From Priapulus caudatus (Eukaryota): 64,000 bases of DNA. The notes below the pieces were generated by a model. It searched no databases. It saw only the letters and a program-made list of their open reading frames with translations, and was not told the origin of the DNA. Each line of letters begins with the position of its first letter. The first letter of the stretch is position 1. The DNA is taken from contig NW_014577079.1 in the NCBI RefSeq assembly GCF_000485595.1, positions 180,826 to 244,825 of the forward strand, given 5' to 3'. Shown piece by piece: positions 1-64,000 of this stretch. The translations under genes were made by a program, and so were the position numbers.

Positions 1-600
1 CCCTATACTGTCTCTCCACCCTCGTCATACTCAACTACTATCACCTCAGTGCACCTCCCGTCACTCTCCCTACTGTCACCTCCTCATCATTTCCCACTAT
101 CACCTCCATACTGTCCTTCTCCTCAGTCATCCTCCTACTACACTCTCATTCTGTCACTCTCCTCGTCACTCTCCACTGTCACCCTCCTCATCTTCTCCCA
201 CTATCACCTCCTACTTGTCGCTCCTCATCATTCTCCCCACAGCCTCCACCCTCCATAAATGTCGCCTCCTCCTCGTCATTCTCCCACTATCACTCTCCTA
301 CTGTCACTCTCCTCGTCATTCTCCCACTATCACTCTCCTATACTGTCGCTCTCCTCGTCATTCTCCCACTATCACTCTCCTATACTGTCGCTCTCCTCGT
401 CATTCTCCCACTATCACTCTCCTACTGTCGCTCTCCTCGTCATTCTCCCACTATCACTCTCCTACTGTCGCTCTCCTCGTCATTCTCCCACTATCACTCT
501 CCTACTGTCACTCTCCTCTTGTCACTAACTCTATCACTCTCCCACTGTTACTCTCTGTCACTGTCAGTCTCTCCATGTCACCCCAACTGTCACTCTTCCT
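1..600. repeat. CT-rich minisatellite, ~40-bp unit (ctctcctcgtcattctcccactatcactctcctactgtcg)
   Basis: Unit recurs at 40-bp spacing (391, 431, 471), degenerating at both ends; explains the repetitive ORFs at 49-607. Confidence 0.9.
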
Positions 601-1706
601 CTGTTAGTCAGCCTACACCGCGGCCTTAAAGCATCATAAATGTTCTTTAGACACCAGTCACTATGATACAGATTTGCTGGGCGGGTCCAGGAATTACTAA
701 AGACAGGATAACCTCATGCCGAGTTATAATGGCAAATTCTGAGTAGCAAAATCAGTCCAAACCAGTAATTGTGGTTAACAATGTAAAATATATTTTCCAA
801 TGTATATAAAGATTACTTTCATAACATGATCATCAAAAGAACAATGATAATAATTGAAATTTTAATCTCATATATACCCGACTTTTCTTTTACATAATTT
901 TTATATATTTTGATTTTTCTTTTACTCCATAACGCATTTGTAAGCCCTGACGTCACTAATTTTCTTTGCATACTAACATTTCTTTGATTTCAACTAGATT
1001 AAAACGAGAGTCCCCAAGCACTTCTCACCCCCTTTCAACAAGAAGCTCGTTTTAACTTTGCGCACACTGACAAACACCTGCTCCCACCTCCTCGAATAAC
1101 AAAACTTCTAAAATGAAAATAAAATTATATAAAATACAAGTTTAAGCTGCTCTCACACTATAGTGCATATAGTGCAATCCATGATAAATGCTAGCTACTT
1201 ACTTACTAACCACTTACCACTTACTTATACTAGCCACTTACTTGGTGGGAAATTGTACTATTCTGCTAAAAAATATTTTAAATTGTATATAGTGAACAAT
1301 GAGCTGCAAAAATAGTGGACATGCTAAACGCCAATATAACCCTTTTCTGCATGGATATATGTGAATCAAACAAAAATATATATTTCATGCAAATATTCGG
1401 GAGAGTTTCATCCCTCATTGATGTAATTACATCACAAAACTAAAATTCTTTACTAGGTATTCTTTTGATTACAATGTGGGCATAAAACCTGGAGACTATC
1501 ATCAGAAGCATTATAAGCAGTTATGAAATCATGAGTCTAAAATGCCATAACTTTTGATGTGAAGTGCCACGCAAAGGTTATGACACACTATTGTTACGAT
1601 GTCATGAACACTTGTGACACTGACATTGACCCCCCTAGAAACACAAGGCACTTCAGTAGAAATTTCTTTGTAGATTGGCTGGTTACACCATGCAATATAC
1701 ACACGT

Positions 1707-1872
1707 TCATTGACACATCCTGGGTAAATCTAGATCCCACCACTTCACAGAGAAGGGCTTGCGCTTGGTGTTAGTGCCACAGTGCACTTCGCCACCTTGC
1801 AGATGGTACGTGTACCAGTCGTCCAGGAAGTAACAGGACAGGCCAAGTGGCTCCAAAGCTGAGCGAACATAC
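1707..1872 (-). CDS. PADI: PADI coding exon 16 (catalytic Cys, stop)
   Basis: [54 protein letters not shown]. Confidence 0.96.
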
Positions 1873-4800
1873 CTATGCCATGAGAAATCTGCAGTTAACA
1901 TGTGTATGCACACGTGACATCTTGAGTAACCCTTATAAACGGGTTCGATTGTACCTTTGAGGACTATTACTGTGCCGCTACTGCCGCTGCTACTGTTATT
2001 GGTGCTGTTGCTACTACCGCCGCATAAAGCATCGTAAAAAAATCACATGCATATAGTACATACCTCTCAAATGCACACTCGCCATCAATTACTGGGCCAA
2101 ACGGTTTAGGAATGGCAAGGTTCTTCCCCAACACCAACATGTTGACCATATCTGAGAAAAAAACAGAGAGAGTTTTTCATTAGCGCATCTATGTCTCTGC
2201 CTATGTATATATGTTTCACATCTATGTATCCTTTCTTCCTGGACTCTTCCCGTAATGGTTATGCCATCAGAAAAACAAAGCTAAATGACAAAATGTTCAG
2301 CTGCTAAAACAGAATTATAGCTACTTTACTGTATTCCCCGTTGTAGCTTTAGATTTACTCCACACCTGGAAAATAGCTGGTAGCCTGAGGTTCAATCGTC
2401 TCGTTCTTGGGATCCAACTCGTTGATGAAGATTTCGGGAATATCTACAATGTCCCCTTCCTCTAGTCCAAGTTCCCTCTTCAAAATGTCTCGGTTGAAGT
2501 CAATATATGCCTGCAGGAGAATTGTTTTACACTTGAAATAGCACTATTGGGAAGTTTACTGCCCTCCTCTCTACGTATATCTACCTTTCATAATATTTCA
2601 TAGACACTAAAATATTATTAGTGAGCTCAGGTAAGCTTTATTCTATCAGCTGGTACAATCAAACCTGCATTAGCCACAACAAAAGATACCATTCAGCATT
2701 TTCTGAGTGAGTAATCTTTATATACAGGTTTGACTGTACACATTTCCATCACAGATTCAGGAAATAAACCATTACAAGTACCTGGAACTTTTTATTTTCA
2801 GCACGCAGTGTCTGGTTGGCTAGCAACTCTGAGACTGTTTCCTGCTTCATTTGCTTGCTGCGGCGCGATGCCCTCTTACCTTTAATAATCATAACAGTAT
2901 TACACCACACACGACCAAAAGAGCTTTCACACTTATAAGCCACTGTTAAATTAACAGCACCTCAATGATACAGAGTAATGCAAATTACTTATAACATACG
3001 TATGGAATATGTGATGGTTACTGATATTAGAAAAGTTTTTGCCGAAAATATGTTTTTTTTGACAGATTTGCTATATAAATATGACAATGCATATATACAC
3101 GCACACACACACATATACATGCACACAAACGCACACAAACATCTGTCTTTATCTATCTACCTTCAAACATAACTACATCACCATGTCCATCAGTCTGAAG
3201 CTTCTCCAAAATACCATAGGCCTTATTTGGGGATGCCAAACACAGTCGGAATCCCTAAAATCACAAGGTATATCAAAGTATATATCAGAAGTAGATAATT
3301 TAGGGAATCCCTATTATCTAGGGGTTCACTATTATCTACTTCTGATATATATATATATATGTGTATATATATACATAAAGGCATAAACATATCAATACAG
3401 ATATACTATTGACATGTTCATGATAAAGATATATCAAGTAGTGACAAGTAAGCATATAAACAAGCAATGAAAATATGAAACAACAAATCATAATGATAAT
3501 GATAATAATAGTAATAATAATAATTGAAATAATTGATAATACTACAATTTTGAGTCTGGTGAGAGTTCACATTTTCCTGCCAAACTTATTATCTAACAAA
3601 ACTAAAACAACAACTTTTCATTACCTGTCGACTACCAGGTACAGGCACGAAGGTCATAAACTCATCAATATGGCCAACATTTAGCCAATCAGAAAACAGC
3701 TCAATGACTGGCTGAACTTTCTGTGCATACAGGAAACGATTGACAACTCTCATCATGCGACGGCCCTTTAAAGAACTGAAATATGTTCAATTAGAAACAG
3801 CTGCAGTTAGGTTATACGGCTTACACACGCCGATGTATGGTATTGTTTAAAGTGAGAGCTTTGAAATAGATATATATATATAGCTAAATACAGTCAATAA
3901 TATATTTTTTGTCAAATAACCATGTCTTATTTTTCCTATTTTTGTTTGACAAGGTCTTTTTACCTGGTTAAGGCATTGCCAATGAGGATGCGTCCAAGAG
4001 GAAAATCCTTTCCATTTAGTTTAACAGGAGGGCTGACCTCTAGGTTTCCAAATGAATCCAGAGAGTTTGCTTTGTGTCTGCTTGTGTTCCGTGTTGCGTA
4101 ACCAAAGTCTGGACCCTATGAAAGGAGGTTTAAATGTACAGTGAATTTATATTTACCAATAGAAATGCACATAATCACAGATTTAATTTATCATTCTATA
4201 TTCAACTTACAAAACGTCTCTAGCTAACTACACGAATATACTTGGTTGGCATTACTTTCAATAGATGTTTTGCGTATATTCACATATGAATATCAACCAG
4301 CACATTTTTATCATTTAACAACATGGCATTTTTTAGAAAACATGTTAACAAAATTGTTAACATCATTACCAGGCACTGCCTTTGAGAGAATTTGCAGAGA
4401 CCTCGTTCCCTTGGCGAGTCCAGAACGACTGCCATCGGTTGGCGCTGGGGGACCTCTGTGTAGCCAAGTTCAATCTCATCCTATAAAAGCATCCAGCAAA
4501 GTATAACATGGCACATTTCCTCAATTACTGTTCGTAAGATCACTATAGCAGATGATTATACTCGTGCATGCACACGTTACGATACATGCACATACACACA
4601 CACACACCTATGCACACATGCACGCCATGGTGAAGCAGGATAAGCATTACCTATTTCCTTCTTTAGTGTACCAACAAACCTATATTAGTTGCCACCCCTA
4701 TAGGATGGATATCTGTATATAAAGGGCATTGTTGGCATTTCCTTTGAGTGACCTTTATATATTTTTCCCTGTAAACCTATTCTCTCTTGCATAGCAGCTG

Positions 4801-7800
4801 GCTTCACTAACTAATTCCTCAGTAAAATTCTAAACACCAACTTATAAGGGTGTTACAAGAAACAATTTATTTGTTGGATGAGTAGCGTTTGTCACATTTA
4901 ATTTTAGTTTGTTTATTACTGATGTGTACCTGCATCCACCGGTCTCCTCGGTTGCCATCCAAACCACAGACGACCAGTTGAATGCCGGACAAACCCTCCA
5001 CAAAGCCCCTCAACTTCTCAACAAAGCTGAGAGAATTTAAATATGCGTACACAAATTAGTGGAAGCACTATAACTGAACATTAACATTAATTACATGCAC
5101 ATGTAAGAACAGTAATAACACAACAATCAATTCATCATCACTATGATTTGCTTATTAGCTGATGTATCACAATACCAGCCATTTATACCAACATGGTACA
5201 TAACAACTATATCGCAACGTATATGAATGTGATCTTTACTTACTGTTTGTTATCCCGTGTATCACAAACATAAACAATTTCAGCTTCAAGAGTGTTTGGT
5301 GTCATAATCCATGGTGCAACACGGAACTGTACCATATCCTCATAAATGGGTACATCATCCTGTAAAATAAATAAATACAGCTGCAGAACTGTGAATTTTT
5401 AGCTAATATATCTATGTTTAGATAATATATTGTATAATTATTTACGTTGCAAGAGACATATTCTTGAAAACAAATCTTTGATAAAGCTTTTTTTTAATCA
5501 CTCCTGGTGATGAGTCATTTTTGTAAAGAATGAAAGTGTCAATGACACTGTAGCTCACCACAAAAAAGGACACAAATGAGTGAGTAAGAAGAAGTCAGTT
5601 TTAATTGAGCAACCATCGACGTACATTATAGAAACGATTGCCATCTGTATATCGCAATAATAATTTATAAACCAAAATGAATCACAATTTGTGACCGTAG
5701 ATGGCGCTATACCCGCTTTGTAGCGATGGCGCTTGAAATAAATAGGTTATGCTGGGTTCGACATGTTTTGTAAATCTTTACTCTAATATAGACGTTTTAT
5801 CGGCAGAGTGGACAGGAAATACCAATTTTGCATTAAAGATATTGTCAATGAAATCTTGTAAAACGAACCAGACGAGTGTGACACCACAGACTGTTTGTGT
5901 TTATATAATATGCTATATAATTGCCAAACCCTGCCTAATTTGCATAATTTTTTTTTAAATATCAAAACCCCTAGCCATTATTCATTCACATACCAAAAAT
6001 GAGCAAAATCCGTTGAACCTGAACTGACTAATGGCAATTCCCATTTTTGCCAAAAAATTGCCTTGGCTCGAAAGTACGTCGACTGGCGTGCTTCAAAATA
6101 GGACGTTCCATATGGGAGCATAGCAGTAACAACTAAACCCAATTTCAAACATGTGGGTCAAACGGTTCCTGAGTTATCGTTGACCGAAACCAAATGTTGA
6201 CGAACGGACGGACGAACGGACGGACGGACGGACGTACGACGGACGACGACCCATGGTAATAGCTCAACTTGACGATGTCAAGGTGAGCTAAAAATTAAGA
6301 TGCATGCATGAGATGCTTAGATTTAGTAGGATATATATATGGTTATACTGTACTAGGTTAAATTGAACCAAAGCAAGCAGAGTGAAGTTTGTACAGCTTT
6401 CCCTGGCCAATAAATCATAACAAATTGCATGTTAACACAATTCCTTTTTAATATTGTGTTAATTAGTAGTGTAACGTTATATTTATGTTAGTTATGTTTT
6501 ATTAGTGTAACAAGCCTTTGTTATAGCATACATGGCCACCCGTAGCTATAAATGACAAACCTTGAACAAGGCTAGATGAATATGCAGGAATCCTTCAAAA
6601 TAGCGATCAGGAAAACTCAAGCCTTCAACAGCAAACTCTACTTCGCCACCCATTCCTGGATAAAGTACTTCTGCGGCTCTCTGTCTCGGACCAATAACAT
6701 GCTTGTTCTTCATCATTGCTGAAATATTACAAGATTTATTATTATAGATTTAGTAAGGTAATTGTGCTTCCATAAATACAGATTTAAAATGTTTTAGCTG
6801 CTTTTGAACAAAACACACTTTTGAAACAATATAGTGCTGTCGTCACAAATTCTCCCACCTTCTGTATCCGCAGTGAGGTAAAACACTCCCACATAGTCTG
6901 CAAACTTGTCATCCACATACAGCTGCATGCTGTATCCTTCAGGTAGCTGTTCAGGTCCATCTGTGTTAACATAAATAAGTTAAATAACTACCCAACTGCT
7001 ACACCATGCAGTGCCATACACTGTAGTGTTTCACACCTACATATGCTTACTAGGAGAACAAAGGCAGGAAGCTGTGCAGCCATCCCACGCACACGTGAAC
7101 TTCTTGCACAGATGGATGACAAAAACACACACATAACTTGAGAGAATTACATATGAATGCAAGAGGAAATATCTATCCAGCACCTCAGTACTATCCATCA
7201 TGCATGCACGTACTAGACTCTCATTGCACTTAGCAATTACTCTTTTCGACAATAGTTAATGTGCCATGTGTTGTACATACACAGGAATTCACTAAAAAAC
7301 TGCCCTAGTAGTGCATTTATATAGACACACACACATATCATATACGCACACACACACACCCACACACACACAAAAGCGTGTGCACACTCACACGCACCAC
7401 ACACACATATGTATGTTTATATATCTGAGCAAACCTGTGCGCAGCATCATTCGGCCCATGTCTAGCAGGTCGAGAGGTCCGTTCACTAACTCGTCATCTG
7501 TGTCCCGCATTTCAGTCTCATTTGCTGTTTCGCAGTCACTATTCACCAGCAACACAGCGCCATATCCATCCCGTCCCCACTTCCACGAGTTCTGCAAGGA
7601 TGGTTTCCAATGAAAAGTATTATCGGAAACATCGTGCTCATACAACTAAATCGGGAAATTCTGTATTGATAAATAAAGAACAGCATATATTCATTGTCTA
7701 TATACGCATTGCATATATCTGTGCAAGTTGTGAAGTAACCAAAAAGATAACTTAAATGATAGAAATTGATAGTGTTACACATGCTTCATATATATGTTAC

Positions 7801-8855
7801 TTCCTTTTATATGAAGTATTTAGAACAAAATGAAAAACACAACTACCTGGGGCCCGTTGTCAGAAACAAAATTAGTCTTAACATTAGTCTTAACATTAAC
7901 TTTTTCTCTTAGACCGTTGACAGAAACGCTGCGGAGTTACGAGAATGAAAAATCGTAGCAGATTTCCTCATAACAATACGAAATAAAGTGATGTCGACGG
8001 TCTAGGAGAAATTGTTAATGTTAAGACTAATGTTAAGACTAATTCTGTTTCTGGCAACAGGCCCCAGGTTTTTATTTTATTTTCATTCTTCAATGAATAA
8101 TGCAGCTATCTGACTACAGCAGATAAAAATACAGAGTCAGACCTTGTGTGGACTGTTTTTCTCTACGATTCCATCTCTATCGGCATCTACATCCAGTGAA
8201 ATGTCTACACATGTGAGATGAAGATCAGCCTTCCCCAGATCTTCACCATCCACATTATAGAACAAAAATTCGACCTGTTCAAAACAATAACTACTTGTAT
8301 AATTTTTTCATTCTATTTTTTTATACAACTGCAGTTTTGCCAATCCACATGACAGCATTTAACCTCGTTGAGTCACACATAAAGCTTCTTGAGCAGCTAT
8401 TTCAATATGAATATGGACGTGTTATAAACTAATCCGGCCTAAATTAAGTTACATTTAGTAACCTGGCGACTCTCTATTCCCCGACATCCAATGAATTGTA
8501 CAGCTGGAAGCAGGAGATGTCAGCAAACGATTACGCACGCCTATGTTATTACGCTGTGACTCATATAGGCGTGGGTACTGGATCTGCCTTTTTCGCATGT
8601 TCACAATGTGCTTTGAGCCTACCATGCATTACGTGATCGCAATCAATCTACCGTATGTCGTTGCCTACCCGTTTGTCATTCTCCTGCCGGCTGACGGTGG
8701 CGACGTGCACGTACGCGACTACGACGGGCGCCACGTCCTCCTCGCTCCCATAGCCGCTAACGGACTCCTCACGGAACTTCACCGTGATGTCACCGTCTAG
8801 GTCACTCACGAGACCGTACCTCACCGCTCCTTCTGGCGCAACGCTGCAAGGAATT

Positions 8856-8896
<41 letters not shown>

Positions 8897-10039
8897 GGCT
8901 TTCCTGCTCTCTCCTTGATGTCAAAACTTTGCTGCTATCCATCATAATTTCTTAAGCCCATGTAGTACATATAGTACCAGACATGGTATCATCAGGAGTA
9001 AGATAATATAGATCCTATATTATCTTACTCCTGGTATCATGGTATCAGACGTCTAGTGAATCTGAATTTGAATCGGGTCTGAAATCTGAATCAGAAACTG
9101 GTTATAAAAACACACTTTTTTACAGGTTTAATATCAAAATCAATATCTTTGGATACCAGGTGACTCTTTAAAAACTTCTTAGTTTATAAATACCGAGTTT
9201 TACGTAGAGAATCTAGAGATTCTTGAATAATGATAAATAGGATAATTTACATACTCTTCATCTACACAGGTGCAGTGACTCTACATATATATGGGTTTCA
9301 ATAGCACATTTTCAGTATATATATATACGTGTGAGTGCTGCTGTACCACACCTATGTTTAAATTGTGCAGACCCTAAGTGTACCACTAGTGCACAGCAAT
9401 AAAATCCTTTGCCCAAATCATTAACAGTTATACAGCTCCCTATACACCCACACCAGGAGTAAATAAATCATAAACCACCCAGGCACACCCATGCAAACAT
9501 GGCCTGCAATTCATGAACGTTATAATTGAACAATGTATGAATATAATTTTAAATGTAGCCCACTCAAATGAAATCCCCTCGAGTTAGGGGTATGGCTTGT
9601 ATAGGTGCAATGAGCAGGAACTGCATTCATGACTAACTCTACACACTATACATAAACTTACATTAGCTAAGAGAAGAAAATTCAACTCTCAGTTTGTATT
9701 GCTTCAAAAAATATCAGTACGGGCACAATAAACATTCAGACAACATGCCACTTTGAGCAATAATTCTAAAATGAAAAATTTGTGAAAATATTTGTTCATT
9801 CAATAATTTCATAATCCTTGCAAAAGAAGCTGCAGTTAGGCCAGAGCTAACTTCAGCGATGCATACAGATTTAGGTAAATACACAATTAAAATACTTACC
9901 TCGAGATTCTTACACAGATTTCAGTTTTTACTATGACAACTGCAGATGCGACATCATTTAATATCAAATTGATTGTACGAACTCCTTCATTTCTACTGGC
10001 TCCAGGCCCTCTCTCAGATAAATAAGATGTTCCTTCCAT
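1707..10039 (-). CDS. PADI: Protein-arginine deiminase (PAD/PADI family, PADI2-like), 16 coding exons, ~693 aa
   Basis: Exons in transcript order: 10039-9900, 8843-8669, 8274-8143, 7591-7435, 6960-6859, 6718-6561, 5359-5244, 5026-4930, 4480-4370, 4115-3964, 3775-3625, 3254-3161, 2879-2782, 2510-2366, 2151-2064, 1872-1707. All introns GT-AG, phases compatible, total 2082 nt ending in TGA. Motifs: [118 protein letters not shown]. Confidence 0.96.
2064..2151 (-). CDS. PADI: PADI coding exon 15
   Basis: [28 protein letters not shown]. Confidence 0.95.
2366..2510 (-). CDS. PADI: PADI coding exon 14
   Basis: [48 protein letters not shown]. Confidence 0.94.
2782..2879 (-). CDS. PADI: PADI coding exon 13
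   Basis: [32 protein letters not shown]; aag acceptor, so 5' boundary less certain. Confidence 0.85.
3161..3254 (-). CDS. PADI: PADI coding exon 12
   Basis: [31 protein letters not shown]. Confidence 0.93.
3286..3344. mobile_element. Palindromic micro-MITE (CAGAAGTA...TACTTCTG)
   Basis: Inverted ends cagaagtagataat / attatctacttctg in a TA-rich context; same end type as 8993, 29664, 50681, 54737. Confidence 0.6.
3625..3775 (-). CDS. PADI: PADI coding exon 11 (catalytic His/Asp)
   Basis: [50 protein letters not shown]. Confidence 0.95.
3964..4115 (-). CDS. PADI: PADI coding exon 10
   Basis: [50 protein letters not shown]. Confidence 0.95.
4370..4480 (-). CDS. PADI: PADI coding exon 9 (catalytic Asp)
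   Basis: [37 protein letters not shown]. Confidence 0.93.
4930..5026 (-). CDS. PADI: PADI coding exon 8
   Basis: [32 protein letters not shown]. Confidence 0.92.
5244..5359 (-). CDS. PADI: PADI coding exon 7
   Basis: [38 protein letters not shown]. Confidence 0.93.
5533..6294 (-). mobile_element. HINE/DINE-1-like non-autonomous Helentron, family A
   Basis: On the minus strand starts TTTTTAGCTCACCTTGAC, has a (GTCC)n microsatellite and ends GTGAGCTA + hairpin AGTGTCATTGACACT; homologous to 25069-26348. Confidence 0.75.
6561..6718 (-). CDS. PADI: PADI coding exon 6
   Basis: [52 protein letters not shown]. Confidence 0.92.
6859..6960 (-). CDS. PADI: PADI coding exon 5
   Basis: [33 protein letters not shown]; phase 1/1. 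Confidence 0.88.
7435..7591 (-). CDS. PADI: PADI coding exon 4
   Basis: [52 protein letters not shown]; an alternative in-frame acceptor exists at 7645. Confidence 0.9.
7846..8068. mobile_element. MITE with long terminal inverted repeats (possibly PIF/Harbinger-derived)
   Basis: cctggggcccgttgtcagaaacaaaattagtcttaacattagtcttaacattaac ... gttaatgttaagactaatgttaagactaattctgtttctggcaacaggccccagg. Confidence 0.8.
8143..8274 (-). CDS. PADI: PADI coding exon 3
   Basis: [44 protein letters not shown]. Confidence 0.92.
8669..8843 (-). CDS. PADI: PADI coding exon 2
   Basis: [17 protein letters not shown]...SRQENDKR; ttgcag acceptor, gtaggc donor, phases fit neighbours. Confidence 0.85.
8993..9033. 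mobile_element. 41-bp palindromic micro-MITE with 7-bp TSD
   Basis: caggagtaagataatata-gatcc-tatattatcttactcctg flanked on both sides by gtatcat. Confidence 0.75.
9900..10039 (-). CDS. PADI: PADI coding exon 1 (putative ATG)
   Basis: [46 protein letters not shown]; donor AG|gtaagt; an acceptor at 10055 implies an upstream exon, so the start codon is not certain. Confidence 0.75.
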
Positions 10040-10399
10040 TGGTGAAAGAGTAACCCTACATGACAAAGGTAGAGAAGAACATTAAAATGACAATAAACCA
10101 ACTAAGCAGGGTATTAGTTAGTAATTGGCTATATCTTACCCTTTTCTCTATCTTCTGCCTGTGATATATGCCTATGGTATAGAAGGCAGAGCAGACCCAG
10201 GCATGCAAGAAAGGAGAAGAATACAAGAAGAAGAGCAGAATATATAAGAGGTGAATAACTAGAGGGGAGAAGGTAGAAAAGGTCAGGAATTGTGAGAAGG
10301 TAGAGGGTGCAAAAACTAATAACAATAAAATCTTTGATCAACGGGCATTGGGGTCTTTGGGATATGGATAAATAGCGACCTGAACCCCACTCTACAGTG

Positions 10400-10930
10400 T
10401 ACCAGAGCAGCGAACAAAGCGATGGGAGTACTGAGATCGATCAAGAAAACATTCAAGTAGGTACGTAGATAAAAGGTGTTTCCTTATCTTGTACAAGACG
10501 TTCATCAGACCCCACCTAGAGTACTGTGTGCAAGCCTGGTCACCCTACTATAAGAAAGATATGGACCCGTTAGAAAAAGTGCATAGGAGGGCAACCAAGC
10601 TAGTCCACTCTATACGTAATCTGGAATACGAGAGGAGACTGGAAATCCTAGGTCTATATTCACTGAAACAGAGGAGAGTGAGGGGAGACCTGATCGAAAC
10701 TTACAAAATTTTAACAGACAAAGAAAACATTAATTAATAGCAACCAATTTTTCACACCGGCAACCGGAACCACCAGGGGTAATCCCCTGAAACTATTCAA
10801 AAATAGATCCAGGCTGCAATTGCGACAGCACTTCTTCAGCCAAAGAGTGGTGAATGCATGGAGCGCACTGCCAACATTTGTTGTCGAGGCCAAAAGACGG
10901 TCAACTGCTTTAAAAACAAACTAGACAAGT
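10400..10930 (+). mobile_element. CR1-group LINE ORF2 3' fragment (decayed)
   Basis: YKTFIRPHLEYCVQAWSPYYKKD..LEKVHRRATKLV...RRVRGDLIETYKI and downstream FFSQRVVNAW, typical LINE RT C-terminal region; frameshifts and stops. Confidence 0.85.
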
Positions 10931-10934
10931 TCAA

Positions 10935-11205
10935 TGGTCCAAAAACTGGCAAATGTCTTTCAATCCAAAAATGTGCACCAGCCTCACAATATCAAGGAAA
11001 CAAACCCAAATAAACCAGACCTATACCATCATGGGAACCAAGCTCAAAAAGGAGGAACATCAACTCTACCTCGGCGTGGAGCTCAGTGATGACCTCTCTT
11101 GGTCTACCAACATCAGCCGGTCGAAAGGAAAAGCAACCCGGGCCCTAAATTTCATCAGCAGAAACCTTGTAGGATGCCCAGAACCTGTCAAAGAGATGGC
11201 ATACA
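10935..11205 (+). mobile_element. Second LINE RT fragment
   Basis: WQMSFNPKMC...LYLGVELSDDLSW...KATRALNFISRNL..CPEPVKEMAYK, similar to the region after YLGV in the LINE at 26895-28541. Confidence 0.75.
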
Positions 11206-11307
11206 AAGCAGGCCCGTAGCCAGGGGGTTCAGGGGGTTCGCACAACCCCCCCCCAAGCAAATAAAAAAAGAAAGAATTTCACCTCAGGTATGCACTTATT
11301 TTAATGT

Positions 11308-12915
11308 AACAAGTGCCGCGGAGTGACAGCGCTCATCTCACGTCTACTGCGGTGACTCTGTGGTGGAGTGGTGGGATTCTAGTAAACCCGGTTAGTCCCA
11401 AATGTGTTCACATACGCGCCGAAACAGTGAAAGGCACAGGGATGCAGGGTTCTGCCCACGGTGGGCGGCGGTGGGCGGGTGTGCCCGGCACTCGCGGTTG
11501 CCGCCTGGCACTATAAATCTCCGCCCGGCACTAATTTTTTATTAAAAAAAAAAAGGGTCTGATATATGGGCTTTTTATTGCTCAGAATGCAGGAAATTGA
11601 GTTTCAGACTATCCAAAATCAAAGATTTTCAGGGGGGCATGCCCCCGGACCCCCCTAGATTGGCTTCGCGCCTACGGCGCTTGCATCTTGCGACTGGATG
11701 CGCCCGGCACTAAAAAATCCTGGGCAGAACCCTGGGGATGGTATCAGGAACCTTCTCGAAGGAATGTTCGTTGAGATCGTTATGAAAGTTGCCACGAGAT
11801 GGCGCGTACGTTTAAGTGTCTTAAGATTAAAGATGGAAGCTCTCATCGTACATAGTAGCAACAACTATTTGCAGCACAGAGTAGGCGGTAAGCAATCATC
11901 CATTTACCTACGCAAGCGCCTCACAGGCTGAAATAGAGAGCTGCCAGGCCTTAACTGAAGTTAATGCAGACAAAACTACACGAGTGACTATCACCCACCA
12001 CGATGCACTGGCGGAGGGTGGGCGACTCGGCAGTGTCGCACAAGTTACGGATGCGTACCGGACTGGACAGTTACCAGGAATGCGCCATGAGAACATTTTA
12101 GCGAGCTTTGAAAGCATAAACCTTCTGTCGAGACCGAAAGTTAGCTTTGTGAAATTTCCAACGTGTGAGCATGGCTGAGCGCTCATACGCTCCGCACGGC
12201 GCATACATGTATAGCATTCTACTAGCAAACCCGCGCAGTCAAACGTGCTTTGCTAACAGTAAAGCAAATCCATGTGTTAGACCCTCGCGTGAAGGTTGAG
12301 TCAGGAGAAGCTTGATCCCAGTTGGACTACTTCGCCATGTCAAGCGGAAGTACATTTCGATCGGTCCTCGTTCGAATAAAGCCATACAAAATAGGTAGGT
12401 TCACCGCTGAAACAAAAAAGTTTTTCAATCGCTCCGTCAGACCATGGTCCTCAGAAAATGGTCGTAAGAATGCTAGCCCTGCCTGCGCCCAATTACCTTT
12501 AACCCTGCCTGACCTTCCAATTTCAGGCCACTAGTGATGGGCCTTTTCCTACCATGGTGCGTAGTACAGCCGACTATCCCGAGCCCCCTAGGTCCAAAGC
12601 CGCTTTAGATTTGTGCGTGCAATTCGTGACCATTTCCTCTCTATACCTTAAGTTTCGAGTTAGGGAATGTTCCCCTTCTTTTACACCCTCTTGACCTTTG
12701 ACCCCCAGCTTACGACATCCCAACTCATTTTCGGATTACCCCCCACCACACCGACTATGAATCGTACGTCGAGCGGGTCTTCAGGACTTTGTGCCCAACA
12801 ACTGTCTGCACGGAACGCGATGGACGCACGCCGGACGACGGCGCCGACTGTCACGCGTACCTCGTGCGATCTACAAATTAAGCCTGCATACCTCGACCTA
12901 TGTCAATTGAGCCTC
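11308..12915 (-). mobile_element. HINE/DINE-1-like element, family B (degenerate, with nested MITE)
   Basis: Reverse complement of 11308-11345 matches the 3' end of 18454-19437 and 48451-48985 (tgagcgctgtcactc.gcggcacttg); 12640-12740 matches the family-B internal ggggtcaaaggtcaa segment. Confidence 0.6.
11445..11734. mobile_element. MITE with CAGGGTTCTGCCCA TIR and 6-bp TSD (hAT-like)
   Basis: TIRs cagggttctgccca / tgggcagaaccctg, flanked on both sides by gggatg. Confidence 0.8.
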
Positions 12916-13857
12916 AATTACATTGCTCAAAAATTCCCCCACACCCTCCCCCCCCCGCTCCTGTCGCTATGGCTCTCCTGTCTTTGCGCTTCCTGCGGCC
13001 CTCACAGCTTGCCAACATTTTAAAAACCGAACCCGCCCAACGTATAAAGCTGGCCTACGGTGGCCCTAACTGAAAGCATACGTGAGAGGCAAGCCTACGC
13101 CGAGGTTAATAGCCAAGTAGTGGTCGGCGCATCTCACAACACAGAAGGATATATTCTGCCCTCCCCTGCGGAGAAAGTGCAGAGCACGCGAGCAGCGCGC
13201 TTTCGTAAAACGGGAAATTAAGCAGCAAACTGCAGAGGCTGTACGACAAATATGCACTAGACCTACAATGCGCCCTCCTTGCAGGAACGCAAGCTTTTGA
13301 TCAACCGACAGCCCCTATTCTGGAAAATAATCAATGGACAAGCAGCAGTCGACATTACCATCCTTCCTCACCAAAAGCAGCCAGCATATTCCGCGGGCAC
13401 ACAACCGCGCTTCATAGCAACAACCATCAGAACTCGCGACACCCCCCCCCCCCCCCCCCCCCCCCCCGCCCCCCCCCCCCCCTGATGGTACAGCCGCTCA
13501 GCCGGCTCAGCGGATAGCAGAAGATGTTCCAAGATCCTATCTTATCAACTAACATCATCTTATCCAATCACCGTACTCTGAACATCAATCTCTATCTTGA
13601 AACGCCGGTTCAGCTTCTTTCCGTTAGAACAATTCAGAAGCCTAGGAACCTGCTACCGGCGGAGTCACTTTACTCACTAGTCAACAGCCACAGCAATTCA
13701 CTGGGATCCCTCTGGCCCCAAAACATCTGAGCTCAGGCAGTATCGCTTAGCTTAAAGCCAGCCTCGAGACAGCCGAAACCACCATCACGGGGGGCCTTGG
13801 GGGCAACTACACACAGCTTCGCCAAACAGCTATCTGCCCAGCTATGCAACTGAGCTA

Positions 13858-14080
13858 TTGGCAGCTATGGGATCCGTGCCCGCGCCGCGCCTATGCATGT
13901 ACGCCAGGCGCACGGATCCCATAGCTGCACGCCGCTGCATTACTGTCGTAGGACGTTCCCGCCGGGTCGCGTTGCCGGACCTTTCCGCAGAACTGCCGTG
14001 CGAAGCCGCTCAGCGCTGTCGGATCAAGCACCTCGCTTTCGGAACTGCTTATCATCTAGTATCCCGTCTCATCTGGATCT
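13858..14080 (+). repeat. Dispersed repeat with a GC-rich hairpin, second copy at 35452-35630
   Basis: gcagctatgggatccgtgc...gcacggatcccatagctgc stem; downstream ctgtcgtaggacgttcccgc...ctagtatcccgtctcatctggat shared with 35452-35630. Confidence 0.65.
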
Positions 14081-15073
14081 CTGGAACACGTACATTACTG
14101 CCTACATTTAAAAATGTTCCCTGCAAATCTCTCACGTGCACCTGGAGTCTTTCCCGCACTCCCTGGACGTTTATTCCTTATACGGACTGTCCAGTATAGA
14201 AGTAGAAGTAGAACTAGAAGACTTACATTGGACAGATATGGGTATTATAAAAGACCACACCCAAACCCAACACACCTAAACCTAACCCCAAACCTAAACA
14301 ATTGGGGGGGCAAACCCCAACCCAAAAAAAAAGAACCAATGGAAAATGGAATTTAAAAAAGAAGAAAGAATGGGGGAACAGGACATCTAGACTAGACAAG
14401 GCCAACAACTAATACTGAATACCAAATCATCTAGGATAAATCCTGAACCCCGGCCGTACCACCAGACACCATACTGGTCTCTACATGCAGTGGCAGCATG
14501 CACAGAAGCCGGTTAACACGGCGATACTTATAAATGATAAGATTGCTATAACATTACCGCAACGTCAAATCTGGAGTAAATCGATCACCGAAGCGAAGGC
14601 CAACACTAAGGAGAACTTAGGAGAAACACTAAGGAGAAACTTCAGTGAGAGTTTTGTAACCACATGCTGCACGTACCTTCCTTCACTCTGAAGCAGGACA
14701 CCGGTAATGCCTGTTCAGCAGCAGTTTCTTAGAACTACTCAAGCAGGAAATTTTGCTTGCTCAGACGCTTCATATGATTCCGTTCAGGTTTCTAGAGCAT
14801 TTGATTACGTGCAGCGGCTTTTATCATATTATTCGCCACTTATGATGCGTGGGCCTGTTTGTATATGTTTGTGCAGCCAAGCGGCTCATAGGTGGCGGTG
14901 TTTTCCACACTACGTAGATGGGTTACTAGTCTTGTTACCTTGTTCTCTTACATCAGTGAAGAGTCGGTTCCCCAGTCTTCTCGTCTTCATCGATTTAGAT
15001 TGATGGATTGACTCATTGAGAACAATAAATTTACCGATACAGATATAACTAGAAAGGTTTTTGATTTACTCAC

Positions 15074-15139
15074 CTAGAGTTCTGGAAGGAGACACCTATC
15101 CGCGATGCCTGGATTACTTCAGCTTGAATAAACGTAACA
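15074..15139 (-). other. Candidate upstream exon of PADI
   Basis: tatgcag acceptor, consensus AG|gtgagt donor, 66 nt, open in the frame that continues into the 10055 acceptor; no transcript evidence. Confidence 0.35.
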
Positions 15140-15566
15140 CTGCATATAATACTACTAATAGTAATAGTAATAGTAATGATACTGGTGATTTTTATCATGA
15201 TAATGCACTAAAGTTTTAGTATAAACTGTAAAATTGGCTTCCGCTTTCCAGTAACTTTCTTGTCTCGATGTGACACGCTGTCACTGTAGTGTGTAGTTGA
15301 CCGAATCCAGAAGAGTTTAGCCTAATGGCTACTAGAGCAAGCGGCCTGGGCCTGTAGGTGTGCCTTACCGAACGTGTAATCGAACGTGTTACCGAACGCA
15401 GTACGCGAGCCGAATACTTGGCTGTTGCAGTGACAGTGACACTTTTAGGAGTTGTCTGGGGTCGTCGGTACGCGGAAGCTAGGTTCCTATTAGGCTTTAC
15501 TGCGTCGTGTACCAAAACCTGTCGAAAAACTGGTTGTAATTTGTCGTCAAGTGACGCACGGGCCAC

Positions 15567-16267
15567 GAAGGGTCGTTGTCGTATCAGGTACTACATATAT
15601 GTACCCGAGGTAGTTTTAGGTTGTTTAGTATTACTATTATGTTTATATTTTTATATGACTATGAGGTATGTTTAGGGTTAGGGTTAGAGTACACTTCTGT
15701 AGTACAAGTCGGGTACACTTTGTCAGTTTGTGTATACATGTATAGATACAATAATGTCACCCAAACACAGGATAGCTAGGGTTACAACGCGTCCCTATAT
15801 CCTTTTGTGTGGAGGAACCCCTGAGTGAATCACTCAGGGCGGTTTGCTAGTGCGTTTTCAGAGACTAGAACTTCCAAACTGGGTTTATTCTCAACACGAA
15901 CCTATAGCTTTCTCCGCTATCTTGGAACTTACTATGTATCACAATACTCTGTATTAAACTAATATAACCTGTTACAAAAATTCGAAGTGACGAGCGGCGA
16001 ATATACTGAGCGCCATTTCGGATTACCAATGCGCATAGCGATCGGCAAACGCAGCACCCTCCGATTGGTCGGTGAATCCGCTCTTCAAAACGAAGTAAGA
16101 GGCTTTCTCAGAGGGTCTATGAAAACGCACCAGCAAACCGCCATGAGTGATTCACTCAGGGGTTCCTCCACACAAAAGGATAGGGACGCGTTGTAACCCT
16201 ATCCTGTGTTTGGGTTACATTATTGTATCTAATACATGTAGTACCTGATTCGACAATGACCCCTTCA
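15567..16267. mobile_element. Inverted-repeat (foldback/MITE) element
   Basis: ~15743-15838 is the reverse complement of ~16143-16231 (tagatacaataatgt...tccttttgtgtggaggaacccctgagtgaatcactca); outer arms 15567-15600 and 16232-16267 also pair. A miniature with the same ends lies at 16328-16400. Confidence 0.75.
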
Positions 16268-16622
16268 GCTCAAGTGACACTGAAGGGCCTAGTTCATTCA
16301 TCCAGAGTTGGAGGCCTCTGAACCCTGGATACAATAATGTAACCCACCAGCAGTAGGGTTACAGAGAACCCTACTCTTGTTGGGTTACATTATTGTATCT
16401 ACACTGAACCCCAGAATTAGAATGTTATGTTGACATATGTGATCAGTTCATGCAGCTGTAATAAGGGAATTAGCAGATACGTTAGGATAACGAAATTTAA
16501 TGTATCATTTTTAACAGGCTAAATAGAAGGTTATAAGTTCTTGTATGAGTTGAATAGTTTTTAGGGTTATTGTGAAGTGGTGAGACTGCTGCTATCCGCT
16601 GGACTTCTGAAAGTTACTGCTA

Positions 16623-16720
16623 ATTCATGTGCAGATCATGCAGATATACATGACATTAATCTACATAATATATATTATGTAGATTAATGTCATGTATATC
16701 TGCATGATCTGCACATGAAT
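16623..16720. repeat. Perfect 98-bp palindrome
   Basis: attcatgtgcagatcatgcagatatacatgacattaatctacataata-ta-tattatgtagattaatgtcatgtatatctgcatgatctgcacatgaat. Confidence 0.9.
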
Positions 16721-17652
16721 ATATGACACTACCTGTGCACTAACTTACATATTCAACTATGAAGATAAATAGTTGTAATGATCTATACACACATATTGTA
16801 AAAATATTATAAGTACCCGGGTATAAAATAAAATAAAAAAATATATATATTAAAGCAATAATAAGAACTCGTGAATATTATATGTAGACCATATTTTGCT
16901 GCTGATAAGTTACTGAGTACTTTATTGTTGGATATCGATAGTCGTGATTGACTATGTTGTACCCAAACTTGGAATCTTGGCACAAACTAGGAATTTCAGC
17001 GCATTCGCAGTTTGGGCAACCAATTTTCTGATTGGGCAAAACCTGTTACATATGTTTATTAACTATTAAATATTAGTAAACAAATTAATAGTGACCACCA
17101 GCAGGTTCCCGTTCTGCAGACACAATGCGTGACACCCTAGACCCTAGTCACTATCTTGGTAGCATTGAAGTGTGCCATCGACGGACAAAATACATGGTGT
17201 GTGTATCATGATTTTACATTGACAGTTGTTGGCCTCCAGCTCAAGATATAGTTACCTGACCAATTAATTTTCCAGGGCACAATTTACTAGATTGGACAGA
17301 TACCAGCAATTGATGTGCAACTTGTATTACAGCTCTATATATTCGTTCCGCCACAAGGCCAATTAGGGTATATGTAATTGTATGTCTGTGAGTCGGACTT
17401 GAACCTGCGGGTTAGGGGGTTGAACCGGGAACCGCTGGCAAAACGGCGCTAATGTCGCGCACTGAAACATTATTTTACTTCCTAGTATGGATGTGATTAC
17501 CAGACTTGCAAAATTTGTTATTCGATATAAAGAAATGAATTACGATGTGTATTAATTGTTTCTGGCATTGTGATATGAATTAAGCTTTTTTATTTTACAG
17601 TTCCATGCAAATACTACCAAGCATAAATTTTCTTACACTATAACTGTAAACG

Positions 17653-17770
17653 ATGCAAAGGACTACTGGAAGTACTGGACAAGATTTTATGTTAGAGTGT
17701 AAAGCAGCCTATCTGACAATTAAAAATTCAATCGAAGAAAACCTGACAAGCAAAGATGACCTATACAGAG
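17653..17770 (+). CDS. EFCAB7: EFCAB7 coding exon 1
   Basis: MQRTTGSTGQDFMLECKAAYLTIKNSIEENLTSKDDLYR; acceptor at 17600 implies an upstream UTR exon. Confidence 0.88.
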
Positions 17771-20700
17771 GTACTTTATATCAGAGAGCTACTATACGTT
17801 ATAGAACATATGCTTAAAAGAAAACTGAATTCACAGTAAGGCAATGTGTAAGCTGTTTTCATTATGTTAGTTTATTACAAGACCGTTTTCATGCCAAGAT
17901 TTTGGGCAACCATGATATTAACATGATAAATCATATCATTCATTAGTGTAATGTACATTAGTTGTTTTGGTCTTTATTAAATTGACTACGTCACGAATTT
18001 TCTATGGTGTATATTTGTAAAAGGTTTGTTGCAATTTTTTACATGAAAATTAAGTATTAACCGGACTAGTACATGTATCCTCAAATTCTTACCTGATAAG
18101 ATTGTTTCTCAACTAGTTAAAAATCCAAAAAACCTGGGCGATTTGATATGATCATGGCATTAAATGCTTTCTATGGGCTATGTATGGGTCACGAGAGTGT
18201 TCACACCGAACGGAATAGCAAAATAGGAAGTATAATGCAGCTATTTAATCATAAAAAGTGAACAGAATCACTTACATTTTGTGAAAAGTGGACATTTTTT
18301 TTTTACTTTACTATTTTCGATGACGTAATCACTTTTAGTGTATACATGTACTAAAATGATGTCATCTTTTAGCTTTGCAGCAAACTGGTAGAAATCCTTC
18401 TCAGAGAATTGTACTGAAATATTGGGAGCAAGAAAATGGTAAGTTGCCATTTCTTTTTAGCTCAGCTGACGAAGTCAGATGCAGCTTGTAGAATTGCATG
18501 ATTGTCCGTCCGTGCGTCCGTCAACAGTTGGGCACAAATCTTAACAGCTCGACGTACGGTCTTGATATTCGGGACGTGGGGGGGATCGTGAAAAGGACTC
18601 GGGATGTCGAATTTGGGGGGTCAAGGGTCAAAGGTCAAGATGTGTCAATGGAGGGGGAATATTTCCCCCTTAACTTAAGGTATAGGAGGAAATACAGAAT
18701 TGCGGCACAAATCTCAACGTCTCGACCTACGCTCTTAATATTTGATGTATAGTGTGATGGGGAGGAATCGAAACCCATCACCAGCGCGAAATTGGAGGTC
18801 ACAGGTCAAAGGGCCGTGGGGGAAAGGTCAGATATCAGACATTTTCAGAGGACATGGTCTAACGGACCGAGTGCAAAACATTTTTGTTTCAGCGCTGACC
18901 TACTGTTTTTTATCACTTTATTGAAAGGACCATGAAATCTACTTTAATTCCGCTGACGTGCGAAGAGTTATAAGTGTCTGATAACCTTTTGACCCTCAAG
19001 AGGAGGGTTAAACATGGATTTGTTGACCGTTAACAAAGGACTGAACTGCTTTTGCTATTAGAGCCCACTCCACCCATCCCTCCCCCCCCCTCCCCCACCC
19101 TCCCCCTCCCCCTTTCCCTCCCTCCCCTCCACCCTCTCCCTCCACCACCCTCTCCCACCACCACCACTTCGCTCGCGCTCGACGCATATCCATGATAACA
19201 TGTTAATATAGCGAAGTCATTAAAGTTACACAGCTGTATCTTTATTACTGTACTACCAGTAGGTATAGCAAAGCCTATCATAGATTTTAGATCTGTATTA
19301 GTAGTATCCTAGATATATACTCAGAGCGCGAACGCGGTGGCAGGAGGGCGCACTTGATTCGGTTACTAGTGAGTTTATCAGAAGAATACCTGGCCACAGT
19401 ACACGTCAGTTGAGCGCTGTCGCTCTGCGGCACTTAATTGTTATAACCGTAGGAGCTACTTTAATATATGTAAGCAGTTGCATCTACAATTTAATGAATG
19501 AATTTATTCACATCTTATTCTGACGACGTATTATCACAGTGCAATACAATATTACTTATTATTTGAGTAAAAGTCACACATAGTTGCCTGTCGTTTAGAT
19601 AATCAATTATTATTCTATCTGCATGGTACTCAGATATTCTGATATTTATGCGGTCGTTTTTTATTTTTAATCTAAGTTCAAGCATCTTACATTATCTAGT
19701 GTCTTTCAGGTACAGTGTCATTCAACAAATTCTGCTCTATTGTGAGGTCTGAGGCACCCATGTCTGAAAACCAGCTGATAAATGCTTTCCGTAAAATTGA
19801 TGTAAACCACGATGGTTTTATCAGTCACGAAGAGTTCCTCTCTGTTATGACAACTGTAAGTGGTTTGGGTAGTACGTGCTTGTCTGTGTGCGTGCATGCC
19901 CCGTGTTTGTGTGGATGCGTGCATGCGTGTGTGCACGTGTGTTCCAGGGGGCCTGCATGATGGCTACACTACAGTGTTTCTAAAGAACATGAAAAACAAG
20001 ATTGAATAATTACTGTATTTTCTGCCATTATTATGTTGTAAAATATCTCATTGGTTTATGTTCATATCTGCTCAGACCGAGTGAGCACACTATAATGAAA
20101 CAAGAGAGTAAAACAAGACCTGCTACCTCATTATTTAAGCTTACTGAGAACAAAAATGACACTGGTGACAAGCAAAGTGGTAGCTTCTGAGTCATTCCAA
20201 TTGTTATTCCTTATCGCATTCAATAAAAATAATGACGAGGAAATAATATCTAGCTGGTGTAAGCTAGTAGTAGTCAACAAAGAGTGACTCAGTGTTAATA
20301 TTGCTGATTTTATATTGCCGTTGCAGAAAGGAGAACTGATGTCACCAAGTGAAGTGAGGGGAATTTTTCGCAAGGCAGATATCAATAAATACGGAAAACT
20401 TGATTACAAAGAGGCAATATTTCGTTTTTTGTTCAGTCATTCCAGTAAATTTATTTAAGTATTATGTGAGTGTCTACTCACTATATATGACTATGAATAT
20501 TTCTTGGTGTTTATGGTGGAAGACTCAAATAACACGTTTTTTCTGGGCTTGTAGTTCTGTAAGATAATACTGAAGACGGTGGAACAGTGTCAGTCAGTAG
20601 CTGTGGAGCGTATGAATGACATGCAGACGAAGAGAGCGAGGCATCAGTCTGGAGAGAGTCACTCATCTGCTGTGAGTCAAGATTCTACAGTCACTCTAGG

Positions 20701-23700
20701 AAAGAAGACACCTGAACCAAAGCCTAGACGATTAAAAAGTATGTTTAAGCTATGTTTGAGTTAGCAAAATGATGCCGGTTTTATGACTTCGTTTAACTTA
20801 TATTTGTATGGTGAAGTAACACGAAGGCATGCAGGCATGTTTTCATCAGAAGCCAAATAATAAAAAATACTCTACTGTTAGAGCTATTAAATTAAATCAT
20901 ATACACCAATCGTTCTTTCAACATTGGATCGAGTCTGTTTGTAAAAAGTTGAGGTGTAAAGTGAAATTTTATTAAAAGAGCCAATTTCCTTTTGTCATAT
21001 ATTATAATCAAAATATGCGTTCAATATAGCAAAAAATGTATATATGAATTTACTGTCTGTCTTTAATTAATGTTTTTATAGGAACAGAAATAAATGTACA
21101 AGATATAAAGAAAGCAGCTGTTGCCAAGTTAAAAACGAAAGTTTCAAAGCCATCAAATTTACAGGTTTGCTGGACTTTGTAACTAATTTTGCAATGGGCA
21201 TTTAAAAAGTCGATTGATAAGCTACTTGTGTTGATGCTCTGTTTAAATTAGCACGTTACAGTTAATAATATCATTTGTTCAATTTTGCATTTATCTAGCA
21301 TACATGTTAATATATTTTAGTTAGTTTGCTACCACAACTGTGCTATAGTGCCAGGATGTGTTTCCTACAGTTTCGTCAAATTACGTTCTTTTATGTCCTA
21401 ACGTCCTTACATTTTCAGCATGTTTCACGTTTCTTCGGTGTACATACTCTTCTCTAGTTATTGCATAATAACGTATCTTTTGCCATTCTGATGTGTGCAG
21501 GACTGGTACCACCATAAAAGCAAGGGGATCTTCTACCTGGAGGAAGATAGCACCGTTGTTAACCATCACTACATCCTCAAACTGCCAAGGTCGTCGAGTG
21601 TGTGGATGACAATAGAACCATACAGTCCCACAGCAGAAACTGGTATGAAAACCATGTGTGAGCTTAGTGAAGTACTAATCATGAAAACCATGTGTATACC
21701 TAATACTTATAATGGAAACTATATAAAACCTGCGTGCATGGAAAATAAGAATCGATGAAATGTTAAATGCTGAGGCTTGGGATTTGAGGCTCACACGTGT
21801 AGGAGTAAAAAAATGTCTGTGATTCTTCACATCCCAGGGAGGTCTTGCCGGGGAACTGAATAGTATAATACACATCAAAGTTTTGAGTTTATTATGACCT
21901 ATGGTATTTGTGGCAGGCGTAGAGTAGCTTCGCTTCCCTCGTGGTGCCACTTGATAGCATGTCTATTAGGTGTTTGTAAAACAAAAATAATAGGTATTTG
22001 AAAGTTTCAGCAGATAAGGGAGTTTTCATTATTGATGATTGGTATGCATTTATGTAATGTATGTATAACGATTTGATTTAGGAGAAAAAACGCACCCAAC
22101 AATCGACACAGCTCTCTACATACTTAGACTAGATGGGGAACATGCAAGTACTCTTGTGACGTGCACAGAGAAGCGAGACAAAAAGGTATTTATACATAAT
22201 ATAACCATGTACAGTTGTACTCTGATTGGTAATAATATTTAGACAATAGACACTTGTCGATAAAAGACTCTTGGCATGTCTCTTGAGTGAAATTTAGACA
22301 GCAAAACCACCCCTATGTAACGGTCACCTGTCTTTAAAGTACACTTGGCATTTCCCTTAACTGACCCGTACATACAGGTTTGGTTATAAAATGGTGTGCC
22401 CAATGTTTCTAATAAGCATTTTATGGTATATAGATGTGTATATATATATATAATATTTATTTATTTAATAAGTGGATGCTCATGTGAGTGTGTGTACTTG
22501 CCACTGTTGAAGGGTGTTTACTATGTGCGGGTGGACCTGGATTCTGGGAAGTATTTGCTGCTTCCCTTCACTACGGGTTGCCGTCTCAGGCCACGCCTGC
22601 GACAACCACACACAGAGTCTCGACTGGTGAGGAAAGACAAGGAGAAAGTGCAGCTGACAAAGGCATTCCGGTAAATTAAGCTTATATCTTTATTTACAGT
22701 TTCATAAAATTATGTGTTTATGAATAGAGGCATGTATGAACTTGTCATTTATACTTGCAATACTACCCTATACGTGTGTATTCATGTGTTTATTTGGAGT
22801 ATTACGTGGAATTATATGTGTTTGTGACTGGAGGCAAGTGTCAACTTGCCATGTGTACTTGCCGTACTACTCGTATCTGTGTAACATACATGTGCTTATT
22901 TAGAGTGTTATGTAGAGTTGTATGTGTTTGTGACCGCAGGCAGGCATTAACAGAGATCTTCGACATGTGTGACCAGGATGACAATGGCTTGCTCAGTAGA
23001 GAAGAGTTCAGCTATTTTAACTTGCGCACAAGTGGAGAAGAACTTGCAGATGACGAGTGGACCGTTGTTGAAGGTATATTATATATATATATATATATTG
23101 GCTAGGATTCTTTCTTGGAATTTCAATAAGGATATCCCTTAGTTGGCCAATTCGTCCCTGATTGCTAATTGGGAGTCAGTCATGCATGTCATAAGCGGCC
23201 CAAATATGCAGGTAAACTTAACCACTTTGGAAAGGTATACATTCAGCTGTGAAAACATAGCATGACTGTGTTGGGATTGTCAAAAGTAAGCAACTGGAAA
23301 TTAAGGCATGCCCATTAGCTAATTAAGGCATGTCGGAGGATTTATGGGATGTTGCAAATTAGCTTCAGTTTTTGGAGACGTGTGTTAATGGCCTGGGGAG
23401 AACTCTGTCATCCCAGGAATGGGTTAGAGCCTCTATGATACTCATCGCTATTCATTCACTTGTATAAATGCATCAGTGGTGCTATATAAGGAATTAAATA
23501 AGAATTGGTTGTCTTTATATCTTATGTAGTTTTTCTGTATATTTTAGTGTACTCGGTTTGAACTGACATAACTAACAGTAGAATTCAAAGATTCATTATC
23601 ATGCTTCAGAAATTTTTCTTTGTAGCTATGACGAATAATAATGTTATGGTAAATAATAAGTAATAAATGAATTCTTTCTTGTAGAAAATGTTGCTCTACA

Positions 23701-25002
23701 AATGGGTGAGTTAACTCAGCAGGGCTTCATAGCTCTGCACCAGATGGAAGCAGAAGATAACGAAGGCAACACAGAGGACTTGTGGGTGACCTTGAACACC
23801 ATTGGCTACAATAAGAATTTGCAGCTAGATGAGGTGAAGCCCAACATTGTTATGTCCGTCTGAGTAGTTGTCGCTCATTAAATATAGATTTTTTACTGTA
23901 ATGTTTTGGGGGTGGGATTATTATTAATTTTGCTTCATCATACTAAAAGAAAAGTTATAGGGATACAATTGATTCTTCCTGCTGTGTATTCTACAATTAA
24001 TTATTGAATACATGCTTGCATAATCAAATTCACATTGAATATATATATTTTTTACTTTTGGAACCATTAGTTTTTGCCTGAAGAAATTATTGTTACGATT
24101 TTACATTTCTTGAGTGTATTGATGCTATGTTTCAATTTTGCAGGCTTGCCCATTCAAGCTGAATGTTTATCTGGATGAGTGTAAGGGAGAGCTTGTCACC
24201 AACGGATCACTGACAACCGATTTACGATTGGAGGAGGCCATATGTCAGTTTGCTAACACCAGAGGGAGTCACCAAGTATTAAACAGTGATGATAGCGTTG
24301 CACTACTCACCTACATGTGTGATACAAGAGTAACGCTAGTTGTTCACAATAAGGTAACCAGCTTTAATGATGTAACCTTAAACCATTCATAACATTTTTC
24401 AAAGCAATTATCATATACATAAGCAATTTCTTTGTCAATTACAAAGAAATTCTATATGGATCACTGGTCCTCAATTTTCGATGCGCAATCTCAACATCAG
24501 CTAAACTTAAGACATGTTTCCTCTGTGCGTAAATGAATAAACATTGCATTTATTATGCGAGTAATTCTAAAAAAACGTTTTTATATCTAGTCTTCGCAGA
24601 CTGTGACGGTACATTTAGACTGCAGTGAAAGTACAAACTGTGTATCAAACCACTCTTCGCTGAAGCACCAGATTACTGTACCACGAAATAATTTCAAGGT
24701 ATTTATAAGTAAATAAAGTTATAAGTGTTTGTTTCGGTGATTGATAGTTATTTTCTATAAATAATCATGCAATTAAACTATGCAGGTGTTTAGAAACATT
24801 GGGATGGCATCAGACCTTTTATTTTCAACTATTCTGTATTCGATATGCTTTTTAAACTGCTTTCTCAGCATAACTCATTTCTAAATAATCAATAATTATA
24901 TCATAGTGGGCATTTTTGTTATAGATTGGTATGCATTTAATGCCAGAGGATGAGAATTCCGAATGGAACATCAACACTGCTTGTAGAATCGTGGGACCAT
25001 AA
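17653..25002 (+). CDS. EFCAB7: EF-hand calcium-binding domain-containing protein 7, 14 coding exons, ~588 aa
   Basis: Exons: 17653-17770, 18373-18438, 19710-19855, 20327-20413, 20555-20738, 21082-21164, 21501-21642, 22082-22185, 22513-22670, 22940-23073, 23685-23833, 24144-24353, 24591-24698, 24925-25002; 1767 nt in frame to TAA. Recognisable EFCAB7 motifs: ECKAAYLT, ALQQTGRNPSQ, FRKIDVNHDG, YLLLPFTTGCRL, IFDMCDQDDNGLLSREEF..FNLRTSGE, GELTQQGF, DLWVTL..IGYN, DEACPF. Confidence 0.93.
18373..18438 (+). CDS. EFCAB7: EFCAB7 coding exon 2
   Basis: LQQTGRNPSQRIVLKYWEQEN; gtaagt donor. Confidence 0.92.
18454..19437 (+). mobile_element. HINE/DINE-1-like element, family B
   Basis: Starts tttttagctcagctgacg, has a gtccgtccgtgcgtccgtc microsatellite and ends cgtcagttgagc (subterminal inverted repeat) + hairpin gctgtcgctctgcggc; homologous to 48451-48985. 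Confidence 0.75.
19710..19855 (+). CDS. EFCAB7: EFCAB7 coding exon 3 (EF-hand)
   Basis: TVSFNKFCSIVRSE...FRKIDVNHDGFISHEEFLSVMTT. Confidence 0.92.
20327..20413 (+). CDS. EFCAB7: EFCAB7 coding exon 4 (EF-hand, GC donor)
   Basis: KGELMSPSEVRGIFRKADINKYGKLDYKE followed by gcaata. Confidence 0.85.
20555..20738 (+). CDS. EFCAB7: EFCAB7 coding exon 5
   Basis: FCKIILKTVEQCQSVAVERM...PEPKPRRLK. Confidence 0.88.
21082..21164 (+). CDS. EFCAB7: EFCAB7 coding exon 6
   Basis: TEINVQDIKKAAVAKLKTKVSKPSNLQ; bridges phase 1 to phase 0. Confidence 0.8.
21501..21642 (+). CDS. EFCAB7: EFCAB7 coding exon 7
   Basis: DWYHHKSKGIFYLEEDSTVVNHHYILKLPRSSSVWMTIEP... Confidence 0.92.
22082..22185 (+). CDS. EFCAB7: EFCAB7 coding exon 8
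   Basis: EKTHPTIDTALYILRLDGEHASTLVTCTEKRDKK. Confidence 0.9.
22513..22670 (+). CDS. EFCAB7: EFCAB7 coding exon 9
   Basis: GVYYVRVDLDSGKYLLLPFTTGCRLRPR...LTKAF. Confidence 0.9.
22940..23073 (+). CDS. EFCAB7: EFCAB7 coding exon 10 (EF-hand)
   Basis: QALTEIFDMCDQDDNGLLSREEFSYFNLRTSGEELADDEWTVVE. Confidence 0.93.
23685..23833 (+). CDS. EFCAB7: EFCAB7 coding exon 11
   Basis: NVALQMGELTQQGFIALHQMEAEDNEGNTEDLWVTLNTIGYNKNLQLDE. Confidence 0.93.
24144..24353 (+). CDS. EFCAB7: EFCAB7 coding exon 12
   Basis: ACPFKLNVYLDECKG...RVTLVVHNK. Confidence 0.92.
24591..24698 (+). CDS. EFCAB7: EFCAB7 coding exon 13
   Basis: SSQTVTVHLDCSESTNCVSNHSSLKHQITVPRNNFK. Confidence 0.9.
24925..25002 (+). CDS. EFCAB7: EFCAB7 coding exon 14 (stop)
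   Basis: IGMHLMPEDENSEWNINTACRIVGP*. Confidence 0.88.
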   Translation: MGMHLMPEDENSEWNINTACRIVGP

Positions 25003-25068
25003 TATCATGATAAATGTGCCATGTCACTATCCTCAGCGTACATCAACACAGGTTATGTATGCGGATTA

Positions 25069-26348
25069 CTTTTTAGCTCGCCTTGACATTGTCAAGATGA
25101 GCTATTGCCATAGGGCGTTGTCCGTCGTACGTCCGTCCATCCGTCCGTCCGTCAACATTTGGCTACGGTCAACGATAACTTGAGAACCGTTTGATCCATA
25201 TGTTTCAAATTGCATACAGTTGTTACTCCTTTGGGAGAGATGTGAACGTCCTATTTTGGAGCACGCCAGTTGACCTACTTTCGAGCCACGCCCACTTTTT
25301 GGCAAAAATGGAAATGGCCATAAGTCAGTTCACGTTCAACGGATTTTGCTCATTTTTGGTATGTGAATGAGTAAGGACTGGCCCTAAAACATATTACAGG
25401 GCTTTTGATATTTTTTGTAAATTATGTAAATTAGGTAGATTTTGGCAATTTTACTATGCATTTCAGTGTTTGCCTACGGTCAACGATAACTCAGGAACCG
25501 TTTGACCCACATGTTTCCAATTGCATACAGTTGTTACTCCTATGGGAGAGATTTGAACATCCTATTTTGGCGCACGCTAGTCGACCTACTTTCGAGCCAC
25601 GCCCACTTTTTGGCAAAAATGGAAATGGTAATAAGTCAGTTTAGGTTCAACGGATTTTGCTCATTTTTTGTATGTGAATGAATAAGGACTGGCCCCAAAA
25701 CATATCACACAGGTTTTGATATTTTTTTTAAATTATGCAAATTATAGGTAGATTTTGGCAATTTCACTATGCATTTCAGTGTCTGCCTACAGTCAACGAT
25801 AACTCAAGAACCGTTTGACCCACATGTTTCAAATTGCATACAGTTGTTACTCCTATGGGAGAGATTTGAACGTTCTATTTTGAAGCACGCTAGTCAACCT
25901 ACTTTCGAGCCACGCCCACCTTTTGGCAAAAATGAAAATGGCCATCTAGATTCATTCGATTTTGTTAAATTTACCTACCTACCTACCTACCTACCTACCT
26001 ACCTACCTAATCATACCTAAGTGTAATATTGTGTTTTAGATTCTTCGTTGCAGTAATTTGACTGGAATATTTTATTGCTTTATTTGCACAATAATCAAAA
26101 ACCAAAATGGCGATCATTTAGGCGTAGCGCCATCTCTCGCCCAGATTTCAGACTTTCAGATCAGAAACATTTATTTTATCATCAAAACTAACCCTGAAAC
26201 AAAGCAGTGAAATTTCTATTAGTATAAAACAGGGAATAAGGACATTGATCACATTTTGGTTCGTCATAAATGAAACAGTTACCAAATTTTAAATATCATC
26301 TCCCTCTTCTATCACACCCAAGGTGAGCTATAGTGTCATTGACACTTT
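25069..26348 (+). mobile_element. HINE/DINE-1-like element, family A, with ~310-bp internal tandem repeats
   Basis: tttttagctcgccttgac start, (GTCC)n, about 2.5 copies of an internal unit (starts ~25163, ~25474, ~25787), end aggtgagcta + tagtgtcattgacact hairpin + T-run. Confidence 0.8.
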
Positions 26349-26894
26349 TATTTGGACTCGTGGACTAAAACTCGATAGTTTGGAACTCTCAGCTTTTTAT
26401 TCCAGCTTTTATCATGACAAAACTAACCTGTACATTGTCTGTGTGATGGTATTTATGCATGTATTTATTTGTATGTGTAGTGTATGCCTGGAATAGAACT
26501 CTCGGTAGCTGATATTAAAGGTTATTGTGGAGTTATGTTGACGTGACTGTTATAAGAAAACTTGTGTTTCACTACTTTACTACATGCAGACAGGTGGAAA
26601 ACTATCAAAAATAAAAAGAGAAACACTGATCTAAAGGTTCCCGTTCATACATACATACATACATACATACTCTCATATGTGAGGTTTTGATCATTATGAT
26701 CATCATGTATATTGTTTTAATAAAGTTAAATAATATATTATTTTCTGCAATATTTTGGTATTGTACAGTATTATTTCTGTTGCTATATAATATTTTATGG
26801 AAAAAAAAGTAGTTAATTGTGTATATCAGTGAAGATTTTTAAAATAACTTATGCACCTTGTCCTCACGGCTACGAACTATGCTGCTGCTGCTGC

Positions 26895-28541
26895 AGGGCC
26901 TCAAGCATGGGTAAGGCTCCAGGACCTGACAATATGCGTCCTCGTGTACTGAAGGAATTATCGAAAGAAATTGCGCCAATCCTGACTATGATTTTCCAAG
27001 CCTCCTACAACTCGGGTGAAGTCCCGCAAGACTGGCGAAATGCAAATGTCGCACCAATTTTTAAAAAAGGTCAGAGGTACCTGGCTGAAAACTATCGACC
27101 AGTGTCACTGACGTGCATCAGCTGCAAAGTCATGGAGCACATTGTGACATCTCACATCATGTCTCATGCCGATAAACACAACATTCTCAACCCGCTTCAA
27201 CATGGTTTCCGGAAGGGTGTCTCCTGCGAAACTCAGCTTATTGACTTTGTGGACGATGTGTCCAAAAGCATGGAAGCTGGAAAGCAGGTCGACTGTGTAA
27301 TAATGGACTTTTCAAAAGCTTTTGACAAGGTAAACCACAGCCTACTCGTTCACAAGTTAAATCACTATGGCATCCGTGGTAAAACCAACACCTGGATTAG
27401 TTCGTTCCTGTCAGATCGAATGCAGACAGTCGTCGTCGACGGAGAGAGATCTGACCCTGTAAATGTAGAATCAGGAGTCCCGCAAGGTTCAGTGCTTGGA
27501 CCTTGCCTGTTCCTGTTCTACATAAATGACATCCCGGAAGATACACAAGCAACCGTTCGACTTTTTGCAGATGACACATTGATTCATATAGCTCTGACTA
27601 AACCACAAGATTCACAAATACTGCAGAATGACTTGGACCAACTAGCAGTCTGGGAAGACAAGTGGATGATGAAGTTCCACCAAGACAAATGTCTGGTCCT
27701 GACCATCACCAGAAAACTCCAACCAACCTGTTACCCATATGCTCTACGCGGACATACCTTAGACGTGGCCACATCAGCCAAGTACCTGGGTGTCACACTA
27801 ACATCAGACCTTCGATGACACAACCACATCAGCTCAATATGTAGTAAAGCAAATGGAACCCTATCATTCCTGAGAAGGAACCTAAAGATTTCCTGAATGG
27901 AAGTTAAGTCACTTGCCTATACCTCATTGGTTATGCCCACGGTGGAGTACGCCAGCACGGTATGGGATCCATATCAGGCGCAGGACTGCCAACATCTTGA
28001 AATGGTCCAAAGACGAGCAGCGAGATACGTCTCAAACCGCCACCACAACAGGTCGAGTGTTACTGACATGCTTGAATTTAAACACTCAACTGGCCGACGC
28101 TGGAGTCAAGACGAAGGGTTGCCCGTTTGGCTATGATGTACATGCAAGCTCGTCAACGGCATGGTCAACTTGGATACCAACAACCGTCTGATACCACCTA
28201 CTCGAAGCACCAGGAACATGTCAGAGCACTCTTTTCAAATCCCATCCTGCTGTAGATGTACGTGACTACAGGAAATTACGGCTCCTTCTTTCCCAGGTCT
28301 ATTACAGAGTGGAACGCCTTACCGACTGAAGTGGTGACAGCCGAAAATCTATGTTCCTTTAAGTCTCTGATTACTGCCTAAACGACATCAGGGCAGTTTT
28401 TTAAGTAAAATTTGCTTTTTTTGTGTGTTTTTCTTTAGAAAATCAAGGAAAGGAAAATTTTATTTTAGTCTCAACTAGCGCCTCCCGTTGGCATAATCAT
28501 CAGTATGTTGATGGTGGCCAATATAGCGTAGAAGTAGAAGT
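26895..28541 (+). mobile_element. 5'-truncated LINE (CR1/L2-group) reverse transcriptase, decayed
   Basis: KAPGPD, WRNANVAPIFKKG, NYRPVSLT, QHGFR, DFSKAFD, GVPQGSVLGP, FADD, KYLGV; in-frame stops at 27816 and beyond; 3' tail gtagaagtagaagta. Confidence 0.93.
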
Positions 28542-28989
28542 ATGCTAACTATAATAAACGTTGTGTGCGTGCGTGCGTGCGCGTGTGTTCAAACGAAAAT
28601 TCCCCTGAAGTTTTCAACTAATAGCAGAGCTAATAGCTATTATAAAACCTTCTTTTTGGCGTTTGTTACCCATAGGTGGCGCAAGTTGTAGTGTTATTAT
28701 TCATTCCTGCGCCGTGTGTGATGCGATTCTCAGATGCGATTGTGGATAGCAACTGAAATACGTAATGAAGGTACGAGTGTTTGTTAACATAGTCTAGGAC
28801 AACTGAGCCCCCAATGGCAACGGTTGGTAAATGCTTAATTCTATGTGTATATGACTATATGTTATATCATTTTATTGATTTATGGTTTGACATTTATCGT
28901 AAGTGTACAGCATAGGCAAGGTAACCGCGGACAGTGCAGGTGAGGTAGCCCCACCCCACCCAAGGTCCCACCTACACTGTGTCTGTAGG

Positions 28990-29250
28990 CCTACTTCTAC
29001 TTCTATTTCTATACTGGACAGTCCGTAAGGAATAAACGTCCAGGGCTATAGCTAGCCATGGGGTGTGACCTAGCTTGGATAAAGCCAGGTAGTTAGCCTT
29101 TTTTAGCCGAATGGCACTGAGGTTGGTCACAGCCAGAGTTTTTTTTCGCCCTTAGTGGTTCTTTTACGTCCCCAGTGGCCTTAGTATTACTGGAGACGGG
29201 ACCGCCATTTTACGTGGTCATCCGAGCCACGGCCCACGGGACCTACACAT
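28990..29250 (-). mobile_element. SINE fragment with Deu/Nin-like core and (TAGAAG)n tail
   Basis: Minus strand tcggatgaccacgtaaaatggcggtcccg...gggacgtaaaagaacc resembles the Deu/Nin SINE core (from memory); the 3' end cctggacgtttattcctta.ggactgtccagtatagaa is also present at 14161-14220. Confidence 0.5.
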
Positions 29251-29261
29251 TACACGGAGTG

Positions 29262-29452
29262 CAGGGGCGTGTACAGGGGGGGGGGTCCAGGGGTTCCGGA
29301 CCCCCCCCTGCTCGCGCAGAAAACGCATCTAAGGGGGTCTAATTTAAAAAAAAAATTTGGGGGAGCACCCCCCAGACCCCCCTTCACATGCTTGCAAGTT
29401 TGGGTTACGGTTAGACCCCCCCCCCCTGGTACAAATCCTGTACACGCCTCTG
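29262..29452. mobile_element. MITE with CAGGGGCGTGTACAGG TIR, apparent 5-bp TSD
   Basis: caggggcgtgtacagg / cctgtacacgcctctg flanked by gagtg on both sides. Confidence 0.7.
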
Positions 29453-29663
29453 GAGTGGTACCTATGGTGGTACATTGGAAATTAAAATATATTCTAATTA
29501 AATATATGTCTTCATTCAGTTTTAATTTTAGTAGATATTGTGATATAATTCATTGTGTATTGTTTGTAAAATGGAGCTTACCTAAATAATAAAATATATG
29601 TCCTTTGACGTAAATATTAAAATAGTATTACTAGTACTGTAGTAGTATATAGTACTATACTAC

Positions 29664-29707
29664 CAGGAGTAAGATAATATAGGATATCCTATATTATCTT
29701 ACTCCTG
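29664..29707. mobile_element. 44-bp palindromic micro-MITE
   Basis: caggagtaagataatataggatatcctatattatcttactcctg, perfect palindrome, near-identical to 8993-9033; flanks atactac/ctactac. Confidence 0.75.
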
Positions 29708-31402
29708 CTACTACTAGTACTATAGTAGTACCAGTACTACTACAGGTACGTTGATACTATGGTTGATACTCTGCATTGCACAAACACAAGTCGGAATTGG
29801 GCTAACTTGATGTTATTATATATGACGAGTGACATGTATACTGATGTAATGTAGAAGGCAATCTTAAATTATATATGCCGGTCTCGGTTGGTACTGAAGG
29901 TCAACGGTCATCATGGGGTCAAAGATGCTCATGAGCAGTGTGTACGTGCTTCACAGCCTCTTTGGCTGCACCATTACTTCGCCCACTTCCTGTTACAAAC
30001 TCCATTGAGAAATCTTCAGCGTCCTGTTTATTAATCGCTGCAGCTGGATCTCAGCATATACACCAGACCAGTAAACTAATTAGTAGTGATGTCACGATCA
30101 TCGATTATACTCGATCATCAGTTGAACAGTGGCTCGAACCAAGAGCTTGGTTATCAAAATCCATAATTGATTTCATTGGGGAAAAAAATCGAAATAAATG
30201 TAAAACTTGAACAAGAAAACTTGGAAAAGTGAAGAGAATCAGAGATATCATCGCTACTATACAAGTTATCCTTTATTAACATACATGTATTATACACACA
30301 GTAGTAAACAGTGCAAAACAAACAGTAAACAGGGCTAAACAAGCACATACATGCACATTTACTTGGATCCAAGATGATCGATTACGAAATTACAACCGAT
30401 TGACAACATAAACACTACTAATTAGGCTTCCTTTATCCACGTATAAGTGGTGCATAAGTCTGCACATCTGTATTTGTATAACCACAGAGCAGCCCTATTA
30501 TGGTCTTGTAGTGAGGTCATCAGTTGGCCAAGCCTGGTATGACACGGGTCAATAGGCATTGTATAAAAAATTAATAAATATATTGTTTTGGGGAAATGGT
30601 TCCAAGTGAAATATTGACAATTAGTTATCTTATCCGCAGGCTTAGCTGTAGGAAATCTACTCAGGGAGCCAGAAATGTGAAGCAGTGGAGAAAATAACAA
30701 TATGATGTCAAGTGTTGGCTCTGGTGAATTATAACGGTTAGGAACAAGCGCTACGCCCTTTTTAAATTCAATGATGGAATTTCTTTTTCTTTTTATTATT
30801 CTATCAGACTCAGTGCATGGACACATATGAAGCATGGGCAGTACTCCGATCAGATTTATTCAGAGTGAAAAGTTAGTGCCATATAGCAAGGAACTGGTAT
30901 GCAAAAATTATTTTTCAAATAACCTTTTACTTGGCATAGTATATATAGAAGTAGTTTTCAGTGTGGGTGGCGCCGCCTGCTGCGATCTGTGGGATTACCC
31001 CGGGGGTGGGGGCAATATGGCAAGGAGTAGGTGTATGTAGGGTAGGGTAGGAAGCATTGCGGTAGAATTAATAGAGCCAAGGGGCAAGAAAAAAACTTGG
31101 AAACCACTGCTTTATAGTGTATTTTGAGAGTGCATGGCGAGTATACTGTAACATGTGCCTAAATATTTTGTTTAGTCCATGTAATGAATTCAGAATGTAT
31201 TGCAACTTAAGTTCCTTATGCTTTTGGTTAACTGTTGTGTTTTTATTCAGGGTCTACACTAGTCGGCGGCATGGATAAGGCGAATACAGGCAGCCATTCT
31301 TACTTATTATAGGCAATCTGTTCACATATAAATAAACAAGGAGGCTGGGGTGCCCCATAGACCCTCAGCCAGACTGAATACTGATTTCATCTCCCGCGAG
31401 AA

Positions 31403-31760
31403 ATGATAAAATACTAATAGCTAGTAAAAGCTGTGTCAGTGTTCGACATGAAAGGCAGCAGTTTCACAATGGAATTTCATGAACAAAAGTCAGTTGAACA
31501 AGATTAAAACCATTTAAAATCACATTCTTTGTGTGGTGTGCATTCTGTACATCCATGCGAAAGTGCTGTGTGTATCCAGAATGTGGCAGCATGCGTAGCA
31601 TGATAAAATACTAATAGCTAGTAAAAGCTGTGTCAGTGTTCGACATGAAAGGCAGCAGTTTCACAATGGAATTTCATGATCAAAAGTCAGTTGAACAAGA
31701 TTAAAACCATTTAAAATCACATTCTTTGTGTGGTGTGCATTCTGTACATCCATGCCAAAG
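31403..31760. repeat. Tandem duplication, 198-bp period
   Basis: atgataaaatactaatagctagtaaaagc... begins at 31403 and 31601, nearly identical for ~160 bp. Confidence 0.85.
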
Positions 31761-32469
31761 TTACTACTAGTCCACATCCACTAGTACAAGTTACTACATC
31801 CATGCCACCAGACTGTTACGTGCATTAATTAGGCCTGCGTTAATCTGCTATTCAGCTACTGTTATCAGATTGGAAAGCTTAAAATGTGCATTGTCATTGA
31901 AAATAGCTTGGGCCAAGCAGCAGCATTAGCAACAGTAGCAGAAGCAGCAGAAGTAGTAGCAGTAGTGGATGCAGCAGCAGTAGTCGCAGCAGCAGCGGTC
32001 GCAGTAGCAGTAGCAGTAGCTTGTGATGGGAATTTGTTGGAATTTCATCATTGATCATCGGTTGCACCCAACCGATCGATGATCAAAGATAATCGGTTGA
32101 ATGTTATTAATCGCGGCTACCAGATGTTGAAATATATCATATATCATATAATACAGTATTTTTTATAATACAATATTCTAACCGCTATGTATCAGTATTA
32201 TACTTGCTTTAATGTTTGGTGTAGGTTAGATTTAAGTTGTAAAGTAACCAAAAAAACACAAAAATGAAATAAAAGTCATTTCATCAATGTTTGCACATTT
32301 TATAGGAAAAAAATATCTTTTTTGATAATCAATTATTTATTTTCATAATTGAGCGCTTAGTGAGTTGCTGCAAACGACTGACTTTCGATTATAATCGATC
32401 ATAGGGACATCACTAGCAGTAGCCATGGCAGTAGCTATGGTAGTAGCAGTAGCAGGACTTAGTAATAGT

Positions 32470-32800
32470 AACAACTAGACAGAGTGCACTCACGGAGAGT
32501 GCATACCTCCGCCAGCGACATACAACTCACAAACACACGAATAAGCCACGATGTACGCTAGCGTACTGACATGTACACGCTGGCTTGCTGGCTTGCTGCT
32601 CGCTCGCTTGTAGCAGCCGCTCATTGCTGCTGCTCGCTGACATGTACACGCTCGCTGGCTCGCTGCGCTGGCTCTCTGGGTATCACTGGCTGGCTGGCTG
32701 AGCTGGCTGACGCGCTAATATCGATCGCGCGAACACACGAACACACGTACACACGAGCGAATACATAACCTCCTCCAACTCCGTTGGGCGGAGGTAACAA
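32470..32800 (-). mobile_element. Short HINE/DINE-like element
   Basis: Subterminal inverted repeats tacctccgcc / ggcggaggta with an adjacent short hairpin-like segment (gagtgcactcacggagagtgca) at one end. Confidence 0.6.
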
Positions 32801-32901
32801 TGGCAGCAGCAGCTACAATAGCTGCAGCAGAAACAACAGCACATGCTTTTTAAGCAGTTGTAAGTTTGCAGAACACTGCCCTTGTTTTCTTCTGGTAACA
32901 A

Positions 32902-33353
32902 TAGCCTCGTTCACACGCGACCTCGTATTTATGAAATACGGTATTTGCGAAATACCGAATCTGAGACAAATACGCGACCGAGCGTTCACACGCTGGTTCG
33001 CGGCACCAGAAATGCCGTATTTGCGAGCTACGAATGCAATGCGCACCAACTGCCCATAGAATACGTAGATTGGTCCGCGCTCGACAGTTCCACTCGCATT
33101 GCATTGGAACTGTCGAGCGCGGACCAGTCTATAAAATACGCGGCTTCAGAAATACGGCATTTAGCGTTCACACGAGGAAATGCGCGGTCTAAGAGATCCG
33201 GTATTTCTCAAGCACGGCAAATTAGTCGGGGTCTGGGAAGCCGCGTTTTTCAACAAATATCGGATCTGTTTAGATACCGTATTTCTTGGACCACGCATTT
33301 TGCCTCGTGTGAACGCTAAATACCAAATTTCTTGCTACGTGTGAACGCGGCTA
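32902..33353. mobile_element. MITE with TA flanks and internal gttcacacg repeats
   Basis: tagcctcgttcacacg ... cgtgtgaacgcggcta. Confidence 0.7.
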
Positions 33354-34456
33354 TACATATACGGCTATAATATCGGCTACTACATATTTTTATTTATTTA
33401 TTTATTTAGGCAATTATCCATCATATACATAATACAATACATAGCATATTTTTACAATAAAATTTTGAATTAATAAAATTGGATAACTACCAAGGATATA
33501 TACACAAAAAGCATGACTAGCACACTTATTTACGCAGGTAAGGTCTATGTCCCCCTGACCTCTGTTTGACCTGGCTCGTTTAGCTATTTCTGACCAATAT
33601 ATATTAGGACTGTCATCGATGCTTTTTTTTTTTCTAAAATGTAGCCAGCGAAGCATCGGTAGCATTTTTGACTGAGCGCTGCCATTATCGGAAGTAGTGC
33701 AGGACGCATGCATACAGAGACAATCAATAACTGTGGTGTTCTATTGTCTCTGGTGCGTATCCTGTCTCACTGATCTCTATAATAAAATCTGTCTACCGTA
33801 AAAGCATGTCTGCTGCTTCGCCATCGCCGCGACGCCAGGTCAATCTGGTTGAATTCAGGTAAATATACTTCGCCCATGTTGCATTTAAGCACAGCGATGT
33901 ATAAAATGCATAGTTATCATAAGTAGAACACAATACATGAGTTTACTGTACTTTCACGGCTCATGTTTTATTACATAATTATTAAATTGAATCAGATCGA
34001 ATCGAACCAAAATATCGAAGAAAAAAAAAATCAATAATCGAATCGAAATAATTTGATACCAATGACAGCCCCAGCTGGAATACTATGAGGTGAAGGTTAT
34101 ACTTGATACAAAACAAGGCAGAAATGCTTAGATGATTATTTTATTTGAGATATACGTAATTGTTCGGCAGTTTTTGTAGAGGTACAAGATTTTCCAATGG
34201 ATGGATGTCAGGCTGTATATTGACGTCAGTCACACAGCCTGGTCGGGTTAGGTTACATTATGATTATTGTATCTAGTTTCGATAGTGCGACTTTCGGCCC
34301 TAGGACATAAGAGCTGTCCATATTTGCACATTTGCATACGTCGCACATTGCGAAAATGAATTGTCGTCAGCGCTTATATCCATGAACGCACAGGCACTTG
34401 AAGCGTTTCAATAAAATATAATGCGAACTAAATACGAAATCTATAGTACAAAATTC

Positions 34457-34766
34457 TTAATGTTTCTATACTATAGGCCTACTCTCTTTCACCTATTATC
34501 GCCAATAGTTTCCTACCAAATTGCATTACCGGCAGCCATTGCTATCGCGGCGCGACTGTTGCACGCTTGCACTAATATATAGAGAAGCACATGTTAATAT
34601 AAGAATAGAGAATAAGAATAGAGAAGCAGTAATATACTCTATATATTAGTGCAAGCGTGCAACAGTCGCGCCGCGAGAGCAATTAATGGCTGCCGGTAAT
34701 GCAATGGTAGGAAACTATCGGCAATAATAGGTAAAAGAGAGTAGGCCTATAGTATAGAAACATTAA
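34457..34766. mobile_element. Foldback MITE with ~130-bp arms and TTAA at both ends
   Basis: 34457-34585 is the near-perfect reverse complement of 34637-34766. Confidence 0.8.
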
Positions 34767-35285
34767 AGGACAATTGAAGTCAAATTTTATAACTTCTGTA
34801 ACGTTTTTATACATAGAAATACATTCAATAACGTATTCCATTTCAAATCCGGCGCCCGCAGTTCAAATCCGCAGTAAGAAACACATGAATATTAGTCTAG
34901 GTCATGTGACGTCACAGCACCCTGTTGAAACACGCCATTATGTAAACATAGTGCGTGTGGTGTATAAGATGAAGATAGAAAGCGATAATTTCAATGATTC
35001 TAGTGATTACTCAGATGATGATGATATTTATAGTGATTTACCAGTTGGATATAGGTTTGAGCATGAATATACACAAGAAGTGGAGGAGAATTGTCTGAAA
35101 AAGCAACGGGAAGAGTCGGCACACACTTCTCGAGAATCAGAAGTCACAATTCATGGCGGAATGGAAGCTTCGGTACCAGATAGGACTGTAGACAAATACT
35201 GGTGTTCTTGTAGTGTTTGTGAATTAATGAGTACGGCACCTGAATGTATATGCTGCCATGAGAATGAGAAGACCAGGGTTATTGC
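34767..35285 (+). mobile_element. Probable Kolobok-type transposon fragment encoding a P2X7-C-terminal-like Cys-rich domain
   Basis: Starts TTAA|AGGACA; ORF has an acidic leader, YRFEHEY and WCSCSVCELMSTAPECICCHE, the pattern of the P2RX7 C-terminal/nanor-like domain; similarity lost before the gap at 35441. Confidence 0.6.
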
Positions 35286-36959
35286 CCGGCCCCCCCACTC
35301 CGAGGTCGGAAAGACCGCATGCGCGTTCCCAAAATCTCCGGTAAAGGGGTATTTTTCGCGCGACAAAATCCGGCCCAAGAATTGTAAACAAGAGCCGCAG
35401 AGCGTCTGGGCTCATCTGAGGTCTGTTGCTACGATTATAAANNNNNNNNNNGCGTGCGCCGGCCTAAGCATTAGGCGCCCGGGTCCATAGCTGCCAGCGC
35501 CGCATACTGTCGTAGGACGTTCCCGCGGTCGCGTGCGCCTTGCCGCGGAACTGCACGCAAGATCTGCGCTCAGCACTTCGGGTCAACACCTCCTTTCGGC
35601 AACGCTTCTCTAGTATCCCGTCTCATCTGGATGTTACTAACAATTACACTACTATCAGCACTAACTATTGAATAATTTGTAGTTTCAACCGGTCATACAA
35701 TGGTACATTCTCATAAGGCGATACAAACATTTCTTATATCTAATTTCAACCGAATTCTTTTAGCGAAAATCATACTCCTCTGCCTCTAATGTTTCTACCT
35801 TTTTATAGGGATAATAAAAGCCTTTGACCCTTTTGTCTGTGCATGTGTCTGTAAGAATATCAGTCTGCTACGAATATACGCGGATTATGATGTATGCCTA
35901 AATACAGCCTAATACAGAGATACTTGAATGATGTGAAACGCCTCCTAGCCTAGTTTCTATGCAGAAACTCTGCTCTGTCAGCTTTGCCTATTTCGTACGG
36001 CTCGGTGTGAGGAAATCGATGCAGTTTATTACATCACAGCAGACAAACTGTCGCAAACTGTCAAAATTGTGGCGCTCAAAGACGGCGTGGAAGATGTAGC
36101 GACGTAATTGCATTTACTTACGAAACTAATCGCATTACTGACGCGTGACGGGAGTATCAGGCGTACTGGCGTAGTGATCGTATGGCAGGCTAGCGATTCT
36201 GCAGGTAAAGAATTTCTCGGTCTTTTTCGTTTGCAAATGGTCCGCGAGATAGGATTCATAGAGAAATTTAGAAAAATTTGACCGTACAAACAGTGTATTC
36301 ATGAGGCAACGCAGAACTTGGTAATGAATACAAGTTTGCGCAAATCCAACGTATTTTCAAGTTTCGTCGAAGGATACGACTTTGCAATACTGTATAGAGT
36401 AAAAAAGGTTAAATGAAGAGAAAGAGAAGAAATTACTTGGCAGGTTGTCGTGCCTTTATGTAAGCCTTTTACCTTTAAAATGGCCTTTAAAATTGTTTTT
36501 GTGAGGAGGGACCGACGTACAAAATCCCCAGGAAAGTCTTGGTTACAAAACGATTGCTGCCAGATGTCTTCCCCAATACTGGATCCTTCTATGCAAATTT
36601 AGGAATGAATGTGCTTGTTTTCTATCAGCAGGGTACGATAGTGGGGTATTATAGTGGGGTATTATTACTATTACTCTGGTAGATGCATTCATACTCTTGT
36701 TCCCGGTGGCAACGTTTGATGCTTGTTTACCATGTATTGATTCGATTTCTAGCTAATGGCATATATATTAGTTAAATAAGAGCTTTACTTAGCGTAAAGC
36801 GGCTGCTGCAGAACTCATCCCAGCTCACGCACTCTGGATAAGTAGTCTACCCAGTACCCACAACAGATAAAACTACATCGAGATGGCTTCATTTGAATAT
36901 ATTTTAATAGCAGACGCTTACAATGATGCATGAGCACCTGTCTGGTTGTTATATATATG

Positions 36960-36990
<31 letters not shown>

Positions 36991-37644
36991 GCATTGCATC
37001 CCATTCATACGATTCCATGCGTTGTGGTGTGTCACACCCTCGTGTGTACAGCAGACGAGATCAGAGCGCACAGATGTGACCGCGTTCTGTTGTTCTCGTC
37101 GCGCCGGTTTCCACCAACTAAAGTAAATAGCTGCTCGGGAGGAAATGCGTTGATGCGAGCGCCGACGGCTGCCAGATGACAGCAATAGGAAGCGAGTGCG
37201 GCGGTGCCATCCATAGTCGAGCAGGCGTTGATGGCTTCAGTGTGAGAGAAGAATCACACATAGTATAGGGGCCGCACAGTCGACTGATTTCATTTACGGC
37301 CTCGTGCGCGCGCGCGCACGTCCGCACTCACACGTGCTATGCACCCTCTCACCAACCGATCAACATCCCCGCCTCCTCACGCCCTGCGCTATATCCCTGT
37401 TATATATGTATGTATAATTCAGCTTTATCGCGGTTAGTAATGGGTACGCGCCTCCTCTATTGTGAGTGATTTATATAGATCACTGTAAAGGCGGGTTATC
37501 GAGAGCGAACATCGGCGCCTGCTCTATACTGCGCGACTTCTCTGTCTGTCAACTGATATGATAACGACCGAGAGCAGCTTTCCGCAATCTTGGGCCGAGT
37601 GCTGCGGTGGGTGGGTGGGTGGCTTCGCTGCGCGCGTATCACAT

Positions 37645-37647
37645 GAG

Positions 37648-37711
<64 letters not shown>

Positions 37712-38115
37712 CTCTCTGCTCTCTCTCTCTCTCTCTCTCTCCTCTCTCTGCTCTGCTCTCGCTCTCTCTCTCTCCTCTCGCTACTCTCCTCTCTCTCTCT
37801 TCTCTCTCTCCGCTGTTCATCTCTTCTTCTCTCGTCTTCTTCTCTCCTCTCTCTTTCTCTCCTCTCTCTCTCTCTCCTCTCCTCTTTCTCTCCTTGCTCT
37901 CTCTCTCTCTCTCTTTCTCTCGCTCTCTCTCTTCATTCTCGTTTCTCGTGTCTCTCCCTTGCGTTTTTCTTTCTCTCTCTCTCTCTCTCTCAACCTCTCT
38001 CTCTCTTCTCTCTCTCTCTTCTCCCTGCTCTCTGCTCTCTCTCTCTCTCTCTCTGCTCTCTCTTTCCGTTCTCTGTTTCTCTTTTTCTCTCTCTCTCTTC
38101 TCTCTCTCTCTCTCT

Positions 38116-38149
<34 letters not shown>

Positions 38150-38640
38150 ATCTCTCCTACTCTCTCTCCTCTCTCTCTCTCCCCACCATCTCTCTCTATC
38201 TCTCCCCACCCTCTCTCTCTTCTAACTCTGACCCCATCTCTTTTTCTCCCTCTGTCTTTGCCCGTCCTTCCTCCCCCTTCCTCTCTTCATCCCTCGTTCC
38301 GTCCGTCCGTCCGTCCGTCCGTCCGTCCGTCCGTCCGTCCGTCCGTCCGTCCGTCCGTCCGTCCGTCCTTCCCTCCCTCACCCCTTCCCCATCCCTCTCT
38401 GAGCCACCCTCTCTGCCCTGTTTCTCTGCTTCGCCTCTGTTTCTCTCTTTTTTTCTCTCTCTCTCTCTCTCTCTCTCTCGCGCTCTCTTTCTCTCTTTCA
38501 TTCTCTGTTGCTCTTTCTCTCTCCCTTGCATTTTCTCTTTCTCTATCTCTCTCTCCTTCCCCCCCCTCTCTCTCTCTCTTTCTCTTTCTCTTTCTCTTTC
38601 TCTCTCTCTCTGTTTCTCTCTCTCTCTCTCTCTCTCTATC
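37645..38640. repeat. ~1-kb (CT)n-rich compound microsatellite with a (CCGT)n block
   Basis: Direct inspection. Confidence 0.95.
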
Positions 38641-38923
38641 TGTCGATGTTCTATGTGCGTATTGCCGTCGTCACGATTATGGCTTATAGGTATAACCGGC
38701 TTTCTCGTTATAATGGCGCGTGTATGCGAAAATAGGGAATCCATGCTCGCGGGGAAAGCCCCTGCCAGCTGATGACATGAGCGCTGTGGGAGCCATAGCC
38801 GCGTGCACATTACGCGACGTGACGCGTGTGCGTGTGACTGCAATCCGCGCTTACCTCCTCGTTCCCATCTCACATGCTAATCGGGGCGCGGATAGAGAGC
38901 CACGGCCCTATATTTACGCAGCC

Positions 38924-39141
38924 GGCTGAAAGGGGTGGTAGGATATGTTTACTAGGCACTTCTAATTTTAACATATATTTTACGATATATTAAAGAATGA
39001 TGCAAAAACCCTAAAAAGTGCCCTAACCCTAACCCTAACCCTAACCCTAACCCTAACCCTAACCCTGACCCTAATTTAAATTTAAAATATATGTTAAAAT
39101 TAGAAGTGCCTAGTAAACATATCCTACCACCCCTTTCAGCC
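38924..39141. mobile_element. MITE with ~58-bp TIRs enclosing (CCCTAA)n
   Basis: ggctgaaaggggtggtaggatatgtttactaggcacttctaattttaacatatatttt and its reverse complement around about 8 ccctaa units. Confidence 0.8.
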
Positions 39142-40035
39142 GACTGCTATATTTACACACACACGCGCGCGCACGCGCTGGGTTATTGCTGGGTGCGTGC
39201 GTGCGTGCGCGCGGAAGCCACGCTGAGCGCGCGCAATAATGGGGATAAACATTGTCAGTTGGCGCGTAGATACTTGTCATCGGGTTCTGGTCTCGCTCGC
39301 TCTCGCGGCGGTTGTCAACGACACATGCGTAATGTGCCAGCTGGCTGGCTGGCTGGCGTGCTGCAGCGTGCGTGCGTGCGTGACCAAGCATTGACCAAGC
39401 TGTGTAGCTGCGCGTACACGTGTCGTCGCCACGCGCGCGTAAGCCCGCACGCTCGCGATCTGGGTCCCGCGGGACCAGGCGACCGGTAGGGACCGGAGGT
39501 GACTAATTCCGTTCGCGCGTGGATATTACTTTCGGGCCTAATCGTTTTTTGCGATGGCAGAGTGGGTCTAGCCTCACGAGGGCGAGTTTAGAATTTGTAA
39601 CCGGATCGGCGATATTCGAGTTCAAACGCAAATGATGAACTGGCGAGCGAGTGTCAGCCTATCGACCTAGCCACGTCTATTGATTGCCTCCAGTGGCTCA
39701 AGCACTTCGAAACCGCCGTCACACCACCACCTGTGTTTTACGCACGGAGCGAAGGCGGCCTCATGGTAAGTACGAGATTTTAATTTAATTTCGACGCGCG
39801 GACGGAGTTCGAGAGTGAAATGTCAACAGGCGACGATTGATATGGGATTACACACCGATGTCGGGAGAGGGATCTATATTGAGAAATAAAATTAACGTGC
39901 CGCTGACGAACGACGTTTTTGTGGCGGTTGCGGCGGTGGTGCTGGGATTGCTATTTGTGCACGAATCTTCTGTCGCGTCTGTGTTAGTTGTTCGTCTAGA
40001 TGAATTAACGACGATTGCCGTGTGTGTGTGTGTGA

Positions 40036-40072
<37 letters not shown>

Positions 40073-40689
40073 GCGTGCGTGCGTGCGAGTGTGTGTGTAC
40101 GTTAGGTGAGTGTCGCGCGCGCGTGTAATTTGTAGCTTCGAAACTTTTGGCCACGCATGATAGCGTAGTGACACGAGTGAATCAAGACTCGAGGAACTTG
40201 TATATATACGAAGTGATTTCGTTGAGCGGCATCTGGAGTCATCGATAGCGTTGCGAAATACGTCGATGTAAAACTACGCGTACGAGCAGCTTGCAGTATA
40301 GCGCTGATATTTCTGTGTGTACCCGGTTTTTCGTGTGGGTGTAAAGTAACATGCGCTCGTACCGTGTAGCCGTGGAGACGCGTGTAGGTTGTATGCTCGC
40401 TCATGCATCATTCAGACCTAGCATCGATTCGTGCACTGCGTCACTTAGTTAATACAGACTGAGTTAATACATCTAAATCTTTTGCGTCCATCGTAAACCT
40501 GCTGTTATCACCTGGCATTCGAGTTCAACTGTCCATCTACAATCAGGCTAAAAGTATTCTTGCATGAAAGGGATCAGTAAAAGCGGAAAGTCGCTTGTTT
40601 GCATAATTTCGAATCGTAATCGTGTTCATTGCTATGTAGTACTGGCGTAACATCACAAGAGTGCGATCGAACCAACAATGTATTCTATG

Positions 40690-41160
40690 TGGTAGCAACA
40701 CAGAGGGAAGTATGAACCAGGGATGTGTCTTCTGTGGGTAGCAACACACGAGTGGAGTCAAAAAGAAATCGGTCACGTATTCCCGTGTCGTAGAGGAACA
40801 GAGTTGGGTGAACCTAGTTATGTGTTCTTTCGGGGGTAGCAACTAAGAGTGGAGTGAACCAGGCGTGTGTTCTCTACGAGAAAGAAACATAGTTGGGTGA
40901 ACCCAGGCGTGTATTCACTGGGTTAGCAACACATATAGTAGGGTGAACCCAGGCTTGTATTCCCTCGTGGAAAAGTAACCGATTGGGGGGGGGGGGTGAA
41001 ACCCGGCGTGTGTTCTCTGGAGTAGCAAGACAGAGTTGATTGAATACATGCGTGAACCCAGGCGTGTATTCCCCTATGGAAAGTAACAGAGAGAGAGGTG
41101 AAATTAGGCGTGTGGTCCTTGGGGTAGCAAGCCAGATTAAAGTGAAACCAGGCATATATT
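40690..41160. repeat. Degenerate minisatellite (gggtgaacccaggcgtgtattc...gtagcaac)
   Basis: Motif recurs about ten times at roughly 40-bp spacing. Confidence 0.7.
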
Positions 41161-42409
41161 ATTCGTTGAAAAGGAAGAGGGGTTAGTAGGTAGGTAGCGT
41201 TGGGGGAGGTGGTAAAACTAGTCATCGCTTTCCTGTGGTAAAGGTAGAGAGTAGCGTCAACGCAGCGTGAACGTATGAAGCAAGAAGTCCCGCCTTCTAT
41301 TTAAAACCTTTCCCGTCTCGCGGCACTTGGCGGTCTCTAGGGGGCACGTCATCTGTATGGAAGGTACTTCGCGTAGTAAAGTTCATCAGCCTTCGCCGCG
41401 GTTGTCTCTCTCTCTGACGAGCTATTTCGAAAGCTCTAACGAGAGTTTACGCGAGTTGAAGCTGAAACCGCGGATTCGCTCACTCGTGAATGCGAATAAA
41501 AGCGGATATAAATCAAGAGACACAGCCATCTAATTGCTCGCATGAAGAGGATAATTAAAATCGCATCAACTCGTTGATCCAAGAGTCGTATACCAACGAT
41601 TTTAATTTGCCGTAGGTTTATGCGCAGCTTCTGATCGCACTCGTGTGCATCGTTATCCGGTAATGGTAAATGTCACGTTTGGTTCGTTGCGCGATCGATT
41701 TATCAATGCTAATCATAGTAATTCTGTTTCTTTGAGTTCTGTATTTTGCATACGAGATTATTTCCGCAATTTTGCGAGTACGAAGTGCAATATTGAAACG
41801 TTTCCTTTTGATCTGGCAATTTGTCTACCGAATAGAATCAAGCCTTGTGTATTATGATACTGCCAATACCAGCTCGCTAACTCTTAGATTATCTCGTAAT
41901 AATACCGGTCACATTGCACTAGATCACATGATGTTTTCACTGGCAAACGGGAATTTTTTTTTTCTAAAGTAAAAGTTACAAGAGAATATGTTTCTGTGTT
42001 TTCTTACAAAACAAGTAAAAAATATCCTCAAAATTGCAGCGACAATGACTCGGGCATTTTGCTGTCTTTATATCTCTTTGAGAAAGATGACGTGTTTCAT
42101 GTACGGATTAGACACGGATGCACATCGTGTACACTGTAGTCGTGTCGCTAGTATTACAGTATGGGTAATTTATCATCAGTATGTAGCATTTCCTTAGACA
42201 ACATCCTCCTAATTTAGCTAAAACATGTCAGTTTGATGCTGCCTGTACATTTTTCAAGTTATTAAGGAGCGGACACGTTTCAGTGGCAGTCGCATTAATC
42301 TTCTCTGTCAAGTAGTCTGTAGTCATTAGTCTCTTCAATGTCTAATGATTATAAATATCAGTTTCGCACAGCCAACAGCACATCCCAACCCTAATCCCAC
42401 TAACTAACA

Positions 42410-42657
42410 GCATTGCCACCAAACCCCTACTAGCACCGCGGCCACCACCACCGCCGCCGCCGCCGCCGCCGCCACCACCACCATCACTGCCGCCACCGCC
42501 ACGGCCACCACCACCGCCGCTGCCGCCATCGCCACCAACACCACCACCACCACCACTGTCACTGCCGCCGTCGCCACCAACATCACCGTCGCCAACCACC
42601 GCCACCGCCATCATTATCATCATCATCATCATCATCATCATCATAGCCACCACCACC

Positions 42658-42689
<32 letters not shown>

Positions 42690-42740
42690 CACCACCACCA
42701 CCACCACCACCACCACCACCACTACCACCAACACTACCCC
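42410..42740. repeat. Compound trinucleotide microsatellite (CCA/CCG/CAT/CAA)
   Basis: Direct inspection. Confidence 0.9.
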
Positions 42741-44779
42741 CAATCCCACCCCACGATCTCCACTGATTACTTCCTTATCATATTCCGCCTCGTTCATTAG
42801 CCCGGCCCACACTTGGCTCTGATGACTTTAACGATGATAACATTTACGCAGCTGTTCGAGTAGGGTTCCCGTTCGAGTAGGCACCCCCGTTAGCGCACCA
42901 TTCATGATTGCGCCTTTTGGCCGCTAGGGGACTGTTGACGTAACCCCACGACGAGTGGCAGCCAATCAGAACACATATAGCTCTTGTCTCAGCTTAATTA
43001 AGCTCGGGGTAATATGTCGGGCGGCCGCATCATCTTTCTTTTAATGTAATTAGTGTCGAGTGGTGCGCAGGAGGCTGGGAAGGACGAGAGTCATAGAGGT
43101 GCATAGGGACATCGGCACGCAAGACCCCGGCGCCGTAAAGTGCGTGCGTGCGTGCGTGTGCACGCGCGCGTGCGCGTACGTTACGTGCGCGTGTATGCGT
43201 GCGTTTGTGTGTGCGTGCGTACGTGCGCGTGCGTGCGTGTGGGCGTGTGATCGGGAACACCAGGAGACAAATGCAGGACAGCAGTTACCATCACATTATT
43301 TTGTTATATTAAAAGTGTAAATACTCATCACGCCTGCCGCCGTGTACGTACCAAACACTGATTGCCACTTCATCAAATAAATACACTAATTCACTTCCAT
43401 CTAGCGCTAGGCCATATTCAATTTCATTCGATTTCATTTGGTTTAGACGGCGGGGAACGCGTGGAATCAATACAGATTTGCAAGCGCTTGGGTTGTTAGG
43501 CTGACATGCCTGATTATAGACCGGCCACCCTACGCGCGAGTGTATGGTAATGTTCGCGGACACAACCGGAGGGCGGGTTTTCCTCGTCAGAGGGAAGCTG
43601 GAACAATGGCAAACTAGCGATTGACATGCTGAGATATTCCTCTACTACTCGACTCTTGTACTCGACTCTTGTGGACGACTGAGACGCGCGGGGTTTCTTT
43701 CGGTTGTGCGTTAAGTTGAGTTCGTGTATGTCGGCATTCAGAGGCTTCCTCCCCTGGCACGCTATTCCCCAAGTTTTAATATATCGTTGCAGGACGCACA
43801 AGAAGCCGTTTTGTTAGCGGCGATAAAACGCGACCTTGTTAACAGCTGCATCGATCCAAATCTCTTCACCACTAATTCACCAAAATGTTCGATCGCACGT
43901 GCCATCTAAAGCGTCTTGAGTGTGGGTGGGGTGGCGCTGGTAGTAAGAAGGGTGACTGCGTGGCGGGAAGTGGTGCATGTCTGTAGAATCAATAACTGGA
44001 AGTCAGTTCGAAAGATGGCTTCTTTGCGGCTGGTGGCTAAATAAAATGCGTGCATATATCATCACCCGAAGCACGCAAACAGAGTTAGTAAGAAGCGTGT
44101 TGGCAGCCGTGGCTGCATAAGCGATAGATATTTAGTTTCGGGTTGAGTTTTAAGGAAATGCGCGCGAAATGAAAGAAACGAAACCCATCGTATAAAGTTC
44201 GCGAAATAAAGTTTGATTTAACCAGTTGATCATCGCAGAGAAACTAAAGACGCATTTTTATTGTTGATGTTGTAATGGCACGCTAAATTCAAAGTTTTTC
44301 TTTCAGTTCTCGTCTTCTGTATTATTATAGGCTTTCGGAAATTTTTAAACACTTTTTTTGGTAAAGCATCGACATCAACAACTATTAAGGATATACCGTA
44401 TAGTAATGCTAAGGGTAATGGTAATGGTAATGGAAATTGGGTTATGTCTATGTTAATGGTAATGGTAACTGGGTTATGCCTATATTAATGGTAATGGTAA
44501 GTGGTAAATTGGTAATGGTAATGCCAATATGGAAGCGCAATAGGTATTCACCGCCTTGAGAGGGATTGCATTGTTGTAGCGATGGCAAGTAAGATAGGTG
44601 TGAATTGACGTGCCAGTAACGTCTGCTGACGTTCTAACACATGGTCTCGTCTCGGGGACCTTGAAAACCTGACCCTGTCGCAAACCGCTTTGCGCCCTAA
44701 AATACACCATGTCCCAATATACTGCACTAAAAAGTATACCCTGTTGCAATATTGCACATGTCGGTTATGTCCTGTCCTG

Positions 44780-44970
44780 TCAATATAGGCAGATATTGGT
44801 CCAATATCGGCCTGGTGATATTGGCCCAATATTGTTTTGGCAATATTGGGCCGATATTGGACCAATATCTGCCTATATTGAACCAATATCTGCCTATATT
44901 GGTCCAATATTGGCCTGGTGATATTATTATTGGCCCAATATTGTTTTGCCAATATTGGTCCAATATCAGC
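44780..44970. repeat. Array of short palindromic ccaatattgg-type units in mixed orientation
   Basis: ggcagatattggtccaatatc / tgatattggcccaatattgttttggcaatattgg recur forward and reverse. Confidence 0.7.
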
Positions 44971-46138
44971 TTGATGGGTGTGTATCTAGATAACCCTGTG
45001 CCAGTAATGATGTTCGGAAAATATACCCTGTGCCAATAATGATGTTGGGAAAATATACCCTGTCCAGCGGCACGTCCCATTACCTTTAGCAATTGGAGTG
45101 CCCCCCCCCCCCGGGAACGTTGTTACCTACGACATTGCGTGCCATTACGGTGTGCGACATTGTTACGTAAGCCACTGTGCGGAAATTGTTGCGAAAGACA
45201 TTGTGCAAGACCATAGAAATCGCAACGCAAATAACAGCTATTTTGGCTGTGATTTCTATTATATAGCTATTACATGTCTATATTATATTTCTATTACAGA
45301 TTTATTGTATGGTACAGGCATTGTTACGTGCGACATTGTGCACACATGACGTTGTACGACGTCGTTATGTGTATTGTTGTTCCCCACGTCACAACAATAT
45401 GACTGTTGTATCAGATCTAAAAAACTGGACCTGGAAAATTTACGTTCGCTTACGTAAGCGTGGGCCGAAATCCATTCAAGGCGAAGGCTGAACTAGTTTT
45501 ATTCACCGGGGTTGGATGTATCAGTAAATGACAATAATGAAAAATCGCATCTTCTCTCATTTCCTATTATAGCTGCGGGGTGGAAATCAGATGTATCTAT
45601 GTACATATGCTATATATCGGATTAGCTAGACATCCGGAAAAACTGTGCATGTCAACACAAACCAATGTGTTGTATTTTATCGCGAAGGCTGTTGCATTTA
45701 TATCTCTTGTCAACTCGTACGGAATCAATATCATCTGTGACAGGAAATGGGTTTATATTTTTTGCATGTTTCAATCAAACGTTTGCTTGAAATTCGAAGC
45801 TGAGTTTGGCACGAACTCACTCACGAAATAAACTCAACGACTAGTAATCACATATTGGTTTTTTTCTGCTTGGGTGGTTCAGCGTTGTATCAAGTCGGTA
45901 ATGGGTGCGGGCACGTTTAATTTGGCATGAAGAAGTAAGCATAAAAACAAACACGCGCCATCCTATCGCGCCACAGCGCTGAAATATCGTGTAACAAATC
46001 GGAATGCATATTGAGTAGTTTTTAACGTTGGCATTCGAAGATGTAAATTGATGGGATGAAATAGTGCTGTTGGTACAAGGGGAAAGGCTTCACACGTGAA
46101 CGTGGTTCGTATATATGTATATATGTATATATGTGACG

Positions 46139-46208
<70 letters not shown>

Positions 46209-46764
46209 TCGCAACGCAATATGCTTGTCACAGCTAGTGCAATCTTGCAATCTATTGCATCCTGCACGCCTGCCAGCCTGCGAGCGGGCGACATCACTTT
46301 CAATGCCGCGTGCGTTATTTTAGGTACGGAATCTTACGTTTCTCGTCGGTTGCCGGAGTTGGGACACGTGCTGACTTAAAACAGCATCGGCGATATAATT
46401 TGATATTCCGCAGGCGGTCGCGTGTTACGATAGCGGCGCATCTCTCTCTTCCTCTCTTCCCTGCAGTCGCAGAGTCGCAGATGCTAGTGTTTAGCTGCGA
46501 GTGGTGGTGTCTCTCGCGCGCTGCACAGTCGCTCCCGTAGAGAGATAGAGTGGAGCAGAAGAGGAAAGGCGGCAATAGGAAGAGATACAGGTTTATGCGT
46601 ATCTAGTTTTTGTGCTGTGACAGTAATCTGCCCGACGGAATCTGCGCTGTTAGAAGTGATGTCGACTTTATAGCGAAGTCTATAAATAGGCGATATGATT
46701 AAGTTCTAAAGTTAATTTCTATGTGTGTGGTAACATTAGGACGAGCCGTGTATGTAACTTGATT

Positions 46765-46769
46765 CTACA

Positions 46770-46810
<41 letters not shown>

Positions 46811-46982
46811 CACAACAGCAGCAACAACAGCAGCAGCAACAACAAAAACAACAACAACAATAACAACTACTACTACTACAGCTACAACTACAACTAAACT
46901 ACAACAACGACAACAACACCGCCGCCACACCACCACACCACCACACCACCACCGTCATCATCATCATCATCAGCATCAGCGG

Positions 46983-47025
<43 letters not shown>

Positions 47026-47070
47026 CCGTCAACAACATCGACATCAACAACAACAACGACGACGACGACG
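46765..47070. repeat. Compound trinucleotide microsatellite (GAC/CAA/CAG/CAT)
   Basis: Direct inspection. Confidence 0.9.
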
Positions 47071-47371
47071 ACCTCTCCAACGAAAAGTGAAGCCATAACT
47101 GCGAGACGACTGGCGACGGGGGCAACTGGCCGACAATCACCTGCATTATTCGGTCTCGAAGCGTCGCCACGACGCCTCGTCCGTCGTCTGTCGTCGCTAG
47201 TGGCCGTGTGTTAGCCGGGGCAGACGCCGCGCCGTGGCGCATAATACGTCGCTATAGCAGCGCGCGTCAGCCACGACGGCCGACTGACTAATCGCTACAC
47301 GAACGTGATTGATCGCCGAGTGTATACACGACGCCACACATACGTACCCCGGCTTCTCTTAAGCGGTCTCC

Positions 47372-47425
47372 ATGGATATGAATCCGGCGTACACGGGCAT
47401 CTACTGGCAGATACGGGAAGGCCTG
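47372..47425 (+). other. Candidate first coding exon of an unidentified gene (MDMNPAYTGIYWQIREGL)
   Basis: ccATGG start, 18 open codons, consensus CTG|gtgagt donor in CpG-rich DNA; no downstream exon identified. Confidence 0.3.
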
Positions 47426-48383
47426 GTGAGTTGCGCACGAATGCAGAACGCTGTTATTACGCATCCCCCGTTCACGTCCACGCGCGGGCGCGCGTGCGTG
47501 GGTGCGTGCCCCGATTAGCCTTGACGTCGGGAATGTTGGCATTACGCTCTCGCTACGTCGGCGCTGAGAATTAATTAGAAGCTACTTTGGGTGGAGATCT
47601 ATTCAAATGGCAGTCAGTGGGGGGTTTATAACAAGCGAGCGGGTGCCGCCGAGCGAGCTTGTTATACCCCCATCGCCTCTCTAGAAAGCGCCGTCTACAC
47701 TAACTTGCAGGCATCGTAGTTGTCAGATTATGTGCGCGGGCGACCTTTTTTGCTTCGTGACTTTTCCGCATCCGCGCGGCTTATTAAAATGCGCGCTGCT
47801 CTGTGTTTCGCTTTTCACGGCCTCCACCGATCGACCGGCACTATCAGGCTCAAGTGACCATTATTTAGACACGTTTGTGTTATAGATTTTTTTTAGCTCG
47901 TCTGACTCGTCTGCCAGTTACAGCTGCCAGATCTGCGAATCTAAACGTATTCCCTGCTACTGGGTAGGTTTACATAGCGGCTTATCACAACAGATTTGTT
48001 ATGGCAAGCCCCACAGCGCGATATGCGCTCATAAGCGGAGACGCTGTCGGTACAATATTGTCGACTGCGTGGCAAGGCTCAATGATCAGCAGGGCAGATT
48101 TCAGATATTTTTACGGGTTGTGCTTTGAGAGCACGCGGTAGCAGCAGCGGGAGGCAGCAGGAGCCCGTAGATAATCCAGCGCGGGTGTATAATGGAACTA
48201 TAATGCGCAAGATTATGAGCAATGATCCCAGCGAGCTGTAACAGCAGTAGCAGCAGTAATACCAGGAGCAGCAGCGGTATCAGTTAGCAGCAGCAACAAC
48301 AACAGCAGCAGCAGTAACAGTCACGAACAGCAGTGGCAGATTTATCAGCAGCAACAACATCAGCACCAGTGCGGTATGCGCGC

Positions 48384-48420
<37 letters not shown>

Positions 48421-48450
48421 TGCTGTTGAACTTTTGCAGTATATTTTCTA

Positions 48451-48985
48451 TTTAGCTCATCTGACATAGCAGCAGCAGCAGCAGCAGATACAGCTAGTCA
48501 GATAGTCAGATGCAGCTTGTAGAATCGCATGATCGTCCGTGCGTGCGTGCGTGCGTCCGTCCGTCCGTCCGTCAACAGTTGGGCACAAATCTAAACGGCT
48601 CGATGTACGGTCACGATATTCGGGACGTGGAGGGGTGATCCGAAAACGAGTTGGGATGTCGAAGCTGGGGGTCAAAGGTCAAAGGTCAAGAGGTGTAAAA
48701 GAAGGGGGAACATTCCTTCCTTAACTTAAGGTATAGGGAAGAAATGCAGAATTGCGGCACAAATCTAAACGGCTCGACCTAGGCTCGTGATAGTCGGTGT
48801 ATGGCATCATGATAGGAAAAGCCATCACTGTGCCGAAATTGGAGGTCACAGGTCAAAGGTCAAAAGAAATGCTCTATAGGCCTTGAACGCGGCGATGGGA
48901 GAGTGCTCTTGATTCGTTTGCCAGTGAGTTTAGCATCAGAACACCTGCCGTCAGGTGAGCGCTGTCACTCTGTGGCACTTGTTTT
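48451..48985 (+). mobile_element. HINE/DINE-1-like element, family B
   Basis: tttagctcatctgac start, gtccgtccgtcc microsatellite, gtcaggtgagc + hairpin end; a noisy duplicate lies at ~51458-52025. Confidence 0.75.
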
Positions 48986-50680
48986 ATGTTGAGTCGAGTT
49001 TCCCGATAAGCAGTTATTTTTTTACTGTTTTTGAAGTGGCTTACTTATACTTGTTTTCATATCTTCATGTCATTATTTCGAGTCGTCGTCGGTTTATGCT
49101 TTGCAATTCAATAGAGCATTTCTAGATTTAATATTGGGATGACTTTGGAGGACCCTGCGCCTATAAGTCCGTTGTTAATCATTACTATAGAACGTATATA
49201 TATATATATATATATATATATAGCCATGTCCCTGCCGTGTGAATCCCCCTACACATTGATTGCATCTTTTTCAAGTATCCTAAACATGCAATTATAGAGA
49301 CCATCAGGGGGACCTGACCGCAGCTAAACTCTCACCAGGCTATGTGGCAGCTGTCTGCTGACATATAGCATGTGTGCTTACGATGACTCGCTGTCATACA
49401 GTACTGCCTAATACAAAATTATATCGCATTCATTAATCCTCGACGAAAGTCTTTAGAAAATGAACAAGGAAAATGCACGGAGATCGGTTTGAAATAAATG
49501 TTCATTTTCGAAGTTGGTGTTGCCATTAGAAAGTGTCCCCAGCCGCCAAAGCGGCCTATTTTGATACGTATTAGTAGTAATAATGATACGAAGAAAACAA
49601 ATTCGTTTACGTTATTAGGTTTCATGGCTTAGTAGTCAAAAGTCGTCTCATGTACTTTACTGGACGAGTTTTGAGTTAGCAGTATTTAATGGCAACGTCG
49701 TGTGAGGTCAGGTTGCGATGTAAAGAAAAGTCAATATGTGAAACCGTGACGTGAATTGTTGGGTAGACTAGCCAGTTACGCCGGTACAAAGAGACCGTTC
49801 AATATTGCTAATATTATCTCCGATAACGATTTAACCAAAATCAGTAATTCTCGTTGCAGAACTACATAATCAAAATCAAAATAATAATTATTTAAGAATT
49901 TCGATGTTTCATCGCAAAACCGCGCGACAATGAAAGAAAATAGGACGTAAAATACAAGTTTAACGTCAAGCAATGCTGTGTTTTGCAAAGCACTCTTACT
50001 CTTGACTGAGTGCACATATGAAAATGGCTCAATATTGAAGTGTAATAAGTGGATAGTGTATAAAATGTCATTTCATCTTTCATTAGTGAGTCCCGTATTT
50101 TCTTCCATTCCCAATTTTTGTGCATTTTTTTAATTTCGGATTTCATTACCAACAGTCTCTGACAGTCGGAATTTTATCCTACTCTACTATTTCGGTCTAC
50201 GCTGTGTCATTTCAATTTTAATTAATCATGAAGCTATTGGCTTGCAACCGTCGGGTTACGCATACGTCCTTCTTATTACAAAGCTGGAGGTGACTGACAT
50301 AGACAGAATTAGAGGATTAATGCAATAAGATATAGTTAACATGAGGGTAATGTCCATCAGGGAATGCAGTCGTCACAGCATGGACATGCCTTACTCAGGA
50401 ATCACGCGAGGCTGAGCGGGGCTGCTTTAATGGTGTGTTGAAATAGGAGACAAGTGCACACATACACAGATGCCGGAATGAATCGTATACATATACACGG
50501 CTATATATAACCCGAGTTTTCAGTAATAAGTAAGGCTAATGATATAGCAGAGCTCTGCATGCTGTGAAGCTGCTTGCCTACATTGCTTACTAGCTAATAA
50601 GGAGAGTAGAGGCCAAGGAAACACTTGTGCCTAACAAGTCAACAACGCAAGGCCCGTAAGCCTCCCGAGTTTGATCTTAT

Positions 50681-50732
50681 CAGGAGTGTATAATATAGAT
50701 CATATTATACTAGTCTAGATTATACACTTCTG
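50681..50732. mobile_element. 52-bp micro-MITE with 7-bp TSD
   Basis: caggagtgtataat...attatacacttctg flanked by atcttat on both sides. Confidence 0.7.
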
Positions 50733-53700
50733 ATCTTATCTCGCTGATTGTGTGTCCCCGATGAAAACATGTATAGTGTGTGATGTGCACACCGTGATTT
50801 GCTGGCGTGATAAGGGGGAAATGTGGATGTTATATGGCAACTGCTAGGCTACTGGTTTGCTAGCGTGCTAAGGGGGAAATGTGGATGTTATATGGCAACT
50901 GCTAGGCTACTGGTTTGCTAGCGTGCTAAGTGGGATGATGTTAATGCGAAATATATTAACACANNNNNNNNNNNNNNNNNNNNNNNNNATCCGTCGCAAT
51001 GCAGACGGAAGAAGCCCTTGTCGTAACAGAATGATTGGTCTGGACTGCTGTGATCAGCGACGCGAACCCACAGGGCCCGATTTCCGATATTTTCTTACGG
51101 GTTGTGCTTTGAGAGGCGACCGCGTAGCAGCAGGCGGCGGGCAGCAAGGATGGCCCTGTCGATAATCCACCACGCGCGGGTGTCATGATGGACTATAAAT
51201 GGCCGCAAGATTATGAGCAGTGATGCCCCGCCGAGCTGGTGACGAGCAGGGTAGCTCAGTAATACCGAGGAGCAGCAGTCGGTATCAGTTAGCAGCGGAG
51301 CAACAACAACAGCAGCAGCAGTAACAGTCACGCAACAGCGCAGTGGCAAGAGTTTATGCAAACGACAGAACAACAGCAGCACCCGGGAGGTGCGGTATGC
51401 GCGCGGCACACAGCAGCACCGCAGCACGGTTGGCTGTTAACCTTTGCAATATATTCTATTAGCTCATCTGACATCAGCAGCGGAGGGAGCCAGCAAGAAC
51501 AGCTAGTACGAGATAGACGTCATGCAGAGCTTGTAGAACCGCATATCGTGCGTCTCCCGTGGCGTGCGTCGTCGCTCGTCGCCGTCGAACAGTTGGGCAC
51601 AAGAGTCTGTTTAAGAATCAAGAAGCTCGATACGGTTCCACGAATTCGGGACGTGGAGGGGTACCGAAAACGGAGTTGGATGGGTCGACGCTGGGGGTCA
51701 AAGGTCAAAGGTCAAGAGGTGTAAAAGAAGGGGAACATCTCCTTCCTTAACTTAATATAGGGAAAAATGCAGAATATGCGGGCACAAATCTAACGCGTCG
51801 AGCCCTGTAGGCTCGTGGTACAGTCGTTGTATAGCATCCATGAGTAGAAAGGCCATGCACTGTGTCCGAATTAGAGGTCACAGCGTCAAAGAGTCAAAAG
51901 AAAATGCTCTATAGGCCTTGAACGCGCGCGATGGCGAGAGTGCTCTGATTCGCTTTGCCCAGTGAGCTTAGCATCAGAACACGCTCGCCTCAGCGTGACG
52001 CGCTGTCACGGCTGTGCACTTTTTCTGTCGAGTCGAGTTTCCCGACTAAGCAGTTTTTTTTAGCTGTTTTTGAAGGTGCTTTACTTATACTGTTTTTCAT
52101 ATCTTCATGGTCTTATTTCGAGGTCGTCGTCGTAGCTTTGCAATTCAATAAGCATTCTAGATTTAATATTGGGATGACTCTTAGAGGACCCTGCGCCTAA
52201 TAAGCCGTTGTTAATCATTCATCAGAACGTAATATACTATATAATATATATATAATAATATATATATATTATATTATATATATATAGCCATGTTCGCCTG
52301 CCGTGTGAACCCCCTACACACATTGATGCATCTTTTTTCAAGTATCCTAACTCGGAATTATATAGAGACCACCAGGGGGCCAGCCCGCAGCATAAACTCT
52401 CACCAGGCATGTGCAGCTGTCTGCTGACATAGGCATGTGTCCTTCCGATGACTCGCTGTCATACAGTACTGCCTACATACAAAATGATATCGCCTTCATT
52501 AATGCTTCGACCAAAGTCTTTAGAAAATGAACAAGGAAAATGCACGAGATCGTTGAAATAAATGTTTCATGTTTTCGAAGTTGGTGTTGTGCCATGAGGA
52601 AAGTTCCCCTAGCCGCCACAGCGCCGTATTTTGATACTATCAGTAGTAAGAATGATACGAAGAAAACAAATTCGTTTACGTTATTAGTTCAATGCGCTTA
52701 GTAGCTCAAAAGTGGTCTCGATGTTACTTTAACTGACGAGTTTTGAGTTAGTCATATTTACATGCAACGTCGTGGTAGGTCAGGTTCGACTATTAAAGAA
52801 AAGTCAATATGAGAACGTGGAAGTGAATTGTTGGGTAACTAGCATTACGCGGTACAAAGAGACCGTTCACATATTGGCTAATATTATCTCCGCGATAAGA
52901 TTTAACCAAAAATAGTATTCTCGTTGCATGAACTACATATCAATCAATTAATATCAAGAATTTCGAATGTTCATCAAAAACCGCGCACAATGAAAGAAAA
53001 TAGGACGTAAAACACAGTTAACGTCAAGCAATGCTGTGTTTGTCAAAGCACTCTTAGCATGCTTGACTGAGTGCACATATGAAAATGGCATATATTGAAT
53101 GTAATAAGTGGATAGTGTATAAAGAGTCATGTTCATATTTTCATAGTGAGTCCGTATTTTCCTTTCTTCGCATCCCAATTTTGTGCATTTTTTTAATTTC
53201 GGATTTCACTTACCAACGACAGTCTCTGACAGTTGATTTATCTCACTCATACTATTTCGGTCTACGCTGTGTCATATTCAATTTAATAATGCATGAAGCT
53301 ATGGCTTGCAGACCGTCGGTTACCATACGCTCCTTCTATTAGTCAAGCTGAAGTGACTGACATAGAAGATATTAGAGGAATTATGCCAATAAGATATAGT
53401 TAACATGAGGTAATGTCCATCAGGGAATGCATCGTCACAGCATGGACATGCTTACTCAGTGAATCACGCGAGGCTGAGCGGGGCTGCTTTAATGGTGTGT
53501 TGAAATAGGAGAACAAGTGCACACATACACAGATGCGCGAATGAATCGTATACATATACACGGCTATATATAACCCGAGTTTTCAGTAATAAGTAAGGCT
53601 AATGATATAGCAGCGCTCTGCTGCTGTGAAAGCTGCCTGCCTACATTGCTTACTAGCTAATAATGTCACACGCAAGGCCGTAAGCCTCCGCGATGTTTGA

Positions 53701-53819
53701 TCTTATCAGGAGTGTATAATATAGGATCAATATTATACTAGTTAGATTATCCTCTGATCTTATCTTGCTGATTGTGTGTCCCGTGAAAACATGTATAGTG
53801 TGTGATGTGCACACCGTGA

Positions 53820-53990
53820 TTTGTGGATGTTATATGGCAACTGCTAGGCTACTGGTTTGCTGGCGTGATAAGGGGGAAATGTGGATGTTATATGGCAACT
53901 GCTAGGCTACTGGTTTGCTGGCGTGATAAGGGGGAAATGTGGATGTTATATGGCAACTGCTAGGCTACTGGTTTGCTAGCGTGCTAAGTG
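53820..53990. repeat. ~58-bp minisatellite, 3 copies (also 50820-50930)
   Basis: gtggatgttatatggcaactgctaggctactggtttgctggcgtgataagggggaaat repeated. Confidence 0.85.
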
Positions 53991-54736
53991 GGATGATGTT
54001 AATGCGAAATATATTAACACACACGCTACTGGTTTCTTAGCGTTGTAAGGGGGTGCATGGAGGGTGTGCGATACCACGTCTTGGTTTCCCAGCGTTTTAT
54101 GAGGGGATGTGTGTGTGGGGGGCTATAAACCACTTGCTGATCACTGGCGTTCTATGGGGATATAGTAACGGGTATATGAAAAGACGTGCTGTTTGCAAAA
54201 GGCCTCAGGGAAGAATATTAAGGATGTATGTGAACACGTGCTGGCTTACCAGCTAGGGAGTGTTTAATCGTAGCCACGCAATCTGGATGTCCGTCTGGTA
54301 TGATATCCGAAATTTGTAGTTTTGCGGTCCATTGCGAACGAAAGTCGGAGAAGAAGGCGGCCTTGAAAATTAATCGGTTTATCGGGTTTATTTCCGTGTA
54401 ATCCGAAAAAATGTCCGTCTTTAATTTCGTGTCCTTTGTCATGCAGTTATAGAGTAGAACAAGATAGGGATTTGGTCTAGTCGCATGAAGTATATACTAA
54501 TTGCCGGAGATAAGCGATCAATAGGCCTTTCTTGTGTAAAGGCGGTTATTCTCAAGTTTACCGATTCGCGCACGTTTTTACCGACAAATACATTATGAAT
54601 CCTAAAAAACGACAAGTAATCCGCAAGTTGCGCAATGTTTATTGAATGTTCGTTTCGGTGCGCTTCTATAGCGCGGGCAGTCGACCTAGAATCATGGCAG
54701 ACATTGAGCGATAGATGCAATTGCGCATGTTAATAT

Positions 54737-54785
54737 CAGGAGTTTATCAATAGGAGTCTATGAAATATCTATTGATAGACTCCTG
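54737..54785. mobile_element. 49-bp micro-MITE with 7-bp TSD
   Basis: caggagtttatcaatag...ctattgatagactcctg flanked by ttaatat on both sides. Confidence 0.7.
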
Positions 54786-54835
<50 letters not shown>

Positions 54836-57800
54836 GTATAGACCGGTCTGTTCCATAAAAGGGTTGACAGGATTAGCCACCGTTAGACAAGTAGGGCATA
54901 TGATTATAGAGCGCTCCAGACAAGATGAACCGACCTTAATCTTGAACGATTGTTAATTTGATCGACAGCATCCCGACAGTGAGACTGGCACAATCTCTTT
55001 CCGCTAATCATTGAGCGCCCACACTACAGACGCCAATTCGCGCGGGAAGAGTAAAGCGGGGCACATCTAAACGCGCGTCCTTATCGAGGTCAAGACAGCA
55101 CACTTGGCCGCGACTGTCGCAAGTCTAAATTGTCGCATCTTATGTCCATGTCATAACTTAAATGGACATCATGAACGTCGTAAGTACTATTATCAAGTTT
55201 TGCCATAGTAATAGCGTTTGGCATAGACTTGTTGTTTCTGACAGCTGGCCCCGGGGAAACATGCTGATCTGTTTGGCTGTGTGGTGTGACAGTGACAGTG
55301 CAATTACTGTCGCGATGAGCAGTCACGGAAACAATACCCGAATACAGGCAAGGTCTTCGGTGGCAAACCTTCATTATTTCTACCTAGCCAACTCACCACC
55401 CTTTCCCTCTCCTTAAACTCGTCCTCTCCATACTTATTCTTCATCGCTTCTCTTCCTCATCACTAGCCTCAATCTATACCTTCTTCCCCTTCTCCACATC
55501 TTTTCACTTCAGCTTCCCTCCTCGTCTTCCTTTGGACACGCGGCGTGTTCTTTACACTCACTTCGGCCTGTGCTGCCCCCTATGTTCTCCTCTCAATCTG
55601 CATCTTAGGTTGGCGTGGTCACCGGACCAATAATTGATTATAGGCAAAGTTCATAATGACTCGCCTCCACCTCCTCTACCTCGCCTTCTTATTTGCCTCG
55701 TCTTCTGTCCCTCTTGCTCTTTGACCTTCACCCTCCCCGTTTATCCTCTAGCTAAGTGAAGGGAGAGGATTAGGAGATAGACGAGTGTGAGGTGGCAGGG
55801 CAGAGGGAAAGAAAATACAGAAGGCGGGGCAAGGAAAGAACGAAGAAAGGCTAGAGGGGTTCGGAGGAGGAAAAAAGGGGGAGAAGATAGAGAAGAGGAA
55901 GAAAGTAGAAGAGGGGGAGAAGATGGAGGTGGTAAGGCAGGAAGAGAAGATTGAATAGGTAGAGGAGGGAAAACGATAGAAGGGGGAAATAGTATAGTGT
56001 AAAACTGGGATGACGGAGGAAAGTTGGAGGTGACAGAGTAGGCAACGGAAGGGGAAGGTCACGCAAGTGGGGACTGGAGAAAAACAATAAAAAAAACTTT
56101 TGCTAGACGTAACTACTTCATCGCGAGCGTGAATATGTAGATGCTAATGTATTCTGTTGGAAGCCTGTCTATTGTATCCGCGTTATTGCGCATCTGTTAA
56201 AAATTAATCTACGATACAACGCGACCTCACCCTTGCAGGTGTAGTAATGTAATAAGGCGGTCAGCGCTCTCTCACACTTAATCTGCCACCATTAATCTTC
56301 AATGAGCATTTTATCATCTAGGGCTTCCGCTGACTTCTCAGGGACACGTATAATCAGCGTGAGTGCTGTATAGACCAGCGAGTTGTATCAGTGTTGGGTG
56401 AGGATACCGTGCGAGCAGATTGGTTTTTCCTCTGGCGTCGCGGGCGACCCTCGCACAAACTGACCGATGTTTGATTGCTCTCTCCTCTAAGTCGATTATT
56501 AACTTCACGCGTCGATATAGTAAGTCGTTTCGCGCTCCCTATGTGCGCTGGAAGCTCAAGACAGGCGCGCGGGAGGCGGAAATTAACTCCTTAGTTGTGG
56601 AGAGAGTTGTGGAGAATTGTTTTCGCCCTCACAAGTCTAGGAGAGACGGAGGGGGGAAGTTAATTCAGTAGCTATGGAGAGTGAGAGAGAAATTGCTGGC
56701 ACATGAAGAGACTGCGAAAGGCGCGGGAGGGGAAGTTAACCCCGTAGCACTGGAGAGTGGGAGAGAGCTTTTTCGCACTTGCAATTCTGGGAGAGACGGG
56801 GGGGGGAGAGAAAGCTCCGTGAGAGCTCAGAGTCGGAGATGGATCGTTTGCAGACCTGTCTGGGAGAGGCGGGGGAGGCAGAAGTCAACCCCGTAGCTCT
56901 GGAAAGTGAGAGAGCCATTGCTGGCACATTGCTGTAGTCTGCTTCCCAGCAGATGGGTCGATGCGGAAACTGAAACTCTCTCGGCGGATACAATCTGATC
57001 GTAAGATTAACGAATATCAATGAAATCCGTTCACGCGATACGCTCGTGCAGGCTATTTCACTTAAAGGGAAGCTTGTCTATATCACAGTATCACTGCTGT
57101 ATATGTGTACCAAGTATACTGTATATATATATATCATATATGTGTATTATATCATATTATATGTTATATATCATATGTATTATATGAATATAATACAATA
57201 TATATATATATATATAAACAATTTTGTATGTCTAACAAGTGGCAACGAGGCGATTTTCTGTTTAACTGATGACATAAATCTTCTGTAATCAGAAGAAAAT
57301 AAAAATGGTTGGAATTGTTGTGGTTAGAATTTTTCTTCGAGTTGTAGATCGAAGATTCTCCGAGTACAACAGCTGCAAACACTGACAGAAGCGTTTACAT
57401 GACACACATCTTGTCGTAAATCGTGAATATTCTGTTTCCTGTGCCGTGTGATATCTATAGTTTACTACGTTACGGTTACTACAACTACTACTTTGTCTCT
57501 TTTCGTCTTCGTTATAGTCCCTTGGACATTGAAGACTAATATTTACGAGGTTACTACGTTGGGTTTTTGCGTTAAATTCACTCGAGTGTGCTGGGCTTAA
57601 CTCTGCGTATACGCCTGTCGACCAGGTCGCTCTTACGTTTAATCGGTATATAGTAGTGATCGGTATAATGTGAACACTCGTAGGCGGATTGTTTTACAGA
57701 ATCAGCCCTACGGCAAACTTGAACTTGATCCGATTATGGTGTTTTAGTGTTATAGGAAATTATTTTGAGATAATTGATGTGTATCGAATTAATGTTTTTA

Positions 57801-58672
57801 CGTTGCACCTACGTCGTTATTGCTCGTAATTGCCGACTTTCATGCAAAGTTAGAGCTGATTATATTTAATTTGCCTATGTATTAGTGAAATATCAAAAAA
57901 GCGTGTAAACGTGTGAAATGTAAATTGTGCAGCCTAATCTAATAATCTCAACTCTATCTATTCTTTGGTAGGTCAGCACTATTAGCTGTTTGTTAACTGT
58001 TTTGTGTACGACTAATTTGTTTGCTCATTGTTAACTGTTATGTGTGCAACTAATTTGTTTACTCATTGTTAACTGTTTGTAGCTGTTTGTCACATGTTTA
58101 TATATGTTGAATGTTTGTTGGTATGTTTGTCAACCGTTTTAGTAACTATATTCTAACGATTTGTTGTTATGTTTGTTAGTTGCTAAACATGTGGTGTGTT
58201 AACCGTTTACCTACTGCTTATTAACTGGTAATTAGCCGTTTGTTTACTGTTTGTTGTTGTGTTTGTTGTCCCTGGTGACGGCGTAGATGCGTCGTGAGCG
58301 CTTAACACTACTAGCGCAAGCGTCGGCAGCGGAAGAAGCTCTTATATCAATAAGACAGAGTCACACTCATGCTGCGTTTAAACGTTGGGTGTGTCATACC
58401 TCAATCCTTCTCCTGAAGCCTTGCTTCTGATTCTTGATATCAGTAGTATGTCAGAGATGTGCAAACATGCCGCATGCACTTTCTGTCGCTTTCGTGACTG
58501 TGACGGACAAAGTTATACGGGTGCGTGCGGTTCTCCGCCGTAAGGTATTTGACATTCTTAGATTAGATTCCTGGGTATAATCTAATATAAGAAATTCAAA
58601 TATTGAGTGTACGCAGAGATACAAAGCTGTAGCGGTGTGCGTAGCGAGTAAGGCGATATGGGCGGTGTAGCG

Positions 58673-58708
<36 letters not shown>

Positions 58709-60154
58709 GCGGTGTAGACGATGGATTATTGACTGACTACCTTCGCATGTAGTTACCAGTTACATGACAGCGCGTTTCAGTGTTACTCCGCAGTTCTAAA
58801 ACTCGATGAAATAGCATCCGCGTTTACGCATTTACACAAGTAATTGCAATATTACAGCTCTAGTCGGGAATAATAGAATAAAGGCATCGAAGATTCGCGG
58901 GTATCGAATTCGCTACCGTTTGTTTAGTTAAGCTTGCATGACGAATTGCAGTGGTTCGCCTGAAAGAGAGCATTACCGGGAGGCCGCGCATAACGCGTTA
59001 TACGCCGGGTGTGCGTGCACGCGTGCGTTACACGGGAATCTGTGCACGAGTGTCCGTGCGTTATCCCGTGCGTGCGTGCGTGCGTGCGTGCGTGTGTGTG
59101 TGCGTGTGTCGCTGTCTATAACGTGTAAACGCCCGTATATGTGTATCGCATTACTTTTTGAGGGCCACTGCCTGCGTGTACGCGCGCGTGCGTGTTTGCG
59201 TGGCGGTGTATGTGTGTCGTATTGATTTGCGACTCCTTCTGTGCGCGCCCGTGCGTGCATTCAAGCAGGAAGTCCGGCTATATAGCATAGAGGATATAGA
59301 GGTTTCCACATCGCTGAGCGATGGCGCGCGGAGGCGACGCTCACATGCAAACCGTAATCAAACTTTAAAGAAAGTAATTGCCCTGAAAGGGCGCTGCCGT
59401 GACCAGATGCAGGCAATCTAGCAAAAATCAAGAAGCTTAAGGCTCACATCGGCGTCAATAATTGATCATTTTTATCAAGGCACTCGAGCGCGCGTACATA
59501 TGTACGTGCGCTATTGATTATCTTTTCCTCCGCGCGGTGGCGCTGGCTGGTGGTGCACAGGGCGGGCGCTTTGCACGCTAATGCACGACAGTCCACCCCG
59601 CGAATCTGCCCTCCGATTTACGGGCAGCAGAGATGTCCGATATTTTCGAGCAGGTCGGAGGGGTCTGAGCGACGCAGCGCTAACGGGCTGGCTGTCTGCG
59701 TGTACGTGCGCAAGTGCGTGCACGCGGCGAGTTCGTATATATATATATACTCATATACACATGCCCGCATATATCTGCCACGTGTCCAAGACCACACATG
59801 TGCATGTAGATGCGCACACATATATATATATATTATATATCTACGCACGCGTGTGAATGACCACGCGGCAAATGAATGTTCTTCGCAGCACGGCCAAGTC
59901 ACGGCGGTACATTGCTTGTTATTAGACAATACGGCGATCTGCGCGGTCAGTCTGTGATATCAGTGCAGCGTTCGCAGGAGTAAGCACGTGTCGCTGCTAC
60001 CCGCGCCCACGGCGTGCTTGTGTGCGCGAGACACTAACCTTGCCGGATAACACTTCCGGATAATCTCTACGAATAAGCTTGGTGGATAATTTTGCCCGAT
60101 AGTGCGTCGGTGAGGCGGGTTGGCCACCGGTAGAGCCTGCTGACGTCACGCGGC

Positions 60155-60880
60155 TACACTCAAAAAACTAAAGTGTAAAACTAGTTACACTTATCGAGTG
60201 TTACATTATATATAACACTTGAAGCGTCACTCCAAGTAATACAGGTGTCAGGTATGTAATCATAAAGTGTTAAAACAGTGACACTTTCTTTAGTGTTAAA
60301 ACTTTACACTATATCAATATATATGTGTCAAGCGTCGCTTTCCCACAAAATAATGCCGTTGAAAATTAATTCACGATTTAATTCACGATTAAGATTTCTT
60401 TATGAGCTAGAAAACACTCGGATTTGAAGTATGAAAATGAACATTATTGTGCCAGCTAGCTTACACCAGTTGGTTGGGATTGATTGTCAGTTCAGATGCA
60501 AAATATTGAAAGCAAAAGGTTATACATCATAGATTAATTGGGTACTATGACACGCGTATATAAGATAGCCGAGTCGGGTTATAGTTAGTGTTAGGGTTAG
60601 GGTTAGGGATAGGGATAGGGTGACTGTTTGTACTTGTGTGTGGGACTGCCGTACGCGTGTAAAGTCAGTGTTTACATATAACACTACAGTACTTGCTCGG
60701 TTTAATCCAAAACGAGTTAATATTTACCAACGATGTGTTAATATTACTAACACTTCATTGGTGTAAAATATTCTAACACTTGAAATTTACACTTAAGGTG
60801 CTGTCTCTAACTGAATTCTTTATAGTGTAGACAATTGACACTTTACGATTCAATTCTGACACTTTATTTTTTCGAGTGTA
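60155..60880. mobile_element. Non-autonomous DNA transposon with CACT...AGTG ends and TA flanks
   Basis: tacactcaaaaaactaaagtgt ... acactttattttttcgagtgta; many internal acact/agtgt motifs and a ttagggttagggttaggg tract. Confidence 0.7.
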
Positions 60881-61248
60881 CTTGTGTTTGACATTTCATG
60901 CATGGCAAGCTGGCTAAGTGCACTGTTAAAAGGCGAGATGCTGGTGGCCTGGGTGCCGCTAGGGAAATTACCGCTAGTTTGTCTAATGTGACCTTTTGGT
61001 GGCTAATGAAAAAAACCCGGGAGGCGTGAAGCGTTTTTCTCGGCGGCGTTACCTACAGCTATACCTTAATAGGCTTTGTTTTACAAGACGCTCGAGTTAC
61101 ACGGGAGAAGCTTGGAGGTCTACGGCGCGTGTATTCCTCAACGTAGGTATTAAGAGTTTTAAAGGTGGGAATTTTTCTGACTCTCACTTTCTTTCTCGTT
61201 TTTTCTATCTTTCTTTCTATTCCTCTATGTATATAAAGTGTATCTGTG

Positions 61249-61287
<39 letters not shown>

Positions 61288-61950
61288 TGGTGTGTGTGTG
61301 GTGCGTGCGGCGTGCGTGCGTGCGTGCGGCGGTGCGGTCGCGCGCGTGTGTCGTATTTATGTGTGTGCGAATAGGGGACGGGTGGTGTGTAAATGTGGTA
61401 AGAGGTTGAAATCGCAATGGATTTTGATTGAATAGTGGGTTCTTTGCGTGACAGGCTCCTTGCTGATATGTCATGTTCGCTCCGTGCAGTAGTTTACTTG
61501 TTTTATTCGTGCATGTGCCTAGCATTGAGTCTAGCCAGCCCATATCGCCTCGTGAGAAATTAAGCATCCGCGGCATTGATTCGCAAAAAAAAGCTCGACT
61601 AAATGTACAATCAACACATGAGCACTGAAATAAACATGATACTAAACGCGAGAAATTACATCTAAATTATTGTGTGCAACGCTACTGTGCATGCTCGTAT
61701 TGTGTTCTCAACGCGACGCGACACACCACTGCAAGCCCGGTATAGAAAGGGTTCATATCGAAGGCAGGTTGGTATTCTGTTTCTGCGTCTGATACGAGCG
61801 GAGTCAGATATATGCGAATGTGCGATATTCTTCTTCGTACACTAAAAAACATCCCGGTCAAAGTAAATTAGTTCTCTTCTTTTCACATTGCGCGTTGTTA
61901 GCAAGAACTAAATACCTAAAAGGCTAGCATAACCAAGAAGCTAATAGCCT

Positions 61951-62204
61951 AAAGGCCGCGCCACCGCCGAATTTTTACAAGCGATGAATCCCCCGTAAAG
62001 AAGCGATGAAGGCGATAGCGATGTAAGGTGTGCCGTCATTTGTAGACGATTATTTTTATCGGGTGATCGTCCAAATCAAACAGTTGATTTTACCGATGAG
62101 CGATGAGCGATGAGAGCCGATTTAAGGCCGCCGCACACCTACCTCTGCTTCATCGCTTCATGCCGCTTCATCGTTGTAAAATCGGCTGGTGTGCGGCGGC
62201 CTTA
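61951..62204. mobile_element. MITE (Harbinger-like ends)
   Basis: aaggccgcgccaccgccgaatttttacaa ... ttgtaaaatcggctggtgtgcggcggcctt; an internal copy of the TIR lies at ~62123. Confidence 0.6.
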
Positions 62205-63782
62205 TACGTATTACGTTATTATTACGTATTAATAGCTAAGGTATTATTAGCTCTTGATTATACTGTGCTGCGCACTGCTGCACTTGGTGATATTCCAGTA
62301 TATTAAAATAATCAACAGCTACATTATTACAGTTCTTGATATATATATATATTATACTATCTATAATATAAAATAAATATATATATATACACAAGACCCG
62401 CTAGAATGCAGCAGAAAACAACGTTTCAAAATTGAGTGTAACACATTATTTTATGTCGGTAGACGGTAGAGTGTCCGTGTGCGAACGTACTCGCGGGTAT
62501 GGATGAGTAAGAACTGCATTCTATAGAATGCTGACTAGTCATTGACTTTTTATTAAAAAATTTCTCGATAGTAACGGAGGCGCGTAGCTACTAATGTTCG
62601 CGGTGGGACTACGGGGAATTGCTCATGTTCTGGATGTGCAACGATAGTGCGTTTGAAAGCTGAAAAAGGCTGAACATTTCCATGCGCCACCTTCAATTAC
62701 CATATCTCTTGTGGACACATTTTGGTTTCNNNNNNNNNNNNNNNNNNNNNNNNNNNNNNNNNNNNNNNNNNNNNNNNNNNNNNNNNNNNNNNNNNNNNNN
62801 NNNNNNNNNNNNNNNNNNNNNNNNNNNNNNNNNNNNNNNNNNNNNNNNNNNNNNNNNNNNNNNNNNNNNNNNNNNNNNNNNNNNNNNNNNNNNNNNNNNN
62901 NNNNNNNNNNNNNNNNNNNNNNNNNNNNNNNNNNNNNNNNNNAAACAAAATTTTACGTTTATAATCGTAGCAACAGACCTCAGATGAGCCCAGACGCTCT
63001 GCGGCTCTTGTTATTAAAACATTTCTCGATAGTAACGGAGGCGCGGAGCTCGTAGCTACTAATGTTCGCGGTGGGACTACGGGGAATTGCTCATGTTCTG
63101 GATGTGCAACGATAGTGCGTTTGAAAGCTGAAAAAGGCTGAACATTTCCATGCGCCACCTTCAATTACCATATCTCTTGTGGACACATTTTGGTTCCGTT
63201 ATCACGCGAATAATGGAATATGAGCCTCGGGATTACATCTCACCTTGAGTATATATATATTATACATATATATTCAATAAAAAAAGTCTGGCTGTTTACG
63301 ATCATTATACTTACATATATACGAAAGTTTTGCTGATGCATCTGATCTGGTGTGACGTGTAAGGAGAGCTACGCTAATAATACCCCCTTCACATACACGG
63401 ATTTTTCTTACGAGTCCTTACGGATCGCACAATTCGTAAAAGTACACGGATCCTTACGATTTGGCCACTTTTACGAGCGATTTACGTGTTATTACGAGCT
63501 AATTACGGTTTATTACGGATTATTACGAGTTATTACGATGTATTTACGGCAATATTCCACGATTTGTTATGAGTTGTCACGGATAACTACGATCAACTTA
63601 CGAGCATTTTACGAACTTTTACGGATTGTTACGGATATATTACGATTCATCGAAGCTTTTACGTGTTAGTTGCGACCTGTTTACGTGTTGTTACGAATAG
63701 GTACGAGTTAGTTACGAGTATTTACGAGTCCTTACGATTTTTTGGCAAAAAGTATATAAAAATCCTGCAAATCTGGCTAACT

Positions 63783-64000
63783 CTCCATTAGGAGTGTTCC
63801 CAACTTTGATATCATTAATGATTAATGATTGATAATCCAAACCCTAACCCTAACCCTAACCTAAATGACATTAAACCACAAACTAATATATGACCATGAC
63901 CATATATATATATCAGCTATATGATAACATAACATGAATATATATGTATATGTTATTATGATCATTAATGACATTAAAGTTGGGAACACTCCTAATGGAG
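63783..64000. mobile_element. MITE with inverted ends enclosing (CCCTAA)n, running to the window edge
   Basis: ctccattaggagtgttcccaacttt...atcattaatgat pairs with atcattaatgacattaaagttgggaacactcctaatggag. Confidence 0.7.

Follow-up and report, generated by a model that had tools for sequence, protein, structure and literature searches.

An intact, spliced protein-arginine deiminase gene of Priapulus caudatus with intron positions in common with chordate PADI models

Human PADs are head-to-tail homodimers. In PAD2 the catalytic residues are given as D351, H471, D473 and C647 (PMC11564549). According to passages of Cummings et al. (PMC8826395), a cyanobacterial relative of the three-domain type is active in vitro, and the fungal and actinobacterial PADIs are without the calcium-switch residue D389. 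Those authors, whose study concerns transfer of the gene from cyanobacteria, included the PADI of Priapulus in their trees, calcium-site analysis and dating, and in the same passages left open whether transfer occurred at the base of deuterostomes or of Bilateria, since they had no protostome other than Priapulus. Isoform X1 of the Priapulus protein (XP_014670176) was already a table row in Salzberg 2017 (PMC5422933). The gene is already known, a published protostome PADI that forms a textbook exception in the debate on horizontal transfer of PADI, and its discovery is no news. In the passages of these two papers, with the supplement, we found no splice support, treatment of the 5′ exons or intron comparison for it. 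Among the parts of the literature searched, neither intron positions shared with chordates nor an intact PADI in Owenia nor an assay of the Priapulus enzyme is reported, and those of PMC11016909 and PMC7943724 hold nothing further on invertebrate PADIs.

We analysed a window of 64,000 nucleotides, within which 16 exons on the minus strand (10039-1707), GT-AG at every junction, give 2082 nt when joined, comprising 693 codons and one stop. This reproduces the uninterrupted reading frame of about 693 amino acids put forward in the original prediction. The model is 100% identical over 693 residues to RefSeq XP_014670183.1 (isoform X2), the PADI of Priapulus caudatus; RefSeq names this entry and XP_014670176.1 protein-arginine deiminase type-2-like, isoforms X2 and X1. 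The identity to the Priapulus record rules out the lophotrochozoan host that had been suggested, placing the sequence in the Ecdysozoa (Scalidophora). The idea that the gene would reveal citrullination in a lineage where it is little described also falls, since this same gene is the protostome PADI of Salzberg 2017 and Cummings et al.; with a PADI already known from the taxon, novelty is lost. What stands is that an invertebrate carries an intact, intron-bearing PADI of three domains.

All features of the gene lie on the minus strand. The start codon (ATG at 10039) is in an exon at 9900-10057 that has an acceptor at 10057 and a donor in phase 2, and is matched by a transcript contig on 9900-10057. 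Coding exon 2 (8669-8843), within PAD_N, ends in phase 0 after codon 105, and the joint of intron 2 is found in RNA. Coding exon 3 (8143-8274, 44 codons) encodes the predicted Ca6 loop DVDADRDG, coding exon 4 (7435-7591) lies in PAD_M and contains predicted Ca3-5 ligands, and after coding exon 5 (6859-6960) PAD_M ends in coding exon 6 (6561-6718). The catalytic domain starts in coding exon 7 (5244-5359). Coding exon 8 (4930-5026) ends on WMQ, intron 8 separating Q359 from the catalytic D360 of coding exon 9 (4370-4480). Coding exon 10 (3964-4115) carries D399, the equivalent of the PAD2 calcium-switch residue D389, and coding exon 11 (3625-3775) the catalytic H482 and D484. Coding exons 12 (3161-3254), 13 (2782-2879), 14 (2366-2510) and 15 (2064-2151) lead to coding exon 16 (1707-1872), with the nucleophile C670 and the stop at 1709-1707. 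The 3′ UTR covers at least 1000-1706, on the basis of a contig on 1000-1866 and of read depth, 1000 being the edge examined. Coding exons 3 to 7 and 9 to 16 have the support of both model and RNA, and coding exon 8 that of the model. In the RNA runs 13 of the 15 predicted introns occur at exactly the modelled lengths, while introns 1 and 8, the latter forming the 3′ joint of coding exon 8, are absent among the rows listed. Coverage of the coding-exon bins is thin, for the most part <10 per strand.

At the 5′ end the transcript contig ceases to match at 10057, where an acceptor lies 18 nt upstream of the start codon. The exon with the ATG is therefore probably preceded by at least one other, and the gene is likely to comprise 17 exons or more. 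A candidate non-coding first exon (14677-14843) is matched by a contig at 14676-14843 and has a consensus donor and in-frame stops; no joint from the donor at 14677 to 10057 was seen in the RNA data. RefSeq isoform X1 has an extra first coding exon at 15073-15199, adding 47 residues with a hydrophobic N-terminus, from which the gene might also make a secreted or membrane-anchored enzyme that citrullinates in the calcium-rich secretory pathway or extracellularly. An ATG, an uninterrupted frame and, at 15073, a consensus donor are all present in this RefSeq-annotated exon, its peak 15-residue hydropathy is 2.25, and a hydrophobic N-terminus is also present in the amphioxus paralogue P0411. Yet no 15073-10057 joint is listed in four RNA runs, and on the opposite strand it is overlapped by the neighbouring gene's first exon, the joint of which is seen (8 reads). 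Moreover the hydrophobic run derives partly from a short ATTACT repeat, and the short form reaches 2.01 on the same hydropathy scale in an ordinary beta-strand. We consider such a product unlikely; the N-terminus of the 693-aa form appears to be without a signal peptide. Two exons of the neighbouring gene match EF-hand families in Pfam, and an Atlas search with a third exon gave nothing above 0.78; we tentatively take the gene to be EFCAB7, as in the original prediction. Runs of TTAGGG occur at four places in the window.

How do the introns compare with those of chordates? Splice sites were deduced from differences between chordate protein models, not from chordate DNA, and the 14 chordate pairs for the breakpoint comparison were chosen after the list had been inspected. 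On this basis introns 1, 2, 3, 8, 9, 10 and 12 fall on the exact codon of chordate PADI isoform breakpoints in gap-free alignment, and two further introns, one of them intron 11, match in gappy alignment. The coincidence has P=4e-5 against a uniform null, and P=0.12 with the null restricted to gap-prone (loop) positions. Coding exon 3 has both its ends in common with an exon skipped in amphioxus, as coding exon 9 has with one that a lizard PADI2 model skips; two of the ends of these matched exons lie outside gap-prone positions. In human PADI4, too, introns presumably occur where Priapulus introns 10 and 13 lie. No exact chordate match for introns 4, 7, 14 and 15 was found in the protein-model comparison, intron 5 is 2 codons from a chordate site, and intron 13 is outside the sampled positions. 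The site of the human PADI3 splice variant c.832-2A>G (PMC7014782), the one usable human splice coordinate in the literature searched, is placed in the linker of Priapulus intron 6, in equal phase, and the intron of mouse Padi2 exon 7 (PMC10542451), which falls in a gappy loop 4-5 codons away from Priapulus intron 5, was left uncounted.

Phylogenetic trees, which had been proposed with the original prediction, place the Priapulus PADI inside an animal clade with those of Owenia, amphioxus and vertebrates, supported at 100/99 (LG+G, 41 rows) and 99/98 (mixture model, 28 rows). Inside the clade Priapulus stands beside the vertebrates at 92-93% bootstrap in both best trees, and the branching there is unsettled. 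Environmental bacteria might be nearer to the animals than the cyanobacteria are; the order is poorly supported under LG+G (37/20), and the mixture model (80/72) speaks weakly against that proximity. In the annelid Owenia fusiformis there is an intact PADI (CAH1782438.1), which falls in the animal clade (100/99). A 2025 paper calls padi4 absent from O. fusiformis and states that annelids and all other invertebrates are without padi4; the Owenia gene conflicts with this, at least if no PADI whatever is meant. A lophotrochozoan PADI does exist, in a genome other than the present one.

Taken together, the shared introns and the Owenia PADI favour a single transfer that predates the last common ancestor of bilaterians, and with shared introns and a second protostome phylum the date of transfer becomes directly testable. 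We think it probable that Priapulus keeps the exon layout of the earliest PADI of animals, and that the introns in common with chordates, seven to nine at the least, together with Owenia, date a single bacteria-to-animal transfer and the gain of introns to before the ancestor of ecdysozoans, spiralians and deuterostomes. Citrullination would then be ancestral in the Bilateria and lost in flies, nematodes and most other protostomes; if so, it persists, expressed, in slowly evolving marine worms. The very patchy occurrence of PADI in protostomes (insects 0/142, annelids 0/2; Table 1 of Cummings et al., PMC8826395) would also suit a separate gain, with the Priapulus gene acquired directly from bacteria or by later animal-to-animal transfer rather than by bilaterian inheritance. 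An AU test leaves a tree holding Priapulus with the cyanobacteria unrejected (p=0.089), both best trees set Priapulus beside the vertebrates and not beside Owenia, and the loop-restricted intron null is non-significant. However, an intron-free bacterial donor would not yield two whole exons that match chordate skipped exons at both ends, the animal clade is supported at 99-100%, and constraint trees holding the protostomes together (p=0.43) or the chordates together (p=0.28) are unrejected. A genomic copy passed between animals would retain its introns, but a second event would be required for Owenia. A separate gain is thus improbable, and a single early transfer is our preferred reading.

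The protein has the three-domain layout that had been predicted, with Pfam matches above cut-off in the order PF08526 PAD_N (35.4 bits), PF08527 PAD_M (153.3 bits) and PF03068 PAD (517.2 bits). All four expected catalytic residues are present, in the motifs WMQDE (D360), GHIDE (H482 and D484) and VHCGTN (C670). Among 34 catalytic, substrate and calcium positions, 32 are the same as in primate PADI2, the exceptions being V129I and D374E. The equivalents of PAD2 D123, D125, E131, D169, D177, Q350 and E354 are all retained, and the switch residue D399 is present. An AlphaFold model made from a 78-row alignment (mean pLDDT 88.9, pTM 0.89) has the predicted PAD fold of two Ig-like domains and an alpha/beta propeller. 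Its best Foldseek match is human PAD2 (TM 0.87), and the 50 matches listed are all human PAD1-4.

By analogy with human PAD2, calcium would bind at sites of both the middle and the catalytic domain, and D399 would transmit the switch that shifts C670 into the active site. There the guanidinium group would be held by D360 and D484 and attacked by C670, with H482 as acid/base; ammonia would depart, and water would free the peptidyl-citrulline. The 693-aa form may target arginine-rich proteins in the cytosol or nucleus upon a rise in calcium. Taken whole, the best explanation is very probably an intact, spliced PADI gene of animal PADI ancestry that encodes a predicted calcium-activated deiminase. 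An expressed invertebrate PADI provides a route to asking what citrullination did before the vertebrates. A non-catalytic scaffold that keeps the fold, like mammalian PADI6, is highly improbable: an amphioxus paralogue without the D351 equivalent indicates that inactive copies do appear in invertebrates, but here none of the four catalytic residues and none of the tested calcium ligands has been lost, and the score to PAD2 is 605 bits against about 420 bits to PAD6. Spliced RNA, the frame without in-frame stops and the EF-hand neighbour rule out a pseudogene and, as originally argued, bacterial contamination.

Compared with known systems, the Priapulus protein is like human PAD2 (PDB 4N20 series) in its three domains, catalytic tetrad and calcium ligands (605 bits, model TM 0.87), but has about 17 extra N-terminal residues, predicted to be disordered. 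Identity to primate PADI2 is 47%, with D374 replaced by E. Vertebrate PADI models have several intron positions in common with Priapulus, although no vertebrate match was seen for Priapulus introns 4, 14 and 15; the chordate sites missing from Priapulus are vertebrate ones near codons 128, 190 and 611 (Priapulus numbering) and, at codon 316, a splice signature of amphioxus. The two-domain fungal and actinobacterial PADIs are without PAD_N and have Gly at the D389 position, whereas Priapulus has PAD_N and Asp and is excluded from that type. Cyanobacterial PADIs with three domains, clade Ai in Cummings et al., are 41-46% identical, with the catalytic residues and most of the calcium ones retained. 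Both trees gather them in a clade of their own (100/100), sister to the animals at 80/72 in the mixture model; unlike the Priapulus gene they are intron-free, and no Pfam PAD_N call is among those listed for them. The closest relatives with a single domain set are the Branchiostoma PADIs, at 50-52% identity, which belong to a family of at least three amphioxus paralogues, one of them that without the D351 equivalent, and which share splice positions at Priapulus introns 1, 2, 3 and 10.

A complete, intron-containing gene for a protein-arginine deiminase lies on the minus strand of the window. The coding part of Priapulus PADI comprises 16 exons, running from position 10039 down to 1707, and all 15 introns (140-1201 nt) have GT...AG ends. 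The spliced coding sequence of 2082 nt encodes 693 residues and a single stop, bearing out the intact 16-exon GT-AG gene and ORF of about 693 residues of the original prediction. Taken singly, 12 of the 16 exons match Pfam PAD_M or PAD at E ≤ 0.1, and the matches follow the order of the profile, an agreement far beyond chance. Exon 11 is a 100% match to one database protein, from Priapulus caudatus and 693 aa long, with the title 'PREDICTED' protein-arginine deiminase type-2-like isoform X2, and the full model is identical to isoform X2 (XP_014670183.1); isoform X1 is XP_014670176.1. The host had been guessed to be a lophotrochozoan, and this is wrong, since Priapulus is an ecdysozoan. Nor is the presence of a PADI gene in this animal new: the PADI row in a table of Salzberg 2017 (PMC5422933) carries the accession XP_014670176, and Priapulus is the sole protostome with PADI in the account of Cummings et al. 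(PMC8826395), whose trees include it. The gene has thus been published before, and its interest rests on the comparison of introns and on the copy in Owenia.

The RNA evidence comes from four of 15 listed datasets: raw reads of three RNA runs, and one set of contigs. Among the joints listed, 13/15 introns are seen at exactly the modelled length, supporting the proposed junctions; introns 1 and 8 have no joint among those listed for these four datasets, where weaker joints may be unlisted. RNA depth across the coding exons is low, and the 3′ UTR extends at least to position 1000. High-copy repeats within the introns (5529-6294, 7845-8045, 11309-11930 and 12400-12744) attract hundreds of RNA reads originating elsewhere in the genome; further copies lie at 25066-25949 and 48537-48860.

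A transcript contig aligns to 9900-10057, and its six leading letters do not match the adjoining intron. This fits a splice acceptor at 10057, and thus the ATG-bearing exon is probably the second of the gene. Reverse transcriptase-like remnants, smaller than the LINE fragment at 26907-27815, lie upstream of it at about 10435-11219. There are two candidate first exons on the minus strand, one at 14676-14843 from a transcript contig, with a consensus donor at its 3′ end, and the RefSeq X1 exon at 15199-15073; no joint from either to PADI was seen in the four RNA datasets. The plus-strand neighbour, which we take to be EFCAB7, spans from about 15100-15133 to about 25030 and has EF-hand Pfam matches. 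It is spliced from 15133 to 17601 (8 reads in one RNA run), so that the two genes are arranged head to head. The first exon of the neighbour overlaps the X1 exon (15073-15199, minus strand) in antisense, which suggests that the two genes share a promoter.

Elsewhere in the window, a tandem duplication of about 3 kb (48090-50963 and 51071-54021) flanks an N gap at 50964-50988; the copies are 85% alike with many small indels, and the duplication is likely an assembly or gap-filling artefact. A LINE reverse transcriptase fragment lies at 26907-27815 on the plus strand (RVT_1, E=1.5e-35). A cysteine-rich open frame at 34969-35436 (plus strand), which runs into an N gap and has a weak P2RX7_C match under the cut-off (E=0.0056), is possibly transposon-derived. 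There are also a diverged minisatellite (1-600), a long CT-rich tract (37640-38640) and an interstitial (CCCTAA)7 run (39021-39062).

The protein retains the key residues of the family. At 34 catalytic, substrate-binding and calcium positions, 32 are the same in Priapulus PADI and a primate PADI2 (P0238, 665 aa), the two changes being V129I and D374E. Positions given no source here are presumably known catalytic, substrate or calcium sites. The numbering of the catalytic tetrad is taken from PMC11564549, that of D125, E131 and D389 from Cummings et al. (PMC8826395), and that of D123, D169, D177, Q350 and E354 from PDB titles. An AlphaFold model (78-row alignment) has a mean pLDDT of 88.9, with residues 1-17 disordered, and a TM of 0.87 against human PAD2. 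The mechanism proposed for Priapulus PADI would be that of human PAD2, carried over by established knowledge.

Trees were built from rows hand-chosen out of 80, with distant representatives as outgroup; none of these rows was recognised as coming from Saccoglossus, a fungus or an actinobacterium. The larger has 41 rows (12 animal, 8 cyanobacterial and 21 other). Priapulus PADI falls with those of Owenia, amphioxus and vertebrates in a single animal clade, both in this tree (support 100/99) and in a 28-row tree built with a mixture model (99/98), where cyanobacteria are the sister of the animals with weak support (80/72). Within the clade, Priapulus and the vertebrates are placed side by side (bootstrap 92-93%, not starred). 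A protostome pair (p=0.43), a chordate clade (p=0.28) and the grouping of Priapulus with cyanobacteria (p=0.089) are all left standing by AU tests, and thus the trees alone do not fix the history. Environmental bacterial PADIs (P0119, P0408, P0409, P0412-P0414; L033:2742-4718) are as like Priapulus PADI as are the cyanobacterial proteins (47% identity for P0119, 41-46% for cyanobacteria), and where they branch with respect to animals and cyanobacteria is weakly supported.

The intron positions provide a second line of comparison. Chordate splice sites were inferred from differences between near-identical protein models rather than from chordate gene structures, using 390 of 406 proteins (13 non-chordate rows and three outside 250-899 aa were excluded, and a few rows without a name were kept). 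Comparison of 1696 pairs of at least 90% identity, with models merely starting at a later Met removed, yielded 30 clusters with 45 breakpoints in all. For eight of the 15 Priapulus introns the nearest breakpoint is no more than one codon away, where a uniform null expects 1.8 (P=4e-5); with the null limited to gap-prone positions, 6/13 are observed against 3.6 expected (P=0.12). On pairwise re-mapping of 14 pairs, selected afterwards, introns 1, 2, 3, 8, 9, 10 and 12 fall on the exact codon of a breakpoint in gap-free alignment, and intron 11 does so in a gappy one. In the strongest cases, an amphioxus isoform lacks exactly the counterpart of exon 3, a lizard model exactly that of exon 9, and bird insertions at introns 2 and 3 have Val as their first residue and Gln as their last, which marks a retained phase-0 intron. 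The phase-0 intron of human PADI3 between E277 and D278, placed by the variant c.832-2A>G (PMC7014782), lies in the gappy linker that also holds intron 6. Intron 5 is two codons from a breakpoint, no breakpoint of the protein-model comparison coincides exactly with introns 4, 7, 14 or 15, and intron 13 is outside the positions sampled; chordate sites near codons 128, 190, 316 and 611 lack a Priapulus counterpart. The word 'intron' does not occur in the main text and supplement file of Cummings et al. (PMC8826395), nor in PMC11016909.

Most likely the gene was transferred once from bacteria and then gained introns, all before the split of ecdysozoans, spiralians and deuterostomes, with many losses afterwards. 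Cummings et al. (PMC8826395) leave the date undecided between the deuterostome root and the bilaterian root.

How widely is PADI found among invertebrates? Among the best 120 of 1982 matches to the full-length protein, the named relatives are amphioxus, vertebrates and one annelid, Owenia fusiformis. The Owenia protein (P0080, CAH1782438.1; 740 aa, 45% identity), encoded on a 31.9 Mb sequence, has all three domains, the full catalytic tetrad and 31/34 key positions; it is an intact annelid PADI and a member of the animal clade. Used as query, it found no named invertebrate besides amphioxus and Priapulus among the best 120 of 1447 matches. In Cummings et al. (PMC8826395) 0/2 annelids have PADI, and Owenia is not named in one of their supplementary files. 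A 2025 annelid paper (PMC12153100) states that padi4 is missing from its annelids, 'similarly to all other invertebrates', which may refer to the PADI4 paralogue only. We found no paper on Owenia PADI in the literature, most subscription journals and the supplements of PMC12153100 being outside the scope of the search.

A third amphioxus paralogue (P0411, XP_078571531.1, from an amphioxus hybrid) has a hydrophobic N-terminal stretch, with Asn at the catalytic D351 and Ser at D370, and on its sequence is possibly a membrane-anchored, inactive copy. N-terminal extensions beginning Met-Gly are found on amphioxus P0016 and P0017 (MGKC) and on the Owenia protein, a start that is a possible lipid-anchor signal. 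Vertebrate PADI2 and the short form of Priapulus PADI are without this feature.
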